A stretch of DNA of 64,000 nt, from IMG/VR virus record IMGVR_UViG_3300029288_004596, positions 32,001 through 96,000 of that record. One strand, given 5' to 3'. Below the pieces are notes generated by a model. It was not told where the DNA came from, did no database searches, and was given only the letters and a program-made list of their open reading frames with translations. How positions within the stretch are numbered: position 1 is the stretch's first letter; each line of letters begins with the position of its first letter. The DNA comes from a virus (taxonomy: Duplodnaviria; Caudoviricetes). Both the position numbers and the translations under genes were made by a program. This document shows positions 1 to 64,000 of this stretch, in pieces.

Positions 1-576
1 ACTTGCGACTGCATTTGCTATTGATAGTCTGATGCACTTTACTGAGCTGGGTATCGCTGAGACAGTGTTTATATACTGAGTCCAGTTCTTGTAAGAATTG
101 TAGGAGAACTCCTGAAGGTAGTCTGACCAACTCCAGCTGGGTATAACTGATGTCACTGTTGAGGATGTGACCGTGAGGACTGTAGTGTACCCAACTATAT
201 CTATTCTCATGTGACACTTGGTGTAGTCAAATTCATTGTCAGGGTAGCTCATTCTGTACTGGAACTTCAAGTCAAAGGTCCTTGTAGGCGCAAGAACTTC
301 TCCTGTCAACATCACTGTCTGAGAAGCTGTCTTTACCTGGTGTAAGGAATAGTATCTGAAGTCCATGGCAGAAGCTGTTATAGTCCAGTACTGAGGGAGG
401 TGCATCGCTCTCAGCTCCATGCACTTGTCTCCATTGTAGGGTCTTGTGTTAACTAACTGTCCCTGAGCTGTTAACCCAGTGGATCCAGTGGTGGATATTG
501 ACCATGCAACTTCAGGTATAGCGGATGACCATCCAGCTTCAAAAGAATAGTTTGCTATAAGATTGGATACTGACAT
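1..576 (-). CDS. Partial ORF (runs off the window), putative carbohydrate-binding-module-like tail/fibre protein
   Basis: Not in the ORF track. ATG at 576 overlaps the upstream TAA (TAATG). Reads MSVSNLIANYSFEAGW... open to position 1. NLIxNxSFE is typical of CBM/galactose-binding-like jelly-roll domains. Confidence 0.6.
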   Translation of the reverse strand, partial: MSVSNLIANYSFEAGWSSAIPEVAWSISTTGSTGLTAQGQLVNTRPYNGDKCMELRAMHLPQYWTITASAMDFRYYSLHQVKTASQTVMLTGEVLAPTRTFDLKFQYRMSYPDNEFDYTKCHMRIDIVGYTTVLTVTSSTVTSVIPSWSWSDYLQEFSYNSYKNWTQYINTVSAIPSSVKCIRLSIANAVAS

Positions 577-1208
577 TATGTTTTTACCTTGGCGTTAGTC
601 ACTATTAGGACTTTGGCATGAAGTCTTATAGTAGTGTCCGGAACAACGAATCTCGCTCTCATAGAACCTGTTATCCTGCCAGCGCTGGGATCCATCCCAT
701 AAGACAGCCACACCGGGTGCCCATGCACAAAAGTTTTCCAGTTGTGAGGCCAGTTGTACACATCCACATGTTCGGCCAATCCAAATAGGAATACAGCTGT
801 GTCGTCATTATCCAGATGGGTTTCTAGAACTGTCTCATAGGCTGTTCCTGTGTTGGAATGTTTCCAGCACACATTAACTGGCAGCTCTATATCTACAGCT
901 GAATTGTAGTAGGTGAGGTCTGTGGAAGCCGCTGAGTTTGAACCCATCAACCCTTTCATAGGATTGTCTGTTATTGGAAATTTATCTGTTTTGTATTCGC
1001 TCCTGTTTAAGGAGAACTCTCTTTGGTCTGGAACTGTGGAACTCATAGTGGCATGGTAGTCTGTCTTTATTCCGGAGATAGTCTTGGTCTGCAGTTCATA
1101 GATAGCTTCTATCATTATGTTTACGCTGTTTGCGTCCACTATGGTTGAAGAATAAGCTTCTCCCGCCAGCTGTAGGATATCTACATTGTTAGGAAATCTT
1201 GAAATCAT
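576..1208 (-). CDS. Hypothetical baseplate/tail-fibre region protein (210 aa)
   Basis: Coupled to both neighbours by stop/start overlaps; position in the distal tail module. Confidence 0.55.
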   Translation of the reverse strand: MISRFPNNVDILQLAGEAYSSTIVDANSVNIMIEAIYELQTKTISGIKTDYHATMSSTVPDQREFSLNRSEYKTDKFPITDNPMKGLMGSNSAASTDLTYYNSAVDIELPVNVCWKHSNTGTAYETVLETHLDNDDTAVFLFGLAEHVDVYNWPHNWKTFVHGHPVWLSYGMDPSAGRITGSMRARFVVPDTTIRLHAKVLIVTNAKVKT

Positions 1209-2785
1209 ATGTACCTCACAATGGCTTTCACACCAGCGGCTACATGAGAGTCCACTATTTCCTGTATTTCTTCTTCAGTGAACTCTTTCAATCCCACGGT
1301 GGCATCCAGGAGTCCTTTGGGCAGTTCCACTACTATGACTCCATTAAGCATGGCTGGCTCCCCATCCCATGTGGAAAGATCGAAGTATCCCTTCATAGCT
1401 TGGAGTTGATCTCCTGTCAGTCTTATCTTTCTGAGCTGGGCATCCTCCGCCACTCCTCCTCCTCTTCTCCTAGTGTCTATCATCTTGACAGTCTCCACTG
1501 TGCCGTTGGGACTCACATATAATTTGGCTAGCACTAAAGCTAGAGGCCACTTTACCAGACTTCCCACTCCTCCAGCGTGCACATTGGAACCCAGAGTTCC
1601 ATCTTCTTTAAAGACCGTTGGGCTGTCTGCCGTAAAGGTCTGCATAAACTTGTTCTTATCATATCTGGCCTTGCCATAGATGGACAAAGCTAGCTCTCTA
1701 TCATCTATAGTTCCAGTTCCTATTCCGCTGGCGTAGGTAGCCTCCAAGGTAATGGCTGGACCAGACTCCCACCTTACAAACTGGTTGGTCCACTTTAATC
1801 CAGTCCTTATTTTTATAACTCCTGAGGCTATCGAGTCATAGAGGTAGACTGCGGATGGCAATAGGAATATATAAACCACTGAACTTAGCAACTCCACTGT
1901 GTCCCTCCCATTGTCATAGGTATGTCCGTAGGAGGGATTGAGGTTTAGATCGCAGTATCTTCCCAGCGTCTCATCATAGTAGCCTCTGAAGATATAGTCT
2001 TTCTGACTATACCTATAGGAGATCTCTATGACATCCGCTGGATCTATGCTTGTGGTGAACTCCACTATTCCATTTTCATAGTCCACTCCTTTGACAGCGT
2101 CTGGAGAACTATTTTCTATGGAGTCTATAGGAGAGTTTAGGAGTTCTTTATCATTTATCTTTATAGAGTCTATCTGGTATAATTTATTCTTGTAGGTTTT
2201 TATCCTGAAGCTGTCCAGGACTTGAGGCTGTTCATTGGTTATAGGCAATCCCCTAAGTCCATACTCTGTTAAGGATCCATACTCATTAAATATTGAGGCT
2301 ACACTTCCAGTCAGGTAAGGAAGGGTCACACTTTCTGGTATTGAGTATATGAGTCCAATATCAGTTCCCACAGCCCAGCCCTCTTCAGCTGCCACCTTAT
2401 CCACCCAGCATTTTCCCGAGTCCGCGGACGCATATATAGTGCTTGTGTACTTGGTATGCACCTTAAAGATTCCATCCCTTATCACTACATGCCAGGCCCC
2501 TGTTTCATCTTCTATGGGATCTAGCGCATCCATTGGGGATGTCAGGGTTCTATATTCTTTCAGGTTCTTGCTTTGAGATATATAAGGTTCTGTTTCGTAA
2601 GCTCCAGATAAACTGGGAGAGTACAGCACTGGCTGATATTCTTCTCCAGCTTTGTTTGCTGGGATAGCCCCCACAGCGTTGGTCATCAGACAGTTCTCGT
2701 CAGGTTTCAGCACAGGAGGAGCGAAGTAAGCCAAAGATATTCCAGTGGAAGGCACAGTAGACCCGTATTGAAGGTTGTATGTCAT
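1205..2785 (-). CDS. Putative virion structural (baseplate/fibre-associated) protein (526 aa)
   Basis: Long ORF with ATGA overlaps; beta-rich segment VDYENGIVEFTTSIDPADVIEISYRY is typical of phage baseplate/tail proteins. Confidence 0.6.
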   Translation of the reverse strand: MTYNLQYGSTVPSTGISLAYFAPPVLKPDENCLMTNAVGAIPANKAGEEYQPVLYSPSLSGAYETEPYISQSKNLKEYRTLTSPMDALDPIEDETGAWHVVIRDGIFKVHTKYTSTIYASADSGKCWVDKVAAEEGWAVGTDIGLIYSIPESVTLPYLTGSVASIFNEYGSLTEYGLRGLPITNEQPQVLDSFRIKTYKNKLYQIDSIKINDKELLNSPIDSIENSSPDAVKGVDYENGIVEFTTSIDPADVIEISYRYSQKDYIFRGYYDETLGRYCDLNLNPSYGHTYDNGRDTVELLSSVVYIFLLPSAVYLYDSIASGVIKIRTGLKWTNQFVRWESGPAITLEATYASGIGTGTIDDRELALSIYGKARYDKNKFMQTFTADSPTVFKEDGTLGSNVHAGGVGSLVKWPLALVLAKLYVSPNGTVETVKMIDTRRRGGGVAEDAQLRKIRLTGDQLQAMKGYFDLSTWDGEPAMLNGVIVVELPKGLLDATVGLKEFTEEEIQEIVDSHVAAGVKAIVRYI

Positions 2786-4416
2786 ATGGTGACCTCATTG
2801 GAGAATATAACTGTGCTGGAGAAACCGTCATATAAAGAAGCATATATTATGTCTGGGCCTACTATATCCACTGTGGCTATGCCTTCCTCATTGGTCCTCA
2901 CCTCAGTTGGGTTTGTTATACCATTCTTGGAAATGAATTTTATTGTCACTCCCGCATTAGTTAGGATTACTCCATCATTTCTGGTTATGCACGCCTTGAG
3001 TCTATTTATGGAAGTCTCGCTTGTGTCCTTGGCCAGGAAAAGTTTTGGTATGAAAGACCCTGAGGTGTAGTTTATATTGGACGCTCCCACGCATACTGCG
3101 GAAACTACATCCGTTACAGCCAGCCCGCTAGAGGATATAGTCATAGTCATGGTTCCAGCCGCTGAAGGTTTCCATGTGTAAGTGACTTCTCCCAGGAAGT
3201 TTGTTATCTGAGTAGATGGCAGTACAGTCTGTACTAATCCTGGACCTGAGATGGCGTAGTTTAGACACACTCCAGCCACAGGATTGTTATTTTTGTCTAC
3301 AGCCCTGGCTCTTATCCTTACAGGACATCCTGTTCCTGATAGTATAGCCACTCTTGATGGGGCTGATCTGGCATATATCCTGGCGGCTTCCTTGTATGGG
3401 TCTATAGCTGGAGCCAGATAAATAAATCCTGGGACTATCCCAGAATACATGGGATTTAATTGCAGGTATGACAGGTCTGTAGTTAGGACTTCTGAGATAT
3501 CCTGATAATCATCCTTTTCGCCCTCAAAGTCAAGAGTTGTGTTTCCTGACGTGGTAGAATAGGCATGGATATGGTTCTTGGTTAACCCAAAGGAGTTGTT
3601 GACTCTATATAATACCCCCACTACTTCCTTGGCTGGAACTGCGATTGGGAGTTGAATGACATTTCCAGACACAGAAGAGGAGTATATGGTCATTGAGGAT
3701 AAACCCCATGTCCCTACTCTTTTTACTACTGGTCTAGCTCCATAATAGGTAGCTATGTTTTCATGCCTGAGCCTTATTCTGGAATTGGCGTCTACTAACA
3801 GTTCTTCCTGCAGCAGGACTACTTCAGAACCTGTAGGCTCATAGGAGTAGGTATAAAATACTGTAGAGCATGGGTCTGTCTCTGAGGATACTGTCAGTTC
3901 TCTGGATCTTGGGTTGAAATAAAAATAATCAGATTCCTTTACCAGACTGGAGGATGGAACTTCTTTTAAGGAGGTGTGCAGAGTGGAGATCACATGCTCT
4001 ACATTGCCTGGCACAGTTATTTTCCACTTGTTGTTCCCAACGCAAGTCCAAGATCCACTGGTCATAACTGCTATGGAACCCACAACCCTCTTATAGCTTG
4101 TGGTTCCCTTGGTCATAAAGACTGGCCCATATTGAGATATTGCCGAGGTGTCTAAGGTGGAACATATTATGGAACTTGTGGTTACAGAAGATGGCGCCAG
4201 ATTTATTATGTTCTGATATTTCTTGGAGAATAAGTATCTTTCTTCAGTCCCTAGGTAGTACCATCCCTTGTGGATCATGGGATACCATCTGCTGTCAGCA
4301 CTCTTTTTTATTGACACCTTGAGGTCAAGGTTATCCCCAACTCCTATCTCAAGCATAGTTGACAGAGGCGAAGTTATAGTTTGTCCTGAGCTTCCTGACT
4401 CAAAAAATGTGCTCAC
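2782..4416 (-). CDS. Tail/baseplate structural protein with C-terminal Ig-like (Big_1/invasin-like) domains (544 aa)
   Basis: ARAVDKNNNPVAGVCLNY...TNFLGEVTYTW and VRTNEEGIATV are Big_1-like signatures; Ser/Thr-rich. Confidence 0.6.
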   Translation of the reverse strand: MSTFFESGSSGQTITSPLSTMLEIGVGDNLDLKVSIKKSADSRWYPMIHKGWYYLGTEERYLFSKKYQNIINLAPSSVTTSSIICSTLDTSAISQYGPVFMTKGTTSYKRVVGSIAVMTSGSWTCVGNNKWKITVPGNVEHVISTLHTSLKEVPSSSLVKESDYFYFNPRSRELTVSSETDPCSTVFYTYSYEPTGSEVVLLQEELLVDANSRIRLRHENIATYYGARPVVKRVGTWGLSSMTIYSSSVSGNVIQLPIAVPAKEVVGVLYRVNNSFGLTKNHIHAYSTTSGNTTLDFEGEKDDYQDISEVLTTDLSYLQLNPMYSGIVPGFIYLAPAIDPYKEAARIYARSAPSRVAILSGTGCPVRIRARAVDKNNNPVAGVCLNYAISGPGLVQTVLPSTQITNFLGEVTYTWKPSAAGTMTMTISSSGLAVTDVVSAVCVGASNINYTSGSFIPKLFLAKDTSETSINRLKACITRNDGVILTNAGVTIKFISKNGITNPTEVRTNEEGIATVDIVGPDIIYASLYDGFSSTVIFSNEVTI

Positions 4417-7097
4417 TGAAATACCGCCGATATGTTAGTTATGTTGGGTTCCACTTCCCCAGTCTCAAACCACTTTGTGGGGTTGCCCCATGAGGCTGTC
4501 CCTAATGTGATAGGCATGCTTTCCTCTACTGAGTATCTTATATCTTCCACTTCCGCTGTGCTATATTCCAGGAATGTAGCCAGATTCAAGGGTCTGCTGG
4601 TCTTTACTGAAGAGATCCCTATGTAGTAGGTCCCTGATGGAATCTCTGTTGGAATTATAGCCGCTATATAGTTCCCAATGCTTGACAAAGTGTAGTTGAT
4701 CACTGAGTACTTGGCTATGATAGTTCCACTGACTATATTGGAGTTGAAGTTTATTGTTCCTGATAGAGCTGTCAGGTTTGGGTACGCTGTTGTGGTAGCT
4801 AGTTCCCCATTGTAGTACAGGCTGTACTCAGACCAGTTCTTCTTCTGGGAATAGTATACTCCTCCGGATCCTGAATAGGTGAGGGTTTCCTCATAGTAGG
4901 CTTTTTCTGGCACATCGCTGACATAGACTTTCACTATTCCTGTGTGTCCGCTAGTTATCAAGTTTACTGTGGATAACCCATTCCAGGTTATGAGACTGGT
5001 GAGTCCAAGGTCCAGTCCCACAGTAAAAGGCATAGCTTCGCTAGTCATCCCCTTGGGAAGCTGAGTAGAAGACAGTATCCTATCTCTCAGGTCTTTGTTG
5101 GATTCCTTGTCTATTCTCTTGATGCCAAAGGGAGATCCCATGGAGTCAAGATGGTTGTAGAGTTCGTCATACCTTAGAGGTTGGGCGTCCAGCTTGTAGT
5201 ATACAGTCCCAGAAGTGGAGAATAGGTTGTATAAAGTCTTGGATTTATATATGGCTGTGGTTGTCACAGCGTAGTCTGTCTTAAATTTAACGTAGGTTCC
5301 ACTAGTTATTATAGTCTCAGGAGGCTCTTTTACCCATGAGGCGAACTCTGGGAAGAAGATGCCCTGGAAGGCTGTCTGCCTCTTCCATATAGGGGCGTCC
5401 TCCATCAAAGCTGAGGGGTGAATGCTTATAGTATAGTACCCATCTGTTGCAGAAACTGCAACACTTGAAGACTCCAGGTTCCTTAAATACATTATCTTCT
5501 GAGGAACAACATCTCCTTCCATCTCCCCTTCTAGTATTCTAGCTGGGATCCATGTGGGCAGCTTCTCATTAAAGAAATCCCATAGACTGTAGGCTCTCTT
5601 GGCTATGACAGACAAAGCTCCAGTAGCCACAGTTACATCCCCCATATCCTGATCGCTCACAGCTATGTTGGCAAAGTATATATAGCTTTCTGTAGAAATG
5701 TCAAAGGTGCTGGGGTAGGAGTTCTTGCTTATCCTATCTATGAGTTCATAGGATTCCCTAGGCTGATACATGGTGGACCTCAACCACCTTCTTATTAGGG
5801 GATCTATCTGCAGACTGAGGTTTCCTCCTCCTGTGAATCCAAAGAGTTCCTCCTTGAATTTTATCACCTCATACCCAGTTTTTATGTACCCGGAGGTGGC
5901 TGGCATTCCAGTGGAACCTGGAGTGTCTATAGGTATAATGTCTACATAATCATAGTCTGTGTGTGGACCCTCTATACTCCCAGAGGTGGCTCCTGTGGTG
6001 AATCCAGTCAACACATTGGTGTAGAATGTCCATGCGGCTCCTGAGGTATCAAAAGAGTAACCCTTCCAGTGACCATACTTATAGTCATAATCTTCAAAGC
6101 CCTCTCCTGTGTAGGGAGTGCTAAAGTTATGATAGTATATGACTCTCCATTTATTTGCTGGGATAGCTGGCGGGGATAGGTAGTGTATTATAGAACTAGT
6201 TAGTATAGCTGGAACAGTCATCCCTGCTCCCAAATATTCATCATAAAAAGCTGAGGTTGATCCACCTGTCCCAAAGTAAGATATGTAGCCATTGCCCCCA
6301 GCAGGGACTATATCCTGTGTGTAGACCCATCTACTGCTATGCGTATCTATAGTAGCTTCAAAGTCTATGGTGTTTCCATATCGCCTTAGAGGTTCCCCCG
6401 TAGAATCTTTTACGCCACCATCTGTAGTATCTTTGTACCACATTATAGCCTTCTCTGGAGTCAATAGGCCCATCCAGTCTGCTACTACAGGGTATTCAGT
6501 CTCTGGGGTATTTCTAAATAGTTCCCCTCTATATCCCCATAGCGGTCCTTCTATGTAAGTTCCCCCACTAGGAGGAAATGGGTTCCCGCTAGACCCTGAG
6601 GAACTGACTGTGGGAGTGACTATGCTTCCTATGTCTCCAGAGGGGGGCACATAAACCCAACCTCCTGAAGGAACCAGTATAGAGGTTGTGCCTATAGATC
6701 CAGTGGTTACATCTCCAGTGAGATATGGAGTGGGTATAATTATAACCCCAGGTTCATCTATCCATAGGATAGTGGAAGAACCTGAAGTTGTTATTCCAGT
6801 GACAGCTATAGTCTCATAGGTAAGGAAAGATAATAAGATATGCGTTGGGTCTCCAGCTGGGGCGTAGCTTAGCCCCACTCTTTGTTGGGAACTTGTCCAG
6901 TCCAGGATGTGCCCGGAAGTTGTGGAGACAGCTGAGACTGTCATCACTGAAGAAGGCAGGTTTACATTATAGTATTTGCTTTTTGAGTTTACTGTTATAG
7001 CTGAACCAGCAACCCAGGCGTAGCCGCTTGTTCCAGATGTCCATTGATTCTCTGTGTATCCAGTCCTTATTCTGCTAATGACATTGTCATATATCAT
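4413..7097 (-). CDS. Baseplate wedge-associated protein, paralog of 7602..8969 (894 aa)
   Basis: HLDSMGSPFGIKRIDKESNKDLRDRILS resembles the LD..G...G..R...E.D...R.RI motif of baseplate wedge (gpI/gpJ-like) proteins; the C-terminal part aligns with 7602..8969. Confidence 0.6.
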   Translation of the reverse strand: MIYDNVISRIRTGYTENQWTSGTSGYAWVAGSAITVNSKSKYYNVNLPSSVMTVSAVSTTSGHILDWTSSQQRVGLSYAPAGDPTHILLSFLTYETIAVTGITTSGSSTILWIDEPGVIIIPTPYLTGDVTTGSIGTTSILVPSGGWVYVPPSGDIGSIVTPTVSSSGSSGNPFPPSGGTYIEGPLWGYRGELFRNTPETEYPVVADWMGLLTPEKAIMWYKDTTDGGVKDSTGEPLRRYGNTIDFEATIDTHSSRWVYTQDIVPAGGNGYISYFGTGGSTSAFYDEYLGAGMTVPAILTSSIIHYLSPPAIPANKWRVIYYHNFSTPYTGEGFEDYDYKYGHWKGYSFDTSGAAWTFYTNVLTGFTTGATSGSIEGPHTDYDYVDIIPIDTPGSTGMPATSGYIKTGYEVIKFKEELFGFTGGGNLSLQIDPLIRRWLRSTMYQPRESYELIDRISKNSYPSTFDISTESYIYFANIAVSDQDMGDVTVATGALSVIAKRAYSLWDFFNEKLPTWIPARILEGEMEGDVVPQKIMYLRNLESSSVAVSATDGYYTISIHPSALMEDAPIWKRQTAFQGIFFPEFASWVKEPPETIITSGTYVKFKTDYAVTTTAIYKSKTLYNLFSTSGTVYYKLDAQPLRYDELYNHLDSMGSPFGIKRIDKESNKDLRDRILSSTQLPKGMTSEAMPFTVGLDLGLTSLITWNGLSTVNLITSGHTGIVKVYVSDVPEKAYYEETLTYSGSGGVYYSQKKNWSEYSLYYNGELATTTAYPNLTALSGTINFNSNIVSGTIIAKYSVINYTLSSIGNYIAAIIPTEIPSGTYYIGISSVKTSRPLNLATFLEYSTAEVEDIRYSVEESMPITLGTASWGNPTKWFETGEVEPNITNISAVFQ

Positions 7098-7605
7098 TGA
7101 GCGACATTACCTTCCCGCTGTTAGCGTCATCCGGTTCTCTATTTTTATAAGGCGATAATTTCTGAAGTATCCTGTATTCATCCTCTGGTCTTATCAGCAG
7201 TCTCTCTCTTCCAAGTTTGGCTGGGGCTAAAGTCCATGCTGGATAGGAGTTGGCATAGTATTCCATGAAAGGAACTAGGTGTTGCGTGGTCTCCCAGTTT
7301 CCTATAACTGCGCAGGTGTTTCCTGTGACTGTGTCCTTCCATCCGCTGGAGACTTCTCCCACTATCTTGTAATCATAGGATGTGGTGGTAGATACGTAGT
7401 CCTTGTAGCCTTCCATGGTCCCAGTTCCGCTAGTTATCAGCGTATAACTGGAGTCTGAGGATAGTTTTCTATATAGGTATATTGCTGATACAGTTATAGT
7501 CAGGGACTCAGACCAACCAGTCCAGTCAATATATACTCCATCACTTTGGTATACAAAGAGGAGGTTGATATCTCTAAGCTGAGTGTATAGGTCTGTTATG
7601 TTCAT
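7087..7605 (-). CDS. Fibronectin-III-like structural protein (172 aa)
   Basis: IDW...IYLYRK...YKDYVSTTTSYDYKIVG fits an FN3 pattern. Confidence 0.5.
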   Translation of the reverse strand: MNITDLYTQLRDINLLFVYQSDGVYIDWTGWSESLTITVSAIYLYRKLSSDSSYTLITSGTGTMEGYKDYVSTTTSYDYKIVGEVSSGWKDTVTGNTCAVIGNWETTQHLVPFMEYYANSYPAWTLAPAKLGRERLLIRPEDEYRILQKLSPYKNREPDDANSGKVMSLNDI

Positions 7606-8969
7606 TGAAACACCACTGGAATATTGGATATTAAAGGTTCGACTTCATTGGTGTCAAACCAGTGAGAAGTTTCAGACCATACAGCATTTCCTATTAGTAT
7701 AGGCACTGAAGCCTTTACTTCTTCTATTACTCCAAGAGAACTCATATAGTGTTCATAGCAGTATACATTGTTCTCCTCTGGCAACAGGGAGAAGTTAGAT
7801 ATACTTTTGTAGTAGACTACAGTATAGTCTCCGGAGGTGAGGTTGGATGTGGCTGAGAGCAGCATGCTGGACCCTGAGGCTGTGATTACATAGTTAGTGT
7901 AGGAGTACTCCACATCCACACTTCTTATATTGTTGGTCTCCATATTTGATGGGAATACTAATACTCCACTAGTTAAGGATGGGTAGTTGACTTCCCCTGG
8001 AGATATGAGTTGATGGTTTACATAGACTACCCACTGATTCCATAGTCTTCTAGTTCCATGATAGGATAACTTGTTCTCAGATGGAACTAAGGTTTCTCTT
8101 TCATATCCTATCTGAGGCAGATCTTTTATTATAGCAGATGTGATTCCAGAGTTGGTAAGGTTTACCACATCAATCCCATTCCAAGTAAAGGAACCTACTA
8201 ATCCTAGTTGTCTGGCTAGAGCTATAGCTACGCCATCGAAGGTGGCAGTTGGGGGTAATAGGTAAGTGGATTTGATCCTGGTAGTCAGATCAGTGTTGTT
8301 CTCTCTAGGCATTCTCTCTAGGTTTACCATGAGAGCTAGTTCATCTATCACATTCCACAGGTCATAGGAATAAGGACACAGAGGAGGATCGTCATTTATA
8401 TAAAGACAATAGGAGTAAAGGGTGGATACTCTTTCTGTGGAAGAATACTGCACAGTCAGGTTCCCAGTACACCCTACAGAGATCGTGGAGTTGGCCTCGT
8501 CTATCAGACAGGAACCACCAGGTATTTTATTCCAGTTAGTTTCATCGCTATACCATACAGGTTCATCCTGAGCCAGGTCATTTCCCCCAGTGATAGTCTT
8601 TATCTCATAGGTTCCATTAGCTGAAGAAGCTGTAGTTGTCTTAGTAGTCAGGTTCCTCAATAGTAGCCCAGCATCCAGCATATAGACTCTATCCTTTGTA
8701 TTGATAAAGTCAAAAAGACTCCGAGCTCTTCTGACCTCATAGAAGTCAGCATCAACTGGAGTCTTTATTCTCACCCGCAGATCTTCTGTGGCAGGTCTTT
8801 CTACAGCCCATGCCAGCCTGGGTGCGCCAAGGGCCAAGTGATTTGGAGCTATAGTGTCTCCTACTCTATCTATTACCTCTAGGGCAGCTTGGGAGTAAGG
8901 AATAGAAGACTCAAACCACTTGTATATAAGGGATGTTGGTTGAAGGGTGGAAGTGTAATTAAACTGCAT
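7602..8969 (-). CDS. Baseplate wedge-associated protein (455 aa)
   Basis: IDELALMVNLERMPRENNTDLTTRIKS wedge-type motif; immediately downstream of baseplate J. Confidence 0.6.
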   Translation of the reverse strand: MQFNYTSTLQPTSLIYKWFESSIPYSQAALEVIDRVGDTIAPNHLALGAPRLAWAVERPATEDLRVRIKTPVDADFYEVRRARSLFDFINTKDRVYMLDAGLLLRNLTTKTTTASSANGTYEIKTITGGNDLAQDEPVWYSDETNWNKIPGGSCLIDEANSTISVGCTGNLTVQYSSTERVSTLYSYCLYINDDPPLCPYSYDLWNVIDELALMVNLERMPRENNTDLTTRIKSTYLLPPTATFDGVAIALARQLGLVGSFTWNGIDVVNLTNSGITSAIIKDLPQIGYERETLVPSENKLSYHGTRRLWNQWVVYVNHQLISPGEVNYPSLTSGVLVFPSNMETNNIRSVDVEYSYTNYVITASGSSMLLSATSNLTSGDYTVVYYKSISNFSLLPEENNVYCYEHYMSSLGVIEEVKASVPILIGNAVWSETSHWFDTNEVEPLISNIPVVFQ

Positions 8970-10072
8970 TAGATAACTTCTATGGATCTAAGGTAAAACT
9001 TTTCTCCTATGTTTGCTATCTGATCGGTGTTTAAAGAAGGTTGCCCATTTACATTTATAGTGAGTTGGGCATTCCTTATGTATTCGCTGGCGTCCATTAT
9101 CCTGGAGACTAACTCATAGAATATGAGGGCCCCTCTTCCTGTAGAGTCCCCCACCTGCAGGTTATCTACATAGGTCTTAGCCGCCGCTGTCACCAGTATT
9201 CTTATGTTGGATGCTGTAGCTGCTGGGTCCAGACTTAACTTGACTACCAGGTCTATAGGTATCTCTGTAGGAGCTTTGGCTATAGCCGATATTCCAAAGG
9301 CGACAGCTTTATCCAGTATATCCTGAGCTTCATTTAATAGGGTCTGAGAGACTGTAGTTTCTACAGAAGTTATTATGACATCTATAGTCCCGGTGCCTCT
9401 AGCCATAGGATACAGGTAAGCTTCTTTTATTCCTGGCAGTTCCAGGAGTCTTATCCTTATAGCTTCTGAAGTGGCCCCCTGCATCACAGTAAAAGCGTTG
9501 GCTATTCTATATCTATAGTTGTCATCGCTTTCTACAGCGGCTCCATTTATTATAGGGAGAACATTGGTGACTGTGACATTGGCATTTCCCAGGTCATGTC
9601 TTGTGAGAGTTCCAGACCCAACATTGTACCAGAATCCTGTTCCAAGAGCTGTGACATCCACATACCCATCAGCCCCAGCCGCCAATGTCAGAGACGTGTT
9701 GGTGGCATAGGATATTGAAGGATCTGCTGGAGACCATATCCTGGTGAGAGCTGGGATAGTCACTGGAGACGCGCTGTTGTTCCTGAACTGCACCGAGCTT
9801 CCCATCCCAATGCTGGTAGCAGCCTTGGCTGGAAGTCTCTTCACTCCAAAGAATTCCCCTATCTTATCCAGGTTCTCTCCAGTGGCTGTGGATAAGTTGC
9901 TCTGATCATATATTGACTGAGCATATCCATAGAGGTCTGTGAGATATGAGCAGAAAACCTTTATTAAAGATCCAGCCACTGAGGATTCTGTGAAGTTGGT
10001 TATCCCACAGATATTCCTTACAGTGTTTTCAGCCTCCTCTACTAGTTCTTGGTATGTTGGGATTGGTTGCAT
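8969..10072 (-). CDS. Baseplate J-like wedge protein (367 aa)
   Basis: TATGENLDKIGEFFGVKRLPA, NGAAVESDDNYRYRI and RGTGTIDVII are Baseplate_J hallmarks. Confidence 0.9.
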   Translation of the reverse strand: MQPIPTYQELVEEAENTVRNICGITNFTESSVAGSLIKVFCSYLTDLYGYAQSIYDQSNLSTATGENLDKIGEFFGVKRLPAKAATSIGMGSSVQFRNNSASPVTIPALTRIWSPADPSISYATNTSLTLAAGADGYVDVTALGTGFWYNVGSGTLTRHDLGNANVTVTNVLPIINGAAVESDDNYRYRIANAFTVMQGATSEAIRIRLLELPGIKEAYLYPMARGTGTIDVIITSVETTVSQTLLNEAQDILDKAVAFGISAIAKAPTEIPIDLVVKLSLDPAATASNIRILVTAAAKTYVDNLQVGDSTGRGALIFYELVSRIMDASEYIRNAQLTINVNGQPSLNTDQIANIGEKFYLRSIEVI

Positions 10073-10081
10073 GTTCTCTCC

Positions 10082-13054
10082 TTATTTACCCCAGGCAGGG
10101 TAACAGCACTTCTTATATTTCTTCTTGCTTCCACATGGGCAGAGGTCGTTTCTTCCTATCTTCATATCCACATCAACGCCAGACCCTGTGTTTCCTTTCA
10201 TAGCCTGCAGTCTTATATCTTCCCAGGTCTCCACCCACTTGTGTATCTGGGTAGAGTAGGAGTTGTTGTCTAGGATTCTTTCTCTACCAGCTTCTCCAGT
10301 TTCTTTTCTGAACTTCTCATCCTCTATTAACCTGGAGAGATGCTGTTCCCATTCATATGGGGTGTCAGCTGTAAAGGCTCCAGGACCTTCATTTACAAAT
10401 CTCTGATAGGGGGCTATCCTCGCTCCCACTATGGGTATACCCCAGGCAAGGTGCTCCTCGAATTTAAGAGAAGAGTTATGGGTCACAAAACCATTGGCTG
10501 TAAAGTAACCATCGCTTGTCTGTATATCTATAGGTTCTATCTCTTCTGGTTCTATAGACACTATTTCTTTGGCAAAACTTATAGGTTTAGAGTGGTTGGA
10601 CCATTTTTTCTGTAGACTACTCTCTGCAGTAGTCCTCTTCCTTCTTCCTATGAATCCTATGTCTCTACAGAAAATCTCTCTTTCCTCTCTTGGGAGTAGC
10701 AAGTTCCAGTATATATTTCCCTTATAGGTTCCAGTGCCTACAACTCTTTTTGACAACTTTGCTGTTATCCCAAACCCTAAGAGGAGAAGCTGCACATCTT
10801 CCATCATCTTCTTGTACTTGCTTACTATTTGGATGCTTCCATTTTTAGTTGCTGTTCCATCACTCTCAAAGTACGCCGCTAAGAAATTAGCCACTACAGA
10901 CTTCGGAGACTTGAAGATAATATCTGGGACACATACATTTCTTTTTCTTCCCCATCCCTTGGCTTTAGCTAATCCTAAGTGCTCAAGTATATCTACTAGA
11001 TTTCTTGACGAGACTATCAACTCCTTGCAGTTGACTAGTTGTTTATCAAAGGTGTATTTATCTTTCTTGATCATAGCTAGTCCTAAATGAGAAGCTGTGA
11101 TTGTCACATCTTCAATAACATCCTCGTCCTTGGAGTCACATGTTATTATTGTGTGTCCACCATTTATGGATCCATCCCCAGCTATGTATCCCATTAATCT
11201 CCCCCAGTTTTCGTCTATCTTTACTATGGGACAGCTAATCCCAGACATAGAATAGTTGTCTAGGGAGTTCTTAGAGTGTCTAGTTAATAACAAAGGCCAA
11301 CCAAACTCTTGATATTCTGAATTAAACCTCATGCGAGAGAGTAGTAGGGTATCACCTACTGCTAAGTTTTCTACAGTAACATCTCCTTTAGGAGTTGGGA
11401 ACCTATGTTCTTTAGTTGCTAATACACTAAACCCATAGTCTGTAGTTATCCTATAACCTATCTGCTTTGGTTGTCTCTCTATGGCTTCTATGTCAGTCCA
11501 GTGATCTTTGTTCCATATCATGTCTCCCACATTAGCTTCATGGAGACTTATCATCCCATTGTCTGTAGATACTCTAGTGTTTTTGTCTAGACACTTCGAG
11601 ACATTAAATGACGAAAATGCTAACGGAGCCACTCCAATATCAAAGTGCGTTAACATCTCAGGGTATCTATCCAAGGGAGCTGGGGGCAGTATGATAATTC
11701 TGTCTCCAAAGTCCCTCATTTCTTTGTTAGCCATGAACATAGACGCCATGTCAGGAGAGGTCTGCAAAGCGAACTTGACATGGGGGTACTTGTTCAACAC
11801 CATCTTAGCTATAGGCCATATGTAGGGGATGTCCTTCTGGTGAGTGTTCATGCACCAGAAGCTCTTGCCATTTCTCCTGACATAGAGAGTGTGGTTAGGC
11901 ACTGTCACACAGTAGATGTTGCCCTTATAATCTGAGATACTCTGGTGGTCCTTTTCTACTAGGGCCTCTGATTTCTTATTTACTCTTATTGAGTCCCCAA
12001 GGGCGTCAGCTGAGACTCCAGCCTTTAGACACAGTTCTATTACAAAATCTTCAAGCCCCTTGCTAAGGAGCAGTTCATCCTTGTGTTTTATAAAGATGCC
12101 CACTAGTCTCAAGAGTTCTTCAGAGCTATAGGTCAGGACCTCTCTAAGATCCCAGTAGTCTATCACTTTCTTTATTCCCGAGAGCCAGCTGGCTACTCTG
12201 TTTAATAATTGCTCATCTACCTTAGAGGTCCCAGTCCACTTGGCGTTCTTTTTGACGTAGAAGATTTCTCCCCACGCCACCTCAGCCTGCATCTCCGAAT
12301 AGGTTTCCTGCCCATCCAGTCTTATATACATCCAGTGGTTGGGTGTCACTCCGCAGCTTACATATTTGTTGTCTATTTCATGGAGTGGGCCCTTGTATTT
12401 CCTGATCACTATCTCTGAAGGATAGGCGTACTCCAGCTCATGGGTCAGCGGATCCAGGGTGGCTATCTTGTCCTGCATGGTTAGATCCCTGAAGAGTTTG
12501 AATCCCTCTTCAGTCAGCACCTCTGTCAGGTTGTCGTAACAGTTGCCTCCTGACCAACCTACAGTGAGGGCTGGGTCTCTGTTCTCCACCCTCTTGCTCC
12601 AGTTCCTCATCTCCCAGTCAATCGCGTTAGGGAGTACGTACGTATTTCTATTTAGCTTCAGGTAGAAAGCCGCAAGTTCATTGGTTGTGACTGTCAGTCC
12701 GCTGGCGTTAGCTATGGCCTTCTCAGCGTTAGAGAGTTCCTTAGTTCCCTGTTTGTACACTCTATATGCAGGGGAATCCTCATGCACCCCATGAAGGTAG
12801 TCGTCCACCTCATAGATTACTGTCTTGCCTGAATCCCTGGCCATTTCCAGCATCCATAGTATGTCTTCATTATACTGCCTTTGGGCTAGTATATAGTCAG
12901 CAGCCATAAGTTCCTGCTGGTTAACTTGTTTACACCATCTAGCGTTGGCTCCAAGTTTAGCTGCGTATTCTATAGGGCAGCGCACTCTGAGGTATCCGCA
13001 AGCTGAGTCGTCAGCTACAAAGCCTAATATGTTTAGGCCTGCAAGAGAGTTCAT
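10082..13054 (-). CDS. GT-B (GT4-like) glycosyltransferase interrupted by two inteins, with a C-terminal SEC-C motif
   Basis: DDSACGYLRVRCP, ILAQR, IYEVDDYL, VLPNAID, VGWSGG/THQKD, DIGVAP...FN.SK/SSLKFEE...GIPIVG. The C-terminus is GRNDLCPCGSKKKYKKCC. GGAGG precedes the ATG at 13054 (the track start 13066 lies on the RBS). Confidence 0.85.
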   Translation of the reverse strand: MNSLAGLNILGFVADDSACGYLRVRCPIEYAAKLGANARWCKQVNQQELMAADYILAQRQYNEDILWMLEMARDSGKTVIYEVDDYLHGVHEDSPAYRVYKQGTKELSNAEKAIANASGLTVTTNELAAFYLKLNRNTYVLPNAIDWEMRNWSKRVENRDPALTVGWSGGNCYDNLTEVLTEEGFKLFRDLTMQDKIATLDPLTHELEYAYPSEIVIRKYKGPLHEIDNKYVSCGVTPNHWMYIRLDGQETYSEMQAEVAWGEIFYVKKNAKWTGTSKVDEQLLNRVASWLSGIKKVIDYWDLREVLTYSSEELLRLVGIFIKHKDELLLSKGLEDFVIELCLKAGVSADALGDSIRVNKKSEALVEKDHQSISDYKGNIYCVTVPNHTLYVRRNGKSFWCMNTHQKDIPYIWPIAKMVLNKYPHVKFALQTSPDMASMFMANKEMRDFGDRIIILPPAPLDRYPEMLTHFDIGVAPLAFSSFNVSKCLDKNTRVSTDNGMISLHEANVGDMIWNKDHWTDIEAIERQPKQIGYRITTDYGFSVLATKEHRFPTPKGDVTVENLAVGDTLLLSRMRFNSEYQEFGWPLLLTRHSKNSLDNYSMSGISCPIVKIDENWGRLMGYIAGDGSINGGHTIITCDSKDEDVIEDVTITASHLGLAMIKKDKYTFDKQLVNCKELIVSSRNLVDILEHLGLAKAKGWGRKRNVCVPDIIFKSPKSVVANFLAAYFESDGTATKNGSIQIVSKYKKMMEDVQLLLLGFGITAKLSKRVVGTGTYKGNIYWNLLLPREEREIFCRDIGFIGRRKRTTAESSLQKKWSNHSKPISFAKEIVSIEPEEIEPIDIQTSDGYFTANGFVTHNSSLKFEEHLAWGIPIVGARIAPYQRFVNEGPGAFTADTPYEWEQHLSRLIEDEKFRKETGEAGRERILDNNSYSTQIHKWVETWEDIRLQAMKGNTGSGVDVDMKIGRNDLCPCGSKKKYKKCCYPAWGK
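10475..11593 (-). mobile_element. Intein 2 (373 aa) with LAGLIDADG homing endonuclease
   Basis: Begins CLDKNTRV; block B ATKEHRF; LAGLIDADG-type LMGYIAGDG and FLAAYFESDG; ends FTANGFVTHN followed by +1 Ser. Confidence 0.9.
11846..12541 (-). mobile_element. Intein 1 (232 aa, no intact homing endonuclease) in the glycosyltransferase
   Basis: Begins CYDNLTEVLT after WSGGN; block B VTPNHWMY; ends YCVTVPNHTLYVRRNGKSFWCMN followed by +1 Thr. Confidence 0.85.
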
Positions 13055-13067
13055 ATTGTCCTCCAAG

Positions 13068-13460
13068 TTATCTAGTTATGCTGTAGTTTCCGTTTGATAA
13101 ATCTATGGTTCCGTATATTGAATAGTTCTTGGTTCCGTGATACTGCGTTACGAGGATAAGGGTTGTGGAATTCAAAGGAGAGCACCTGACATCTATCTGG
13201 TCTTCTGTCAGGAATCCATCATGAGTTAGAGCGGCTATAGCCACAGACTCCACGTACTTACCTGTGGATTCTATATTGGGGAGTCCTATGACATCTTCAA
13301 GAGGAGTTCCGCAGTTAGGTTCCAGAATCCAGTCTCCCTTGTAGGTTCTCAGTCTAAAGAGTATGTTATCCACAATAACATCGTCGTCTCTAACTACAAA
13401 GAGATCCCCATCCGGTCCCACTTCCAGGTCCCCATATTCGTTCAAGTGAATGTCTTTCAT
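13068..13460 (-). CDS. gp25/gpW-like baseplate wedge (sheath initiator) protein (130 aa)
   Basis: DI.L...GDL....GDL, ILFRLRTYKGDW..EPNCG; size and position. Confidence 0.8.
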   Translation of the reverse strand: MKDIHLNEYGDLEVGPDGDLFVVRDDDVIVDNILFRLRTYKGDWILEPNCGTPLEDVIGLPNIESTGKYVESVAIAALTHDGFLTEDQIDVRCSPLNSTTLILVTQYHGTKNYSIYGTIDLSNGNYSITR

Positions 13461-13933
13461 AAATTCTTTAGAATCTCCCCTAGAGCCTTTACCTCTCTTA
13501 TCTCTTTTGGAGGCAGAGGTTTGTATAGTGGCTCATTTACAAGTTTATCTGACAAAGTCTTAAACACAGTCCCTATGTCCATTCTGGTGGCAGGGTCTGT
13601 GGTGTTATAAGTCTTGGCTATTTCCAGTACAGCCTGTACTAATGGAGTGTAGATCTTCAGCCAGGCTGGGTTGAGTTTATAATCATTGATAGTTATGTTA
13701 TTTAGATTAGTGGTGGTTACATTCTTTGAGGAGTTGGAGTACTGGATATTGGAATCAAAAGTTATCTGGTTATTGGCAGAATCCAGTATAATAGCGCAGT
13801 CCCCGGCCTGCAACACAGCACACCCATCGTCCCTGAGGTCCAGCCTTACTCCTGATTTCTGGTTGACAAAGCTTATCTGTTCTTCAGACGCATACTGTTT
13901 TTCTCTGGTTAAAGTCTCTAAGTCCTTTGTCAT
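13457..13933 (-). CDS. Putative baseplate spike-associated protein (158 aa)
   Basis: Short beta-strand repeats (SGVRLDLRDDG...AIILDS); lies between the spike OB-fold gene and gp25. Confidence 0.45.
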   Translation of the reverse strand: MTKDLETLTREKQYASEEQISFVNQKSGVRLDLRDDGCAVLQAGDCAIILDSANNQITFDSNIQYSNSSKNVTTTNLNNITINDYKLNPAWLKIYTPLVQAVLEIAKTYNTTDPATRMDIGTVFKTLSDKLVNEPLYKPLPPKEIREVKALGEILKNL

Positions 13934-14292
13934 GGGACAACTATCCTCTTGTCAGTGGCTGTGGGTCTGTTGACATTCCTCAGAGCTTCTTTAGTAATTT
14001 CTGGATGTAGATCAAACACTCCTGTTATAACTGCCTTGCCTATATCTCCATCTATGAAGGATATGGAAACTCCCATTCCTATTCTGGGATTTCTAATCTT
14101 TCCGGATGTCCCATCTGTGGGCCATGGAACTCTTATCTTTCTCTGTCCAGCCACAGTTCTGGAGTTGATCAGCACATCCACCATGCCCTCGGGGGATAGT
14201 GGCACATCCACTATTATCCCATGGGCTCCAGTGGGAAAAGCGTCCAGCGCTTCTCTTGTTCTCTGATCAATTATATCTGAAAACTTAGACAT
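13930..14292 (-). CDS. Baseplate spike OB-fold (gp5/gpV N-terminal-like) protein (120 aa)
   Basis: RVPWP...PRIGMGVSISFIDGDIGKAVITG matches the gp5/VgrG OB pattern P..G..V.V.F..GD...P.I.G. Confidence 0.7.
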   Translation of the reverse strand: MSKFSDIIDQRTREALDAFPTGAHGIIVDVPLSPEGMVDVLINSRTVAGQRKIRVPWPTDGTSGKIRNPRIGMGVSISFIDGDIGKAVITGVFDLHPEITKEALRNVNRPTATDKRIVVP

Positions 14293-14303
14293 CTTATCCT
14301 CGT

Positions 14304-14318
14304 TATATATTATAGCCT
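14304..14318 (-). promoter_or_regulatory. Putative phage promoter motif AGGCTATAATATATA (copy 1)
   Basis: Exact 15-bp match to 22942..22956. Both copies lie in short intergenic gaps in the sense orientation and contain TATAAT. Confidence 0.6.
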
Positions 14319-17300
14319 AGTAGTTAGGGCGAGCATACCAGGATATCCTGCTGGCCTGGCTCTGCAGGGTTCTGGATATCTGGACGTTGCCATTAAGGCA
14401 CTCGTTAAGATATAGGTCTCCCTCTGAGTTTCTGCACACCATAGCGAAGTGCTGTTTGGAAGTTCTGTAATCCAGGGCTATAATATCCCCAGGTTCCAGT
14501 TCATTTGCGCTGGGATACCATTTCTTGTAGCATCTGTCGGAGGCGGCTGTTATCCTGCTGTCTCCCACATCAATGAGTTTTCCACTCTTGTCTTTGGCTC
14601 CCATGACTTTGAGGAGTTGGGTGACATAGTCCCCACAGTCCCCTTCAACCCAGTTTCTCCCATCAAGTCTTTTGTCCAAAGTTGTGGTGAACATTCCCAC
14701 TTCTTTCTTTCCAGAGGTATATGTTCCTAATCGGGGAGCCGCTGGTCTCTGGGGCCCAAGCATCTTAGCTGCGGCAACCTCCCCTCCAGGGAGTCCGCTG
14801 GCCTCTTCATAGTTTATGTCGAACTCATACTCTGGGACGTCAACTCCCACTCCAAATAAAGTAAAGGCCACTGCCCCTTTCAGGAAATCCTTAGTGAAGA
14901 TGCCTCCCAGTCCATAGCTTTCCTGAGCTCTGCTCCAGCCTTCCATCATTCCCTGATTAAGACTGAACTGAGATATTATACTGTCCCAGTATCCTTGGTG
15001 ATCCCCAACTACGCAACCCATGTGTCCATCTATGCCAGCCACCAGTTTTCTTCCCTTGAAAGAAAGAGGAAACAGGATAATGCACTGTCTTCTTATAAGA
15101 TATCTGCCAATCCAGTCAGCTATAGAGTTAGCCACAGCAAACCATATGCCAGCCTTGGTCAGCATCTTGGTTATAGAACCTCTTCTGATATTGCCTAGCC
15201 ACTTGATAGTTCCGCCTCTTATGGCTTGGGCAGACATAGCGTAAACTTCTTCCACTTCCTTAAGTTTTGTGGAAGCTCCTTCAAGAACTTCTTGGGCTGT
15301 CATCATATCTTTGTAGGTTTTAGAGGCTCTAACTGTGGCTTCCGCCGCCTCTGTGGCAGTCTGTTTTCTAGCCACATCTATAACATCCATTGTCTGGAAT
15401 TTAGATTCCTTAGGCAGAGTCTTGGCTCTTAAAGTCTCTACCTTCTTGGAGGCTTTGAGATAAGCCTCATTGGCTTCAGTGTAAGCTTTCCTTGCTGGTT
15501 CCACATCCCTGCCTGTCTGCTGCAGTCTATATAACTTGGCTGCGGTGGACTCATTGGCCGCTAAGGCTTCTTCCTGTTCTTGTATAGTCTTGGTTACATC
15601 ATCTAGCTTCTTTTGCCGATATCTGGCCTTGTTGTATAAACTCTTGGCCTCTTTCTTAGTCTCATCTATTTTCTTCTGGGTCTTCAGGGTTGTGATCTTT
15701 TTCTTCTTAGCAATCCGTTCCTTATCCAGTGTGTCTATGTCTTTTTTTATGTTCTCAGCCACGCTCTTAAGTTTTGATATCTCATTCTTCTGGGTGGCTA
15801 GGGTTTCTATTTCTTTGCCATGTTTAGCTACTAGTCTTCCTATCCTGGTATTCTCTAAGGAAGTCTCCAGTCTATCCCAGAAGTTAGCCACAAAGTCCCA
15901 TACATCAGCTATAGACTCATGTTTGCTTAGGAACTCGCTGAGGCTGGACAGGTTCTTTTCGTTGGACACATATGTCTTAAGCACTTCCCCAATCTTGCCA
16001 TCCGCTATTAGCTTAGTGAACCATTCATCCACCACATCCACAGCCTTGGAGCCTTTGGCCTGTATCTTGAATAACAGTTTTTCCATGGACTCATAGGACT
16101 TGGATCCTTTATAAATTTCTTTCAGATTTCCCATAGTGGCTTTGTAGATAGCGTCCTTGACAGATAGTCCCAAAGTTTTTAGCTCCTGGGAACCCTTGGC
16201 GTCTATCTTTATAAGGAGAGTAAGTAAGGCCTTCCCCAACGCTTCTTGGTTTAGTTGAACAGCGTAAGAAGTCACCAGTCCTCTCAGAGCCATTCCTCCA
16301 GCTATCTTTCTCCCCAGCTGTCCATACCAAGCTATGCCTAGCTGGTCCTGAGCATCTGTGGCTGAAGCCATAATATCTGGGGACACTGTGGAGACTAACC
16401 CAAACTCTGAAGAGAGGTGGTGGGTCACTTCCTTGACCTCTATAGTTCCATGCATGTCTATATGGGTATCTGAAAGATAAATCCTATCATAAGGTTTTAT
16501 GGAGGGGTCTCCCATTATTACCAGGTGCCCATCATACATATCCTTAAGAGCTGTTTTCAGAGAACCCACAGCATAGTTGTTGTCTGGTTTCCTAGTAGTC
16601 CAGCCTATGAATCTGGCTATATCCCACTGTTCTATTCCTTCTATAACATCTTGCGTTTGAGTGGAATATAATCCACTCTTTATGTACATCATCCTCTGGT
16701 ACTCTGGGAATATATCTGTATCCAGGAACCAGGGTTCAGTCCAGTACTGGTGGTTGTCTGTGGTAAACCAGGAGTTGGAGGTTCCCCCAGCCATGCATCC
16801 AGTGTATACCTCAGCGTTAGTTCTTATCTTGTTAGCTATTAGGTTATGCTCTGAGGAGATTATATGGAACTGGGAGAAGGGTTTCCAGTACATTAACTTT
16901 TCAGGGAACTTGCTTATGTCTATATCTTCAGGATTCTTTACTAGACCTTTCATTTCTGAGGTCATGGCTTTTCTAGATGCGGCAAGTATATCAGCTCTAT
17001 ACTCATAGTATACTGGCCAATAAGGCCTGCCATAGAACAAGGTGCTTCTCAATTCAAAGGGATGCACTGCCGCCACATAGTCCATGGTTACCTTGGCGCA
17101 GGTGTCTATAACCTTCCAAGGTGTAGCCTCATCCATCTTTATCCCTATCAGGGATTCAGTGGAGAATCCTCTGCATAGTCCCAGCACATCCAATCTTGTC
17201 CAGAGACTAGACTCTGCGTTAGCCACATCACTTTCCATGCCTTGAGGATCAGCCCTGTAGATGTTGACTCCTATTTCCTGAGTGTGCTTATCCATGGTGG

Positions 17301-20300
17301 CGTAGCTGACTGAGCCGAAGTGGGAGATGCCATAGGGGTTATCATGTCTATACCCACCCTTAGTCACCAGTTCCACTAGTCCTATGGGGGACATAACTTT
17401 GTTTATTATTTCTCTGGGTTCCATAGCACATCCCAGGATAGAGTGACTCTTATAGGAACCTTCCGACATGACGTTGGTCAGTTCTCTACCATCAGATAAA
17501 GCCACCACAGTCAGGTTTTCTTCCTGAGCCGGCTGTTCTGTGATAGTGCCATTGAAGACTACAGGGAGTCTATTACTATTGCTGCCATAGCCAATTCTGA
17601 TATGGACTCGGGCTCCTGGCCTCAGCAGGAGTCTGTTGGCATGCATGCTCCACTGTTCCAGGTAATCAGATGGGGATGGGAAGAGTCCTTGTATGATTCC
17701 TTCTATTATATAGTCGAGACCCCACTTGTAGTTTATCCCTGGAACCATTGGGTTCTCTACTGGAAGACCTGAGAGTCTGCCAAATATATTAGAGAAGCCT
17801 ATGACAGCTGTGTCTATAGGACCTTTCCTGGTCTTGTGTATCTCTATGGACTGCACGGCATTCATCCCATAAAACTTATCATAGAGTCTCCAGAACCTCA
17901 GCCATCTCCCCTCATCCACCAGGAGCAGACAGTAGGTGGGGAATGCTCTCACCAGTCTCCCTACATTGGAGTAGTTCCTCATGTCATAGAGCATATCCAG
18001 CCCATCTTCTCTTAGGAACATCTCGTCTATGGGGAACATCTTGGCTCCCGGCATCTCAGGTTTAGGAGTCTTTCTCAGTTTTTCTTCCTGTCTTTTAGCC
18101 AGAGCCATCTGAGGGACAGAGGTTGTGACATCCACATGGCCTTCCTTAAATCCAAAAGGAGATCTCCCATAGTTTACCGGGATTAAGGTTTCTTCTTTTG
18201 TCTCTTTGGTCTTTAACAGTCCCTTGGCTTTGTCTATGTAGTTTTTAGTTTCGTTGGGAACCTGGGACCTCACAGCTTCCAGCAAACTTTGTTCTGTGGC
18301 TGTGTTGGAAAGATTATCAGTTATTATTCTTTTGACTCTGGTGTCCCCGCAGTTGTAGGCTGCCATGGCCATTATCCAGCACTCATCACTGTCTTTGGGT
18401 ATTCTTCTGCCAGCAGCTTCCCAGACCATGTCTCTTTTCATAGTCAGGTAAGCTAATGACAGATCTGCTGCCATCAAGGGGTCCAGTCTAGGATCGTTGG
18501 GGTCCACTTCGCTCTTGGAGGAATAACCGCTTTTAGTGGAGTAGGAGAGTCTGGAACTTCCCTTAGTGTAGGTTCCTCCACTTCCGCTTTCCACAAAGTT
18601 GTACTTGCCGCTGTACTTTAGGGCAGTGGATAGAGCGCTGTTGCCTAGCTGCCCTAGGCCTATATTATTGTTATGAGTTCCATTGACTACGGTAGAGGCT
18701 CCGCCTTCTATGGATAGCATTACTTTAGCCGGACCCTCAGGCACTCCCCTTTGTTTGATCACTTCATTGAGGTCTTTGGCCTGCAGTCCTATGCTATTGG
18801 CTGCTGTCTCTATGTCTTTGCTGACATTGCTTGTGGAGCTCTCCATATCGGCTTTTATTTTCTTATACTCTTCTTCGTAGTATCCTATCTGAGCTTGGCA
18901 CTTCTCATCAGGTTTCCATTTCCCATTGAAATCCAGGGTGGCTTTGGCTTTGGTAGCGTCTATGAGATTAGAGGTTATCTTAGTTTTGTTCTTCTTGCCA
19001 GCATCATCCCAAGAGAGTTCATCTATTAGTTTCTTTCCAAAGGATACCCATGGAGAACAGTAGAAGTCTGGGTCCACATAGGCGTTAGCGGCGTTGTAAG
19101 TTAGCCTCCCTTCCTTATCAGTGATGCTTGGGAGCAGATACTCTCTTATCTCCTGAGCGGTCCACCTTTCGTCATAGCCCTGTTCCATCATGGTTTGCAT
19201 CCAGACAAAGAGTTCCTTGTATGTGGGGAGTTTCATATCTGGATAAAGTTCCAAGGTTCTCAGTTTGGAGTGCAGTTGTTCAGCTCTGATGGCATGATTG
19301 GATGGGTCATCTGTGGTTCTCTGCAAACCTTCCATGGTATTGCCATACCAGTTTGGGTCATCCATGGGCTTGAGGTTTTCCCTGGAGTTGTTCTCATTTT
19401 CAAACTTCACAAAAGCCAGTTCAAATTTGTGTTCTCCTGGAAATCCTGGCTGAGTCTGTATGGAGCAGTTTATAGGCAGTAGGGAGTCTATTCCTAGTAT
19501 AGCCGCTAGCTCATTGGATATTCTCAGGTAACCTGGATAACCAGTATCTGTTCCAATGCCCTTGCCCTGGTAGGTCCTAACCAGGTAAGTTAGTTTCTCC
19601 ATCATCTGTTTTAGTTTCTTGGCCGCTTCGTCAGATTCCAGGGAACCTGATATTGTGAACACAACGTCCCCAGTCCCCATGCACTGCATAGCCCCTACTT
19701 CATTTCCCTGAGTCTCATGCTTTACTATCTTAGGAGCCATCCCAGCGTTTATCTGTTCTGGTATAAGACCTTCTATTTCTATAGACTCATACTTTATGTC
19801 TTCCATTTCTTTTAGTTTGGTCTGGTATCTATTAGTGGCTTCCTTTAGTTTGTCTTCTCCCTCTCCCTTTTTAGCGTAGGTCTCCACGCCTTTTTTCAGG
19901 ATATTGAAAGCTCCTTTATTGTCGTTTACCTCTTTAAGGTCTACTTCTACCCAGTAAACAGCATGGGATAATCTGAATAGAGTGTTCTGGTCTGCTGTTG
20001 TAGTGGAGGCTCCAGTCCTCCCCAACACTGATTGACCCATAGGAACTGCTACAGCATCCAGGTCTTTCCATAAAGTTTCTAGTTCTGAGTCTGTGAGTTT
20101 AGCGTTGGTGATCTCTAGCTTGCCATGTTTGTCTTTCTTATATCTTAGTCCAGTCTCAGAACTATAGTATACATCGTTTAGGTTTCTGCTAGTGCCACTG
20201 TACACATTCTTTATGGCTCCCTGGGTGTGCAGCAGCTGCAGCCAGTGAGGAGATGTCACTTTCACTATGACTCCCTTTTCCTTGACAGACTTAGTGGTGA

Positions 20301-21951
20301 CAGTAACTTCTCTGGATCTTTCAGCTGGATCTGCCAGAGTCCCTGGACCCACAACTACAGTCTTCTCTTCCATATAGGTTTCTTCTGGAAGTTCTAGTAG
20401 TGAACCATCAAAGATTCCGCCAGCGCTGTCACCCTCTGTGACTGGGAGGTTTAACGCGCTATAGCCAGTGGACTTGCCATTGAGATAGTCATACATGGAA
20501 GCTATTGTCTGGGCGTCGGCTATCCTCTTCTTTATAATGTCTATAGGCCTATAGAGTTCTTCCACTGTAGTCATGGCCTGCAGATACTCTTCTGTGGGAA
20601 TATAGAACCTTAGGTCTCCTGTAAACTGAGTCTTTCTTGTTTCCAGGCTGGGTTCCAATCCCAAAGTATTGGTCTTGGAGTCACACCACTTCATGAACAA
20701 CGGATAACAGAAGGAAGAGTCAAAGCTGGGACAACCCTGTATATACTGCTGCCAGTCAAACTTCTCAGCCTGCAGGGTCACTTCCAGCATGTTAGGATAG
20801 TTGGGAACTGTGGCTACCTGAAGACCATAGATAGCTATTGCGTCTATATCGTAGGTGTTGTTTAGCAAATCATTTTCTATTGGCAGGAAAGGAGTGTGTT
20901 CTACCATCCTTATCAGTGGAAGGAGAGAATTATTTATAGATGGGCCATCTGGCATAATAAACCTCATGGTTATGCTTTGCTCTGTGTGCCCAAATCCCTT
21001 GGCGATAGATCCCGCCGCTCTGAGCAGGGGCATCATCTCTACCTGAGACTTATTGCCAAAGACTATATCCTCTGGGGGAACATCCAGAACAGCGTATCCA
21101 ATCCTGGTGTAGCCTAGACTTTCTCTCATGCTGACTTCATCTTCTGTTTCCCTGAATGGTATGGGAGGAGCCAGGTACTCAGGTTCTGACTCAAAGATCT
21201 CAGACCAGTCAGTTTCCCCAATTTCAGTGACATCGTTTAATATCTTGTTTATAGTATGGGGTTCTTCTACCTTAGGATCTGCGGCTTTGTCCAACAACTG
21301 TTGGATATTCTCTACGTTCTTGTCTATGCCATTAGAGTGTTTAGAGTCCAGATTCTCCTGGAAGGAAAGGTTACTAGCAGTCTGCCCTCTGTTTATGCTC
21401 CCAGCGACTGACTCATTTAGAGCTTTGTTTGTCTTATCTATTCTATCTGTGGTATCTAAGTAGGACGCGTACAAGGTGCTGGCTTTAAATGGAGTCTTCT
21501 TGACTACAGGATCAGGGGGGAACAGCCTGAGGGAAGATTCTATGGCTTGGTCTCTTTCGCTCTTTGCATTAAACCTTTCAGTCTCATTCTGGTAGGAGTA
21601 CTCTATCATCCTGTTCCCGAGCTGATTGGTTGTGATAGATAGATTTATCTTTTTCTTATCAGTTTCTGGTATTTCCTTTAGGAGATTCTCAGTAGCTCTC
21701 TGAACATTGCAAGCCTTGACAGTCAGGTTTCTAGTGTGGGAGTCTGTAGTGGGAGGCAGGTTAGCCAGACTCTTATTCTTTATAAGTCCATGGTTTCCAT
21801 CATCTGTCAGGGTTACCACTACCAGGTCTTCTGACACTACAGGAGGAATATCTGTGGGCGTGAATCTGCAGACAGATCCGTCCCCTATCAAGGTTATCTC
21901 CTGAGCCGCAGGCCCATTTCTTTTAGTTACCAGTCCTAAGGCTTTCTTCAA
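14317..21951 (-). CDS. Giant baseplate hub/tail lysin with lytic transglycosylase (SLT, ~18230-18760) and C-terminal NlpC/P60-CHAP-like peptidase (~14320-14680) (2544 aa)
   Basis: SLT: LSIEGG, IGLGQL, AMAAYNCG, ETKNY. Peptidase: GDCGDYV...LEPGDII...QHFAMV. Hub-like segments RPGARVHIRIGYG..VFNGTI and IMGDPSIKPYDRIYL. Lies upstream of the spike genes. Confidence 0.85.
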   Translation of the reverse strand: MKKALGLVTKRNGPAAQEITLIGDGSVCRFTPTDIPPVVSEDLVVVTLTDDGNHGLIKNKSLANLPPTTDSHTRNLTVKACNVQRATENLLKEIPETDKKKINLSITTNQLGNRMIEYSYQNETERFNAKSERDQAIESSLRLFPPDPVVKKTPFKASTLYASYLDTTDRIDKTNKALNESVAGSINRGQTASNLSFQENLDSKHSNGIDKNVENIQQLLDKAADPKVEEPHTINKILNDVTEIGETDWSEIFESEPEYLAPPIPFRETEDEVSMRESLGYTRIGYAVLDVPPEDIVFGNKSQVEMMPLLRAAGSIAKGFGHTEQSITMRFIMPDGPSINNSLLPLIRMVEHTPFLPIENDLLNNTYDIDAIAIYGLQVATVPNYPNMLEVTLQAEKFDWQQYIQGCPSFDSSFCYPLFMKWCDSKTNTLGLEPSLETRKTQFTGDLRFYIPTEEYLQAMTTVEELYRPIDIIKKRIADAQTIASMYDYLNGKSTGYSALNLPVTEGDSAGGIFDGSLLELPEETYMEEKTVVVGPGTLADPAERSREVTVTTKSVKEKGVIVKVTSPHWLQLLHTQGAIKNVYSGTSRNLNDVYYSSETGLRYKKDKHGKLEITNAKLTDSELETLWKDLDAVAVPMGQSVLGRTGASTTTADQNTLFRLSHAVYWVEVDLKEVNDNKGAFNILKKGVETYAKKGEGEDKLKEATNRYQTKLKEMEDIKYESIEIEGLIPEQINAGMAPKIVKHETQGNEVGAMQCMGTGDVVFTISGSLESDEAAKKLKQMMEKLTYLVRTYQGKGIGTDTGYPGYLRISNELAAILGIDSLLPINCSIQTQPGFPGEHKFELAFVKFENENNSRENLKPMDDPNWYGNTMEGLQRTTDDPSNHAIRAEQLHSKLRTLELYPDMKLPTYKELFVWMQTMMEQGYDERWTAQEIREYLLPSITDKEGRLTYNAANAYVDPDFYCSPWVSFGKKLIDELSWDDAGKKNKTKITSNLIDATKAKATLDFNGKWKPDEKCQAQIGYYEEEYKKIKADMESSTSNVSKDIETAANSIGLQAKDLNEVIKQRGVPEGPAKVMLSIEGGASTVVNGTHNNNIGLGQLGNSALSTALKYSGKYNFVESGSGGTYTKGSSRLSYSTKSGYSSKSEVDPNDPRLDPLMAADLSLAYLTMKRDMVWEAAGRRIPKDSDECWIMAMAAYNCGDTRVKRIITDNLSNTATEQSLLEAVRSQVPNETKNYIDKAKGLLKTKETKEETLIPVNYGRSPFGFKEGHVDVTTSVPQMALAKRQEEKLRKTPKPEMPGAKMFPIDEMFLREDGLDMLYDMRNYSNVGRLVRAFPTYCLLLVDEGRWLRFWRLYDKFYGMNAVQSIEIHKTRKGPIDTAVIGFSNIFGRLSGLPVENPMVPGINYKWGLDYIIEGIIQGLFPSPSDYLEQWSMHANRLLLRPGARVHIRIGYGSNSNRLPVVFNGTITEQPAQEENLTVVALSDGRELTNVMSEGSYKSHSILGCAMEPREIINKVMSPIGLVELVTKGGYRHDNPYGISHFGSVSYATMDKHTQEIGVNIYRADPQGMESDVANAESSLWTRLDVLGLCRGFSTESLIGIKMDEATPWKVIDTCAKVTMDYVAAVHPFELRSTLFYGRPYWPVYYEYRADILAASRKAMTSEMKGLVKNPEDIDISKFPEKLMYWKPFSQFHIISSEHNLIANKIRTNAEVYTGCMAGGTSNSWFTTDNHQYWTEPWFLDTDIFPEYQRMMYIKSGLYSTQTQDVIEGIEQWDIARFIGWTTRKPDNNYAVGSLKTALKDMYDGHLVIMGDPSIKPYDRIYLSDTHIDMHGTIEVKEVTHHLSSEFGLVSTVSPDIMASATDAQDQLGIAWYGQLGRKIAGGMALRGLVTSYAVQLNQEALGKALLTLLIKIDAKGSQELKTLGLSVKDAIYKATMGNLKEIYKGSKSYESMEKLLFKIQAKGSKAVDVVDEWFTKLIADGKIGEVLKTYVSNEKNLSSLSEFLSKHESIADVWDFVANFWDRLETSLENTRIGRLVAKHGKEIETLATQKNEISKLKSVAENIKKDIDTLDKERIAKKKKITTLKTQKKIDETKKEAKSLYNKARYRQKKLDDVTKTIQEQEEALAANESTAAKLYRLQQTGRDVEPARKAYTEANEAYLKASKKVETLRAKTLPKESKFQTMDVIDVARKQTATEAAEATVRASKTYKDMMTAQEVLEGASTKLKEVEEVYAMSAQAIRGGTIKWLGNIRRGSITKMLTKAGIWFAVANSIADWIGRYLIRRQCIILFPLSFKGRKLVAGIDGHMGCVVGDHQGYWDSIISQFSLNQGMMEGWSRAQESYGLGGIFTKDFLKGAVAFTLFGVGVDVPEYEFDINYEEASGLPGGEVAAAKMLGPQRPAAPRLGTYTSGKKEVGMFTTTLDKRLDGRNWVEGDCGDYVTQLLKVMGAKDKSGKLIDVGDSRITAASDRCYKKWYPSANELEPGDIIALDYRTSKQHFAMVCRNSEGDLYLNECLNGNVQISRTLQSQASRISWYARPNY

Positions 21952-22901
21952 AATGCGTACCCCTTTGTAAGGTCATTTACAAACATCTCATCTATCCTCG
22001 CTTTGTCCATAGGGACATCAGCGTAGTTTATATTTATATTCATGTTGGGAGTAGCCATGGGATCCTCTTTAGTCTCCTCGCTTACGCTCATGCTCTCCTG
22101 TTTCTTTTTATACTGGATATTGCTGGTCACATTATCAAAGGCTCGTCCTATAGCTTTTAGACCTACGCTCATCCCAAACCACAAGGGAATGGATAGCAAT
22201 GGTCCTATGGCCATCCTGCCGCTCATCTTTAGTTTATCTTTCAAGGCTGAGTCTATGGCATCTCCCACTATGTCATGGGCCATGCCTCTCCATTCCCTGG
22301 CTTTCTCTACAGCTAAGGGATACTTGGAGAGTTTAGGTTTCTCCAGCCACCCAGCCATTGTATCCAGGACTTTAGATACAGTTCCCTTAGTAGTTTTGTT
22401 AGTTCCAAGGTATATCCCAGCCCTTCCGCCCAAGTAATCGGCTATTGGGTCTGTTATAGCAAAGGCTAACCCACCTATCTTTTCCTCATAGTTCTTGCCT
22501 ATAGCTAAGGAGACTACTCCTGAACCAAAGGCCGCATAGTATCTGCCCATGATAGAAGCGCTGACCCCAGACTTATATATGGCCCCTATCTTATCCATGA
22601 GGGCTCCCTCAGTTCTCATATAAGTCTTGATAGCGTCTATCCCCATGTATCCCCCAAAGATAGCTAGTCCTGAGAATGGGACCATGTACTCTGTGGGGTG
22701 CAGGATAGCTTCTGTGGTGGTGTCTACTCTTTCAGTGGCTAGGGTCTTCAGCACATCTGTGGTAGACTGATGCTTATATGGCAGTCTCCACTTTTCTTTA
22801 AAGTGCTGACCTACTTGGGATTCCAAGTTCTGGTGATACGAGTTTATCTGTCCACCCTTGGATACTATATGTGAATAATATGAGTCTTGGGGATTATACA
22901 T
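21948..22901 (-). CDS. Hypothetical protein with hydrophobic Gly/Ala-rich segments, possible ejected/membrane protein (317 aa)
   Basis: Hydrophobic stretches (PFSGLAIFGGYMG, IGPLLSIPLWFGMSVG); overlaps the start of the hub gene. Confidence 0.55.
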   Translation of the reverse strand: MYNPQDSYYSHIVSKGGQINSYHQNLESQVGQHFKEKWRLPYKHQSTTDVLKTLATERVDTTTEAILHPTEYMVPFSGLAIFGGYMGIDAIKTYMRTEGALMDKIGAIYKSGVSASIMGRYYAAFGSGVVSLAIGKNYEEKIGGLAFAITDPIADYLGGRAGIYLGTNKTTKGTVSKVLDTMAGWLEKPKLSKYPLAVEKAREWRGMAHDIVGDAIDSALKDKLKMSGRMAIGPLLSIPLWFGMSVGLKAIGRAFDNVTSNIQYKKKQESMSVSEETKEDPMATPNMNININYADVPMDKARIDEMFVNDLTKGYAF

Positions 22902-22906
22902 GGCGC

Positions 22907-22936
22907 AAAAAAAGTCCCTCTAGAAAAGAGAGACTT
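22907..22936 (-). terminator. Intrinsic terminator-like hairpin overlapping the RBS of 21948..22901
   Basis: Minus strand AAGTCTCTC-TTTTCTA-GAGGGACTT-TTTTT, then GCGCC ATG. Confidence 0.7.
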
Positions 22937-22941
22937 ATCAC

Positions 22942-22956
22942 TATATATTATAGCCT
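22942..22956 (-). promoter_or_regulatory. Putative phage promoter motif AGGCTATAATATATA (copy 2)
   Basis: Exact match to 14304..14318; a perfect 14-bp palindrome TAAGGATATCCTTA lies just upstream (22962..22975). Confidence 0.6.
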
Positions 22957-22979
22957 TAGATTAAGGATATCCTTAGAGG

Positions 22980-24947
22980 TTACTTTTTCCAGGTGTCTGC
23001 TATTTCCACTCCTATTTCTATAGGAACTCTAGGAAGGAACTCCTTTCCAGCCTTGATCATCATGCTCTCGACAATGTCAGCCACAGCCTTTATCTTGGGC
23101 TCAGGTCCTATGGCCACTATCTCATCGTGCACCCACATTATAATCCTGCACTCATTGGGGAAGTCGGATATCTTCTGGAGTTCCCTGTCTGCTAGGATAG
23201 TGGCTACCTTCATGATGTCCGCGTTGGAACTCTGGGCTCCATGATTCATGGCGGCTCTTTCTATGGAAGCCACCCTTTTCTCCCATTCCTTTAGTCCTTC
23301 AGCTGTGGTAGCGTCTCTAAGAGCTGGAGGATAATATCTTTTTCTTCCAGCTACAGATAAAGTGTATCCTACTCCCAGAGCCATCTTCTTTTGTCTATTG
23401 AGATATCTTCTGAGTCTAGAGTAGGTGCTGAAGTACTTGTTCATGATCTCTATAGCTTCCTGGAGTTCTATGCCATTCTGTTTAGCCATGGAACCAGGTC
23501 CTACTCCATAGGGAATGCCAAAGGTGGTGGCCTTGGATGTGGCCCTCTGTTCCTTGGTTACTTCCTTGGGAGGTATCTTGTATAGAAGGGAAGCTGTAGC
23601 TCTGTGGAAGTCTGTGTTGTATACTTCATCTAATATAGCTGTGAGTTCTGGATGAGCCTTCATGAACTCCTCTGAGTCTGGGAGTTTTTCCAGGCCATTC
23701 TTCTTCAGGAACTCTTTGAGTTTAGCGTTAGCTATATATCCTCTGTTGAAGACGTCAATCATAGTCTGGTCATTGGCTTCATTGGCTATGATGCGCACCT
23801 CTATCTGAGACATGTCAGCTATTACCACTTTGTATCCAGGCTGGGGTTTAATCATTACTCTATATGCGTTGGACCTCGGCAAATTTTGGGCATTGGGTTC
23901 ACTACTTGCGAACCTCCCAGTGCTTGTCTGGGTCTGATGGAAACTTGGGTGCACATTGTGGGTCACTGGATTTACCAGAGTTCTACCCCACTGTATGGGA
24001 TAGTCTATTTCCTTAGAGACTCTCCTGTGCTCCATGAGCAGATCTATTAATGGATCTCCCTTGTACTTCTCAAGCTCTTCTTTCTCGGTGCTTTCCAGTT
24101 CAAAGCCCATCTTTTCCAGGACATACTTCATCTGAGCGGTGGAACTTATGTTTAGTTTAGGGTCTCCTATGTGATCCAGTATCTTTCTTTCTATCTCCAT
24201 GAGTTCTTCTCTCATGGAGATTTCCAGTTCCCTGGCATATTCCATATCTACTGGTATCCCTAGGGCTTTGTTTATTCCTATGATAGGGATAAGGTGCCTT
24301 TCCATGTTATACCAGAGGTGGAGCATCTTCTCTTCTTTTAGTTTTTTGACCAGTTTATCTTTCAAATCTATGAGGTGCTCTACATCTCTAGCTGAATACT
24401 CTATCTGTCCATTAGTAAGAGGACTCTTCTTGGAGAGGGTGGCAAAGAGTTTCTGGCAGGTCTTATCCAATACTATTCCTAGTTCTCTTTCAAGACAGTT
24501 GTCCAAGCTTGCGCTTTCAGCTATCCTCCCAGCTCTTAGCATCTGAGCCATTACCAATGTGTCATAAGAAACATTGAGGGACACCCCATACTTTACATAA
24601 AACCATGGGAACTCAAAACTGGCATTGTGTATGATGCACTTTCTAGAGGCTATCTGGTTAATGAAATTAGAGACCTCCAGGTTCCTTGGGTCCACCACCT
24701 TGACCTTCTTGCCCCTTTCTTTAATGGCTATAAGGAATATGGTCTCTGTGTGGGGGTCAAGCCCTGAGGTCTCTATGTCTAAGGCTATCTCTTCGTCTAG
24801 TATTATGGAATCTAGTTTCTCTTGGGAGTCTATATACTCATAGAATTCTCCATCTCTTATCTTCTCTGGCAGTTGTGTCAGTCTTCTCCTAGTGTTCTCT
24901 ACCAAGGAAACCTCAAATAGACTTTCCTCTACCCTCTTATTTGCCAA
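22980..24947 (-). CDS. polA: Family A DNA polymerase with 3'-5' exonuclease (655 aa)
   Basis: Exonuclease: ALDIETSG, IIHNASFE, YSARDV. Polymerase: TSTGRFASSEPNAQNLPR, motif A ADMSQIEVR, motif B RATSKATTFGIPYG, motif C VHDEI. Confidence 0.95.
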   Translation of the reverse strand: MANKRVEESLFEVSLVENTRRRLTQLPEKIRDGEFYEYIDSQEKLDSIILDEEIALDIETSGLDPHTETIFLIAIKERGKKVKVVDPRNLEVSNFINQIASRKCIIHNASFEFPWFYVKYGVSLNVSYDTLVMAQMLRAGRIAESASLDNCLERELGIVLDKTCQKLFATLSKKSPLTNGQIEYSARDVEHLIDLKDKLVKKLKEEKMLHLWYNMERHLIPIIGINKALGIPVDMEYARELEISMREELMEIERKILDHIGDPKLNISSTAQMKYVLEKMGFELESTEKEELEKYKGDPLIDLLMEHRRVSKEIDYPIQWGRTLVNPVTHNVHPSFHQTQTSTGRFASSEPNAQNLPRSNAYRVMIKPQPGYKVVIADMSQIEVRIIANEANDQTMIDVFNRGYIANAKLKEFLKKNGLEKLPDSEEFMKAHPELTAILDEVYNTDFHRATASLLYKIPPKEVTKEQRATSKATTFGIPYGVGPGSMAKQNGIELQEAIEIMNKYFSTYSRLRRYLNRQKKMALGVGYTLSVAGRKRYYPPALRDATTAEGLKEWEKRVASIERAAMNHGAQSSNADIMKVATILADRELQKISDFPNECRIIMWVHDEIVAIGPEPKIKAVADIVESMMIKAGKEFLPRVPIEIGVEIADTWKK

Positions 24948-24948
24948 A

Positions 24949-27900
24949 TTATCCTCCCGCTAGTTTTGTCGCCATGTCGTCTATGTAGTTCTTATCAAAT
25001 ACAGTCCTGTTGTCCTGAGTGTTTACTGTGGGTTGAGCTGGGATAGGAGCGTTTGAACCAGCCCCTAGAGCTGTCTGTATGGATTCCACTAAATCATTAT
25101 GGGAGATGTGCTGTTCAGTGGTGCCGTCAACGCTTATTCTTATACTCTTATACTTGGGGGATATTTTGGTAGAGATGTCGTTGTGCTTCACTGATATTGG
25201 CATTTCTTTTTCTTCCACATTCTCCAAGTTTGGTTTTCTCATAGCTGCAAAGGCTGCCCCAGCCGCCATGATGGCTACTGGCAGTTTATGATCCGACATC
25301 CATTCCACTACTCTTGGGGCTGTCTCTTCTGCCTGGCTAACTATATTATACATCCCTCCGCTGAACTTTGTAAAGCTTGGTTGCGTGACTCTTTCTATGG
25401 CTAAAGGATCTATGCCCATGTCTCTATTGATATAGGATCTCACCAGGTTCCTGAGTTCAATGGGGTTCCTCCAATCAGAGGCCACCTTATCAAGTTCTCC
25501 TGGGGATAAAGAACCAATAATTCTGCCCTCTAAGTCCATGGCTTCTTCAGGGACGTTGTTCCATCCAAGGTAGTCCATTATGTTTCTTCTGGTGACATCG
25601 TCCAGATCTGGAGTAGCAAATATCTGTCTGCCTACTCTGTCTAAGGGAACTTCAGATAAGGGCTTGCCTTTAAATTCCTTAGCTATCCAGTTGCTGTAGG
25701 GCACTGTCAATGGAGGTCTTAAGGAGTTTTCCAGAACCTCATTTCCTATGCTCTCTATCTGAGCTGATTGAGCAGCCAGGTTATTCCTTCTATTCTGCAG
25801 GTAGTTGGAGAACTCTCCCTGAGTTAGCAGGTTGTACCTTTCTATATCTAGCAGGTGTTCTGGAGTTGAGCCTATTTTTAGAGCATACTCTCTGAGAGAA
25901 GTCGCCCCTCCTTGTATAGCTTCTAGTAGTTCAGGGTCTCCTATCTTCTGGGCTAGAGGAGTTCTCTGAGTAGCCAGGGCTGGAGCTATTGTTTCATTCC
26001 ATAGAGTAGCGCTGACTCTAGCTAAATCATCAGGAGGCATCTCCTTGCTTAGTCCCAGGACTGCTTTTTCTGTGTCAGACATATTGCCTATCAGTCTTCT
26101 GGAGATTCTCTGGACATCAGCGTCAAAAGCTTCAGCTGAACTTATGTTTATGCTTTCAGCGTTTGCCCCTAGGGCGTCTATGTTAAAGGAGAGTTTCCTA
26201 TTCCAAGTATCTATCCTTCTGTTGAGTCTCTCATAGGGAGCCAGCTCATCTACTCTGGACCAGTAGTTGGAAAGGATTTCCTTTTCCTGTTCCTTAGTGA
26301 AGTTGAGGGAGTTGAGTCTCTCATAGAATCCTCTATGAAAATCATTGTACTCATCCAGCCAGGCTTCTCGGACATAACCCATCTGTTTCTGGAGTCTCTC
26401 ATCATCCAAGAGACCAACATACTTGGTTACATCCTCTCCCCTTTGCTGTCTCAGATATATCTCATCCAGGTTCTCCAGCCTGTAGGCTTCATCAATTCCT
26501 GCGGCTGTGGACTCTCTGGCTCTTCTGATTCTTCTGCCCGCTAAGTCCTGAGCATATTCTATCCTAGCCTTAGTGCCTTCTTCCAGGGTCTCAAAGGTAT
26601 GGAACTGTCCCTGTAATCTGTTTACCAGATTATAAGTAGAGTCTGTCACTCTCACATACTTGTCAAGAGCATTGCCTCGGTCATCCAGTTCTCTTAGTAC
26701 AGCTGTACTGGAGTCCGAGAAGTCATAACCATGTATCTGGAAAAGTCTGCCTTTAGTGGAAGTCCCTTCTAAACCAAATAGATACTTGCCAGTGAAGGGA
26801 TCAGTTACTTCCTGACCAGAAATCCTAGACTGCAGAGCTCCTATTCTATTCATTAACTCTGCAGCTATATCTCTTGTAGTGGCTGCATCATAGACGCCTA
26901 TGTGTTCTTCTTTCCAGGTTCCAGCTCTAACACCAAGGTACTTGGCTAGGTTCTCTAGGCTATAACCTCCAGGTATAAGGTTGCCTGTCAAGTCCTCATA
27001 GACCTTAGCCAGCAGCATAGTGTCTATACTCTTGAGTCTTTTCTTTTCTAAGCTGGCTAATACTTCTGGGGGAAATCCCAGTTCCTGGGCTCTGGATATG
27101 AGAGCGTTAAAGTCAAACTGAATGTTGTGCCCGACTACATAAGGGTTTTCTCTTCCCAGCCATGAGGTCAGCTGTTCTATGCTTTCCTTCTCGGTGGTTA
27201 CAAAGTTAGGAGTATAGCCAGGAACCTTCTTTCCAAACTCATTCTTCCAGTTAGGGGCTTCTCCTACATTGAGAGCTCCTCTGTCATGACTGTAACCAAC
27301 CCCGCCAATGTTTGTTATCTGATTCTCAGGGTTGGTCTCTATATCTATATAGGTTCCATACTCTGACTTAAAATACTTTAACCTTTCCAGCATATCCATG
27401 TCAGAAAGAGGTATTACTGCTCCGTTAGCTAGCTTAACAAACTTAGCTTCAGTGGTCCTTGAGATATCAAGAGATCCTGGAGGAGGAGTGGAGGATATAG
27501 TGTATAGGTCCTTAAGTCCTAACTCTATTTCTTCTGGGTTCTTGTAGTAAAGGTTTCCATTATAGAGTAGCCCTTGTTCTGTCAGGGTACCCGTTCCCTC
27601 TAATCCTATAGTCTTATTCAGATTGAGGTTTATGCTATTTCTTACAGCGTTGATGGCTTCTTCTAGAGAACTTCTCTGAGCAAAGAGTTTGTCTACCTTT
27701 GACATATGGGTGGAAAGAGCCTGACCTGTTAGGTTTGCCGCTTCCCTCATAGCCGCGTCTATCTTGAGTTCTGTTTCCTGTATTCTCTGTAATAGGAGAC
27801 TAGCTTCCTGGAGTTTCTTCTTTGCGTTGCCACTGACAAGTCTTCCTAAGACAACCTCTAAACCTAGGTTATCCTCTCCAAGTATGGGACCTAGAGCTTC

Positions 27901-30378
27901 CATCATGGCTCTGAATCTGCCTTCAGTTCCCCATGACTCTCCAAGGATATTGCTCAGTCCCTGGATCGGAAGCACTTTCTTTCCTTCTATATCTAGGATT
28001 ATTCTTTTAGCTGGGTTAATCGCTTCGCTGGATCTGACTCTCAGGTCTTCTAAGGCAGAGACTTCAAATAGCTCGGAGGCTTCTTTGTATTCCTGGTCAG
28101 CTGGACTTATTCTCCACTTCCCTTTGGCTATTCTCTCCAGCTCTATCCGCACTACATCCCTGGGGTTGAAACCTCTGCCTATGTTCTCATACTTTTTGAG
28201 TCTCTCATCTAAGGCTAATAGTATATCCCCAGCTTCCGCGTTTATGTTTCTATTGGTGAGGTCAAAGCCAGCTTCTTTAAGGGCCGTTATCAGCGGGGCT
28301 CTCTCTAGGTTATTTTCAGTCACTCCCTGGCCAAGGATTCTTCCCGCTATACCCAGCTGTCTAAACTGCCATCTTTCCAGCTTGGAAGTTTGTCCAGCGA
28401 GTCCTATCAACCCAGGAACAGCTTCTTCTGATGCTGGGGCTATTCCCTGTTTTACCTTATATAAGTCTATCTGTCCTATAAGGTTATCTAGGACATCTTC
28501 ATCCATTCCCTGGGGTAGGACTATACCCACATCAAACTTGCTAAGAAGGACCTCGACATTGTTAGTGGGGACTCCATATAGTTTGGTTTCCCCTCCCTCA
28601 AGGGCTTTCCTAGTAATTCTGTATGGGACTTTTCCTACTGTGGCATACTTGGTTGTGCCAGCTGAGTAAGCCATGGCCTCTTCTATAAGAGCCGCTTTCT
28701 TAGAGGCTGTGGAGTGCGCCTCTTCCCATGAGGGTCTGGTGTAGATATCCCTTATGGTGTCTCCCTGTAGTCTTCTTTCACTCCATTCATTTTCTATATC
28801 ATCCCATGGTCCTCTGAAAACTTCATAAGGTCTTGTTTCTCTAAATTCTCTTTCATACTGGTCCACCTTCAGCCATTGCAGAGTTGGGTTTACTATGCCC
28901 TTGGTTAGATTCTCAGGATACTGTGCTGGGATTATATCCGCTACTGTGTTGGATATGTCTCCCATCACGCTGGATAGGTACTCTAGGGTTGAATCTATCC
29001 CATGGGCTCTGGATGCAGTGACAAACTTGGGAGATTTGGATGAGCCTATCAGGGCTCCTTTTTCATTGGCGTAGGAACTCCATTCTCCCGCCACTATGCT
29101 GTAACCTTTTGTTGTTCTCTGAGGAATGGTTGATTGACGAGCTTTGTTTCTTACGCTAGATCCAAACAGACTGGCATTCCCTGGGTCTGTGGCATAGAAG
29201 TCTCTATCAAAGGTCCCAGCATAAGTGTTGACTACCTGGTTGTACTCGAATCTGTTGGGGAACTCTTCAGCCATCATAGAGATGGCGTTCTCTATGTTAG
29301 CCCCAGTCAACCTCAACTTAGCCAATTCATTATTTAGTTGAGGTATGAGACCTCCTTTCCTCATGAGTTTCCTGGAGAGTCTCTCAGCGTATAAGTTGAT
29401 AGCCTGTCTATCCCCAGCCTTTAAAGCTCCAGCTAGATTAGAGATAGCTCTTATTACATCATCTGAATATGCTACTTTGGGTCTATCAAAGAGGGTGGCA
29501 AACTCCCTCCATATCCTGGCCTGCTCTGGGGTAGCGTTGCCAGCATGCGCGGCTTGCGCAGCCCCTATGATATTTTCCAGCCTCTGTCCAGTGAAGAGTC
29601 CTGAGAAATCTGAACTTGGGTTTACAAGTTTCCACACATCCATCAGGTTCTGAGCCTGCCAGGACTTGGACTCTATAAGAGTCTGGATATTCTTTTTCTT
29701 ATTGAGCAGAGTCCTAAGTCTTTCTTCTGCCGCATCAGACTCGCTCACATAATGTTTGAGGTCTCTAGCTCCATCTATTGGAGCGTTGGTGGATAATCCA
29801 AGGGTTGTTCTTCTGCTCTCATCCAGGATAGCGGCCAAGTCATTAACCACATTCCTAACAGTGGCGTTGCTTCTATCTGGTAGTTTCTGGAGGATATAAG
29901 CTCTGAGTCTAGCCTTGTCCACATTCCTGAGGTTGATGCCCATGACTCTGGAGGTTTCCATGCTGTCCGCTTCCAGAGCGTTTAACACCGCCAGGATATC
30001 ATGTTTAGTCTCTAGCCTGGGTTCATTCTCCACTTTCTTCCTGACAGCGTCTATAGAACTCTTGATAGTCCCTGTCTTCACATGGGTGGCTGGAGTCCCT
30101 GGGATATTCCTGGCCGCCATAGCCGCTTGGGCGTTGGCGGTGTAACTTCCAGCTATCCTGTTAGGTATGGTTTCTCTTATTGCTTTGGAAATATTCTCCA
30201 GGACAGGTCTTATGGAGTTGGCGTCTATAGGATATCTTTTGTAGGTGGAGTAGGCGGCATAGTAAACCGTGACAGCGATAAAGCCCTCGCTGATAGGATC
30301 AATCGAGGTTATCCTGCCTTCTCTTAAGGTTTGGTTGTCGCGTACTCGGTCTCCGACCTTGTAGTGTCTGTAGTCCAT
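24949..30378 (-). CDS. Giant protein with an internal DEDDh (DnaQ-like) 3'-5' exonuclease domain (~26860-27360) (1809 aa)
   Basis: YIDIETN, VVGHNIQFD, IDTMLLA, YSLENLA and EEHIGVYDAATT form a complete DEDDh set; N-terminal SH3/KOW-like YKVGDRVRD; the rest looks helical and is unassigned. Confidence 0.75.
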   Translation of the reverse strand: MDYRHYKVGDRVRDNQTLREGRITSIDPISEGFIAVTVYYAAYSTYKRYPIDANSIRPVLENISKAIRETIPNRIAGSYTANAQAAMAARNIPGTPATHVKTGTIKSSIDAVRKKVENEPRLETKHDILAVLNALEADSMETSRVMGINLRNVDKARLRAYILQKLPDRSNATVRNVVNDLAAILDESRRTTLGLSTNAPIDGARDLKHYVSESDAAEERLRTLLNKKKNIQTLIESKSWQAQNLMDVWKLVNPSSDFSGLFTGQRLENIIGAAQAAHAGNATPEQARIWREFATLFDRPKVAYSDDVIRAISNLAGALKAGDRQAINLYAERLSRKLMRKGGLIPQLNNELAKLRLTGANIENAISMMAEEFPNRFEYNQVVNTYAGTFDRDFYATDPGNASLFGSSVRNKARQSTIPQRTTKGYSIVAGEWSSYANEKGALIGSSKSPKFVTASRAHGIDSTLEYLSSVMGDISNTVADIIPAQYPENLTKGIVNPTLQWLKVDQYEREFRETRPYEVFRGPWDDIENEWSERRLQGDTIRDIYTRPSWEEAHSTASKKAALIEEAMAYSAGTTKYATVGKVPYRITRKALEGGETKLYGVPTNNVEVLLSKFDVGIVLPQGMDEDVLDNLIGQIDLYKVKQGIAPASEEAVPGLIGLAGQTSKLERWQFRQLGIAGRILGQGVTENNLERAPLITALKEAGFDLTNRNINAEAGDILLALDERLKKYENIGRGFNPRDVVRIELERIAKGKWRISPADQEYKEASELFEVSALEDLRVRSSEAINPAKRIILDIEGKKVLPIQGLSNILGESWGTEGRFRAMMEALGPILGEDNLGLEVVLGRLVSGNAKKKLQEASLLLQRIQETELKIDAAMREAANLTGQALSTHMSKVDKLFAQRSSLEEAINAVRNSINLNLNKTIGLEGTGTLTEQGLLYNGNLYYKNPEEIELGLKDLYTISSTPPPGSLDISRTTEAKFVKLANGAVIPLSDMDMLERLKYFKSEYGTYIDIETNPENQITNIGGVGYSHDRGALNVGEAPNWKNEFGKKVPGYTPNFVTTEKESIEQLTSWLGRENPYVVGHNIQFDFNALISRAQELGFPPEVLASLEKKRLKSIDTMLLAKVYEDLTGNLIPGGYSLENLAKYLGVRAGTWKEEHIGVYDAATTRDIAAELMNRIGALQSRISGQEVTDPFTGKYLFGLEGTSTKGRLFQIHGYDFSDSSTAVLRELDDRGNALDKYVRVTDSTYNLVNRLQGQFHTFETLEEGTKARIEYAQDLAGRRIRRARESTAAGIDEAYRLENLDEIYLRQQRGEDVTKYVGLLDDERLQKQMGYVREAWLDEYNDFHRGFYERLNSLNFTKEQEKEILSNYWSRVDELAPYERLNRRIDTWNRKLSFNIDALGANAESINISSAEAFDADVQRISRRLIGNMSDTEKAVLGLSKEMPPDDLARVSATLWNETIAPALATQRTPLAQKIGDPELLEAIQGGATSLREYALKIGSTPEHLLDIERYNLLTQGEFSNYLQNRRNNLAAQSAQIESIGNEVLENSLRPPLTVPYSNWIAKEFKGKPLSEVPLDRVGRQIFATPDLDDVTRRNIMDYLGWNNVPEEAMDLEGRIIGSLSPGELDKVASDWRNPIELRNLVRSYINRDMGIDPLAIERVTQPSFTKFSGGMYNIVSQAEETAPRVVEWMSDHKLPVAIMAAGAAFAAMRKPNLENVEEKEMPISVKHNDISTKISPKYKSIRISVDGTTEQHISHNDLVESIQTALGAGSNAPIPAQPTVNTQDNRTVFDKNYIDDMATKLAGG

Positions 30379-30920
30379 TAGAATAACGATAGCGGGTGTA
30401 GATCTTTAAGGGGTATACACTTGGCTGGGTATTTCAGTTTTTCATCCACTGGTATATCTTCTATAGTCTGAGCTGTAGTCCATCCAAGGACATAGCCGTC
30501 CCTGTTCTTAGGGTTATAGCCACAGCATATGTAGATATCATGAGAATTTTCCAGATCATAATCTGAGATCATGACTGTAAAGGTCTCCAGGTTAAGAGAA
30601 TCATCATAGAGCTTCTTCTTATTCTTAAGAATCCTAGGGGTGAGTCTCCTAGTCTTCACATAGATGTTCTTGTTATTCACTGTGTACTCCGGGGTCTCCC
30701 AGAAAGGGCTTATCCTTTCATAGTCTGTTCCCATGTAGTTGAGGAACTCCTCAAATAGGAAACCTCCTATGGAACTCACGGCTCCAATCCTGGAATCTTT
30801 CTTCCTTGTCAGATCATAGGCATGTTTCTTCCAGGTGTCAGCGCCTACCCTCACATAGAACCCTTCACTCAGAGGGTCTAATCTTTTTGCTCTCTTGTAT
30901 TTCTCTCCTAGTGTCGTCAT
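30378..30920 (-). CDS. Hypothetical protein, possible restriction-endonuclease-like PD-(D/E)XK fold (180 aa)
   Basis: G..FEEFL...PEYTVNNKNIYVKTR...YICCGY...YVLGW pattern; the acidic catalytic residues are atypical. Confidence 0.4.
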   Translation of the reverse strand: MTTLGEKYKRAKRLDPLSEGFYVRVGADTWKKHAYDLTRKKDSRIGAVSSIGGFLFEEFLNYMGTDYERISPFWETPEYTVNNKNIYVKTRRLTPRILKNKKKLYDDSLNLETFTVMISDYDLENSHDIYICCGYNPKNRDGYVLGWTTAQTIEDIPVDEKLKYPAKCIPLKDLHPLSLF

Positions 30921-31107
30921 CTAGATACTTTATCTCCCAAAATCTCCTGTTGAATTTTTTCTGGTACTCCCTTGGTTTATCGTATAACCTGAAGGAGAAG
31001 TCAAACATCTCCTTGGTCAGCAGTTCCTTGTTATACTTTGTGGCTATGTTTTTCATCACCCTGTCAATGAAGGTTTTCCTATACTTTATTTTCTTCGTGC
31101 GGCCCAT
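30865..31107 (-). CDS. Small basic hypothetical protein (80 aa)
   Basis: ORF in the co-oriented chain with a purine-rich upstream sequence. Confidence 0.45.
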   Translation of the reverse strand: MGRTKKIKYRKTFIDRVMKNIATKYNKELLTKEMFDFSFRLYDKPREYQKKFNRRFWEIKYLDDDTRREIQESKKIRPSE

Positions 31108-31405
31108 CTACTTCCACTATAAGTTCATAACTTATAGCATCTCTCTCCTTTCCTCTCTTTACATGAACTCCTATCTTTCCTCCCACTTCAGGGACGAAAC
31201 CCATCCCTATGAACTCTAGGGGTTCATCTTTGCTGGTTCCTTTTATATAGACATCTCCAACCTCAAAACCTGTGGGATCATCTGTGAGGGCTCCTTCCTT
31301 TATGTACCCCAGCTTACTATACATTATAGTTATTCTGGAGCCCTCTCCTGTCGTTACCTCGTACCTAGTCAACCCAGATTTTCTAGTAGTGCTATTTGAT
31401 ATCAT
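31079..31405 (-). CDS. Hypothetical protein (108 aa)
   Basis: AAGGAG RBS upstream; co-oriented. Confidence 0.55.
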   Translation of the reverse strand: MISNSTTRKSGLTRYEVTTGEGSRITIMYSKLGYIKEGALTDDPTGFEVGDVYIKGTSKDEPLEFIGMGFVPEVGGKIGVHVKRGKERDAISYELIVEVDGPHEENKV

Positions 31406-31415
31406 TATTAAGAAC

Positions 31416-32429
31416 TTATCTCCTTAGAGTAGAAGAAAGAAAACCTCCCTTCCAGATTTGCTTAGCTAATAATTTACAATCTTCTTTTCTAATGTCTTGA
31501 CTTAGTCTTTTTCCTTCTCTGATACTATGTAAGGAAACTCTTCTATTAGAAGAACCTCCAACAAGACACTTTCCATACTTTGGATGAAGGATCAGCATTC
31601 CTCTAGGTATTCCTAAACTAACTGTAGAACCATAAGTCTTCCTTTTCCCTTCTTTTGGATTAGCAACATGTAGTTGTCTTCTATGCCACTGCATGAAATC
31701 AAACTTATAGAACCCCTTGAATGGTATAATATCCCCTAAGACAAGTTCACAGAGACAGTGGCTATCAACACAGTGCGCTTCCCATGTGTCTTTTAATTTA
31801 TTACTGGTCTTCTTGAATCCTCTGTAGTTTCTCTGTTCATGAGTCTCAAAGCCTCTGTGTTTCCATGATCTGAGTCCTCTCTTTTCTACCTCGGACCCAA
31901 ACCACTGCTTGCCAACTTCTAAAGGACTGAACATGACATTCCACCTGCGTTGTCCTTTCTTACTTTCTGCACATAAATCTTCTACTACTATATCTGTTAT
32001 AGGCACTATCTTTGATATAGCATCAATTACTCTAGTGTGTGCCTGCCAGCGAGCTTTAGTGGAAGGTGGAATACATCCTATAGTCCTATTGTATCTACAC
32101 TTCCTATAAGGAGTTTTTCTTCTTCTTCTACTTCTTCTTAGAATACTTCGTAGTTTTACTGCATCCTTGACCCACCATGGTGTGTTCAACTGAATGTTTA
32201 AAACTACCTTTGTTTCAGTAGCCACAGTAACTCCTGTTCTTTTGCTGCCAGGATCAATCCCTATGACTACATCTCTTGTAGCTCTTGATGATGGCTCCTT
32301 CTGTAGTATTATGCAGAAGATGCCTTTGTGCCAGTAGGCTTTAGCTTCCTTCTTTTCCATTAGTTTCCTAGCCCTCTTCTCAGAGCATGGCATCAATGGT
32401 TGTTTGTTTGAGTCTAATACAGGAACCAA
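31416..32429 (-). CDS. isrB: IsrB-type OMEGA RNA-guided nickase (IscB family lacking HNH; IS200/IS605-derived) (337 aa)
   Basis: N-terminal VLD...PLMPC..RARKL (PLMP); RuvC-I IGIDPGSKRTG; Arg-rich bridge helix RRSRRRRKTPYR; RuvC-II IVVED; RuvC-III HCVD; no HNH; size fits IsrB; AAGGAG RBS before TTG. Confidence 0.85.
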   Translation of the reverse strand: MVPVLDSNKQPLMPCSEKRARKLMEKKEAKAYWHKGIFCIILQKEPSSRATRDVVIGIDPGSKRTGVTVATETKVVLNIQLNTPWWVKDAVKLRSILRRSRRRRKTPYRKCRYNRTIGCIPPSTKARWQAHTRVIDAISKIVPITDIVVEDLCAESKKGQRRWNVMFSPLEVGKQWFGSEVEKRGLRSWKHRGFETHEQRNYRGFKKTSNKLKDTWEAHCVDSHCLCELVLGDIIPFKGFYKFDFMQWHRRQLHVANPKEGKRKTYGSTVSLGIPRGMLILHPKYGKCLVGGSSNRRVSLHSIREGKRLSQDIRKEDCKLLAKQIWKGGFLSSTLRR

Positions 32430-32434
32430 AGTGT

Positions 32435-32681
32435 CTCCTTAGTTTGGGTTTACACCCCTTGTTAAAATCGCTTCGACTGTCGGGAAACTCATTGAAAGAA
32501 GGCTAGCGAAACACCCTCTATGTGCAGTGTAACCTTTCGATGTTACTACATCCCTTACATTGCCTCTAAGGCCAGTCTAGTCAACATGTTACCCTTGGAA
32601 CTCGCAGCTCGTTAAGCTCTAGGTCCCAAGCCCTTAGCTTTAACTATAGGGTTTACGACTCCTTGATTGTCTACTCTAGCT
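32435..32681 (-). ncRNA. Putative omegaRNA (scaffold ~32435-32659, 5' guide ~32660-32681)
   Basis: Non-coding region of about 285 bp directly upstream of isrB. It begins with a GTC..AACCC-hairpin-GGGCTTG, contains a later GTTGACTAG and several stem-loops (e.g. GTAAC-ATCGAAAG-GTTAC), as expected of IscB/IsrB omegaRNAs. Boundaries are approximate. Confidence 0.7.
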
Positions 32682-32714
32682 TAAATCCTTAGCAATAGCT
32701 ATAGGGTTTATGAC
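32627..32714 (-). repeat. Two 33-nt imperfect hairpin direct repeats separated by a 22-nt spacer
   Basis: GTCATAAACCCTATAGCTATTGCTAAGGATTTA (32682-32714) and GTCGTAAACCCTATAGTTAAAGCTAAGGGCTTG (32627-32659), 26/33 identical. Confidence 0.8.
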
Positions 32715-32716
32715 AC

Positions 32717-33190
32717 CTAGTCAATGTATCCTGTGGCTAGCCCTGAGGCTACCATCTCCTCTGAACCTATGTATCTTCCACTCTCCACCAGTTCCTTATA
32801 CTTCTCTACTGGTATGTCTGTGTTGCCTGTGATAAATCTTTCCAGCACTGAGTCGTCAATCTTCAATCCCTCAGCCGCTATCTGCAGTTCCTTGTAACTC
32901 CTCCAGGAAGAGCACTGTTCTGTGATATTATGAAACAGGAAGGTGGCGTACTTGCTTACCAACCTGTTCTTTCCAGCCGCGAATATCATTGTGGCGCTTG
33001 AAGCCACATATCCTAGTCCCACAGTGTCTGCGTTTCTCATCTTAAGAGCAGTGGCTATTCCCATAGCTGCGGGGACTTCTCCTCCTGAACAGGATATCCA
33101 GACAGTGATGTCTTCTTCAGCATCCAGTATCTCCTTGATAATGCTGTCAGCTACATCCGAATCAATCTTTGTGACTATGATATTTACCAT
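32717..33190 (-). CDS. clpP: ClpP-like serine protease (157 aa)
   Basis: ISCSGGEV..AMGI, GLGYVASSATMIFAAG (catalytic Ser), FLFHN (catalytic His), Y...EEMV..GL. Confidence 0.85.
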   Translation of the reverse strand: MVNIIVTKIDSDVADSIIKEILDAEEDITVWISCSGGEVPAAMGIATALKMRNADTVGLGYVASSATMIFAAGKNRLVSKYATFLFHNITEQCSSWRSYKELQIAAEGLKIDDSVLERFITGNTDIPVEKYKELVESGRYIGSEEMVASGLATGYID

Positions 33191-34068
33191 GTAACCCCCA
33201 AGTCTTTTGATAGTCTGTATCTTGTAGTCTGGCTTAGAGCTTCCACAAACTGTGGATGGCTTGCTGGGATAAGTGTAGATCTCCTGTGTCCACAGTATCT
33301 CCAGTGAAGGTTTTCCATGTCCTCAAATACCTCTATGGTCAGTTTCTTTTCTGAGGCTGCAGAGTATATGGCTGGAGAAGTGAATCCTATAGATCCTATG
33401 CAGTTAGGATGCTGCACAGCTCCAACAGAAAATAGGATATCTTCGCTGTCTTCTACAATACTATACATAGGAGGGAGATTATCTCTGGTCACTCCCATGC
33501 TTTTCAGCCTCTCAGCTCCAGCTAGAACTATAAACTTCTGGCTGGATTCCTTCTTGTAGTTCTCATAGAGTTTCTCCCTGACATAGCTTTTGTTTACAGT
33601 TATAGTGTCTATTAGATAGTCTTCTGGCATGGTGTCTATGGGAAGTTCTGTGGCAAAGGTTATGATCTCGCAGTAACCTTTGACTAGGTTCCATTCTGGG
33701 GGAGCATTGGGATCCAGTCTGGGGTAGAAGTCAGGTTTTTGCACCTGCTCTTCCAGGATTCCATTGGCCTTGGCTATTTCTTTTACCCTCTTGTCTATTT
33801 CCTCTTTTGTTCTTCGCCTGGTCAAAAACTCCATTTCCTTGGTTTTGTTTACATCAGCTTCAAGTCTTATGGCATACTTGTAGTCTGTGTTGGCTGGCAG
33901 TACAGCTGTACTTTTATCCACAAACCAGGCCTTGCTCCCGTAGTTCCTCTGGTGTTCATTGTTTGTGACTAGTATCTGAGTTTCATCATAGAAGTCCTTA
34001 TACAGTTCCATGGCCTTACATGCCGCCATAAAGTCTGTATTGTCCCCTTCAAAGATGTAAGTGATCAT
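33184..34068 (-). CDS. Hypothetical protein, possibly a divergent GT9 (heptosyltransferase-like) GT-B fold
   Basis: N-terminal EGDNTDFMAACKAM..YK...I.VT and C-terminal IGFTSPAIYSAASEKKLTIEVF echo GT9 motifs (G.GD...; IG.DSG..H.AAA...T..LF). The ATG at 34068 overlaps the upstream TGA. Confidence 0.4.
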   Translation of the reverse strand: MITYIFEGDNTDFMAACKAMELYKDFYDETQILVTNNEHQRNYGSKAWFVDKSTAVLPANTDYKYAIRLEADVNKTKEMEFLTRRRTKEEIDKRVKEIAKANGILEEQVQKPDFYPRLDPNAPPEWNLVKGYCEIITFATELPIDTMPEDYLIDTITVNKSYVREKLYENYKKESSQKFIVLAGAERLKSMGVTRDNLPPMYSIVEDSEDILFSVGAVQHPNCIGSIGFTSPAIYSAASEKKLTIEVFEDMENLHWRYCGHRRSTLIPASHPQFVEALSQTTRYRLSKDLGVTW

Positions 34069-34352
34069 TTCCTTCTCCTGCTTGAGGGAACCCAGACCCA
34101 TAGAGTAGACCCAATAGAAATGTGTTCTTTCAGGGTTATTTGGTATTCGCAGTCAAACTCTTCTATAGTGTATAGGTTGGGGAATAGAAGTCTCCCCTCA
34201 GGTCTAACAAACACCAGACAGTTGTTCTTCTCTATTTCTCTTTCCCTGAGTTCTTCAGAGACTCTGGTTATAGCTGTGAGAGCTTCGTTTTTGTCAAAGT
34301 CCACAAGCTTGAATGTGTTGTCAGATATCTTGTAAGTTAGTATCCCTGGCAT
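34065..34352 (-). CDS. Hypothetical protein (95 aa)
   Basis: TAATG coupling with GGAGG RBS. Confidence 0.55.
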   Translation of the reverse strand: MPGILTYKISDNTFKLVDFDKNEALTAITRVSEELREREIEKNNCLVFVRPEGRLLFPNLYTIEEFDCEYQITLKEHISIGSTLWVWVPSSRRRK

Positions 34353-35467
34353 TATAACCTCCTTCCCGTCAGTTCAGAAGTGTAGTTGGCGCAGTAACTG
34401 CCATCTAGATTTATTCCCATAATCACGTTCCCTGGCAGCGCCGGGGAGTAATCCATTCTATAGGCATAGGTGTCTAACCAGTCCATAAAGGACCCGGCAA
34501 TTATGTTGTAGCATATCCACTGTTCCTCGCACTTCTTCTGAGAGTTCATTATAGTGAAGGGTTCCCTGTATATGTTGGGACAGTGAACATGACCTGAGAT
34601 GTTGAAGTGTATAAACCCAGGATTTCCTACCTTTGTCATGGCGGCCCTCTGAATGCCAGTAGGAGTGGAAGGGCACCTTAGCCCATGTCTAGCCATGAAT
34701 TCCCAGGAGTGTGCCCCAGCGGAAACCATAAATCTAACTGATCCATCAAAGGATTCTATCTTGAGTTCTCTGGCTATCAGTTTGTTTATATTCTGTCCAG
34801 AGCCTTTTCTGGTGCGGTTTTCATGGTTTCCTGGGAGAGTGAATAGTATCTTGTGGGAGATGGGAGCGAGGAGTTCAAGGAGGTCATCCACCTGCACATC
34901 TGGGGGTTTTATAGTGTCGTAACACATCCCCCTCCCATCCTCCATAGCGTTCTCCATGATATCTCCTCCAATGAAGGTAGACACATTTGGGGTGTTCTTT
35001 ATAAAGTCTATGTGCTGCAGGAACTCATCATACTTGTGTCCTCTATGTCCATAGTGCACATCATAAAGAGGCAGGAAATAATAGGTGTCATCCACAAAAC
35101 AACTCTCAGGAAGATCTACAAACAGGGATCTCTGAAGGCCTCCTTGTTCCGCTAATGGTCTGTGGGTTACAAACTCTGTGGACTTGACGCTTGTAGGCAC
35201 CAACTGATATGTGGTTACATCCTTGGATACCTTGGCTATGTGGCTTCCTTTGTACTCCTTATCGAGCACTGACTGATACTTGGGGCCGAACTTTTTCTCT
35301 AACTCTACCACTGTTCTTGGCTTGGTGAGGAACCCTATAGGTGTATCGGGCAGCTCCTTCATCTCTGTGGCGAAAGTGTGCACTCCTAAGTGCGTTAGTC
35401 CTAATTCCTCTGCTATCACATCGTAAGGTTTGCCTGAAAGGATTGCCTCTTCAAGGCTTCTTGTCAT
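34352..35467 (-). CDS. Calcineurin-like metallophosphoesterase with an N-terminal HTH-like extension
   Basis: DVHYG, GGDIME, PGNHE, RHG and GHVH motifs; GGAGG precedes the ATG at 35467. Confidence 0.9.
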   Translation of the reverse strand: MTRSLEEAILSGKPYDVIAEELGLTHLGVHTFATEMKELPDTPIGFLTKPRTVVELEKKFGPKYQSVLDKEYKGSHIAKVSKDVTTYQLVPTSVKSTEFVTHRPLAEQGGLQRSLFVDLPESCFVDDTYYFLPLYDVHYGHRGHKYDEFLQHIDFIKNTPNVSTFIGGDIMENAMEDGRGMCYDTIKPPDVQVDDLLELLAPISHKILFTLPGNHENRTRKGSGQNINKLIARELKIESFDGSVRFMVSAGAHSWEFMARHGLRCPSTPTGIQRAAMTKVGNPGFIHFNISGHVHCPNIYREPFTIMNSQKKCEEQWICYNIIAGSFMDWLDTYAYRMDYSPALPGNVIMGINLDGSYCANYTSELTGRRL

Positions 35468-35492
35468 CTTATGTCCTCCGTGTGGATTTATT

Positions 35493-35527
35493 ATTATAAG
35501 TGTATCAATAACTTCGTAGTGCGTCAA
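35493..35527 (-). promoter_or_regulatory. Candidate sigma70/sigmaA-type promoter for the inserted cassette
   Basis: TTGACG (35527-35522), 17-bp spacer, TACACT (35504-35499), immediately followed by TATAAT (35498-35493). Confidence 0.5.
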
Positions 35528-38500
35528 GCAAATCCTGCTCCCTTTTCTGCTTGATGGCTAAGTCCACATTAAGTTCATCATTGTTAAGGTTAGCGTCTTC
35601 ATTTGTGGCTATCACAATTCTCAGATTCTTAAGGCCCCTGCCAGAAAGTATCTTGTTTATCCTATCACTTATATCGCTGGAACTGCCGTATACTGTGGGA
35701 GTGTCTATGTTCTGGGTGTTCTGTTTGGCTTCATATATCTGAGAAGGATAGATACCAAAGTCCATTGGGTCCATTCCTTCTTCCACTATAGCCTTAGCCT
35801 TGATGTCATCCAAGTTCAGTCCCGGGCTCCATCCCTTCCAGTCCTTATCTGGCAGGGTATGGGTTTTGAAGTACTCTCTCAGCAACTTTCTCTGTGGAAG
35901 TCTCTTAGGGTCAATGCCCATGTAAGGTCCTATCAGTCTCTTCTGATAGTCAGGCATGAGCTTAAAGGCTTTCTCCCTCTCCTCAGGAGTAGACTGTGTT
36001 AGAAAGCCCTGTATGAACTCTCTTTCATACTTGGGGAATGCCGCCATCACATTTAGGAGAGGACCTCCAGGCATAGCCCCGTACATAGTAGCCGCATATT
36101 TATCTCTGTACAGCATAGCCTGATTGGTTAGTGGACCTAAGGCCAAAGTCTGCTTTCTCTCAGCCAGATTCTGTATTTCTTGTCTTATGCGCAGCTCTTC
36201 AGGAGTTCCTTTCTTGCCCTTCCTGAGTAGTTGCTGCCTTTGCTGTCTGAGCTTAGTGAGCTTTTCTTTTCTCCACTTCCCAAGGTTATTGTATCTGCTG
36301 TAGAGTCTGTCTACATCCACCCCTTCTTTTTCCTTGGCGAGTTCAGCAGTCCTTGCATATAAGGCTCTGTACTTCATGTACTTCAGTATATCAAAGTACT
36401 CTTCTATGTCTCTTCTCTTCTGGGTTCTCTTTGGCACCCACATATCATCAGTGTTATCCAGGACTCCCTGTCTTATGAGGGATAGTCCTGCTCCAGCCAG
36501 GGCTCCCCAGCCAGCGGCTTTCCATCTAAGATTTCTCTGGGAGAAGAAGAAACTGGAAAATAATCCAGCTCCAGCCGCTGCTCCTAAAATGCCTCTACCC
36601 ATGAAGGATGTGATAGAAGGATTTATAAACGATGAATAAGGAGCCTCCCACCTTGCGCTTCTGGATCCATAAGTCTGTCTCTCATATTCCTCATAAGGGG
36701 ACTTGACGTCAAGAAACTTTGTGTTTAGGATAGACCGCATGTGAGCCATGGATTCCCACTTGGCTCCCTTGCTTATTTCAATAGCTGAGAACCTGGCCCA
36801 TACTCCAGCCGCAGTCCACTCATTCTTCTCAGTTCCCACTCCACTTTCCAGGAGTTCTCTGTTTATATTCTTTCCATTCTTTATGATGACAGCATGCTGA
36901 GTTCCCAGGACATCATCTGAGTATCTGTTCTGCGGGTCTGCATTCACAAGAACTTTTATCACACTGCCCTTGTGCACTCCAAACTGGCTGAATAAATACT
37001 CAGCTGGCGTCATGTTTCCTTCAGGGGCACCATAAGCGTCAGTGATTCTCTCTATAGAGTTCCTTATCCCAGCTAATCTTAGAGGATGCTCATCTCCATA
37101 CACTGATATGGTGTTGGCGTCTATGATATCTTTTACTATGTATCTGTGGGTTTCTACATCAGCGTACTTGAATCTGTAGGGGTAGAAGTTATATCTTCTT
37201 TTCTGAAGAGTAGCCCTGTGCTTTGCCGCCTGCACTCTCTCATTCTCATTCTCTGTGAGCTGATCATTGTTAGCCATCTGATCCTTGAGGGCCAGGTATT
37301 CCATGGACCAGGGACTGGTATCGGCCAAGATCTCAAACCTGGTAACTGGATCATACAGAGTGGCTCTAGACACCTCTCCCCTTTCCACCATTCCCCTTAT
37401 GTCTTCTCTGGCCGCTTCCACTTTAGCTATGGTCTGGTTGAGCAGACTCTTGGAGAAGTCCACATTTATGAGCCTCACCTGATTAGGATCGTCCCTGTTC
37501 ACATAGGCTAGCATTCCTTTGTGTATTCCTGACTCATAGAGATAGAAGTTTAACTGTTCCATGTGCTCCTGGAAAGGCTGCCCTAAAGCAAACCTCTTGG
37601 CAGACATGGTCTTTATCTCAGCCACCACGTCTCCCTGCCCCATGTTCAGTATAGCATCCATGTGCCCTGTAATCCCAAGGGCTGGATCAAAGATCTCCAG
37701 TTCCTTACCCTTGAGGATTCCCATGTTATTCCACTTCCTCTGGATAGCTTTATGGGAAGCTGTGCCTTCTTCCATGACTCTTTCAGAGTAGGCTGAAGAA
37801 CCCTCATCATATCCCAGCATTTCCAGGATGAGTTGTTCTTTAGTCCTGCCAAGGGAAGAGGCCCTGGTCTGCATGAGTCTATTTCTATGGACTCTCTCAT
37901 AGGCTTCTCCTGGAAGTCTGACAAGTCCATTCTCTACCTTTGTATAAGGATCTCCTTCCTGGAAGTTAAGGAAGTAGTCTGACCCTGGCATAAAGGAGTA
38001 TTGCATGGAGTTGGGGACTGGATTGTAGCGCTCCACATTCCTAAGTTTGTGGGGCATAAACCTTCGGCCTATTTCTGAGAGTTCTCCCCCAAGACCTCCT
38101 AGGTTAGCATTCCAAAAGCGCTGCTCATAGGAGTAGGCTTCTCCTGTGTCCGCTATTACAGGACCAGTTCTCTGACCAAATGGAATTGAGGTTGCCCAGC
38201 CATAGAGACCAGTGTATTCCCTGGCTAAATATCCAGCCATCTCCATATCCGAGATGGTCCTCATATCCTCCAGGTCTTCTTCTGTGAACCCACCTGTCTG
38301 TTCAGCTAGTCTCTGCATCCTTGAAGGAGTTAGCCCAGCCCCTGTAGCCTTGAGGTTCCTGTTGATCCTCTCTATCTCCCACTTAGCCAGTCCCTTTATA
38401 TTGTTTCCTTTATCTCTGGTTCCTAAGTGAGAGGTATCTGTATCTATTTCCCCTATCTGTTCAGCGGCTATCCCTCCAGCTGGATTTACTGTGGCTATAG

Positions 38501-41500
38501 AACCTGCGGCTACTACTGTGTAAGGATCTCCTCCACCGCCAGTTCCCCCTCCCTTGAGGGACATGTTTATAGCTCTTATCCCTTCCTTGGCCTGGGTCTT
38601 GCCCATGTTCTCCGGGAGATATTCTGGGTATAGAACTCTTTCAGGTTTGAAGATCCTGCCTATAGTAGAGTTGACTAGTGGTCCCCATAGGGTTTCTCGA
38701 GTGGCTATTGGGCCGGACACTACATAAGGTCTGTCTGGGTTGTCCCCCATGGAGTGGCGCTGTTCCCACCACATAGGGTCTAGGAATCTCATCACTGGAG
38801 CTAAGGGGTGCCGGGGGGTAGGCAGCAGAGAGTGAGCCCAGTAAGCGTCTGACCTCATGTCAGCATTCTCAGCGTCCTGCCAGTTGGAGTAGGCCAGCTG
38901 ATATGGATCTGGCATGTAGTATTTTATCTTGTCCCCATAGATAGGCGATCTTGAGCCAAATAGCCACAGCCTTCCTCTCCTTACCGGGACATATCCTGAT
39001 TCTAACTGTTTTTTGGTATCCTCTGGAGTGGTGCCTGCAAGATAATTATCCATGCCTGGGTGGAGTTCATTGTATCTCTCCCAGTCATTGAGGTGTGAGA
39101 AGGCTATCTTGGCGTTGGCTCTTACATTGGCCTTTAGTTCATTAGGGGAGGTTCCAAAGAGGTTCTCTGATTCCCAGTTCACATAGTTCCAGGCTTCTAT
39201 TCCTAGTACAGCCGGTACTATTCTCTGCATTATCAGACCCCTGAGGATCTTGCCTCCAGAACCCATGGCCTCAGGTCCGAGTCCTAATCCGAAAGCTTCC
39301 AGAGGTTTATTGAGTCTTGAGTTGAAGAAGTACCAGGTGAGAGCTGACCTGGTCATATCCTCAGGATCATCCACTCCCCTCCATAGGGCAGTGGTATACT
39401 GTTTTATAGCTGTAGAGCCTGTGATATTGCTCAGGACATCAAAGAAGTTTCCTCCGTTTTGCCAGGCTCTGTTTATAGACTCTAGTATTGACTGGTGCTC
39501 TTTTATAAAAAGTCTCTGAGGACCATTGCTTATCTCAGGATTCCAAGTATCCCAATACCCGAGCTTGGCATCTACCATTGCTTCAGCAGTTAATCTTATG
39601 TCTTCTGAGATATGTTGCGAACCTACCAGTCCTTGATACGCTCCTCTAGCTCCTGATATTCCTGTCAGCTGATCTCCCAATAGATAACCATATCTGACAG
39701 CTAAGGCGTCTCTCGATTCATTGATAGGCACATCCAAGTTTACTATGATATCTTCGATTCCTCTTCCCAGCTGACCAGGACCACCTAGGTTTATATTTCT
39801 CAGAACCTCTTCTTTTATAAATTTCCTGGCAGTGTCATAGCCAGTGAGAGGTTCTTCTTTCCCAAGGAACATATCCACTAGAGGATTCACCGAGTTTCTA
39901 GCAGTCTTCTTCCCCAGGGTTCTGGCTGGGTCCCTGTCAAACTCCTCAAGGAAGTATCTGAACTCATCTGACCTTATAGCTTTTCTGTCTACATTTAATA
40001 GATAATGCAGTAGATGGCTGTTGGAATCCAGGTTATTGGCAGCTACCCTGAGATCTATAGGGAGATAGCCCCCATTGGCCGTCACATCATCTAGGATTCC
40101 TTCCAGGACATTCTGAGATATATTGCCTTCCTTTTTCAGGAAGTTTACCACAGACCTTATGGATTCTATATTTCTTACAGGATCAAAGTCTGGGTTGTTG
40201 TATATATCGTTTAACGCAGCGGCTGGGTAAGTGGAACCTGGATTCATCTTGGCGAATATGGATTTTACTTTCCCAAACCATGACTGCTCTCTTTGATTGA
40301 GTTGCAGAGTTCCTCTAGTCCCACCATGTCCAAATCCCAGCGCTCCTCTGACTCCTCCGGTCTTAGGGGTGTCAAGATAGTCTGTGAGGTTCTTGTAGAT
40401 GTCTTCCACAAATCCGCTATCCGCAGTTAAAGAAGTGTAGCCTTTGCCCAGTTCTCCTATAGAAGCGTTGCCCAGTTCTGAGAACCTGGAACCTATAAGA
40501 GTGTTGCCAGCTATAGTCAGGTCCTGCCCCTGAGCCGCCAGGTGCCTAGTGAGAGGCTGTCTAGCCACAGCGTTCTGGTGGATAATATCAAAGGTTCTCC
40601 CAGTTCCTCCTTTTAGCCAGCCAAAGAACTGAGTTGGGGAGAAACCTTCCAGGTATGGGAGCACTGGGATCTGCATGTTCTGGTCTACCCAGTCTATAGC
40701 TCTTCCTAGAGTTTCCTTGAAACCTCTCAGGTCTCTGACAGTTCCTTTTTCATCCATCCAGATCTGCCCTACAGCAGTGGAGTTTATTATATCCTGAAGA
40801 CCTTCTCTGTGCCCTGATAAACTCAGGGAGGCTCTTAATCTCGCTGAGGATTCCTGAGCCTGCCTCACCACATCTGCTGAGAACCTGTCTCTATTGGAGA
40901 GCACGTCATTGACAGTGACTCTTCTAGCTCCCAGCTGCTCCATGAGAGCGTCCATGTAAGTGGGGCCTCTCCCAGCAGCCATGTTGCTAGCTTTGGCCTT
41001 GGTGACGACTCTTCTTTGCAGAGCGTCTATAAACGCTTCCGCATGGACTTCTCTGGCTCTCTGCAACTGGGCTCTAAGATTATCTGACAGAGGAAAATCT
41101 TTATTGAACAGGGTTGTCAGATTGCTTTGGTCAAAAGCTCTTTCCAGATTCTTCTGGATCTCCGGTATGTTTCCTCCAACTGAGGCCACGAAATCCCTGT
41201 AAGCGTCTTCCTGAATGACGGAACTTCTAAGGGTTCCTCCATGCAGCCACTGGTTTATTCTTGAAGAAGGAGCCACTCCCCTATTGTATCCCAGGAGCAG
41301 GTCCACCTGTTCTCTGGAGAACACTCCTGTGGCTCTGAACCTCTCTTCAGCCACCTGCTGTCTCAGCCTCAGAGGCAGAGTCTCTGACATAGCCGCTCTT
41401 ATCTCATTGGATAAGTTGGTTATGGAGAGGTTTCCTAGCTTCTCGGAACCGGTGGCGAACTTAGACACAAAGCGTTCTACGCCATTTATGATGTAGCCGC

Positions 41501-41600
41501 CAAGCTTCTTCCTGTTAACCACAGCGGCGGATATCGCCCCTATGCTAGCAGCCCCTATTAAGAACCTTCTAGTTCCTTTTCTGTCTTCGTAGTTGTCCAT
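35505..41600 (-). CDS. Tape-measure-position giant protein with PD-(D/E)XK Cas4/RecB-like nuclease (~37400-37870) and degenerate SNase OB domain (~36830-37150) (2031 aa)
   Basis: Directly follows the tail chaperones; Gly/Ala-rich hydrophobic segments. Nuclease motifs: EEGTASH, GHMD, AEIKT, QLNFY. SNase-like: VKDIIDANTI...LRLAGI...NINRELLESG. Confidence 0.75.
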   Translation of the reverse strand: MDNYEDRKGTRRFLIGAASIGAISAAVVNRKKLGGYIINGVERFVSKFATGSEKLGNLSITNLSNEIRAAMSETLPLRLRQQVAEERFRATGVFSREQVDLLLGYNRGVAPSSRINQWLHGGTLRSSVIQEDAYRDFVASVGGNIPEIQKNLERAFDQSNLTTLFNKDFPLSDNLRAQLQRAREVHAEAFIDALQRRVVTKAKASNMAAGRGPTYMDALMEQLGARRVTVNDVLSNRDRFSADVVRQAQESSARLRASLSLSGHREGLQDIINSTAVGQIWMDEKGTVRDLRGFKETLGRAIDWVDQNMQIPVLPYLEGFSPTQFFGWLKGGTGRTFDIIHQNAVARQPLTRHLAAQGQDLTIAGNTLIGSRFSELGNASIGELGKGYTSLTADSGFVEDIYKNLTDYLDTPKTGGVRGALGFGHGGTRGTLQLNQREQSWFGKVKSIFAKMNPGSTYPAAALNDIYNNPDFDPVRNIESIRSVVNFLKKEGNISQNVLEGILDDVTANGGYLPIDLRVAANNLDSNSHLLHYLLNVDRKAIRSDEFRYFLEEFDRDPARTLGKKTARNSVNPLVDMFLGKEEPLTGYDTARKFIKEEVLRNINLGGPGQLGRGIEDIIVNLDVPINESRDALAVRYGYLLGDQLTGISGARGAYQGLVGSQHISEDIRLTAEAMVDAKLGYWDTWNPEISNGPQRLFIKEHQSILESINRAWQNGGNFFDVLSNITGSTAIKQYTTALWRGVDDPEDMTRSALTWYFFNSRLNKPLEAFGLGLGPEAMGSGGKILRGLIMQRIVPAVLGIEAWNYVNWESENLFGTSPNELKANVRANAKIAFSHLNDWERYNELHPGMDNYLAGTTPEDTKKQLESGYVPVRRGRLWLFGSRSPIYGDKIKYYMPDPYQLAYSNWQDAENADMRSDAYWAHSLLPTPRHPLAPVMRFLDPMWWEQRHSMGDNPDRPYVVSGPIATRETLWGPLVNSTIGRIFKPERVLYPEYLPENMGKTQAKEGIRAINMSLKGGGTGGGGDPYTVVAAGSIATVNPAGGIAAEQIGEIDTDTSHLGTRDKGNNIKGLAKWEIERINRNLKATGAGLTPSRMQRLAEQTGGFTEEDLEDMRTISDMEMAGYLAREYTGLYGWATSIPFGQRTGPVIADTGEAYSYEQRFWNANLGGLGGELSEIGRRFMPHKLRNVERYNPVPNSMQYSFMPGSDYFLNFQEGDPYTKVENGLVRLPGEAYERVHRNRLMQTRASSLGRTKEQLILEMLGYDEGSSAYSERVMEEGTASHKAIQRKWNNMGILKGKELEIFDPALGITGHMDAILNMGQGDVVAEIKTMSAKRFALGQPFQEHMEQLNFYLYESGIHKGMLAYVNRDDPNQVRLINVDFSKSLLNQTIAKVEAAREDIRGMVERGEVSRATLYDPVTRFEILADTSPWSMEYLALKDQMANNDQLTENENERVQAAKHRATLQKRRYNFYPYRFKYADVETHRYIVKDIIDANTISVYGDEHPLRLAGIRNSIERITDAYGAPEGNMTPAEYLFSQFGVHKGSVIKVLVNADPQNRYSDDVLGTQHAVIIKNGKNINRELLESGVGTEKNEWTAAGVWARFSAIEISKGAKWESMAHMRSILNTKFLDVKSPYEEYERQTYGSRSARWEAPYSSFINPSITSFMGRGILGAAAGAGLFSSFFFSQRNLRWKAAGWGALAGAGLSLIRQGVLDNTDDMWVPKRTQKRRDIEEYFDILKYMKYRALYARTAELAKEKEGVDVDRLYSRYNNLGKWRKEKLTKLRQQRQQLLRKGKKGTPEELRIRQEIQNLAERKQTLALGPLTNQAMLYRDKYAATMYGAMPGGPLLNVMAAFPKYEREFIQGFLTQSTPEEREKAFKLMPDYQKRLIGPYMGIDPKRLPQRKLLREYFKTHTLPDKDWKGWSPGLNLDDIKAKAIVEEGMDPMDFGIYPSQIYEAKQNTQNIDTPTVYGSSSDISDRINKILSGRGLKNLRIVIATNEDANLNNDELNVDLAIKQKREQDLLDALRSY

Positions 41601-41603
41601 AAT

Positions 41604-41632
41604 AAAAAAAAGCCCTCCTCTATGGGAGAGCT
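41604..41632 (-). terminator. Intrinsic terminator-like hairpin containing the GGAGG RBS of the 2031-aa gene
   Basis: Minus strand AGCTCTCC-CATAGA-GGAGGGCT-TTTTTTT-ATT-ATG. Confidence 0.7.
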
Positions 41633-42191
41633 ATTTTATAAAAGTGAAATTCCCTTCTGACTCAAGCCTTGAGGGTTGTCTGTTAACCCCATAGGCGTTG
41701 CCATGCATTCCTGGAGGTTGCTGCTGCGGCAATACTTGAGCTGGCGGAGTTCCTTCTAAGAATACAGATGGGTCAACTCCATGGATTCCGCCCATTATCA
41801 TCTTTGCCATAGCGGCGTACTTGTACCAGGTTAGAGATTCCATGCTCTCCAGGATATCTGGAGTCATGGTGGGGAAACAAAAGCATATCAAGCAGTCTAT
41901 TCTGGCTTCATCTGTGGAAGCCCAGTCCTCAACCGCCTTTATCAGTTTCCTTACAGAGTCTTCATTGAGCATACCGCTCGCGTCCAGTATAGCTTCAGCT
42001 AGAGTAGATGGTATGCCAGCATAACAGTCTTCCCATCCTGGGAAGTCATCTGGGATTTTAAGGGTGCATAGCTTGGCTATCTCATCCTCAAAACCCACAG
42101 GATCATCTAAGTTCTCAGCCAGGATCTCCTTGTATTCTTTCCTTGTGAGAGATCTGTAAGTGTAGGTCTCCCCTAGAATAGAGATGTCCAT
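41631..42191 (-). CDS. Tail assembly chaperone-like protein (186 aa)
   Basis: YTYRSLTRKEY...AGIPSTLAEAILDASG, homologous to both halves of 42197..42895; lies between the tubes and the tape-measure-like gene. Confidence 0.65.
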   Translation of the reverse strand: MDISILGETYTYRSLTRKEYKEILAENLDDPVGFEDEIAKLCTLKIPDDFPGWEDCYAGIPSTLAEAILDASGMLNEDSVRKLIKAVEDWASTDEARIDCLICFCFPTMTPDILESMESLTWYKYAAMAKMIMGGIHGVDPSVFLEGTPPAQVLPQQQPPGMHGNAYGVNRQPSRLESEGNFTFIK

Positions 42192-42196
42192 GCATC

Positions 42197-42895
42197 CTAG
42201 AGTTCCTGAACTTTGGCGGTGGAGTTATAACCTGAGGCTGTGAGGATCATGTTGGAAAGGGTGGGACAGTAGCCTGCTGGTTTAGCATTCCAGTCTATTT
42301 TCTTGGGCCAGAGCACGCAGCGATTGCATACTTCCTCGTCTCTTTCCATGTCGTCTCCAGAGTCTGTGGCTCTTTTAGCTGCCACCTTCCACTCCTGTCT
42401 TGTGATAGGCCTTATCACAAAAGACTCCTCTTCAAAGATGACTTCCTTTATAGGGAAGGGAGTGCCAGCCTTGAGTTTATCTATATCCTCAGTGCTGGGT
42501 CTCACAGGTATAATCACATCTCCTATAGTAGACGCTCTAGGCTGAGGTATATCCAGCTCAGGGACTATAAATCCCGACTTAGCCTGGATCCATGAGGACA
42601 GTGTTGGCACTAGTCCCGCTGGAAGTCCAGTCCATCCGCCTTTCTGAGCGTCTGGCTGGGGACATATGAGCCCATAGGTCACTATCTTTTCATTGACATC
42701 GTCTATGGTCATGTTGGGGTTGCTCTGAACAGTGGACATTACTGTCTCCCATTCTCCTTTAGAAAGAGTCCTGACCACGAATTCAAAGTCTCCCACAGGC
42801 ACAAGGTATATCTTGCCAAACTTGGTTTTTAGTTCTGAGATCGCTTCATCTGATAGCTCGAAGTCTATCAGAAGCGGGTGCTGATTAGTTTTCAC
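42197..42895 (-). CDS. Tail assembly chaperone-like protein with an internal duplication (232 aa)
   Basis: FVVRTLSKGEW...PAGLVPTLS..I..KSGF and FVIRPITRQEW...PAGYCPTLS..I..ASGY. Confidence 0.65.
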   Translation of the reverse strand: MKTNQHPLLIDFELSDEAISELKTKFGKIYLVPVGDFEFVVRTLSKGEWETVMSTVQSNPNMTIDDVNEKIVTYGLICPQPDAQKGGWTGLPAGLVPTLSSWIQAKSGFIVPELDIPQPRASTIGDVIIPVRPSTEDIDKLKAGTPFPIKEVIFEEESFVIRPITRQEWKVAAKRATDSGDDMERDEEVCNRCVLWPKKIDWNAKPAGYCPTLSNMILTASGYNSTAKVQEL

Positions 42896-42904
42896 TAGTC
42901 CTCC

Positions 42905-43690
42905 TTATGAAATGCTCCTACCCACAAATGAGTAAACCTCAAGGATGTTTCTCCCTGAGTCATCTATGGCTTTGGCGTAACTTCCTATGTCGCATCCCCT
43001 TATGATTTCCAGAGTTCCCCATTTATCATAAGAAGGATACTGATTGTTCCTTACTTCTTCTGGTTGTCCAAACTTCACCAGGATGTCAAACCCTTCTTTA
43101 GTGGTAGCATACCTGGGTCTCTTCATTATTCTATCTGTGGTTCTGCTAGTGGCGTTGTTGTTGACTCCCCAGTATGTCTCGTCAAAGGAATCCATGTAAT
43201 CTCTGTAAGCGTTGGGGTCATTTTGATTAGCTACATTGACTATATCCTCTAAGGTGAAGTCTCCTCCAAGAGCGGCCTGCTGAAGAGTAAGGTTCTTGGT
43301 GGCCATCTTCTTGCTAAGAGTCTTTATATCTTTATCAGTTCCCTCTTCATTAGCCAGTCTCTGGAGTATCTTGGTTATGTAACCTGAGTCCTTAAAGTTT
43401 ATGGTGAATGTGCCTTGTATCATCCTGGAGCCATGGGAGAATCTTCTGGGTGTATAGTCTGCATAGGAGAATACAGGTTTAACCTGTTCAAGTTCCTGGT
43501 ACTGCAGGGCTACGGCTTCATCTATGTAGATGTTGTTGAAGTAAACAGACACGTCCAGTCCCGAATAGTATGTGGAGTCAAACTCTCCAGTCACTATCCA
43601 CCTTGGAAGATCTCTATTGGGGTTTCCCAGTCCAGACTCGCTGCTGTAAAGATCCGCCCAGTTGTTTGGTCTGTTATATTTTAATCCCAT
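42905..43690 (-). CDS. Tail tube-like protein 3 (261 aa)
   Basis: YSGLDVSVY...GSRMIQGTFTIN...FDILV...YSFVGR, homologous to the two upstream tube-like genes. Confidence 0.7.
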   Translation of the reverse strand: MGLKYNRPNNWADLYSSESGLGNPNRDLPRWIVTGEFDSTYYSGLDVSVYFNNIYIDEAVALQYQELEQVKPVFSYADYTPRRFSHGSRMIQGTFTINFKDSGYITKILQRLANEEGTDKDIKTLSKKMATKNLTLQQAALGGDFTLEDIVNVANQNDPNAYRDYMDSFDETYWGVNNNATSRTTDRIMKRPRYATTKEGFDILVKFGQPEEVRNNQYPSYDKWGTLEIIRGCDIGSYAKAIDDSGRNILEVYSFVGRSIS

Positions 43691-44285
43691 TGTTTATTAA
43701 GCTTCCATCCTCTTTCCTTGGAGGGGTCACAGGCTGGAATGGTATTCTCCTTAGAGCCATGAATGAGTAGCTCTCCATTAATATTATAGTCTCTAGATTA
43801 TAGGAAGTTCCTTCATCCAGTATGGTGATGCCTTCTATGACTGAGTAGCTGGCTTCTCCAGTTTCATTGACAGCTGTTATTATTATATTGAATGGAGGCA
43901 GCTCATCGGCAGCTGAATAGTCAGGACTTAGATGTGATCCACTGGATAAAGCTGACCTTACCCAGCTATCTACCGAGTCTCTAGTCAGCATGGAGAAGGC
44001 GCTTCTGTCTATAGTGTTGAAGGCCAGGGTCCCGCCAATCGTGCGGTGTCCAGCGGTATATCCCTTAGGCCCTATAGAACCAAGGGAGGCTACAGGGAAC
44101 TTGTCTCTGTGCTGAGATATGGAAATCATAGCTATAGTCCCCAAAGGTATAGTCTTGGTTACCCCGGGAATTGTGCCAGGAGGAATAAGGGCTGTCATAT
44201 CAGCGGCAGAAAAACCATTTCCCTGATCATAGTAGTTATAGGAGCCAAAGTGTTGACCCTTTTCATCATAGTATTTTTTTACCAT
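43674..44285 (-). CDS. Tail tube-like protein 2 (203 aa)
   Basis: FSAADM...GHRTIGGTLAFN..DR...DELPPFNI.I..VNETG...G.T...EG...YSFMA. Confidence 0.75.
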   Translation of the reverse strand: MVKKYYDEKGQHFGSYNYYDQGNGFSAADMTALIPPGTIPGVTKTIPLGTIAMISISQHRDKFPVASLGSIGPKGYTAGHRTIGGTLAFNTIDRSAFSMLTRDSVDSWVRSALSSGSHLSPDYSAADELPPFNIIITAVNETGEASYSVIEGITILDEGTSYNLETIILMESYSFMALRRIPFQPVTPPRKEDGSLINNGIKI

Positions 44286-44287
44286 AA

Positions 44288-44316
44288 GAAACCTTGGGGG
44301 TGGGTTGCACCCCCAT
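44288..44316 (-). terminator. Hairpin/terminator after the main tube gene
   Basis: Minus strand GGGGGTG-CAACC-CACCCCC followed by AAGGTTTCTT. Confidence 0.5.
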
Positions 44317-44320
44317 TAAG

Positions 44321-45052
44321 TTAGTTAGAGAACTTAAACTCAGCCCCCACAGGGACTAGAGGAGTAACTTCTCTGGCAATATAGGTGTAAGCGCTTTCAG
44401 CGGTTAGGTCATCCATAGTGAAACCATAGCCCTCATTGATTAGGGTTATGCCCTGGATAGTGCACCAGGCTGCGTTGCCTGTGTCATTAACCATGGTTAT
44501 AACCAGATCAAATGGAGGTATCTGGTCCACATACTTTAGTTTTCTCTGCTGTATTACAGCGTCCCATACCTGTCTTATCTCTTCTTGTATCCTGCTCTGC
44601 AGGTTGGTTCCACTTCGTATAACTCCAGCCACATTGAGATCCCCAGCTGGATTTGAAGCCACAACTCCCCCAATAAGTTCTGAGAATGGGTTGTTAGTAG
44701 CTCCATTGTTTGTCTTTGCTGTGAGGTTAAGAACATCCTGGATGCTCTTTCCATACAAAGTCCCCTTGCCCGCAGTTCCTCTTTCATCTAAGAAAGTGTC
44801 TAAGAGCAGGGAGTGCCTGTCAAAGTTGGAGAATACAAGGGTTCCCGATATTCCCCTCTTGCCTTTCACTATAGTGGCAAGACTCGCATTTCCCATAACG
44901 TATATAGGAAGAGTTTCTCTTGTGATAGAGACTGTGACAGCCTGCAGGTTTCCAATAACCTTGTTGCCAATGATAGCCTGCATATCACACCCAGAGAACG
45001 CTTTTCCGTCATACTTTGTTCCATCAGCAATCTGATCTTTTATACTAGCCAT
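44321..45052 (-). CDS. Major tail tube protein (243 aa)
   Basis: Directly follows the sheath gene with a strong RBS; FSGCDM...GKRGISGTLVFSNFDR...DQIPPFDL.I..VND.G...EG...YTYIAR. Confidence 0.8.
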   Translation of the reverse strand: MASIKDQIADGTKYDGKAFSGCDMQAIIGNKVIGNLQAVTVSITRETLPIYVMGNASLATIVKGKRGISGTLVFSNFDRHSLLLDTFLDERGTAGKGTLYGKSIQDVLNLTAKTNNGATNNPFSELIGGVVASNPAGDLNVAGVIRSGTNLQSRIQEEIRQVWDAVIQQRKLKYVDQIPPFDLVITMVNDTGNAAWCTIQGITLINEGYGFTMDDLTAESAYTYIAREVTPLVPVGAEFKFSN

Positions 45053-45067
45053 TTACGTTCTCCTTCC

Positions 45068-46777
45068 TTAGTCTCCTGTCGGCGGCGAAAGATTGATAGT
45101 CACATCAATCTTAGTGATCTGGATAGCGGGTCTCAGAGTAAGGTCAATCCTTATTCTTCCAAGGATCTGATCCACTCCATCGGAGGTTACCGCGAACTGA
45201 TAGCCCACGCCCTCCTGTCCCACTATGGCTCCTTCAGCCGCTACTCTGTCAAGGTAGTTCTTGATAGCTGTCCTCATGGCTATTCGGATTCCAAAGGTGT
45301 TCGCTGTTCCAATATAGGGGTTGCAAATCCTTCTAATTCCCTCCACTACTGAGTTCACTATCCTGAGAATCTGCAGCTTGGCATAGTCGCTAGATCTCTT
45401 GGCGGCTGTGTTGTCCATGTTGACAACTATGTTGCCAGCATTATTGACTCTGAGCGCTGTATAGGCTCCGCCATAACCCCAGGAAGGAGGATCTCCCTGA
45501 GTAGCTGGCTGAGCTCCCGCTAGGAGGTTTACCTGTTTAGTGGTGAACTCCCATGCCAGAGCTTGAATTCCTGGGAACATCTTATTGGTCGCCGGATTCT
45601 GTGGTTCTAAGGAGGCTATAAAGCCCGCGTAGATCCCAGCCGGGGATTCAATATATGTCCCTAGAGAGTTCTGAGTCATTAAAGCGTCTGGTCCAGCCAC
45701 TACCTGTATAAATCTTCCAGCGTCTACTTTAGCTCCTGTCTCAGCGTCTATCACAGCAAACTGAGTGTCTCCATTGTTAGGAGACGCCAGGAAGTAGCCA
45801 AACTTGGAAGTTTTTCTTCCGGAGTCAGCGGCTCCAGCTGAGGACGCTGTCAAGTTAGTTACTATGTTGGCTATCTGATCTCTTGTAGTGTTAAGCGCTG
45901 GGGTCATGCCAATAACGCCTATCTTGGGGTAAGAGTTCTTGGCGGCCTTGTAGCACGCCTCCGCAAACTTGGTGACTACAGACACTGTGCCATCTCCACC
46001 AGAGGAGAGGTCATCATCTGCGTACAAGTCTGTGAGGTACACTATGTCAGCGTCGCTGTCTTCCAAGAGAGCGAAAGCTCCTGTGGTTGTATCTGTCAGG
46101 GATGTGTAGTAGGCTGCCTTTGTTATGGAGCCATCCTCCAGAGTCCCATTTGATCCATTTACCAGTGTCATGGTGTAGTTAGATCCACTAGCTATCACTG
46201 AGGTAAGCGCAGTGGTATTTGCAGCTTCAGCCCTTACGCTAAAGTTTAAGGGTTCCTTGTTTATGTCATTCACAAGGGAAGCTATGGTTTTACCGCTGGC
46301 CCAGCTAAAGGACAGGTTTCCGCCTCTCCCTATGCCGGACTGCACTATAGTCAAAGTGCTGGTAGCAGAGGAAACTATAACAGACACCCCGTTATATATT
46401 TTTCCTGGATAAAGCCCCTTAAATGTTAAGTTTCCTGAGGTTACAGAGGCTGTGTTGCCCCCTACCCTTAGGAAGTAGACGTTTGTGGCTCCACCCATGA
46501 GTACTTCATTCATACCCTTAACTAGCGAGTTGCCAGAATACTTGTTCTTGTAATTGGCTGATAGAGCTCCTGTGGCTGTGTACAAATCATTGTATGTCAC
46601 AGGGCCAAAGACGCTTTCAGCTTTACTTGGATTGATCCTGGTTATGACTCCCTGGGGTCCATCAAGGGCATTGCCTATTACCAGAACTGAGTCTGTAAGG
46701 TTGCCCTCAATGATAGGGACCATTAACCCGCCATCATTGTAATGAACGGAGATTGATGGGATGTTTTCTCGTGCCAT
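45068..46777 (-). CDS. Tail sheath protein (569 aa)
   Basis: N-terminal VLVIGNALDGP, YFLRVGG and LYPGKIYN; C-terminal LQILRIVNSV...YIG..N...IKNYLD...IDLTLRPAIQITKIDVTINL sheath signature. Confidence 0.9.
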   Translation of the reverse strand: MARENIPSISVHYNDGGLMVPIIEGNLTDSVLVIGNALDGPQGVITRINPSKAESVFGPVTYNDLYTATGALSANYKNKYSGNSLVKGMNEVLMGGATNVYFLRVGGNTASVTSGNLTFKGLYPGKIYNGVSVIVSSATSTLTIVQSGIGRGGNLSFSWASGKTIASLVNDINKEPLNFSVRAEAANTTALTSVIASGSNYTMTLVNGSNGTLEDGSITKAAYYTSLTDTTTGAFALLEDSDADIVYLTDLYADDDLSSGGDGTVSVVTKFAEACYKAAKNSYPKIGVIGMTPALNTTRDQIANIVTNLTASSAGAADSGRKTSKFGYFLASPNNGDTQFAVIDAETGAKVDAGRFIQVVAGPDALMTQNSLGTYIESPAGIYAGFIASLEPQNPATNKMFPGIQALAWEFTTKQVNLLAGAQPATQGDPPSWGYGGAYTALRVNNAGNIVVNMDNTAAKRSSDYAKLQILRIVNSVVEGIRRICNPYIGTANTFGIRIAMRTAIKNYLDRVAAEGAIVGQEGVGYQFAVTSDGVDQILGRIRIDLTLRPAIQITKIDVTINLSPPTGD

Positions 46778-46803
46778 TTAGTTCTCCTTCATAAGCATCA
46801 GAT

Positions 46804-47637
46804 CTAGGATCTGTCATAAGAAGTCTGTTTACCTGTTGATGTGTCCATGGAACTAGTCCACTTGGTGAACAGGATGTAGTATGTGCTGCCATAGGCGGGA
46901 TGCTTCCCTCCATTTAACCACATGATAGTTGGGGCGATAGTGGTTGTGGTGGTGTTTATGACAACAGCGTAGTCTAATCCATCCCTGTAGCTTGGAGAAG
47001 CCACAGTGTAGTCCGGGGTGTCGAATATGCCCATTATTCCAGAGAAGTTGTAGTCTACAGGTATTACGTCATCTATGTCAGGACCCCTGATTATTGGTTT
47101 GATATCCCAATCAAGATCTTCTCTGACGCTAATGAGCAAGTCATTTATCCTACTCTCTAGAACTGGTATATATTCTGTGTATTGAGCTCTGTATCTGAGG
47201 TGGCGGGCAACTGTTCTTTCTGGAACTTTTACTAGGGAGTCCATCAGCTGCTCTTCAAATATAAAGTGCTCTACCCCAGCCTCGCACAATGAAGGCCTGG
47301 CCTCCATTAGGAACTGTTCAAAGTCTAGCTGAAGTTTATTGACTTCAGCGTTAGTGGCATGGAACAGATCAAACTGATATATCACTGTCATTCTCTGGCC
47401 ATAATAAGAGGTCTGCGGAGCCCCAGTGATGGGTATGTCAGCTCCTCTGTATCTTGGCTTCCTTGTCTCCTTGCCTTCAGCTCCTGGAACCCTGGTGGCT
47501 ATTTTCCATGCGATGGTAGGGGCTTTTACTTCCTGCGTGGGGTATTCCTCTGTGAAGACAATGGACTTCAGGGGGGTCTGAGCCACTAGAGACTCCAGCA
47601 TGTGTGGTATGCTATATTCATGTAGCAGTCTTATCAT
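46804..47637 (-). CDS. Putative tail terminator/completion protein (277 aa)
   Basis: Position upstream of the sheath gene; PTIAW...YQFDLF..TN.EV..L...FEQF pattern. Confidence 0.55.
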   Translation of the reverse strand: MIRLLHEYSIPHMLESLVAQTPLKSIVFTEEYPTQEVKAPTIAWKIATRVPGAEGKETRKPRYRGADIPITGAPQTSYYGQRMTVIYQFDLFHATNAEVNKLQLDFEQFLMEARPSLCEAGVEHFIFEEQLMDSLVKVPERTVARHLRYRAQYTEYIPVLESRINDLLISVREDLDWDIKPIIRGPDIDDVIPVDYNFSGIMGIFDTPDYTVASPSYRDGLDYAVVINTTTTTIAPTIMWLNGGKHPAYGSTYYILFTKWTSSMDTSTGKQTSYDRS

Positions 47638-49067
47638 GTCTTGACACCCACCTGAAAGGATATTGAATTAACCTCTCCAATTACAGTAGCGTCTATATCT
47701 ATGACTATGTAATCGCTGAGGATGTTAATTCCATAACTGTAAGATTTAATATAGGGAGCGTTGGCCATGGCCTCCCCTACTATGGTGTTTACCTGTGAAT
47801 ATGAGTAGTTTATAGAACCTATGATAGGTTCTAGAGCATCATACAAATCTCTGTAGATGCTCTGGTAAGCCTTGAGGTCTGCTATAGTCCATGTGGAATG
47901 AGTTGTCACTCCTTTATAAACTGCTGGCCCCACTGAAATAGTGTTTACCATGGACACTATTCCTTTGCTGGCCAGTCCTGATAGGGATTCCGCAGAGTAC
48001 CTTGGAGAGAATTCCCTTATATTGATTGGACTCCTTGTGGAAGATATGCCATCTTTGGATAAAGCGGCAGCATAAGCGGGAGCCATAGTTCCCCAATAGG
48101 ATACTCCTGGAAACACTTCATAATAAAGTTCCTGAGCTGTGGCGTGCAGTTCTCTGGTGTCTATAGTACAGGCTGTACTGACAAAGGCTGAGACTTCCAC
48201 AGTGGACGCTGGCATAGAAAGGTTCTGCACAACAACTGTGGGATAACCCAACTCATCAAAGAAAGCGCTGTTAAATAACCCCTTAGCGTCTTCATAGGTC
48301 ATTCCAGCTATATGCGCCACATCCACTCCATAGAGGTCCGCGTACTGCAGGACTGTGGATAGTCCGCTTGTGGTAATAGTCCCATCTGATCCTGTAGACA
48401 TGGAACTCATGACTGGCGCTACTGTGGAGGAACCTATCCAGTCCACTTCTACTGGAATCCAGTTTTTAGCTCCGTCATAGTTTATAGATTTGGCCAGTTC
48501 CTTAGGGGTGTTTAGACTGTAGCTTCTAGTGTAGCCCATCCCTGGAGGAGGGACTATAGTTATTCCAGTGCTGCCAGCTGTGATAGTCATGGAGTTATAC
48601 AGGGTTCCATCATATCTTGAGGAGATAGTTATATAACTATCTCCTGATCCTATCCTGGTGACTGACTTGGTCCCTGGGAGTCTCATCACATATAGTTCAT
48701 CTGGCATTCCAGCCAGGGCCTCAAAAGCCGCCTTGACTACGCTTCCTGAAGGATGTTCTCTTAAATAACTAACATAGATGGTCTTGGATTCTCCAGGTTT
48801 CCAGAAGGTCATGGAGTTTCCGCTAAGGACCAGCCCATGAAGGTAATATTTGTTATAGTCCCCAGCTGAGTATTCAGTTATATCCACCATGTTATTCCAT
48901 GGAGTGGAAGATAAAGTTATAGAAGATGTGGAAGCTGCCAGGGTGTGGCACTCCCACCCTATGGATCCAAACTTAAGACCCAGGTCTCCAGCTGAGGAGT
49001 ACCTGTAGGGCTCAAGAGATGGTCCATCAAAGGCTGTCCCAATTATCATTAGTGGAACTCTACGCAT
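47634..49067 (-). CDS. Second, divergent tail sheath-like protein (477 aa)
   Basis: IIGTAFDGP, LYVMRL, RYDGTLYN and C-terminal IVIDIDATVIGEVNSISFQV parallel the main sheath. Confidence 0.7.
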   Translation of the reverse strand: MRRVPLMIIGTAFDGPSLEPYRYSSAGDLGLKFGSIGWECHTLAASTSSITLSSTPWNNMVDITEYSAGDYNKYYLHGLVLSGNSMTFWKPGESKTIYVSYLREHPSGSVVKAAFEALAGMPDELYVMRLPGTKSVTRIGSGDSYITISSRYDGTLYNSMTITAGSTGITIVPPPGMGYTRSYSLNTPKELAKSINYDGAKNWIPVEVDWIGSSTVAPVMSSMSTGSDGTITTSGLSTVLQYADLYGVDVAHIAGMTYEDAKGLFNSAFFDELGYPTVVVQNLSMPASTVEVSAFVSTACTIDTRELHATAQELYYEVFPGVSYWGTMAPAYAAALSKDGISSTRSPINIREFSPRYSAESLSGLASKGIVSMVNTISVGPAVYKGVTTHSTWTIADLKAYQSIYRDLYDALEPIIGSINYSYSQVNTIVGEAMANAPYIKSYSYGINILSDYIVIDIDATVIGEVNSISFQVGVKT

Positions 49068-49566
49068 TTATCCCCCTGGATAGCAACTGTTCCTCAAGGA
49101 ACCATTTGGTTGAGTCAGCTATAAAACAGCCTACTGAGAAATAGCTTATTTCATCTTCCCTCATGGGGATCACTGTGTCTATGGTGTATACATGTAATAT
49201 TTCTGTAGGTTGTCCTATGCTTCCCACAAGTCCAGTTCTCACATTCCAAGATGCCTCTAATATTTTGTCTCCCATCTTAGGATATGTTCCGCTCTTCAGA
49301 TAAACCACTAGATCATAGTTAGGAATATTTCCATAAGTGGTTTCTGTGTCTGGAGTAAATAATGCTCTAGGTTTTGTTATTCTGGAAGGCAATCTCTCAA
49401 AGGACACTGAGTATCCTGTGCCATAGCAGGTGGGGCATAGGGAGTTGCCTTGGGATGTTGGCTCATCCCAGCATGCTGGACACTTGAATTTCTTATTGCC
49501 CCTCATATAAATTATCCATGTGGGATACTTATCTATAAAGTCCTCAAAGTTTGTTAACACTCTCAT
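49060..49566 (-). CDS. Neck/head-closure protein with a Zn-finger-like CxxC...CxxC (168 aa)
   Basis: KCPACWD...CPTCYGTGY; position between head and tail genes. Confidence 0.6.
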   Translation of the reverse strand: MRVLTNFEDFIDKYPTWIIYMRGNKKFKCPACWDEPTSQGNSLCPTCYGTGYSVSFERLPSRITKPRALFTPDTETTYGNIPNYDLVVYLKSGTYPKMGDKILEASWNVRTGLVGSIGQPTEILHVYTIDTVIPMREDEISYFSVGCFIADSTKWFLEEQLLSRGINA

Positions 49567-50786
49567 GATTTCTTAATAGTCACCTTAGCCGCATTGGGTT
49601 GTCTTACTGATACATTGACATCTAACCCATCCACCAGTTTCTTGCCAATAGACGCGTTAGTGGATAAGGTTGCTGTCTGTGCATCCCATATTCCCTGGAT
49701 AGCTCCAGCTGTTAATCCTACGTCCCCAGTAGAAGTGGCTGATATAGTCTCTCCTGTGAGAGTGGCCACTACTCTATTTCCTATGGAGGATAGCGCTGAG
49801 GTCTTAGCGTTAATGGATAGTACTGTAGGAGCGTAAGAGCTTGGCATTCTGGAACTTATAGTAGTGTCTACTCTATTAGCTGTAGTATATAACATATATC
49901 CAGCCTGACCGCCGGGATAAATTACGTCATCTATAGCTTCGCTCCATATATCTTGGGTGATTGCCGCCACTGTTAAAGACGAGGGGGCTCTGGAAGTTAT
50001 AGTGGCATTGAGATTATCCAGGTTAGTGGACCTGGTTGAAGTTAATCTGCCAGTTAGAGTTTGAGTATTGGCAAGCGCAGTGGCTATGGAGGTATTGTCA
50101 GGAGCTGTGTAATTAGCTGAGGCCAATCTACTAGAAATAGCCACATCCAAGTTGGGGGCTACAGTTGAATTTATAATTCCAGCGTTCATGGATGACACGT
50201 TGACGCTAGTTACTGAGGTTGCTCCTCCAGAGGTGTATACCTGTTCCCCATCTAGTGTAGCCTTTACATCATTTCCTGTGTAGGTCAAAGCTGAGGTCTT
50301 GGAATTAATAGTTTGTATTGTGGAACCAAAGGAACTAGACATTCTTGAGCTTACTGTGGAGTCCACTCTGCTATTTGTTATATATAACATTCCTCCAGCT
50401 TGATTTCCAGGATAAACCACATCATCTACAACCTCGCTCCACACATCCTGGGTTATTGCCGCCACTGTGAGAGTGGAAGGAGCTCTGGAAGCAATAGTTG
50501 CATTTAAGTTATCCAGGTTTCCAGCTCTTCCTGAGGTATAATCATTTTCCGTGATCACAGTCATGGCGAAACTATCTACGCCAGGAGCTTCCACATGCAG
50601 TCCCACTATATCTCCAGAGGTTTCCCTGTTGGTGAGGATCACCTTGTACCAGCCCCTGCTTATTTCAGTTACCCCTGAAGTTATCTGGTTAAAGGAGTTT
50701 CCATTAATAGATACATAACCTATAGGGGATAGTCCTGTAGTCCCCAGGCTCACTGGCATTGCTATATAAGAGTTTCTATAAATCAT
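49563..50786 (-). CDS. Repeat-containing fibre-like structural protein (407 aa)
   Basis: Two ~95-aa internal repeats (NLDNLNATI.SRAPS.LTVAAITQD.WSE..DDV.YPG...) and shorter LD..ISSR repeats. Confidence 0.6.
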   Translation of the reverse strand: MIYRNSYIAMPVSLGTTGLSPIGYVSINGNSFNQITSGVTEISRGWYKVILTNRETSGDIVGLHVEAPGVDSFAMTVITENDYTSGRAGNLDNLNATIASRAPSTLTVAAITQDVWSEVVDDVVYPGNQAGGMLYITNSRVDSTVSSRMSSSFGSTIQTINSKTSALTYTGNDVKATLDGEQVYTSGGATSVTSVNVSSMNAGIINSTVAPNLDVAISSRLASANYTAPDNTSIATALANTQTLTGRLTSTRSTNLDNLNATITSRAPSSLTVAAITQDIWSEAIDDVIYPGGQAGYMLYTTANRVDTTISSRMPSSYAPTVLSINAKTSALSSIGNRVVATLTGETISATSTGDVGLTAGAIQGIWDAQTATLSTNASIGKKLVDGLDVNVSVRQPNAAKVTIKKS

Positions 50787-52495
50787 GGAAGCCTCGGCTG
50801 ATAGGTTGTCTTGCTGTGTTTTTTGTACCAGAAGTATGACTTGGCGGCTGCCGCGTCATTTACTGTTAGTCTTATCTTGTATCTATTTCCTATAGGAGAA
50901 TTATTAGTGTACTGGACTGTGGAACTCTGCCACTCAAGGGCGCTAGTTAGTGCTGCGCTAACTAATGGGGTATACGTAGGATCAGTATATGATAAGTCTA
51001 TATTATTATTAAGAAATAACCTTGGTGGGTCTGTATTACTTGAAGAGGGCTTTCCATATAATGTAAAACTAGCTGTCTCATATGGATTGATATACAAATC
51101 ATCCTCTACCCATGCTATGCCATCCCCTGTGGAAGTCCATATGGCTACCTTCCCTAAGCTGGGGTGCGTAGTTTCTATGGTATCATTATATGCGCTAAGG
51201 GTTGTGGTTCCTCCTATAGTGCCTATCATTCTTACCCCTGAGGTAGAACCTGTTGATCTATAAGAATCAACATAATATCTTGGGCACGCTGAATATCTTT
51301 CTAGCGGCTCCATGAAATCATCATTGCCATAGTTAAGGTTTATCACATTGCAGAAAGAGTTTATAAACAGTTTGCTATTTCCAGAACTAGCGGAGTTTAT
51401 TATATCTAGTTGCGCATACAGCATTGCATAGTTATTATTATACCAGTTGCAATCTTGCAGAACCACTCCATTGGAGTAAACGCAACATGTAGTATGTCCT
51501 ATAAAATTTAGATTTCTACCTACAAAGTTTGTGGCATAACTAATTGCGTTAGTGTTTCCAGCTACGTATACGTTGTCTACATAGTCCCCAAGGGTAGTGT
51601 AAAAGGCATCCTGACATCCAGCAATTACTCCACCACTCATGGTTGTCGCTTGGTCTGCATACACTCCTCTAGTGCTTCCAATAATAGCGGAGTTTAGCAC
51701 TTGGGCAAATTTAGTATTTTCTAGCAGGGAAAGCCCTTTACAATATACACTTTTATCAATTACTGGGTACCTTGATGACTCTAGCGCATAGGTCCCACCA
51801 CTTATGCAAACGCTTTCTAGGACTCCTCCAGATGTCACATATAGATAGTAGGTAGTGCTGCCTCTCAGTATTATATTTCTGGGAAGAAGGGCTACTACAG
51901 CTCCTTTGAGTTTTGTGGCAGATAGGGCTGGGGTTATTGATATGCTAGTGGCAGAGATTCCACTAACAGACACCCACTCCATGCCCCTGCCTTTATTGAT
52001 ATTGCATATGCCAATATCCTTATATATGTACTGAAGCCACCCTGCAGATGTTAAGTCATCTGTCACCGGCAATGTTACTACTCCTATGCCTGCCGCAGAG
52101 GATAAGGTTGTGTATAATATTGAAGGGGAGGTCCCGTGAAGGTCCACAAATCCTGAAGCTCCGGTGTTTATGTACCTGGATCCTCCTCCAAAGTCTATTA
52201 TAAAAGTGCTAGCTGATGGAAGTGGAGTATCGGCAGATCCAGCTGATAGGCACCCAGTTCCTGTTATATGTCCAGCGCACTTCAGGTAGTAAATCCCAGC
52301 GGTGGTTGGCACTGTCAGGATTCCGCTTATTCCCAGGGTTACTCCATTGGCGTATCCAGACATATCGCATGTGTCTAGAGTCACTATATGTCCCCCTGAG
52401 ATTATAACAGTGTCATTATTAGCAGGAACTGGGTTTCCTCCCCAGGTGCCAGTAGATGACCATGTGCCTGTTTGTGAGCTTGTTCTTGTCGCCAT
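50783..52495 (-). CDS. G8-like/right-handed beta-helix protein, putative adhesin or depolymerase (570 aa)
   Basis: SSQTGTWSSTGTWGGNPVP...D.V.I..GH.VTLD N-terminus followed by Asn/Gly/Cys-rich beta-helix-like repeats. Confidence 0.6.
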   Translation of the reverse strand: MATRTSSQTGTWSSTGTWGGNPVPANNDTVIISGGHIVTLDTCDMSGYANGVTLGISGILTVPTTAGIYYLKCAGHITGTGCLSAGSADTPLPSASTFIIDFGGGSRYINTGASGFVDLHGTSPSILYTTLSSAAGIGVVTLPVTDDLTSAGWLQYIYKDIGICNINKGRGMEWVSVSGISATSISITPALSATKLKGAVVALLPRNIILRGSTTYYLYVTSGGVLESVCISGGTYALESSRYPVIDKSVYCKGLSLLENTKFAQVLNSAIIGSTRGVYADQATTMSGGVIAGCQDAFYTTLGDYVDNVYVAGNTNAISYATNFVGRNLNFIGHTTCCVYSNGVVLQDCNWYNNNYAMLYAQLDIINSASSGNSKLFINSFCNVINLNYGNDDFMEPLERYSACPRYYVDSYRSTGSTSGVRMIGTIGGTTTLSAYNDTIETTHPSLGKVAIWTSTGDGIAWVEDDLYINPYETASFTLYGKPSSSNTDPPRLFLNNNIDLSYTDPTYTPLVSAALTSALEWQSSTVQYTNNSPIGNRYKIRLTVNDAAAAKSYFWYKKHSKTTYQPRLP

Positions 52496-53110
52496 TTATT
52501 TTCTTCTGTAAGGATTAGCAGCTTTGCCTGCATTATATGGAGTTGTTGTAGTTAATATGTTAGGAGGGGATGTTGAAGCCCCATAGATCTCAATTCCTGT
52601 TCCGTTTTCAGAGTAATTGGAACTGGCAAGCCTGGAGGATATTGTGGTATCAAGGTTAGGAGCCACAGCTTGATTTATAGCCCCAGCGGTAAAACTTCCA
52701 CTACTAATTATAGCAGCGGCTAGACCAGTTACATTAACTCCTTCACTGTCCAGGGTAGCCTTGACATCCCCATTAGTGAAAGTGAGGGCTGAGGTCTTCT
52801 GGTTAATAGCTGGGACAAGACCCTCTTCAGTTATTATGTGGGCTGGTATTACTACCACTCCTGAAGTAGAGGATTTCCCAGCCACTGTTATTGTGGAGTA
52901 GTTTGTCTCTGAGGCTGAAAGGGAAACTTTATATATGCCTGGGCAATTAGAAGAAGATACCTCTGTGACTGTAGATGTGGCAAGAGAAGAGAGAGCTCCA
53001 TTTACTACTAGGTAAACTGATACCTGTGGTGCATCCCCTGTTTTTCCTGTATTAGTTAATGTATCCCATACAGTAAATGGGACTGTTAAAGCCACCCCTT
53101 TTATCGCCAT
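52496..53110 (-). CDS. Structural protein paralogous to 49563..50786 (204 aa)
   Basis: Shares TEV...G.YKV.L...ET, KTSALT....DVKATLD and VAPNLD..ISSRLAS.NY. Confidence 0.55.
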   Translation of the reverse strand: MAIKGVALTVPFTVWDTLTNTGKTGDAPQVSVYLVVNGALSSLATSTVTEVSSSNCPGIYKVSLSASETNYSTITVAGKSSTSGVVVIPAHIITEEGLVPAINQKTSALTFTNGDVKATLDSEGVNVTGLAAAIISSGSFTAGAINQAVAPNLDTTISSRLASSNYSENGTGIEIYGASTSPPNILTTTTPYNAGKAANPYRRK

Positions 53111-53111
53111 C

Positions 53112-53822
53112 TTAAACTACCCCTATAGAATTTCTGAATAAAGCCATTATAGTTGGCAACACTGTCCCAGGCAGCTCTGATGGAGCTACATACATTCCGC
53201 TTGTTGTCTGGTAATTTGATAATATAGTTGAATCATCAAGCGGATCATTATAAAGTTTGAATAATCCAATAGATCCATTAAAGTATGAAGAGAATCTAGG
53301 GCTCTTTCCTACGGATGCCCGATAGTCTGTTTCAGGTCTAAAGGTTTTAAAAGATGCGCTTGTTACGTATGATCCATTTTTATATAGATTTATAGATGAA
53401 GAAGCCTGTGATATAGTTCCTACCATATATGTCCATACCCCAGTTGGCGCTAGAGCAGACAATGTTGTATATTTTCCATCAGTGCTATATGCTCTGAGTT
53501 CAACATAAACTCCTAAAGGCCTTAAGAACCACCCACGTTGCCCAAATCCAAGAGGACTGGATCCATGGGAAGCTATATAAACTCCAGCAGTGTTAGTCAT
53601 ATTAAACCAGATCTCTATACTATATGAAGTCATGCCTGTTAACGATGTCGATACTTCCGCATATACTCCATCTGCTGAACCGCTAAATGTGTATACGTAA
53701 TGCGTATTATCAGGGGCTAGTTCCCTGGTAGCTCCACTAACAGCTCCTGTGTTGGAATTCCCTGACAGGTCATCTAGTATAGGAGGAGCTTGCTGAAAGT
53801 CCCAATATAGTATATTTGACAC
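53112..53822 (-). CDS. LamG/concanavalin A-like lectin domain protein (236 aa)
   Basis: DLSGNSNTG, SYSIEIWF, WTYMVGT, LYKNG, YFNGSIGLFKLYN..L. Confidence 0.85.
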   Translation of the reverse strand: MSNILYWDFQQAPPILDDLSGNSNTGAVSGATRELAPDNTHYVYTFSGSADGVYAEVSTSLTGMTSYSIEIWFNMTNTAGVYIASHGSSPLGFGQRGWFLRPLGVYVELRAYSTDGKYTTLSALAPTGVWTYMVGTISQASSSINLYKNGSYVTSASFKTFRPETDYRASVGKSPRFSSYFNGSIGLFKLYNDPLDDSTILSNYQTTSGMYVAPSELPGTVLPTIMALFRNSIGVV

Positions 53823-53843
53823 TACTTGATAACCTCTTCTATG

Positions 53844-55358
53844 TTAGAAGGTCTTCCTGAATAGTCCAGCTAAGGAGGTGTCTGAGAGTCTCTCATCTCT
53901 GTTCCACTGGCTGGATCTGGTTCCCACTTCTGGCAGCACCCTGTCATCTCTTATAACATTCTCCAACCTTTCCACTTCAGCTCCATATTTGGTCAGCAGT
54001 TTACCCAGTTCTGTTATGGAACCAGCTCCTATATCCACTGTGAAGTCCCCAAGGGTTTTCCTAGTGTCAGCTTCTTCCAGCATTTCAAAGTATCTGAGCT
54101 GAAGTAAACTGAAGGCGGCCTTGGCCCTGACATACCTTATCATGTCATAGGTTACATTGGATATGGATGTTTTGAGAGTAGTTAGTGTAGTGTCGGAAGC
54201 TAGGTCCTGAGTTCTATTGCAGTCTATAGAAGCCTGATGTATGTGCGTGTTTATCAGGTCATCTGTGAAAGTGGCTACAAACAGTCCACACATAGCCCTT
54301 ATAGATAGCACATCAGCATATAGCGGATTGTATTTGCCAGTAAAGTAAACCTGGTATAAAGAGTCTAGCTGGGTTCCATTCGAGCTTTGAATGCTAACTA
54401 TGTTAAGGGTGTATCTCATATTCTCAGAGATATCCCCTGAAGGAGTGAACACTATGCTGGAGGAGGCTATAGTTATTCCACCATTAAGATATCCTGGCAA
54501 GACAGCTGGGTCCCCATCTGAGGGTTCATAATATAAGTATACTGTAGAGGATGTGGCTGAAGATGCCACTATAGAGTTGGAAAAGGAGACCAGCATAGTT
54601 GGCCATGCCGCTAGGTTTGTGGTTCCATCTGGAGGCGTGACGGCTATAACCCCAAACAAGCCTTCATATGGTGTGGTAAGTCTGGAATCATAAGCTGTGG
54701 GAGTGAAAGCTCCATAGTAAAATGAAGTTATCCCTGTGGACCATGCTCCTGTAGTTGTGGCTGCGGCTGCCCTCACTCTCCAGAAGTACTCTGTGTTTAC
54801 AGTAAAAGCGCTTGAGTTGGGAGAGTATGTAGTGGAGGTTGGCACATTCACGGATAGTACAGCTGTACTAAATCTAGGAGTGGTGGATATCACCAAGTCA
54901 TAGGATGATGCGCTTGCCACTGAAGACCAACTCAGAGTGGGCATGGCAGAATGTATAGTTTCATTCTGGGGGAATATCAGAGTTGGCATCCCTAGAGTGG
55001 AACCATTAACTGTAAAGTCCCAGGTGTAATTCCTGGGAAGAGTCCTTCCTGTGGAAGACTGTATAGTCTGTCTAGCCAGAACCTGGTAAGTTTCTCCAGG
55101 GATTAAAGCTGTGGCTGGAACTAAAGTAAGTATAAAGGAGTCGGAATCATAATTTGAGTATGAGAGGTCATAGGATGCGTCTGTGGATAACTCAACCAGG
55201 GAAAATAAAGTGTTTAAAGTCTCGCTCGCGGTAAACTGAGCAGTGTCCATATCCCTGCTGAAAGTTATGTCTATATTTGGCAAAGTTCCCACCCCGGTAG
55301 ATGCGGTGGTGGGAGAATATGTCAATATGGTAGGTATGAATGCTGAACTTAGATCCAT
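53844..55358 (-). CDS. Ig-like (Big_5/FN3) domains fused to a probable head-completion/adaptor domain (504 aa)
   Basis: P.....GV....IDITFSRDMD, YTWDFT, TLSWSSV..A.SY...YFWRVRA; helical C-terminal domain with RKTLGDFTV; follows the major capsid gene. Confidence 0.65.
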   Translation of the reverse strand: MDLSSAFIPTILTYSPTTASTGVGTLPNIDITFSRDMDTAQFTASETLNTLFSLVELSTDASYDLSYSNYDSDSFILTLVPATALIPGETYQVLARQTIQSSTGRTLPRNYTWDFTVNGSTLGMPTLIFPQNETIHSAMPTLSWSSVASASSYDLVISTTPRFSTAVLSVNVPTSTTYSPNSSAFTVNTEYFWRVRAAAATTTGAWSTGITSFYYGAFTPTAYDSRLTTPYEGLFGVIAVTPPDGTTNLAAWPTMLVSFSNSIVASSATSSTVYLYYEPSDGDPAVLPGYLNGGITIASSSIVFTPSGDISENMRYTLNIVSIQSSNGTQLDSLYQVYFTGKYNPLYADVLSIRAMCGLFVATFTDDLINTHIHQASIDCNRTQDLASDTTLTTLKTSISNVTYDMIRYVRAKAAFSLLQLRYFEMLEEADTRKTLGDFTVDIGAGSITELGKLLTKYGAEVERLENVIRDDRVLPEVGTRSSQWNRDERLSDTSLAGLFRKTF

Positions 55359-55375
55359 GTATAACCTCTATAAAT

Positions 55376-55402
55376 AAAAAAGGTGGGGCTATTGCTAGCC
55401 CC
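55376..55402 (-). terminator. Intrinsic terminator after the major capsid gene
   Basis: GGGGCTA-GCAA-TAGCCCC, then ACC and a T run. Confidence 0.8.
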
Positions 55403-55409
55403 TAAGTTG

Positions 55410-56585
55410 TTACGATACGCTTCTAACTGAGTAGAGCGGAGTGGAGTTCTCTGTGATTCTCACATTCTTTATGGCTACAGCGGCCTTACCAGCGTTGAGC
55501 AGGTCTACTCCATAGACTTCTTTGATCTTCAAATACCTGAGGTCTCTGTTGGGATCATTGAACTCATCGGTCTGTATTCCTTCTCTCTGCAGGATGACTA
55601 TGCCATTGTTTCTATCTATAAGATAGATGTCCGTGGCGGCTGCTGAGGAGTCTCCAGTCGTAGTCACTGTTGTCAGAGTTGGACTCTGAGTGAATGGCAT
55701 GAATGGAGAAACGTTGACAGTGATGCCCCATGGCAAGTTGGCCTGAATATTGTCAGGTCCCATAGGAGCATAGGACTGACCTATAGGTCCATTGGTCAGC
55801 AACTGATACTGAAGCCTTGGGTCTTTCATAAAGATAGTCCAGCCCAGTGGGTGAACTACTAAGTCAGTGGTTATAAAACCATTGGCCAGCTGAAGAGCCA
55901 TAGCGTCAATCAGGTCCATAAAGGCCAGAGAACCATTGCTCTTCTGGTTTGTGTCTTTGCCTGTGGTCTGGTTAGCAGCTCCAGCTATGCTGTTGTCAAA
56001 GGCCACAACCGCTCTGTCCTTGACGGCGTTGAAGATCTTCTCTTCTTTCCATCTGGCCATAGCGAAACCCATGGCTTCCACATGAAGAGCCAGGATATCC
56101 CACATGGAGTCATTTATGACTTCCTCTGGGATAGGGCACTTGAGACCCGACTTCCCAACCTTCACCTCTGTCATGGCTTCCGCGAATGCGAGCGTGTTTT
56201 CCTGGTATTCCTGACCAGGCGCTATGTCGTATGCCCTAAGAGCTCCCACTGTGGGGAATTCTACGGACCTTACTCCATCAGGAATGTTTACCACTTTAGC
56301 CAGTCTCAACTGTCCAGCCATCACTGGATCTTCCATAGGTCTCATTAGAACATCTGAGATTACCTTGGGAAAGAGGATGCTAGCGTCAGGAGCATACAAA
56401 GCTTCTTTGAGGTTGATGCTCATCTCAGGCTTGGACTCCGGAGTGGTAGTCATGAGGGCCTTCATGAACTCAACATTAGCTGTTATATACTTATGGTCAA
56501 GCGGCGACTCGACACCTGGGAGCGTTATTTCTGTAGCTTTCTTTTCCTGTTCTTTGAAAAGATCGCCGATTAACTTTTTACCCAT
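55410..56585 (-). CDS. Major capsid protein (HK97 fold) (391 aa)
   Basis: Follows protease, scaffold and decoration genes; IAPGQEY, KSGLK..IPEEVINDSMWDI, LVVHPLGW, YG..LLN; strong AAGGAG RBS and downstream terminator. Confidence 0.9.
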   Translation of the reverse strand: MGKKLIGDLFKEQEKKATEITLPGVESPLDHKYITANVEFMKALMTTTPESKPEMSINLKEALYAPDASILFPKVISDVLMRPMEDPVMAGQLRLAKVVNIPDGVRSVEFPTVGALRAYDIAPGQEYQENTLAFAEAMTEVKVGKSGLKCPIPEEVINDSMWDILALHVEAMGFAMARWKEEKIFNAVKDRAVVAFDNSIAGAANQTTGKDTNQKSNGSLAFMDLIDAMALQLANGFITTDLVVHPLGWTIFMKDPRLQYQLLTNGPIGQSYAPMGPDNIQANLPWGITVNVSPFMPFTQSPTLTTVTTTGDSSAAATDIYLIDRNNGIVILQREGIQTDEFNDPNRDLRYLKIKEVYGVDLLNAGKAAVAIKNVRITENSTPLYSVRSVS

Positions 56586-56611
56586 TCTAAAAAGTCTCCT
56601 TATCTTAGTTG

Positions 56612-56633
56612 ACTAAGGGGTCGCCCCCTGAGT
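56612..56633 (-). promoter_or_regulatory. GNRA-tetraloop stem-loop upstream of the capsid gene (possible mRNA stabiliser/processing site)
   Basis: ACTCAGGGG-GCGA-CCCCTTAGT with no U tract. Confidence 0.45.
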
Positions 56634-57980
56634 TTAGTCTATCATTACTCTTAGGATGCCGACAGATCCAGCCACATCAATGTGAGCAGGAGTGCCTCCG
56701 CCTAAGCTTGAGTAATATCCATCAGTCAGTTGCATCTGTCCAGAGTCATATCTCTGACCTGAGCCAAGATCCTCATAGTAATAGTCAACTCTTATGTCCG
56801 TGTCAGGAACAGTTGTAGATCCATCAGAAGCCTTAACGCCCATCAACCTTAAGGTGTTGCCTATAGGGTTAATAGTATAGTTCTTTCCTATGGAGTAGTC
56901 TTCTATATACAGGTTGGTAAACCTTGGCAGAGCAGTCCATGCGTCAGTGGTTGTAGTCCAGTCTCCAGTGTCTCCATCAAAGTAAGAGCACCCAGCGGAT
57001 ACGTAGACTGTTATAGACTTGTAAGCCGCAATCTGTCTCTGAACTCCGCCCACATCAATAGTGAATTCATTGTCCCCAATAGACGCGAGATTAGCGGCCT
57101 GAGCTGTAGTGGCTGTGGTGAAACCAGGAAGCTGAATCCTTGGAAGGTCCCATGCTCCATAGTTGTCTCTTACCCACTTCAACCAGCCCGGATAGTCAGA
57201 GTCTATAAGCTCAAGACCAAGGACTGTTCCAGCAATCATCTCTGGACCCTGACCCCAGCTGTATATAACATTCTTTACTGCGCTAGCGGTAAAGGTTACA
57301 ACCCATCCAACCGAGTTTTTCCATGCGGCTGTTCCTGTGGTGGGGACACCAGCGGCGGTAAAGCCAAGAATAGCTCTTGGAGTTATATGAGCGTAAGCCG
57401 CATCAGACAAAGCTCCAGAGGTTATGGTAGCTCCAAGCGTCAACCACTGATTATAGAACTTGCGCTCTATGTACTTGACTACCTTGCCTATATGTCTGTT
57501 ATCTACAGTTGTAGAGTTGTGGTATCCAGGATAAGCTGTCACCTTGTCGCCCTGAGTTAAGTCGCCAAAGATGCCATTGGTGAACCCAGTGGAACTGGCT
57601 ATGTAAGGAAGACCTATAAGCTTGTTCTTGAATAGAGAAGGAAGACTCTTAACTGATCTATCCTGATACCATGCTGAGTGCATAGCGTAACCGGCAAATC
57701 CAAGAGGAGCTATATTAACGCCATCTGCAAGAGTTAGCACTGTGTCATGGCTCTCTGTAATAGCGCCGTTAGTCCCCGCGCCACTACCTGAAGTTATGTC
57801 TTTGGATCCTACGCCAACTAGTCTACCCTTAGGTATAACTACCAGGTCCTGAGGATTCTTTGGGTCCTGGCCTAGAACAGGAAGCGAGGGATCCAGTTTA
57901 AATGTTTCAGCAGGCGCGTCTGTGCCAGAAATTTCCAAATCTGTTGGCCATCGTCTACCTGTCGGGAGATATCCTATCAT
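56634..57980 (-). CDS. Head decoration/minor capsid protein (448 aa)
   Basis: Between scaffold and capsid genes; VVIPKGRLVG...PLGFA N-terminus; strong RBS. Confidence 0.6.
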   Translation of the reverse strand: MIGYLPTGRRWPTDLEISGTDAPAETFKLDPSLPVLGQDPKNPQDLVVIPKGRLVGVGSKDITSGSGAGTNGAITESHDTVLTLADGVNIAPLGFAGYAMHSAWYQDRSVKSLPSLFKNKLIGLPYIASSTGFTNGIFGDLTQGDKVTAYPGYHNSTTVDNRHIGKVVKYIERKFYNQWLTLGATITSGALSDAAYAHITPRAILGFTAAGVPTTGTAAWKNSVGWVVTFTASAVKNVIYSWGQGPEMIAGTVLGLELIDSDYPGWLKWVRDNYGAWDLPRIQLPGFTTATTAQAANLASIGDNEFTIDVGGVQRQIAAYKSITVYVSAGCSYFDGDTGDWTTTTDAWTALPRFTNLYIEDYSIGKNYTINPIGNTLRLMGVKASDGSTTVPDTDIRVDYYYEDLGSGQRYDSGQMQLTDGYYSSLGGGTPAHIDVAGSVGILRVMID

Positions 57981-57991
57981 TATGTTTCTCC

Positions 57992-59326
57992 TTATCCCTT
58001 AATTTTAGCAAGTTTCTCTCTAAGTTCCTCAGCTTTCTTTCCTCTGGGGAACATGAGAGTTATTGTGGTTTCTTCTTCATCTGTGATTTTGCTATAGAGG
58101 TCTTCCTGGAGAGCTTCCTTAGTTACCTCAGTTGTTTGAGCGGTCATTCCAGTTTCCTGATGGAGTGTGGGATCTTCTAACTTCTCCACATCCTCAGTGG
58201 CTGGAGAGACCTCTATGGAACTGAGATCCTCAATGTGTATCTTGAGGTACTCTTCAGATCTTCCAGTAAATAGCTCTACTAGATCATCAAATGACTTAGT
58301 CTTTGAGAGCGGGTGTCCTTTCTCTATGGAAAGTCTAGCCGCCTCCTTAGCCAGTAAGACATGCTTTTCAGCAATCAGTTCAGCCAGCTTAGCTTCAAGA
58401 GTCCTGGTCAACTCTCTCGAGTCCTCCAGTTCCTTGTTGATCTTGTCAGGCTCTTCTGATTCCTTGTCCCATGGCGGCGTCTCGTTCATTTTCTTATAGT
58501 ACTTGCCTAGGTGAGATCGTATCCCAGCCTTGTCAGAGTCTGAGACCTTAGCTTTATTTATGGAAGCCGCGGCCGCGTAAACTCCTCTTTTTATGGCTGT
58601 GAGTTTTCCATCCTCCACAGTGGCTATTGGGAACTTGTAACTCCCAGCTTTATCATCAGCTTCAGAGTCGTACCAGACAAAACCCTTTCGGTATTTAGCC
58701 CAGTTGACATTTCCCTTTGAATCCTTGGCATACTCCATTAGAGCTTTTCTGGCTTCACCTTCATCCCAAGCCCTATCCGAGGTATCTATAGGAAGGTTTT
58801 GGTAAGGCACAACTGCCTCGATGAAGATCTGATCCTCATAGTCTTTAAGGATAGAGGACTGCTCTTCTAAGTCTGTTTTCAGAGATTCAATCTGGGCTGT
58901 CAATTCCTGCTCTCTTTCCTCCGAGACTATCAGGAGGTCATCGAGTTCTTTCTTTAGCTCTGTGGTTCCCATACTGTCAATGTAATCGCCTTTTTCTGTG
59001 AGGAAACTATATATAAGCTTATAGTTTTCCTTGGTGATTGGTATTGGATATGGTTCAGTATTCTCAGCCGGCTCTATGTCCTGGAACTCTATGAGGTCTT
59101 CCTCGGTGAGAGATTCCTTTCCATGAGCCATGAGTATACTCAGGATGCCAGAGATCTGCTCTGGTGTGTGATTGCTCTGTCTGATCTCTTTAGCGGCTGT
59201 AACTATAGCCTCTCTAGTAGATACATCGTAGCCAGACATCAAAAGTTCTATCTGGTTGTCTGGATCCACTAGCTTTGTCAGATACGCAATATTCATGCTA
59301 TCATCCTTTCGCTCGCATGTCGCCAT
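57992..59326 (-). CDS. Capsid scaffolding-like protein (acidic coiled coil with an inserted globular domain) (444 aa)
   Basis: Glu-rich coiled coils between the protease and capsid genes; insert LPI...RAWD...YRKGF.WYD...SYKFPIA...HL.KYY..M...PPW. Confidence 0.65.
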   Translation of the reverse strand: MATCERKDDSMNIAYLTKLVDPDNQIELLMSGYDVSTREAIVTAAKEIRQSNHTPEQISGILSILMAHGKESLTEEDLIEFQDIEPAENTEPYPIPITKENYKLIYSFLTEKGDYIDSMGTTELKKELDDLLIVSEEREQELTAQIESLKTDLEEQSSILKDYEDQIFIEAVVPYQNLPIDTSDRAWDEGEARKALMEYAKDSKGNVNWAKYRKGFVWYDSEADDKAGSYKFPIATVEDGKLTAIKRGVYAAAASINKAKVSDSDKAGIRSHLGKYYKKMNETPPWDKESEEPDKINKELEDSRELTRTLEAKLAELIAEKHVLLAKEAARLSIEKGHPLSKTKSFDDLVELFTGRSEEYLKIHIEDLSSIEVSPATEDVEKLEDPTLHQETGMTAQTTEVTKEALQEDLYSKITDEEETTITLMFPRGKKAEELREKLAKIKG

Positions 59327-59328
59327 GC

Positions 59329-60165
59329 TTATTGGAGTTTCCTTATCCTGCCTCTGAAAGACTTGAGATCTTCAGGCGTGAGGCTAACCTCGCAACCCTC
59401 CAGGATCCTCTGGTAGGTTCTCTTGGACACTCCAAGAACTTGTTCCCTATAGCTTTCAACTGGTATTTTGCTTTCAGTAGCCATATCTAACAGGAACTCG
59501 CCCTTGCTTCCTCCTAATAGAACTCTAGCTTCGCTTTCAGGCAGAGTCGGGTTTACAACTCCAGCATTTACATCAGATGGAACATTGACAAATGAAATCT
59601 CATCCATCCTTATTCCACCAAGTATCCAGTGACACAGATCCCCATCATAGGTCTGTCCTTTGTAGTGGTCGCAGAGTCCCTCTTTAACCAGGTCCCTTTT
59701 GCATATGCTGCATGTCACAGAGTCTACGCTGCTTCCTATGCTGACAGTAAGCCACCTTCCAGTCAGTATCTTTTCTATAGCGTCTTTGTCTGTGATAGCG
59801 GCTATGGCTTTCACCCATCCCCCTCCGGAGCGGTGCTCATTAACGAACTGAGCGTTGTACACTCTTCCAAATGGAGGGGAAACCTCTCCTCCAAAGAACC
59901 CGCCAGCTGATGCGTGATCTTTGAGGACTGGAACTGGGTAAGGATAGTAGAAAGAAATTGCCCCTGTTCCTTCTTCCGCCTTGCCTACCAGTTCCTTTTT
60001 GGGATAAAAGGTGTTGTTCCTGGTTATCCAGTTAGCTGTGATAGCTCTGATCTCTGTGAATATAACCTCAGGGGTCTCAGCAAGAGAAGATTCTTTAATC
60101 TTTCTTACTGGGATGCCCACCTGGACACTCTCAACTTGTTTTCTTAGGTCCATTGTGTTCCTCAT
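59329..60165 (-). CDS. Prohead (capsid maturation) protease (278 aa)
   Basis: PVLKDH, GRV, AIEKIL.GR.LTVSIG, CSIC...C.H..G..Y, EISFVNVPSD. Confidence 0.85.
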   Translation of the reverse strand: MRNTMDLRKQVESVQVGIPVRKIKESSLAETPEVIFTEIRAITANWITRNNTFYPKKELVGKAEEGTGAISFYYPYPVPVLKDHASAGGFFGGEVSPPFGRVYNAQFVNEHRSGGGWVKAIAAITDKDAIEKILTGRWLTVSIGSSVDSVTCSICKRDLVKEGLCDHYKGQTYDGDLCHWILGGIRMDEISFVNVPSDVNAGVVNPTLPESEARVLLGGSKGEFLLDMATESKIPVESYREQVLGVSKRTYQRILEGCEVSLTPEDLKSFRGRIRKLQ

Positions 60166-60548
60166 TTTACCAAGTTAGTCATTATGTTTCCTAGTAATTG
60201 AGAGAGCTCTCCCCCCAGCACAACCCCTAGGGCTCCTAGGCCTGCTGAGATGATAGCTACTTTCAGCTTTATAGCTGACATTTCTTTGACAGAGTCTTCC
60301 AACTTGACTGTCAAAGAGTCTATTTTAGCTAACAGTTCCTGTTTGGAGTCTCCGGAAATATCAGCTAAATCTTTAGCGCATTGTTTAAACTCGCCCCTTA
60401 GTTCTACCTTGGTGTCATGGATAGACTGCACTGACCAGTCCTTTAAGGTGCTCATGGATTCTTCCACCTTCTCCAGACTCTTGTCGTGTCTCTCCAGGGT
60501 AGCCATGACTAGCTGGGCATAGTTAGCCCAATCGCCTTCATAGCTCAC
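60162..60548 (-). CDS. Coiled-coil protein with a C-terminal membrane helix (holin/XhlA-like) (128 aa)
   Basis: Heptad-rich N-terminus, then KVAIISAGLGALGVVLGG. Confidence 0.45.
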   Translation of the reverse strand: MSYEGDWANYAQLVMATLERHDKSLEKVEESMSTLKDWSVQSIHDTKVELRGEFKQCAKDLADISGDSKQELLAKIDSLTVKLEDSVKEMSAIKLKVAIISAGLGALGVVLGGELSQLLGNIMTNLVK

Positions 60549-60999
60549 CGCACGGTATACTCGGGGATGCTGGCATAGTTACCATCCATAACCAAGTATC
60601 CTCCTCTGTCTTCATGGAATGAGACGAGCATGGAGGAATAACCAGAGTGTCATACTGAGCTAGCTCATAAGTGACATTATCCATAGTCACAGTGAGGGTT
60701 CCTGACATAACGCCAATGACTAGTTTTTCTGGGTGCGCATGCGCTGTTAATTCTGTGCCTGAAGATAGAAACTTCTGCGCTATTGACGCGTTGGGGTCTG
60801 TGTGTATTCCAAATACCAATGCTGTGCCCTTTATTGTTGTTAGTTCCTCGTACTCGGTCCGACTTCTTGACAGGTTCTTAACTATATCCTCAAATAAAAC
60901 TAGTTTTTTAGTGGTGCTCTTCAGCTCCTCTATTCTTGAGTTTAGAGTCAAAGCCTTTAATTCAGACAGGTTCTTAGTAAGCTTTTCATCTGTTGTCAT
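60538..60999 (-). CDS. Cupin-domain protein (153 aa)
   Basis: G..LTAHAHPE...V.SG.L...(x)n...IPP..SHS are the two cupin metal-binding motifs. Confidence 0.8.
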   Translation of the reverse strand: MTTDEKLTKNLSELKALTLNSRIEELKSTTKKLVLFEDIVKNLSRSRTEYEELTTIKGTALVFGIHTDPNASIAQKFLSSGTELTAHAHPEKLVIGVMSGTLTVTMDNVTYELAQYDTLVIPPCSSHSMKTEEDTWLWMVTMPASPSIPCGEL

Positions 61000-61001
61000 A
61001 A

Positions 61002-62600
61002 TTACCTACCAGACAGTAACTCTAACCGGGGTCTCATGGACTCGAACTTCCCATAGATAGCGGAAGGGCTGTCGGTTAGTTTACTAAACTCTATCGCCTC
61101 TTTGAAAACTCCTCTCACAGTTTCAGGTATAGAATCTAGATCCACTGTTGGTTTCCTATTTTCTAACACATCCTGCATTAGGGAGTCGTACTCCTCCATC
61201 ACCAGAGAGTTCTTCGTGTGCTGGTTAGAGGGCTTAACTTTGTTTTGGGTTTGATTGTTGAAGGGGTCTGCTTGGAATCTAGCAAAGGCCAGGGGGATCT
61301 GCACTGTGTTAATATAAAGTTTAGCTCTGTCTTGATCAGTGAGAGTAGGCCTCTTTAGAACGCTCCTGACTTCATCCTCAGTTATTATGTTTCCTGAGTA
61401 CTGAAGCATAGCGTGTTCTTCATCTTTTCTTCTTCTGTCTGAGTTAGACTCATTGAACTTGAAGGCCACTGACTGGTCTGGATTAGCCAGAGGATCGAAT
61501 CCTCCCTCCAGCAGCAGTTCTCTCAGTATATAGAAGGAGATAAAGAATGAGAGCTCTTCTTGGAATAACCTGGTCTGGTCCTCCATCACTGAGGAGAAGG
61601 AGTCGGCGCTTCCGGCGGAAGATGTTGAGGCTTCGCCAGCTATCACAGTGGATAGTCCTAGCCCAGCAAATACTCTTTGCTTCATTATCTTAAGGTATCC
61701 TTCAGCTCTGAGAGCTTTGGACTCCACCCCGATAATGCTTATTTTGTGTCCAGGGGGGGTTATCAGATAACCGTTGACAGGGGATATATCATGCCTTGAG
61801 GCTGCGTCTCTTAAGTCTTGCTGTCTTATTCCTCCCACCCCCAAGGTGTCTGGCAGTTCATGGTGAACTATGGGATTGAGAGATTTGAATATAAGGTGGA
61901 CTACCATCTCTTCACACTGTCTTAAGATTCTTACATCATCTAAGACTGAGATAACTCTTGAGGTCCCCCACTGCCCGCCGGACTGTTTGTTGTGGTGCAG
62001 GTGCACAATCTGATCTGGCTTGTATATTATGGGACTTCCCCCTGATCTTCTATGTTCCCATGCTGTTATGTTTCCTGTCTCATCCAGCACAGGTTTTATC
62101 AGGAGAGGGCTGATAGAGTAGTAGCCACCTATAGGTTTCTGTTTATTTACTCCCTGTATGTTCAGGTTCTTTACAGGTTTAGTGTATCTTTGTTTTATAA
62201 GGAATCCATTGCCCAGTTTAACATAGTCATGGGTGGATCTCTTTATAGTGGTTTGCCAGGGTTCTCCTGTAGCCACTGTCATGAGTTCCAGTCTCATGTT
62301 TATATATTCTAGAGCCTTTGGATCCTTGCATTCTAGAAAGTACCCTTCTTTCCAGATCTTGTTGTGCATCTCATTGACCCCTCTGTGTATATAGGAGTCC
62401 ACCATATATCCATTCTGGATATCCTGGAGTTTATAAGGAGATGCTGTGCCTGTCTGATTAGCCCTGGAAGAACTGCCGACATCAAACTTGAGAGTTGGGT
62501 CTGTCAAGTCTGGGAGTATAGTGGCGGCGTTAAGTTTGCGTCTTCCCTCATCTACTAGGGTGAGACCTGTTTTTATAGGTTTTTCCTGGGTTAGTATCAT
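61002..62600 (-). CDS. Portal protein (532 aa)
   Basis: DYVKLGNGFLIK, IVHLH...WGTS...V..DV..LRQ.E, RVFAGLG.S, G.IT.DEVR..L; upstream of the protease. Confidence 0.85.
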   Translation of the reverse strand: MILTQEKPIKTGLTLVDEGRRKLNAATILPDLTDPTLKFDVGSSSRANQTGTASPYKLQDIQNGYMVDSYIHRGVNEMHNKIWKEGYFLECKDPKALEYINMRLELMTVATGEPWQTTIKRSTHDYVKLGNGFLIKQRYTKPVKNLNIQGVNKQKPIGGYYSISPLLIKPVLDETGNITAWEHRRSGGSPIIYKPDQIVHLHHNKQSGGQWGTSRVISVLDDVRILRQCEEMVVHLIFKSLNPIVHHELPDTLGVGGIRQQDLRDAASRHDISPVNGYLITPPGHKISIIGVESKALRAEGYLKIMKQRVFAGLGLSTVIAGEASTSSAGSADSFSSVMEDQTRLFQEELSFFISFYILRELLLEGGFDPLANPDQSVAFKFNESNSDRRRKDEEHAMLQYSGNIITEDEVRSVLKRPTLTDQDRAKLYINTVQIPLAFARFQADPFNNQTQNKVKPSNQHTKNSLVMEEYDSLMQDVLENRKPTVDLDSIPETVRGVFKEAIEFSKLTDSPSAIYGKFESMRPRLELLSGR

Positions 62601-62992
62601 CTTAAGACTTCTTCTATTCTGTTAGCTAGGGTATATTTGTCTATTGGGTCATCAGGGTATATGACTATCAGGGGTATATCCACTTTCTTGCATATCCTTA
62701 TGGAGTAGGACACATTAGCCACGCATAGTTTCCATATCTTCTCTTTGGCGTATTTTCTTATATAGGTTCTGGGAACAATAAGAACTGCCAAGGGGAGTTC
62801 TGGATACAGGTAATTCAGGAATACGTCATGCTCCGAGCCTGTCCAGTGATGGGTTCCATCAGCTATGTAAGGGAGGTCTTCCATCAATTCTTCCAGTACA
62901 GCCTGTACTTCTATGCGTCTCTGAGCAGACCATCTTCTACTGGATCTGATAGAGCGCAGCGCATCCAGCAAGAGGGTGTAAATCTTTTTCAT
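62597..62992 (-). CDS. Hypothetical protein (131 aa)
   Basis: GGAGG RBS precedes the ATG at 62992 (MKKIY...); ATGA overlap with the portal gene. Confidence 0.55.
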   Translation of the reverse strand: MKKIYTLLLDALRSIRSSRRWSAQRRIEVQAVLEELMEDLPYIADGTHHWTGSEHDVFLNYLYPELPLAVLIVPRTYIRKYAKEKIWKLCVANVSYSIRICKKVDIPLIVIYPDDPIDKYTLANRIEEVLR

Positions 62993-63005
62993 GTAGCCTC
63001 CAGTC

Positions 63006-64000
63006 CTAAGGCTTCCAGTATATAGTTTCGTTATCTTCATGCAGGGCATTATCCAGTTCCCATATGGGAAGGACTCCCGCATTGTAGAGTTCCAGTTTCT
63101 GTGTGAGGTCTTTGCCTAGCGGCATTCCCTGTCCAAGGGCTCTTGTCTTCTCAGCTTCAGCTTTAGACTCTGGTATCACTATATCTCTATTCTGAGCTAC
63201 TTTCTGGTTTATCTCCTGAGCCTTGGCATGCTCCTGGGCTGAGGCTATATCATTTAGTTTCTCTTTAACCTCAGGGTCCACTAGACTTCCTGATAATAGC
63301 TGTGACATAGTGAGGACATTGGAAGTGTAATATCTTGAAGAACTCTGATAGGAGAGGTCTACCTCCACCCCAGGGAGCCTGTCTAAAGGAACTTTGGATA
63401 GCGGAAGCTCTACGGCGTTGGAATAGGAAAGCACCCTGTTTATCGCATCCTCATCTATGTAGCCATCAGCCGCCAACCCTTCTAGGGCTATGATGGCTGC
63501 GTCTATTAGTGGGATCCATCTCCTGGCGGAGATAAGGGCTTTAGTTTTCTTGTTCTGATTAAGGAGAAGCTCAGTTCTAGTTTTCTTTTTCTGAGCGAAG
63601 TCTGTTAGGGTGGTTTCGTACTTGTTAAATAGTTCTGAGCTTACATTATCTATTATAGCAATGAATCCATAAAAAGCGTTGCATTGGGTAAGATTATTAA
63701 GTTCTCCCATATATTCATAGACAGGGTCCATTATTCTCTGCACAGATTTGCAGTAGACCTGCAGGATATCTTCTATAGCTAGGTCTATCATTCTGTTGGA
63801 GATGTAGCTTTTAACATAGGCGGCTGCATTCTTCCAGTCCATGGAAGACAGCATATAATAACTTAGTAGAGCAGCCCTTATAGACTTTAATTGTCTTATT
63901 AATTTTTCTATAGAGGATCTGCCTGTGGCTCCGCTGCCCACCAAAAGGTTTCTGACAGCGCACCTTGAGAGTTCTCTCTTGGCTATTCCCACAGCTTCTT
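63006..64000 (-). CDS. Hypothetical helical protein, probably truncated by the window edge
   Basis: The frame stays open past the GTG at 63992 to the window end. Confidence 0.55.
   Translation of the reverse strand, partial: EAVGIAKRELSRCAVRNLLVGSGATGRSSIEKLIRQLKSIRAALLSYYMLSSMDWKNAAAYVKSYISNRMIDLAIEDILQVYCKSVQRIMDPVYEYMGELNNLTQCNAFYGFIAIIDNVSSELFNKYETTLTDFAQKKKTRTELLLNQNKKTKALISARRWIPLIDAAIIALEGLAADGYIDEDAINRVLSYSNAVELPLSKVPLDRLPGVEVDLSYQSSSRYYTSNVLTMSQLLSGSLVDPEVKEKLNDIASAQEHAKAQEINQKVAQNRDIVIPESKAEAEKTRALGQGMPLGKDLTQKLELYNAGVLPIWELDNALHEDNETIYWKP

Follow-up and report, generated by a model that had tools for sequence, protein, structure and literature searches.

A predicted DnaQ-type exonuclease in a giant tail-module protein related to gp146 of phage 0305phi8-36

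The first seconds of an infection are decided by the proteins that a phage injects along with its DNA, yet few kinds of enzymatic cargo are known, namely, RNA polymerases, cell wall enzymes and anti-restriction proteins. The window analyzed here, a 64,000-nucleotide stretch of the 217 kb genome of an uncultured phage, raises the question of what an exonuclease domain does inside a 1,809-aa protein that is encoded by a single open ORF (P0001) in the vicinity of tail genes. The positions of this gene, its parts and its neighbors are given in Table 1.

Table 1. Features of the 1,809-aa protein gene and its neighborhood (nucleotide positions in the window)
Feature	Positions	Strand	Basis or remark
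1,809-aa giant, whole gene	24949..30378	-	ORF reading; zero cysteine
Small N-terminal beta domain, aa 1-50	30229..30378	-	consensus V-G-D-x-V-R-D-x-Q-T-x-x-E-G-R
Spacer, aa 51-980, mainly helix, poorly conserved, low model confidence	27439..30228	-	conservation and AlphaFold/DSSP
DEDDh (DnaQ/epsilon-type) 3'-5' exonuclease domain, about aa 1001-1189	26812..27378	-	profiles, fold match, invariant residues
Conserved globular region 3' of the exonuclease, aa 1190-1650	25429..26811	-	predicted beta domain, then helical domains
Ala/Gly-rich hydrophobic helix, aa 1698-1714, including PVAIMAAGAAFAAM at aa 1700-1713	25237..25287	-	
C-terminal strand-helix-strand-helix module, aa 1742-1809	24952..25155	-	HMM and hhalign matches
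2,031-aa cysteine-free giant with Cas4-like nuclease insert, homolog of 0305phi8-36 gp145	35505..41600	-	
180-aa gene	30378..30920	-	stop overlaps the start of the giant gene (TAATG)
Family A DNA polymerase (PolA) no. 1 with its own exonuclease	22980..24947	-	Pfam
Terminator-like hairpin and T run between the PolA and 317-aa genes	22912..22936	-	
317-aa cysteine-free protein, Gly/Ala-rich hydrophobic segments	21948..22901	-	
2,544-aa baseplate hub, homolog of 0305phi8-36 gp147	14317..21951	-	

The exonuclease domain and the rest of the protein

The original prediction described a complete DEDDh exonuclease, with DIE, HNIQFD, IDT and H....D motifs, buried in about 1,600 aa of unassigned sequence, and this description holds in both parts. 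The Exo I motif reads Y-I-D-I-E-T (D1012/E1014, nt 27337-27345), with G-H-N-I-Q-F-D (D1089, nt 27112-27114) as Exo II and H-I-G-V-Y-D (H1159/D1164, nt 26887-26904), of the His subtype H-x4-D, as Exo III. None of the five catalytic residues varies among the 19 aligned metagenomic relatives, nor does D1119 of the I-D-T motif, and N1085 is retained in at least 90% of them. Because these residues remain invariant at an overall identity of about 20%, the alignment argues that the domain has probably retained catalysis.

The motifs represent more than a chance occurrence because the same domain is recovered by profile matches and in the AlphaFold model. PHROG 17 and 192, which are DNA polymerase/exonuclease families, match aa 1010-1179 (E 4e-10 and 1e-8, respectively); the NCBIfam epsilon and PolC profiles match the domain at E 1e-5; and the family profile compared with PDB sequences retrieves PolB, PolC, DinG and Cas2-DEDDh exonucleases (E 4.5e-8 to 2e-4). 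In Pfam, the whole protein had no match at 0.01 and the domain alone scored 13 bits (RNase_T cut-off, 23.6); phmmer of the protein against PDB gave no match. Domain-wise structure prediction recovered the exonuclease fold, with pLDDT of 72-91 across most of the domain and one loop of low confidence. Foldseek matched RNase T and DnaQ (E 4e-4 to 2e-3), and VIA-align superimposed the domain on Escherichia coli epsilon (1j53; Z 13.6, rmsd 2.4 A over 138 residues), the Pol II exonuclease (Z 14.0) and ExoI (Z 13.6), as well as on enzymes acting on RNA or oligonucleotides, that is, RNase T (Z 12.5), Cap18 (12.2), REXO2 (10.4) and diDNases (10.1-10.5). Thus, in its Exo I-III motifs with His, D-T-x-x-L-A motif and fold, the domain resembles the DnaQ/epsilon, PolC and DinG-N exonucleases (PF00929). 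Unlike those, it occupies the third quarter of a 1,809-aa chain that has no polymerase or helicase partner domain, lacks cysteine, scores below the Pfam gathering threshold and is encoded outside the replication module.

The remainder of the protein had no match in Pfam, PHROGs, PDB or, for aa 1190-1660, the ESM Atlas, and Walker A, H-x-H and HExxH motifs are absent. Aside from the enzyme core, the best conserved block is the N-terminal domain (0.48 in the conservation profile), with strands at positions 11-40 in the AlphaFold model (pLDDT about 55-65). In the spacer that follows, column conservation is 0.18-0.31 and pLDDT is mostly below 50; it is predominantly helical by DSSP and has a tape-measure-like character. 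The model of aa 1-1200 was too poor for fold searching (pLDDT 49), and a separate alignment of aa 1-900 was dropped because it misaligned onto the exonuclease motifs. The globular region downstream of the exonuclease is predicted at pLDDT 70-94 and contains an invariant motif, D-L-A-x-x-R-x-R (D1278, R1283, R1285), and an invariant R1328; neither the ESM Atlas nor comparison of the family profile with PDB sequences yielded a fold match to a known protein for it. Foldseek alignments of 350-610 columns to Pol II and RB69 raised the question of a degenerate family B polymerase, and this reading was rejected: the rmsd was 18-30 A, VIA-align aligned the exonuclease alone, and the sequence beyond the exonuclease contains no pair of invariant carboxylates. 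The hydrophobic segment that had been noticed near the C-terminus was located in a helix that is present in every family member. Its hydrophobicity is only moderate (KD 0.96 over 19 aa), and none of the 19 members matched the tape measure families of Pfam and PHROGs.

A family of giants and its link to gp146

Judged by profile searches, the 1,809-aa protein is no orphan and belongs to a family of giant, almost cysteine-free tail-module proteins. A search of 1.8 billion representatives yielded about 20 giant relatives (21 proteins) of 1,750-2,434 aa. Direct comparisons gave no relatives: a word-based search among 5.8 billion proteins returned only the protein itself, and tblastn of P0001 and its L001 ortholog against 50,697 phage records and megablast of the region had no matches. 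No viral contigs were found for the proteins P0012 and P0010. Gene context is known for four metagenomic members (the window, L001, L006 and L016). The lack of cysteine in the 1,809 aa compares with a cysteine content of 0.71% for the proteins of the window; the family, gp146, the gp145-type giants and the 317-aa protein contain 0-2 cysteines per roughly 2,000 aa.

The family includes the giants of the cultured Bacillus phages 0305phi8-36, WH1, Edson and KLEB27-3, and the connection is made by the C-terminal module, which is common to 0305phi8-36 gp146, KLEB27-3 gp034, WH1 gp095 and CDS0031 of Moorella phage MTATph1. An HMM of this module, built from metagenomic members only, was compared with 2,335 ORFs and detected KLEB gp034 (E 1.1e-8), Moorella CDS0031 (3.7e-5) and gp146 (3.8e-4), with no further ORF under E 1. 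Hhalign aligned the module end-to-end at both C-termini (E 3.3e-5 and 6.9e-4). For gp146 itself, the sequence evidence for the link is weak, with an HMM E of 3.8e-4 and an hhalign probability of 27%. BLASTP against gp146 remained at noise level and pairwise BLAST detected no similarity to the gp146 group, so that the link emerges solely via profiles and folds. The ~60-residue C-terminal module is also the sole part of gp146 that could be aligned with the BtI1/BwK1 counterparts (PMC2147016). The best fold matches in BFVD were A0A7R7G2L5_1 (E 5.6e-11 over 911 columns) and A7KUS0_2 (E 3.1e-8), with TM-scores of 0.22-0.37 for a query model of mean pLDDT 67; these unnamed split entries were tentatively assigned to WH1 gp095 (2,515 aa) and gp146 (2,537 aa) by chunk length.

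The DEDDh motifs extend to these relatives: the Moorella protein reaches 24.2 bits with Pfam RNase_T, Exo II and III are recognizable in WH1 and KLEB, and Exo I and III in gp146. The position of the exonuclease differs, being at about aa 100-370 in WH1/KLEB and about aa 1000-1190 here. Like the protein described here, gp146 and its positional equivalents WH1 gp095, KLEB27-3 gp034 and MTATph1 CDS0027+CDS0031 are cysteine-free, are encoded between a gp145-type giant and a gp27-like hub, and end in a hydrophobic helix followed by the 60-residue module. The Bacillus proteins, by comparison, exceed it in length by 600-700 residues and have their exonuclease elsewhere in the chain, and those of WH1 and KLEB have an added region with an RNA polymerase-like D-x-D-G-D motif that the present protein lacks. 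The clade studied here differs further from the gp146 group in that a separate 317-like gene and, in one subclade, also PolA lie between giant and hub. No exonuclease annotation was found in the public database entries for the cultured relatives, in which the WH1 and KLEB27-3 giants are labeled "structural proteins", and our literature search found no paper on WH1 or KLEB27-3. The family of giants and its link to gp146 through the C-terminal module and predicted fold are newly recognized here.

Tail synteny and the adjacent polymerase

In every relative examined, the gene lies in synteny with tail genes. The gp145-like giant, the 180-aa gene, the exonuclease giant, PolA where present, the 317-like gene and the hub follow in this order in the window, L001, L006 and L016, with the 180-aa gene kept upstream of the giant in the latter three; in 0305phi8-36, WH1 and KLEB27-3, the giant directly precedes the hub, and in MTATph1 it is split into two parts with a transposase gene between them. 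The relatives of the 317-aa protein (251-968 aa) are always directly before the hub. The protein was originally placed between the tape-measure-like giant and the hub. It does lie in the interval from the 2,031-aa giant to the hub, without adjoining either: SbcD-like, 305-aa, ClpP-like, IsrB and 180-aa genes are upstream, and PolA and the 317-aa gene intervene before the hub. Two small genes (232 and 186 aa) that follow the tube genes, and that by position are the candidate tail chaperone pair, precede the 2,031-aa giant, not the 1,809-aa gene; the chaperonins of 0305phi8-36 are likewise one gene removed (PMC2147016). A C-terminal signal shared between the 317-aa protein and the giant was considered and rejected as unsupported, given that the C-terminal HMM has no match to the 317-aa protein, nor does a profile of the 317 family retrieve any of the giants below E 0.8.

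The adjacent polymerase has its own proofreading domain, as anticipated (Pfam DNA_pol_A_exo1, 4.9e-18). The replication module, with a clamp loader, a clamp, a Toprim protein, a UvrD helicase and PolA no. 2, is found at 196-206 kb of the genome, about 150 kb away. Both PolA copies carry their own exonuclease domains. A role as a replicative proofreading (epsilon-like) subunit is not supported: the protein is encoded outside the replication module and both polymerases are self-equipped. The final codons of the giant gene contain the ribosome-binding site (GGAGG) of PolA no. 1, and the giant-PolA order is found in three phages at 25-45% identity. In L016, the giant is followed by the next gene with no PolA in between, and PolA had no match in 0305phi8-36, KLEB27-3 or MTATph1. 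The exonuclease is thus older than and independent of the polymerase. The adjacent PolA is a second copy, inserted in one subclade only.

A possible ejected exonuclease

The reading that we favor, with moderate confidence, is that of a virion-internal, tail-associated protein that takes an active exonuclease into the host. The GenBank note for gp146 of Bacillus thuringiensis phage 0305phi8-36 (ORF146, ABS83704.1, 'hypothetical tape measure protein') states 'identified as virion protein by mass spectrometry'. With one member in particles and the exonuclease intact in 19, the enzyme probably enters the cell with the phage DNA. The original prediction of a second virion-borne or ejected protein is supported in part by the tail synteny and by the C-terminal module and predicted fold shared with gp146; virion presence in this phage is inferred from homology, and its ejection, catalytic activity and substrate are likewise predictions.

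It is unlikely, in our estimate, that the protein is instead a cytoplasmic, non-virion factor in DNA repair or recombination that works with PolA no. 1 and the SbcD-like nuclease as an accessory exonuclease or scaffold, the position among tail genes being accidental. The conserved giant-PolA order, the SbcD-like and Cas4-like nucleases within the same block, and the translational coupling with PolA no. 1 together with a single terminator behind both genes would also fit cytoplasmic DNA repair. However, the polymerase is missing from the phages listed above, PolA and the SbcD-like protein (4 and 7 cysteines, respectively) show none of the cysteine depletion of the giant, and the C-terminal module and predicted fold tie the latter to a protein detected in virions. 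A comparably low probability attaches to a virion-borne, ejected enzyme directed at the host, that is, a first-strike or counter-defense enzyme degrading host DNA or RNA or nucleotide-based defense signals. Evidence of virion association serves this possibility equally well, and the Z scores with RNase T, Cap18, REXO2 and diDNases are similar to those with proofreading enzymes, but the top sequence matches are of the DNA-proofreading types (epsilon, PolC, DinG and PolB exonucleases), and few copies per virion are expected of a tail-internal protein.

Still less probable is that the giant acts structurally, as a tape measure or assembly protein, with an exonuclease fold that is a scaffold, or that works in the producing cell only (for instance, in tail assembly) and not after ejection. 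The helical, spacer-like N-terminal 900 residues would suit such a protein, and it was its length that led gp146 to be called a tape measure (PMC2147016). Yet the invariance of the five catalytic residues and D1119 in 19 sequences is hard to explain without catalysis, and neither lengths of 1,756-2,434 aa nor a movable exonuclease fits a pure ruler.

In the favored reading, the 1,809-aa gene encodes a member of the gp146-type giants of 0305phi8-36-like jumbo myophages, which are encoded between the tail-tube/gp145 genes and the baseplate hub, and its product is laid out as an N-terminal domain, a fast-evolving helical spacer of ~900 residues, a core of ~650 residues, the hydrophobic helix and the C-terminal module. 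The conserved globular core begins with the DnaQ/epsilon-type exonuclease, predicted to be catalytically intact. The C-terminal module may dock the giant to the hub, and the giant would be carried inside the tail, or exit through it, during infection. A difficulty for this reading is that the folded ~650-residue core exceeds the lumen of the tail tube, so that the protein would have to be kept unfolded or elsewhere. After entry, the exonuclease would refold in the cell and work on 3' ends as the genome enters, the likeliest substrate being the phage's own DNA ends, perhaps in concert with the 5'-3' Cas4-like nuclease that the 2,031-aa partner carries and with which it would form the injected nuclease set proposed originally. 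Tentatively, this could be generalized: the pre-hub giant of 0305phi8-36-like jumbo myophages might be more than a ruler, namely, a delivery vehicle for nucleic acid enzymes that is invariably equipped with an active DnaQ-type exonuclease and, in certain lineages, with further modules (such as the RNA polymerase-like one of WH1/KLEB27-3). Together with the gp145-type partner, which can carry a Cas4-like nuclease, it would form an injected machine processing the ends of the incoming genome before phage gene expression.

Analogous arrangements are known. T5 pb2 is described, in a title cited in PMC4870245, as a tape measure with fusogenic and muralytic activities, and N4 has a giant virion RNA polymerase (PMC13434306). 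In concept, these match the present proposal of a very large virion-internal protein that exits via the tail and has a catalytic domain active around DNA entry. The cargos of T5 pb2 and N4 are cell wall enzymes or an RNA polymerase, whereas here it is a predicted DnaQ-type exonuclease, and we found no paper on a DnaQ-type exonuclease in such an ejected tail protein. A proofreading-type exonuclease in a tail-module giant would, if the proposal is correct, constitute a new class of cargo, and the mainly length-based "tape measure" label given to gp146 in 2007 would be revised. The proposal is open to bench testing because the family has cultured Bacillus phages. It could also explain how the genome ends are prepared or protected in these long-tailed jumbo phages; some members of the family are encoded on contigs of 209-538 kb.

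An exonuclease domain within a giant, divergent protein

The gene under study is a single open frame of 1,809 codons on the minus strand, where every large ORF in the window (64 kb) lies. The four motifs named in the original prediction (D-I-E, H-N-I-Q-F-D, I-D-T and H-I-G-V-Y-D) are all present, and the hydrophobic segment it had noted near the C-terminus was located as well. Five results identify the domain as an exonuclease: matches of aa 1010-1179 to PHROG DNA-polymerase/exonuclease families (E 4.3e-10 and 1.2e-8); matches to the NCBIfam epsilon and PolC models (E ~1e-5); family-profile matches to the PDB exonucleases PolB, PolC, DinG and Cas2-DEDDh (E 4.5e-8 to 2e-4); a pLDDT of 72-91 across most of the domain in an AlphaFold model built with 19 homologues; and structural alignment of that model with E. 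coli epsilon (Z 13.6, rmsd 2.4 A, 138 residues), Pol II exo (Z 14.0) and ExoI (Z 13.6). The domain missed Pfam's own thresholds, and the family profile had no PDB match beyond the exonuclease region. Motifs, profiles and predicted fold together confirm that the giant ORF contains a complete DEDDh exonuclease. The rest of the protein had zero matches in Pfam, PHROGs, PDB sequences and ESM Atlas (aa 1190-1660 for the latter), and a search for Walker A, H-x-H and HExxH detected no catalytic motif besides the exonuclease. The layout in the table was derived from two predicted models and the conservation profile.

A word-based protein search returned only the query itself. The first relative was reached through a relative of the neighboring polymerase, on a 211-kb viral contig (L001) that encodes a syntenic orthologue of 1,949 aa with 31% identity across the last 1,000 residues. 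Running a profile of the two sequences on 1.8 billion representatives yielded 21 proteins, most of them 1,750-2,434 aa long and some encoded on 209-538 kb contigs. Nineteen of the 21, on average ~18-25% identical to the query, were aligned with MAFFT; among the invariant columns are D1012, E1014, D1089, D1119, H1159 and D1164, as well as D1278, R1283, R1285 and R1328. In these sequences every DEDDh catalytic residue is kept, and the active site is conserved. Conservation peaks at aa 1-50, 1000-1450 and 1700-1809, and is low at aa 50-950.

Features of the 1,809-aa protein, its neighbors and related loci (window positions unless a locus is named)
Feature	Location	Description
1,809-aa gene	24949-30378 (-)	giant with exonuclease
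Exonuclease motif span	26887-27345	D-I-E to H-I-G-V-Y-D
Small beta domain	aa ~10-40	model and conservation
Chain of ~900 residues	after the beta domain	low-confidence, mainly helical, fast-evolving
Globular core	aa ~980-1650	confidently predicted; exonuclease, beta-rich domain, helical domains with invariant Arg-rich motif
D-I-E	aa 1012-1014
H-N-I-Q-F-D	aa 1084-1089
I-D-T	aa 1118-1120
H-I-G-V-Y-D	aa 1159-1164
Ala/Gly-rich helix	after the core	within disordered stretch
Hydrophobic segment	aa 1700-1713
C-terminal module	C-terminus	strand-helix-strand-helix
180-aa gene	30378-30920	stop overlaps giant's start (TAATG)
ClpP/prohead-protease-like gene	32717-33190	157 aa
PolA no. 1	22980-24947
PolA no. 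2	G000:C1:204522-206228	elsewhere in the source genome
Intergenic stretch	22902-22979	between PolA no. 1 and 317-aa gene
317-like genes	21948-22901; L001:11966-14872; L006:18764-19519; L016:16233-19052	just before hub
WH1 gp095	L009:7426-14973	polymerase-like motifs at aa 1958 and 1996
KLEB27-3 gp034	L004:9451-16755	polymerase-like motifs at aa 1893 and 1933
MTATph1 gp146-type gene	L005:13744-15231	apparently split

A conserved position in the tail module

The window comes from one virus contig of 216,899 bp, in which it spans bases 32001-96000. PHROG scans recognized portal, major head, sheath, tube and baseplate wedge proteins and a 2,544-aa hub-type protein; these findings make the source element a jumbo myophage. 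The genes in the window run in the order sheath, three tube-like genes, two small genes, a 2,031-aa giant, SbcD-like, 305-aa, ClpP-like, IsrB, 180-aa, the 1,809-aa gene, PolA, 317-aa and hub. The core order (gp145-like giant, 180-like, exonuclease giant, 317-like, hub) recurs in L001, in a 143-kb contig (L006) with an intein-like insert in its PolA, and in a much more distant 211-kb relative (L016, 21% identity), which has no PolA gene between the exonuclease giant and the 317-like gene.

The 180-aa protein, which matched no family, has relatives preceding the giant in all three of these loci and may serve the giant as a dedicated chaperone or partner. The 317-like proteins vary from 251 to 968 aa; they are cysteine-free, with Gly/Ala-rich hydrophobic stretches and conserved last 35 residues, and the L001 protein repeats its N-terminal motif internally. 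The ClpP-like gene, which matches a PHROG family of head maturation proteases at E 5e-15, lies between the two giants, distant from the portal and capsid genes, and is conserved in L006; its product could process the giants.

Relationship to gp146-type virion proteins

Bacillus phage 0305phi8-36 has homologues of both the hub (gp147) and the 2,031-aa giant (gp145). Between these two gene types, 0305phi8-36, WH1 and KLEB27-3 encode a giant of 2,434-2,537 aa, for which public annotations include "virion structural protein" and "structural protein". Hardies et al. named gp146 the tape measure largely on the basis of tail length, and could align it to its BtI1/BwK1 counterparts in the last 60 residues only (PMC2147016). 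An HMM built from the C-terminal 140 residues of the 21 metagenomic proteins, run against 2,335 six-frame ORFs from the genome and compared loci, matched KLEB27-3 gp034 (E 1.1e-8), Moorella phage MTATph1 CDS0031 (3.7e-5) and gp146 (3.8e-4), and no other ORF below E 1. Alignment of the C-termini with hhalign placed the matches to the WH1/KLEB27-3 pair (E 3.3e-5, probability 72%) and to gp146 (E 6.9e-4, probability 27%) at the extreme C-termini. In BFVD, the top-scoring fold matches to the model of aa 850-1809 were A0A7R7G2L5_1 (E 5.6e-11, 911 columns, TM 0.37) and A7KUS0_2 (E 3.1e-8); from half-protein lengths of 1,257/1,258 and 1,269, which fit WH1 gp095 (2,515 aa) and gp146 (2,537 aa), we infer that these are the respective proteins.

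The public records of the cultured-phage gp146-type proteins carry no exonuclease annotation. Moorella CDS0027 reaches Pfam RNase_T at 24.2 bits; in the WH1 and KLEB27-3 giants, D-x-E, N-x-x-[FY]-D and H-x4-D are recognizable at aa ~100-370; and in gp146, Exo I (1223-1225) and Exo III (1685-1690) are separated by a long insert. The MTATph1 gene appears to be split by a transposase-containing insertion into the exonuclease part (CDS0027) and the C-terminal module (CDS0031).

The WH1 and KLEB27-3 giants also contain N-R-Y-P-T-I-N followed ~33 residues on by K-A-D-[HY]-D-G-D, the layout seen in the RNA polymerase beta-prime catalytic double-psi barrel. Pfam RNA_pol_Rpb1_2 reached E 0.015 at best, and a PDB profile search had no polymerase match; the region may represent an RNA polymerase module carried in the virion. 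The pair is absent from the 1,809-aa protein and gp146.

Cysteine avoidance fits proteins that have to travel outside the cytoplasm or to refold once they have passed through a narrow channel. The 1,809-aa protein has no cysteine, where the window average of 0.71% predicts ~13; the 21 family members have 0-2 each, and none occurs in gp146, WH1 gp095, KLEB27-3 gp034, the gp145-type giants or the 317-aa protein. PolA no. 1, SbcD and the 180-aa protein have 4, 7 and 3, respectively, and cysteine depletion separates the giants from the adjoining enzymes.

Possible ejection route and the adjacent polymerase

The proposal that the giant is a virion-borne, ejected protein with nuclease cargo finds partial support in homology, synteny and composition, which suggest that it belongs with enzyme-carrying virion-internal proteins, already known as a type. 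The C-terminal module would dock on the hub, and the hydrophobic helix and spacer would act as the membrane-active and ruler segments do in tape-measure or ejection proteins; at infection, the chain would exit via the tail, the cysteine-free core would refold inside the cell, and the predicted exonuclease would act on 3' ends. The likeliest substrate would be the termini of the incoming genome, because the closest sequence relatives are DNA-proofreading enzymes and a Cas4-like nuclease of 5'-3' type is present in the partner giant; the enzyme may instead act on host nucleic acids or signalling oligonucleotides. The main physical difficulty is size: a folded core of 650 residues cannot fit into the tube lumen, which means that the protein would have to be stored unfolded, in the baseplate or neck, or in the head. 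The cultured relatives make the idea of a virion-borne exonuclease testable.

PolA no. 1 is embedded in the tail module, and PolA no. 2 lies in a normal replication module, with clamp loader, clamp, Toprim/DUF3854 protein, UvrD helicase and methyltransferase as neighbors. Because the two copies are only 25% identical, both occur in the L001 genome, and 0305phi8-36, KLEB27-3 and MTATph1 have no PolA match, PolA no. 1 is an old insertion in one subclade and does not account for the presence of the exonuclease. It is tightly coupled to the giant, with GGAGG inside the giant's last codons and translational coupling, and is followed by a clean hairpin and T-run. The stretch between PolA no. 1 and the 317-aa gene, whose start lacks a Shine-Dalgarno sequence, contains a -10-like TATAAT followed by a hairpin of 10 bp and a T run ending 5 nt before the ATG; it resembles a boundary between transcription units, with PolA on one side and the 317-aa and hub genes on the other.

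Follow-up and report, generated by a model that had tools for sequence, protein, structure and literature searches.

The closest described counterparts of the locus analysed here are the IsrB-omegaRNA systems, exemplified by IsrB of Desulfovirgula thermocuniculi (DtIsrB), which pair an HNH-less PLMP/RuvC protein of ~340 aa with a structured omegaRNA encoded immediately 5' of it in the same orientation (Altae-Tran 2021; Hirano 2022, PMC9581776). In these RNAs the guide lies 5' of the scaffold, a stem S1 is closed by a 5' GUC, two stem-loops (SL1 and SL2) are embedded in it, and an NTGA-type motif stands at the far end of the element; more specifically, DtIsrB has a guide of 20 nt and the target-adjacent motif (TAM) of IsrB is 5'-NTGA-3' (PMC9581776). 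For the related IscB, the right end of the transposon gives rise to the scaffold, the guide is external to it and transcription has to enter the element from upstream (Meers et al., 10.1101/2023.03.14.532601). Non-autonomous IS200/IS605 elements, PATEs and stand-alone omegaRNAs have subterminal hairpins at both ends and insert beside a fixed 4-nt motif, two traits also seen in the present locus. A third point of comparison is offered by the CRISPR arrays associated with IscB/Cas9d; in Cas9 systems the guide-adjacent strand became the crRNA repeat (PMC9581776), and duplication of omegaRNA segments is indeed stated in the literature as a proposed route to such arrays (PMC10691335).

The locus shares the protein type, RNA layout and far-end motif (here ATGA) of the IsrB-omegaRNA systems. 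It differs from them in lacking an Rfam match, in a scaffold of ~230 rather than 262 nt, in its residence in a jumbo phage (genome of 216,899 bp, 45% GC), in a nicking activity that is predicted only, and in a degenerate second copy of the ascending strand of S1 plus SL1, 55 nt upstream. In this part of the window, by which we mean the whole 64-kb stretch of DNA analysed, all genes are carried on the minus strand, and the order from 5' to 3' is a ClpP-like ORF, a 33-mer, a 22-mer, a second 33-mer, ~200 nt of non-coding sequence and a 337-aa ORF (Table 1). The whole is best explained, with a probability of about 0.7, as an IsrB element accompanied by a decaying partial duplicate of one of its ends. 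More specifically, we posit a canonical, non-autonomous IS200/IS605-type IsrB (OMEGA) element, which sits between the ClpP-like gene and the next gene of the operon and is oriented as they are.

Table 1. Features of the IsrB locus (positions in the window)
Feature	Position	Strand	Remarks
10-nt direct repeat, copy 1	32715..32724	-	Abuts GTCA of the distal copy; overlaps the clpP stop codon
ClpP-like protease gene, 157 aa	32717..33190	-	Pfam CLP_protease, 8.6e-17; upstream of and co-oriented with the IsrB element
Distal copy	32714..32682	-	Degenerate duplicate of the omegaRNA 5' module: right-end-type hairpin plus 8 nt starting GTCA
22-nt unique segment	32660..32681	-	Its 3' 16-20 nt occupy the guide position of the omegaRNA
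Proximal copy	32659..32627	-	True 5' module of the omegaRNA (GUC as the ascending strand of S1, followed by SL1); also the transposon end
omegaRNA scaffold (predicted), ~230 nt	32430..32659	-	RNAalifold, 10 homologues
isrB, 337 aa	31416..32429	-	TTG start with a good Shine-Dalgarno sequence; Pfam RRXRR, 1.6e-39
3' subterminal hairpin, left-end type, degenerate	31415..31435	-	Overlaps the isrB stop codon; homologous to the conserved 3' hairpin of 39 loci
ATGA, transposon-adjacent and putative target-adjacent motif (NTGA type)	31402..31405	-	Its ATG opens the next ORF
Downstream ORF, 108 aa	31079..31405	-	No family match
10-nt direct repeat, copy 2	31363..31372	-	29 nt past ATGA; followed by ACGA

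The product of the 337-aa ORF is an IsrB, a predicted RNA-guided nickase, as evidenced by RRXRR (PLMP) as its only Pfam domain, the absence of an HNH domain and intact RuvC residues D59, E150, H219 and D222, with all invariant columns kept in an alignment of 36 homologues. Such homologues are numerous (1,246 at E<=1e-20), the closest being ~75% identical, and relative to these closest proteins the C-terminus is ~9 aa shorter. No second RRXRR gene was found in the genome.

An Rfam scan of positions 30000-35000 at E<=1 returned no family, and the omegaRNA was therefore defined from homologues. We collected 160 loci with relatives of the IsrB protein and aligned the closest ones. The RNAalifold consensus of the regions upstream of isrB in 10 homologues comprises 38 pairs, 23 of them with compensatory changes, and the GUC at scaffold positions 1-3 pairs with the GAC of a conserved motif ~80 nt downstream, closing a stem around two hairpins in an S1/SL1/SL2 layout that matches the omegaRNA of DtIsrB (PMC9581776). 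The duplicated segment corresponds to the ascending strand of S1 together with SL1. Family conservation begins sharply at GTCA and continues with ACCC, then a hairpin that covaries and is capped by a UAAA loop, then GGGCUUG; sequences 5' of GTCA are unrelated between homologous loci (>70 loci aligned), and the four copies within a single 327-kb phage genome differ both directly 5' of GTCA and directly 3' of ATGA. Positions G1, T2, A4, C9-11, G26-28, C29 and T31 are invariant in 72 distinct sequences. A covariance model built from these 72 family sequences (R1; the sequences of the window were left out) found the proximal copy as its best match in the whole window (18 bits, E 0.044) and gave the distal copy -0.9 bits. 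The proximal copy thus sits exactly on the scaffold boundary of the >70 related loci, and judged by this conservation, position 32659 (GUC...) is both the start of the scaffold and the end of the transposon.

The distal and proximal copies are identical at 26 of 33 positions by hand count (79%), while a repeat search aligned 32632-32663 with 32687-32718 at a spacing of 55 (27/32 identical). Both fold into the same hairpin of 8 bp, in which a single A is bulged; the folding energies are -7.5 (distal) and -7.4 kcal/mol (proximal). The likeness may extend weakly on either side, with four of the six bases 5' of the copies identical and a common 6-mer at a 2-nt offset on the 3' side, neither of which is significant alone. 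With two repeats and one spacer present, TRF calls no array. A preliminary description of this DNA is borne out on these points: it had named the gene as IsrB, taken the hairpin as the first stem-loop of an omegaRNA, placed the guide between the two copies where the scaffold begins, and given the positions and counts of the two 33-nt copies, their hairpins and the unique 22 nt between them as they are found here.

The far end of the element is likewise defined by the family. In 39 distinct loci a second hairpin, resembling the first, lies in the 3' end of isrB and is followed by ~19 nt and ATGA, after which similarity ends; in one phage ATGA directly follows the element in all four copies. The resulting geometry, with 8 nt between the 5' hairpin and the boundary and ~19 nt between the 3' hairpin and ATGA, has the asymmetry of IS200/IS605 ends, with isrB antisense to the transposase top strand, so that the 5' end of the omegaRNA corresponds to the right end (10.1101/2023.03.14.532601). 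From this set of loci the 5' boundary of the omegaRNA, the hairpins of both ends and the ATGA motif are defined for a large IsrB clade carried mostly by phages. Mispairing and AT drift mark the 3' hairpin in the window, and the spacer between it and ATGA measures 9 nt, as against ~19 nt in the family; the sequence profile of the 3' end module detected neither this end nor the distal unit. The degenerate 3' end makes mobility doubtful, and the copy in the window is probably no longer mobile although its gene and RNA are intact. A truncation of the 3' end similar to that in the window was also observed in locus L158. IsrB elements usually lack the transposase TnpA, and no TnpA (PF01797) was found in the 217-kb genome by a search whose controls were positive. 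The locus differs from IS200/IS605 derivatives in this absence and in the shortened left end of the present element, and also in its distal unit, in which a right-end part is recognisable and no left-end part was detected.

Transcription from upstream most likely continues into the omegaRNA by read-through, as described for IscB, with the ClpP-like gene as the likely source. Its stop codon lies at 32717-32719, separated from the distal copy by 2 nt. A scan of 32300-33300 around the repeats found no sigma-70-type promoter-like and no terminator-like sites, and their absence between clpP and isrB is consistent with such read-through. The 16-20 nt preceding the scaffold (32679/32675..32660) would then act as the guide and ATGA (31405..31402) as the TAM, and IsrB with its omegaRNA would nick the joint of guide and ATGA when the element is excised or in a co-infecting genome free of the element. 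Nicking of this joint would favour retention or re-copying of the element. The 22-mer is simply the DNA that now flanks the element, a guide by position alone, and joined to ATGA it forms the canonical predicted donor-joint target. The distal copy would be what remains of an earlier insertion at the same motif, or else the product of a local duplication, and would now be decaying, in which case the 22-mer is DNA that came to lie between this scar and the present element.

The state of the distal copy fits this proposal. In the alignment of 72 sequences (A2) it departs from the family at the invariant G28 and C29 and at the near-invariant A19, A20 and G32, that is, at the closing G, C and G of GGGCUUG and two As of the UAAA loop, and keeps GTCA and the stem; by the same measure the proximal copy departs at one conserved position. 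Conversely, the distal copy retains the family-invariant A4 and a C-G pair where the proximal copy has lost A4 and has a U-G wobble; its stem is fully kept. The copies share derived states (the order of bases 5-7, the stem sequence and the bulge), which makes them each other's closest relatives. The ~5 derived changes at conserved positions of the distal copy look like a pattern of relaxed constraint, and we regard it as probably a relic or duplication scar that is decaying and non-functional, the most likely source being the end of an earlier IS200/605 element. No SL2 or further scaffold follows the distal copy, the remaining ~200 nt being absent, and the likeness is limited to the first 33 nt, which are far better preserved than the 22 nt that follow. 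This contrast could reflect selection on the hairpin, or the 22 nt may never have been homologous.

Three specific origins of the distal copy were examined, and no support was found for any of them. Neither a 55-nt tandem duplication nor a mini-unit cut from the scaffold accounts for the 26 nt after the distal hairpin, which are unlike the scaffold downstream of SL1 (p 0.47), and a solo-hairpin relic with a left-end tail is not supported either, these 26 nt being unlike the left-end spacers of the family (p 0.63). An older full element in which the present one is nested was also discarded, as the 260 nt after the element are unlike the scaffold (p 0.26) and have only a 9-mer in common with it.

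Two copies of a 10-nt direct repeat, of which the genome has three in all, enclose a block made up of the distal copy, the element and 29 nt of downstream flank. The repeat is predicted by neither simple origin model and points to a non-canonical event by which the entire block arrived or was rearranged. As a general signature of insertion a direct repeat in the flanks was rejected, no comparable repeat being present in 36 other IsrB loci. The first 14 codons of the downstream 108-aa ORF lie inside the repeat-bounded block, so a later in-frame ATG may be its true start. No isrB-free allele of the locus was found, which is attributable to the lack of database relatives of this phage. Neither the ClpP-like protein nor the 305-aa protein next to it (window 32717-34101, minus strand) had relatives among 5.8 billion proteins in a word-seeded search, peptide scans of viral contigs with the ClpP-like protein and a 180-aa downstream protein gave no matches, and blastn against GenBank phages gave none for the locus. 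The sole other record of the locus is an ENA assembly (L193), which is identical. Judged from these searches the jumbo phage would represent an orphan lineage, and on present evidence the locus is a well-bounded IsrB element in such a phage, whose guide end carries a scar from an earlier event.

Duplication of the 5' module is rare in the family. Only one of 81 other distinct loci, L115 (IMGVR_UViG_3300035659_001198), carries a second copy of its own 33-nt module within 300 nt upstream. At 2211-2278 of this record the 5' modules stand in tandem with a period of 34 and a gap of 2 nt, leaving no spacer, next to a single isrB. Both units start at GTCA and score with the family model (30 and 23 bits), and an ATGA within the scaffold comes after the second. 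Of the two copies in L115, the outer is the better fit to the family model. The arrangement suggests a motif-directed duplication of a mini-unit and shows that duplication of the module need not give rise to a spacer. L115 and the window thus have in common the same 5' module in two copies starting at GTCA, and L115 differs in lacking a spacer and in that both of its units score. Two independent duplications of the guide-adjacent module provide the raw material required by the hypothesis that arrays originate from omegaRNAs.

Other readings of the two copies have to be weighed against an element with a decaying end duplicate. That unrelated hairpins resemble each other by chance, a reading favoured by short length only, is in effect refuted by the counts: at least 27 of 32 identities are expected ~1e-5 times among all position pairs of the 2.3-kb region, as are 26 of 33 at a spacing of 55 nt, so the likeness of the 33-mers is not attributable to chance, and the derived states shared by the copies point the same way. 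An alternative that we consider unlikely, though the least so of these, is that the distal hairpin has a role in cis and is not an array repeat. It could define where a ~22-nt guide begins on the read-through transcript, acting as a 5' structural cap or a processing signal, or it could be an outer, alternative transposon end; under the second option, included in the same assessment, a transposase acting in trans would mobilise the element and the 22 nt as one, giving a hard-wired guide. The preserved stem, bulged A and 8-nt GTCA-type terminus of the distal copy, its folding energy equal to that of the proximal copy and its possession of the A4 that the latter has lost would all suit such a role, as would a spacing that fits the 20-nt guide of DtIsrB (PMC9581776) and the dependence of IscB-type omegaRNAs on read-through, by which the 5' end must be defined somehow (10.1101/2023.03.14.532601). 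However, with a second copy in just 1 of 81 other loci, and there without a spacer, the family does not need such a hairpin; conserved bases adjacent to the hairpin have been lost, the genome is devoid of TnpA and the degenerate other end (9- rather than 19-nt spacer, mispaired hairpin) renders mobility doubtful.

The preliminary description had favoured a nascent array on a phage IsrB. In a working mini-array of this kind the 22-mer would be a captured spacer that directs IsrB against foreign DNA, for example L164-type phages (see below), and the distal copy a second handle, the whole being an OMEGA-CRISPR intermediate. If true, the long-standing problem of the descent of CRISPR arrays from transposon guide RNAs would gain a natural intermediate, and one found in a phage. 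The geometry of repeat, spacer and repeat and a unique segment of near guide length are indeed array-like, the duplicated piece is the guide-adjacent strand, and array formation by omegaRNA segment duplication has been proposed (PMC10691335). A search of hosts and phages with the 22-mer, as the description had called for, yielded a single lead. A 20-mer taken from it had no match in 185,579 species genomes and one in 2.9 million viral contigs, in a 33%-GC record (L164) that has nothing else in common with the 45%-GC phage. Window positions 32680..32659 (minus strand) match L164:4192-4213 exactly (22/22), within codons 2-8 of a tail-fibre gene (370 aa) located after a J-like tail gene, and a relative of this contig, L167, matches at 21 of 22, more distant relatives having diverged. 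About 0.05-0.08 exact 22-mers are estimated to be expected by chance over both collections, a figure that counts against the array, and a rough control with a 21-mer from the right flank matched nothing in either collection. A tblastn search of GenBank phages with the N-terminus of the L164 tail-fibre protein found no match. The array reading survives on the strength of the L164 match alone, which is possibly due to chance. The bases 3' of it are not NTGA, whereas ATGA flanks every family element, and by the TAM rule the site would not be a cleavable target. A fixed guide between two element ends, aimed at the start of the tail-fibre gene of a competing L164/L167-type phage and captured in passage from omegaRNA to array, strikes us as improbable, distinctly more so than a role in cis. 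The loss of family-invariant bases from the distal copy and its score far below that of the proximal one in the family model argue against a second handle; with only the ascending strand of S1 and SL1, and ~200 nt of scaffold missing, this copy does not support the further suggestion that it presents the 3' end of clpP as a second guide. Nor is the 22-mer a guide decoupled from its surroundings, being trivially the immediate flank of the element and, with the far-end ATGA, a standard donor-joint target. In contrast to IscB/Cas9d arrays, only two copies are present, they are 79% identical and the outer one is degenerate; SL1 pairs with itself, without an anti-repeat logic, and is not a duplex able to recruit a scaffold in trans; no match to the Cas1 family was found in the genome, and no target with the correct TAM came to light. 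The nascent array is for these reasons not upheld, and a decaying duplicate of the element end remains our preferred account.

Within the phage itself the 22-mer occurs once in the 216,899 bp. Apart from this there is an 18-of-22 match at window 39630-39651 (minus strand), in frame in a 2031-aa ORF; no NTGA follows it, and ~0.02 matches of this quality are expected per genome of this size.

A further likeness to IS200/IS605 derivatives is that another jumbo phage contains relics of this element family and copies of it without a gene. The 327-kb phage genome mentioned above (G001; L084/L086/L087/L092) contains at least 11 full 5' modules compared with four isrB genes. We also observed in it omegaRNA mini-elements without a gene that have both ends and ATGA, and a truncated 5' relic of ~110 nt before a small ORF; L192:1135-1245 and L192:1501-1960 are examples from this genome. 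Taken together, these modules and relics indicate that remnants of the element family are ordinary in jumbo phages.

ATGA is also the classic overlap of stop and start codons between phage genes. Elements of the IsrB clade lie immediately 5' of ATGA, and in several phage loci this motif is the stop/start overlap of the neighbouring genes, which places IsrB elements at such overlaps. The stop codon of isrB can itself be the TGA of ATGA, the next gene keeping its ATG, as in L154, where the motif at 1397-1400 is common to the stop of isrB and the start of the following gene.

Follow-up and report, generated by a model that had tools for sequence, protein, structure and literature searches.

The window analysed here is a stretch of 64,000 nucleotides from an uncultured 217-kb phage. 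On its minus strand lies a gene, open throughout, whose product of 2,031 amino acids does not contain a single cysteine. Just upstream of it are the genes for the tail sheath, for three paralogous tube proteins and for a chaperonin pair of the split type, and it is the first large one to follow the tail chaperonins. A hydropathy scan identified hydrophobic, membrane-type Gly/Ala-rich segments in the product, and NCBI lists a Virgibacillus homolog as "glycine zipper 2TM domain-containing protein". An earlier note, made from the sequence alone, had described a gene of this size behind tubes and chaperones with membrane-like Gly/Ala segments in its product; the ORF, the upstream genes and the hydropathy scan all agree with it. 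The features are listed in Table 1.

Table 1. Features of the 2,031-aa gene and its neighbours, in positions of the window.
Feature	Position	Strand	Basis or remark
Whole gene, 2,031-aa cysteine-free giant protein	35505..41600	(-)	0305phi8-36 gp145 homolog
N-terminal Gly/Ala-rich hydrophobic segment, aa 10-31	41508..41573	(-)	hydropathy scan
Conserved core block 1, aa 840-1000, Pro/aromatic-rich	38601..39083	(-)	alignment; co-folds with block 2 in the model
Linker, aa 1001-1111, Gly-rich, weakly conserved	38268..38600	(-)	pLDDT <50
Conserved core block 2, aa 1120-1238, C-terminal end RLPGEAYE	37887..38243	(-)	alignment, model
Predicted inserted Cas4/lambda-Exo-type PD-(D/E)XK nuclease domain, aa ~1239-1413	37362..37886	(-)	profiles, structure models
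Helical connector, aa 1414-1480, starts LYDPVTRFEILAD, kept across all family members	37161..37361	(-)	alignment, models
SNase-like OB-fold domain, degenerate active site, aa ~1481-1620	36741..37160	(-)	Foldseek, profile, VIA-align
Two Gly/Ala-rich hydrophobic segments, glycine-zipper-type hairpin, aa 1663-1712	36465..36614	(-)	hydropathy scan, homolog name
C-terminal region, aa 1713-2031, highly charged, conserved	35508..36464	(-)	alignment
Split tail-chaperonin pair, homologs of 0305phi8-36 gp143/gp144	41631..42895	(-)	PMC2147016
Second cysteine-free giant, 1,809 aa, DnaQ/DEDDh-like exonuclease domain	24949..30378	(-)	likely positional equivalent of gp146

The protein matches gp145 of phage 0305phi8-36 (ORF145, YP_001429636.1, "virion structural protein") with 31% identity over aa 725-1997 (tblastn E 1e-117). 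According to the note in its GenBank record, gp145 was found in virions by mass spectrometry, and the homologs of WH1 and KLEB27-3 carry structural annotation. The supposition that the protein belongs to the virion is in line with this; the virion location of the family rests on distant homologs and would extend to the present protein by analogy. The record of gp145 annotates neither a function nor a nuclease domain, and the comparative paper of 2007 does not name gp145/ORF145, its passages on nucleases being about other genes (PMC2147016). Our literature search found no papers on phages MTATph1, KLEB27-3 or WH1, and neither a paper describing the nuclease of gp145-family proteins nor an experiment on it.

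The gp145 family, which belongs to jumbo myophages of the 0305phi8-36 kind, has 1,494 representatives at E<=1e-3 (50% identity), mostly on contigs of ~200 kb. The gene order sheath, tubes, chaperonins, gp145-type gene, second giant gene and hub was found in four isolates and ~80 IMG/VR loci. Like gp145, the gene in the window sits after the split chaperonins (gp143/gp144 in 0305phi8-36), and both proteins have the nuclease insert (its motifs in gp145 being D, DIK and QQLNFY), the SNase-like domain and the C-terminal region, whereas only gp145 has a big additional insertion within the nuclease domain. In 0305phi8-36, gp146 and then the hub follow directly after gp145. Here, however, other genes take up ~5 kb between the 2,031-aa gene and the 1,809-aa giant, and the hub is separated from the latter by DNA polymerase A and a 317-aa gene. 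Among the extra genes in the window relative to 0305phi8-36 are those for a Mre11-like phosphoesterase, a ClpP-like protease and IsrB.

Inteins apart, the family lacks cysteine: 191 of 236 proteins have none at all, and every member with at least eight is either 300-1,100 aa over the usual length or has mapped insertions of intein size. Absence of cysteine throughout the family is consistent with storage of the protein outside the cell and its movement through the tail. Inteins in the homologs occupy seven or more sites, among them positions at about aa 884, 934 and 950 in core block 1 and at about aa 1175 and 1200-1227 in core block 2.

A Pfam search with the entire 2,031-aa protein gave no match at E<=1, four relatives lacking the insert gave none either, and megablast against phage records was likewise without matches. 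AlphaFold predicted aa 840-1665 as one compact globular module (pTM 0.76; model of 826 residues). ESM Atlas returned no usable match for aa 800-1240, and no structural relative was found for the two core blocks, which were searched only within the 826-residue model; this failure is not evidence of a new fold.

Within this module, a PD-(D/E)XK domain without Fe-S cysteines had been called from the letters alone. We located the motifs quoted for it, EEGTASH at aa 1277-1283, GHMD at 1312-1315, EIK at 1328-1330 and QLNFY at 1349-1353. The catalytic set H1283, D1315, E1328-x-K1330 and Q1349...Y1353 is entirely present, and there are no Fe-S cysteines. The Cas4-like family phrog_1706 of PHROGs matches aa 1244-1461 (E 3.8e-19). 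By sequence, the insert falls below both cut-offs for Cas4 proper, namely NCBIfam cas4 (TIGR00372; E 1.2e-5, 25.2 bits against a cut-off of 65) and, with the domain alone, Cas_Cas4 (PF01930; 15.5 bits against 22.7), and the four-cysteine Fe-S cluster is absent. Two homologs (P0167 and P0025) exceed the broader PDDEXK_1 cut-off of Pfam. The homolog profile matches Cas4 SSO0001 (4ic1; E 1.7e-6), and in the HMMER alignment D1315 and E1328-x-K1330 fall on the GRADAI and EIK stretches of SSO0001.

The structure models agree with the profiles. AlphaFold pLDDT is >90 across the domain, and Foldseek searches with models of it retrieved LHK-Exo, Cas4 SSO0001, MGME1 and lambda exonuclease at E ~1e-6. 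VIA-align gave Z values of 14.6 for Cas4 SSO0001, 14.1 for LHK-Exo, 13.2 for lambda exonuclease and 12.9 for MGME1, with 10.2 as the lowest when Dna2, RecE and Exo5 were included. In 116 homologous domains of pairwise identity <=50%, the catalytic residues are conserved at 84-98% (H1283 88%, D1315 98%, E1328 92% as D or E, K1330 90%, Q1349 90%, Y1353 85%). The complete set H/D/(D/E)xK/Q/Y is present in 97 of them, and all 116 together contain one cysteine. As far as models can tell, aa ~1239-1413, or more narrowly ~1241-1410, is thus a PD-(D/E)XK domain of the Cas4/lambda-exonuclease type with an intact-looking active site. The earlier call was correct as to the fold and the D/(D/E)xK site, whose residues are kept in homologs, and its remark on Fe-S cysteines holds for the protein as a whole.

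The second domain, read at first as an SNase-like OB fold with a dead site, was confirmed in both respects; in its narrower bounds it spans aa ~1482-1605. VIA-align gave Z 10.1 with SNase and 9.5 with Tudor-SN, the family profile matches SNase at E 2e-4, and two homologs (P0127 and P0025) are above the Pfam cut-off for SNase (PF00565). In the family profile alignment, D21, D40, T41, E43 and R87 of SNase are all substituted and R35 alone is retained. Judged by sequence, the catalytic residues are lost family-wide; the domain probably binds nucleic acid.

The earlier note had placed this protein at the tape-measure position, and the position is right, yet on the model the protein is probably not the tape measure itself. 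Its aa 840-1665 are modelled as a compact globular assembly, unlike an extended helical ruler, and in 0305phi8-36 the tape measure has been tentatively assigned to gp146 on the basis of tail length (PMC2147016). The neighbouring giant gene is also ruler-like, ranging from ~1,100 to >2,950 aa among relatives. It is possible, though we consider it the weaker reading, that the 2,031-aa protein is a tail tape measure or co-measure with embedded enzyme domains, like P23-45 gp96. Its gene occupies the usual tape-measure place, first behind the chaperonins, and it has the hydrophobic Gly-zipper segments typical of tape measures; the length of the family stays at ~1,850-2,250 aa with or without roughly 300 aa of domains, and the assignment of gp146 is explicitly tentative. 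A folded module of ~90 kDa is too large for the lumen of the tail tube, so it must be either unfolded there or located in the hub, neck or head.

BLASTP of the 1,809-aa ORF against gp146 showed no significant similarity, only a TY(I/L)DIET motif being common. A single-sequence search with its DEDDh segment found no match in 80 loci, a search that was probably too insensitive. The RNA-polymerase motif DxDGD is in neither giant protein. Two other large ORFs were rejected. The 2,544-aa ORF (14317-21951), tried as gp146, is a hub/lysin homolog of gp147 (phrog_20474). The 2,492-aa ORF past the end of the window, tried as the tape measure, is fibre-like, since it has Ig-like repeats and sits between terminase and portal.

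Our alignment showed that the nuclease insert is cleanly deleted in the Moorella and Edson homologs, and on a tree of the flanking blocks its presence requires at least five gains or losses. The entire insert can be aligned with the stand-alone Cas4-family genes of KLEB27-3 and of Moorella phage MTATph1 (E 6e-16 and 9e-12). These genes lie in replication/recombination modules, adjoining DNA polymerase and near RuvC. Their products (KLEB27-3 gp092 and MTATph1 CDS0075, both phrog_1706) have the same motifs as the insert, and gp092 has an insertion at the same site as the insertion in 0305phi8-36 gp145. The stand-alone relatives are free proteins of ~280-290 aa that retain all four Cas4 cysteines (one N-terminal and CxxCx5C), whereas the insert is anchored at both ends by its host protein and has lost them. 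Among 12 near-complete genomes that carry the insert, ten lack a stand-alone copy and two have one as well; 11 of 13 genomes without the insert have a stand-alone copy, and two complete ones show none (Fisher p about 0.001, uncorrected for shared ancestry). The profile phrog_1706 misses some embedded copies (G010, L009 and L043). What is new here is that, on sequence comparison, the nuclease is optional in the gp145 family and is both homologous to and near-exclusive with the stand-alone exonuclease of the lineage. The insert would be the lineage's own Cas4-family exonuclease, taken up in-frame minus its Fe-S cysteines.

An optional insert of patchy distribution, in a family heavily invaded by inteins, might be a selfish or decaying passenger that does nothing for the phage, whether as a nuclease of the homing type or as a dead domain. 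We regard this as very improbable: the insert substitutes for the stand-alone gene instead of adding to it, it has no splicing motifs, and its catalytic residues are retained throughout the divergent copies.

Proteins injected with phage DNA decide the first minutes of infection. To our knowledge few of them are known, among them Alt of phage T4, Mu N and the virion RNA polymerases of phages N4 and P23-45. Since an intact-looking nuclease is found in a virion-type protein, and is a separate replication gene in relatives, the phage probably brings the enzyme ready-made with its DNA. We infer ejection, activity and target of the enzyme, and give an even chance to the predicted role, in which an exonuclease delivered by the virion acts on DNA ends at entry. 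The 2,031-aa protein would be kept at or within the tail or hub and exit the virion along with the DNA, its hydrophobic segments engaging the host membrane, so that the nuclease, tethered at the entry site, could resect DNA ends. These would most likely be the ends of the incoming phage genome, and their resection would start recombination, circularisation or replication before phage genes are expressed. More speculatively, this might be a pre-made, iron-free recombination exonuclease tethered to the DNA-entry apparatus, which would resect the leading genome end before phage genes are expressed, commit it to circularisation or recombination-dependent replication, and outrun host AddAB/RecBCD and restriction; the DEDDh-like giant would then be the second part of an injected kit for DNA processing.

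Three roles had been proposed in the earlier note, namely host DNA attack, anti-defence and processing of the incoming genome ends. The last is favoured, and host attack less so, because the insert is homologous to, and mostly exclusive with, a stand-alone replication-module exonuclease, which suggests that it does housekeeping work for the phage; this is inference from sequence, not proof. In addition, the nearest folds (lambda Exo, RecE, Cas4, MGME1 and Dna2) are end-dependent exonucleases, and an intact chromosome has no ends. We therefore think it unlikely that the delivered nuclease is directed at DNA of the host or of competitors, for host takeover or as an anti-plasmid, anti-prophage or anti-defence measure, despite the conserved active site in a virion-type protein and the known theme of injected multi-domain conflict proteins (PMC5512222). 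The cysteine-free giant neighbour with its DEDDh-like exonuclease would allow joint digestion of DNA by two exonucleases.

The complementary distribution of the insert and the stand-alone gene would also be expected if the nuclease served in the producing cell as a phage recombination exonuclease, with the giant protein still unassembled and its later uptake into virions incidental. The gene lies in the late (tail) block, and DNA polymerase, the Mre11-like phosphoesterase and the ClpP-like protease are encoded within that block beside it. However, tail genes are usually expressed late, once replication has begun. Loss of the Fe-S cysteines and the family-wide lack of cysteine are difficult to account for in an enzyme that is purely cytoplasmic but easily explained for one that is stored and translocated, and we rate this reading as somewhat less probable still than host attack. 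The idea that a tail-module virion protein carries a nuclease module stands, and delivery with the phage DNA is the reading we prefer.

The gp145 family has a conserved, predicted DNA-end exonuclease in giant tail-module proteins, with the same enzyme as an ordinary replication-module gene in sister lineages. The free and the virion-borne forms are a natural experiment, and 0305phi8-36 on Bacillus thuringiensis offers a culturable model for the effect of pre-delivering a nuclease. Loss of the Fe-S "staple" upon insertion, together with the absence of cysteine, suggests design rules for enzymes that survive virion storage and passage through the tail.

The polyvalent proteins of phages and conjugative elements are likewise large and multi-domain, and are predicted to be injected with DNA and to act at the onset of infection; the paper describing them makes no mention of tape measure, RecB, Cas4 or SNase (Iyer et al. 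2017, PMC5512222). One BFVD structural neighbour is annotated with a "large polyvalent protein associated domain", and no LPD or other Pfam family was detected in the 2,031-aa protein or the four relatives. With Cas4 SSO0001 (PDB 4ic1), LHK-Exo (3syy), lambda exonuclease (3slp) and MGME1 (5zyu), the nuclease shares fold and catalytic motifs; it differs from Cas4 SSO0001 and its kin in having neither CRISPR context nor Fe-S cluster and in being embedded in a 2,031-aa virion-type protein. The gp96 protein of Thermus phage P23-45 combines a tape measure with a virion RNA polymerase in one fusion, and this enzyme has been proposed to work at the entry pore while the DNA comes in (PMC10770324). The view that wall hydrolases are the only enzymes on tape measures is therefore out of date. 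Like gp96, the present protein is a giant of the tail module with membrane segments and a nucleic-acid enzyme on board. In gp96 the enzyme is an RNA polymerase of the two-barrel type and the tape measure that of a siphovirus, whereas the enzyme here is an exonuclease in what is probably the neighbour of the tape measure of a contractile-tailed phage. By analogy, gp96 provides a precedent for the delivery of such an enzyme by a protein of the tail lumen.

Our analysis showed that ORF 35505-41600 (-), with 2,031 open codons, lies right after the tail tubes and chaperonins, as an earlier note had claimed, and that its product, P0001, carries a predicted PD-(D/E)XK nuclease domain of the Cas4/lambda-exonuclease type at aa ~1239-1413. 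A Cas4-like PHROGs family matched aa 1244-1461 (E 3.8e-19). The matches of P0001 to NCBIfam cas4 and to Pfam Cas_Cas4 and PDDEXK_1 were all under cut-off; two homologs, P0167 and P0025, passed that of PDDEXK_1, and a profile built from 33 family members matched Cas4 SSO0001 (E 1.7e-6). The PD-(D/E)XK fold was predicted in two AlphaFold models with pLDDT >90 across the domain. Foldseek matched the domain to LHK-Exo, Cas4 SSO0001, MGME1, and lambda exonuclease (E ~1e-6 to 1e-5), and VIA-align against a library of 48,161 chains gave Z scores of 14.6 for SSO0001, 14.1 for LHK-Exo, 13.2 for lambda Exo, 12.9 for MGME1, 10.9 for Dna2, and 10.3 for RecE.

Among 116 homologous domains (50%-identity representatives), H1283 was conserved in 88%, D1315 in 98%, D or E at 1328 in 92%, K1330 in 90%, Q1349 in 90%, and Y1353 in 85%, and the full catalytic set was present in 97. 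This indicates that the catalytic motifs named in the earlier note are genuine and are maintained by purifying selection.

A tblastn search against phage records matched P0001 to ORF145/gp145 of Bacillus phage 0305phi8-36 (31% identity, E 1e-117), whose record states 'identified as virion protein by mass spectrometry'. Further homologs were found in Moorella phage MTATph1 and in Bacillus phages Edson, WH1, and KLEB27-3. In these named phages the gene comes after the sheath, tubes, and chaperonins and before a further giant gene, with the hub next. An HMMER scan of all 1.84 billion representatives with aa 1120-1660 as the query gave 1,494 matches at E<=1e-3, 352 of them at E<=1e-30. The matched proteins were mostly ~1,850-2,250 aa long, and members with known context came from contigs of ~200-310 kb; the IMG/VR source record here, of which the window covers bases 32001-96000, is 216,899 bp long and 93% complete. 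Our literature search found no paper on a nuclease in gp145-type proteins.

The nuclease is an optional part of these proteins. In the Moorella and Edson proteins aa ~1239-1413 are missing by clean deletion, with the flanks aligned (alignment A1). Three forms (nuclease plus SNase-like domain, SNase-like domain only, and neither) were found among 80 IMG/VR loci, each with a total length of ~1,850-2,250 aa. Nearly all of these loci have a further giant ORF, 1,100 to >2,950 aa long, directly after the gene. In a quick, long-branched FastTree of the blocks outside the insert, the nuclease was gained or lost five times or more, an approximate count. There, L007, closest to P0001, has the nuclease and the next two relatives (L024 and L025) do not. 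A selfish or dead insert is possible but unlikely.

We searched whole genomes with phrog_1706 for stand-alone copies. No other copy was found in 10 of 12 genomes with the embedded nuclease (this phage, 0305phi8-36, and ten IMG/VR records), and a stand-alone gene of 265-310 aa was present in 11 of 13 genomes without it (Fisher p ~0.001, with shared ancestry ignored). Both states occurred in several separate clades of the tree. KLEB27-3 gp092 and Moorella CDS0075 align along the full length of the insert (E 6e-16 and 9e-12, respectively). CDS0075 lies directly upstream of a DNA polymerase gene, with RuvC, helicase, and primase close by, and gp092 has ClpP and RuvC nearby. What is new is the insert's homology to, and near-exclusive distribution with, a stand-alone Fe-S Cas4-like gene.

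The stand-alone genes have retained the cysteines typical of Cas4, a single N-terminal Cys and CxxCx5C. The embedded copy was correctly described as lacking Fe-S cysteines: P0001 has Thr in place of the N-terminal Cys and has lost the C-terminal cysteine stretch. The N-terminal position is Ser, Thr, or Asp across the embedded family, and the 116 embedded domains contain one cysteine in total. The Fe-S cluster has a stapling role in AddB and Cas4. The host protein, which holds both ends of the insert, may replace this role.

The absence of cysteine extends to the entire protein. P0001 has none in 2,031 residues and its 1,809-aa neighbour none in 1,809, and 191 of 236 family proteins are cysteine-free. 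All proteins with eight or more cysteines either exceed the usual length by 300-1,100 aa or contain insertions of intein size that were mapped, and intein Pfam domains occur in many of them. The other window proteins were given as 0.3-2.7% Cys, beside three further cysteine-free tail-region proteins on the minus strand: 4413-7097 (894 aa), 21948-22901 (317 aa), and 43674-44285 (a 203-aa tube paralog). The hub has 22 cysteines and the chaperonins 4-5. Such an absence is consistent with storage in a particle outside the cell and passage through a narrow channel, which would explain why an Fe-S enzyme was obliged to give up its cluster. The proteins that leave the virion may be those of the cysteine-free set.

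The SNase-like OB fold claimed earlier was also recovered, at aa ~1481-1620 (VIA-align Z 10.1 for SNase and 9.5 for Tudor-SN; profile E 2e-4), and homologs P0127 and P0025 passed the Pfam SNase cut-off. As noted before, the catalytic residues are lost: the profile alignment shows other residues at SNase D21, D40, T41, E43, and R87, with R35 the only one retained. This indicates a pseudo-nuclease, most plausibly an OB module for binding nucleic acid, comparable to Tudor-SN.

The model of aa 840-1665 (826 residues) had a pTM of 0.76. The two core blocks (aa 840-1000 and 1120-1238) were modelled poorly when the first was omitted; when it was included, both were predicted to pack with the nuclease, a helical connector, and the SNase-like domain, with aa 1001-1111 disordered. 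Searches with larger segments or models that include the core blocks identified no relative of these blocks. The membrane-like Gly/Ala segments correspond to hydrophobic stretches at aa 10-31 and 1663-1712, and a Virgibacillus homolog is named 'glycine zipper 2TM domain-containing protein' at NCBI.

Intein-size insertions of 330-930 aa were found at no fewer than seven recurrent sites in homologs P0002-P0194, every one within the conserved core blocks of the sampled homologs, and many insertion-bearing homologs have recorded intein/LAGLIDADG Pfam domains. None lay in the nuclease or SNase-like domain in this sample, and P0001 itself has no intein. Such invasion is unusually dense for a virion protein. 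The gp145-like gene of KLEB27-3 (L004 7619-14772) is annotated as two pieces, gp031 and gp033, with a 211-aa ORF (gp032) and ~460 non-coding bases between them; this split may reflect insertion of an intron or a homing endonuclease. A 994-aa ORF (10082-13066, -) among the baseplate genes gave a mosaic of PHROG matches to enzymes unrelated to one another (glycosyltransferase, thymidylate synthase, terminase, ribonucleotide reductase, endonuclease), the pattern expected from a shared intein or homing endonuclease.

Features of the tail block in direction of transcription (minus strand), and intein sites in P0001 numbering
Feature	Position	Strand	Remark
Tail sheath	45068-46777	-	upstream of tubes
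Three tandem tail-tube paralogs	42905-45052	-	all match phrog_9206
Split chaperonin pair, two small genes	42197-42895 and 41631-42191	-	between tubes and giant gene
Mre11-like metallophosphoesterase	34352-35527	-	downstream of giant gene
ClpP-like protease	32717-33190	-	between giant gene and 1,809-aa ORF
RRXRR/IsrB-type gene, 337 aa	31416-32429	-	Pfam PF14239, E 1.6e-39
1,809-aa ORF	24949-30378	-	upstream of DNA polymerase gene
Family-A DNA polymerase with own 3'-5' exonuclease	22980-24947	-	after 1,809-aa ORF
317-aa ORF	21948-22901	-	between DNA polymerase and hub
Hub/lysin protein, 2,544 aa, then baseplate genes		-	last in transcription order
Intein sites in homologs	aa ~884, 934, 950, 1175, 1200-1227, 1413-1424, 1625

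The 'major head protein' label of phrog_9206 is contradicted by the 0305phi8-36 record, which gives 'tail tube' and 'tail tube paralog'. The split chaperonin pair has been described in that phage (PMC2147016); here the C-terminal end of the first product is similar to the N-terminal end of the second (E 2e-5), and the second matches gp144 (28% identity, E 1e-12). Genes of replication type (Mre11-like, ClpP-like, and DNA polymerase A) lie within the tail block from the gp145-like gene to the hub (21948-35527). The three giant genes of 0305phi8-36 are adjacent, and the Moorella phage has its protease, RuvC, Cas4-like, and DNA polymerase genes as one module elsewhere in the genome. The RRXRR-family gene looks like a mobile element inserted into the tail block. 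Between terminase and portal, a 2,492-aa ORF (63006-64000; L006 1007-8485) with repeated Ig/cadherin-like units occupies the position of the candidate curly-fibre genes of 0305phi8-36.

It is rather unlikely that P0001 is the ruler or co-ruler of the tail. The tape-measure position proposed earlier stands insofar as the gene is the first after the chaperonins, and the membrane-type segments and constant family length point the same way. However, its core is modelled as compact and globular with ~700 ordered residues, the tape measure of 0305phi8-36 has tentatively been assigned to gp146, the next giant gene (PMC2147016), and it is the neighbouring giant gene that varies in length, as expected of a ruler. 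The 1,809-aa ORF is probably the positional equivalent of gp146. It is likewise giant and free of cysteine, has a DnaQ/DEDDh-like exonuclease domain at aa ~1010-1180 (phrog_17/192; NCBIfam epsilon-like) and shares TY(I/L)DIET with gp146, and the Moorella protein at the gp146 place matches the same exonuclease PHROG. This suggests that the presumed tape-measure lineage may also carry an exonuclease.

The nearest structural relatives of the insert are end-dependent 5'-3' exonucleases, and its nearest sequence relatives are replication-module enzymes of the same lineage. These relationships make the ends of the incoming phage genome the favoured substrate, where resection would lead to recombination, circularisation, or the start of replication. 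Several related records fall into the direct-terminal-repeat class. Host or competitor DNA is a possible but less likely target, and work of the nuclease in the producing cell is likewise possible but less likely.

The concept of injected multi-domain 'polyvalent proteins' is established, although tape measure, RecB, Cas4, and SNase go unmentioned in the paper on them (PMC5512222). One experimental precedent for a tail-lumen protein with a nucleic-acid enzyme is gp96 of phage P23-45, a tape measure fused to a virion RNA polymerase, for which a role at the entry pore has been proposed (PMC10770324).
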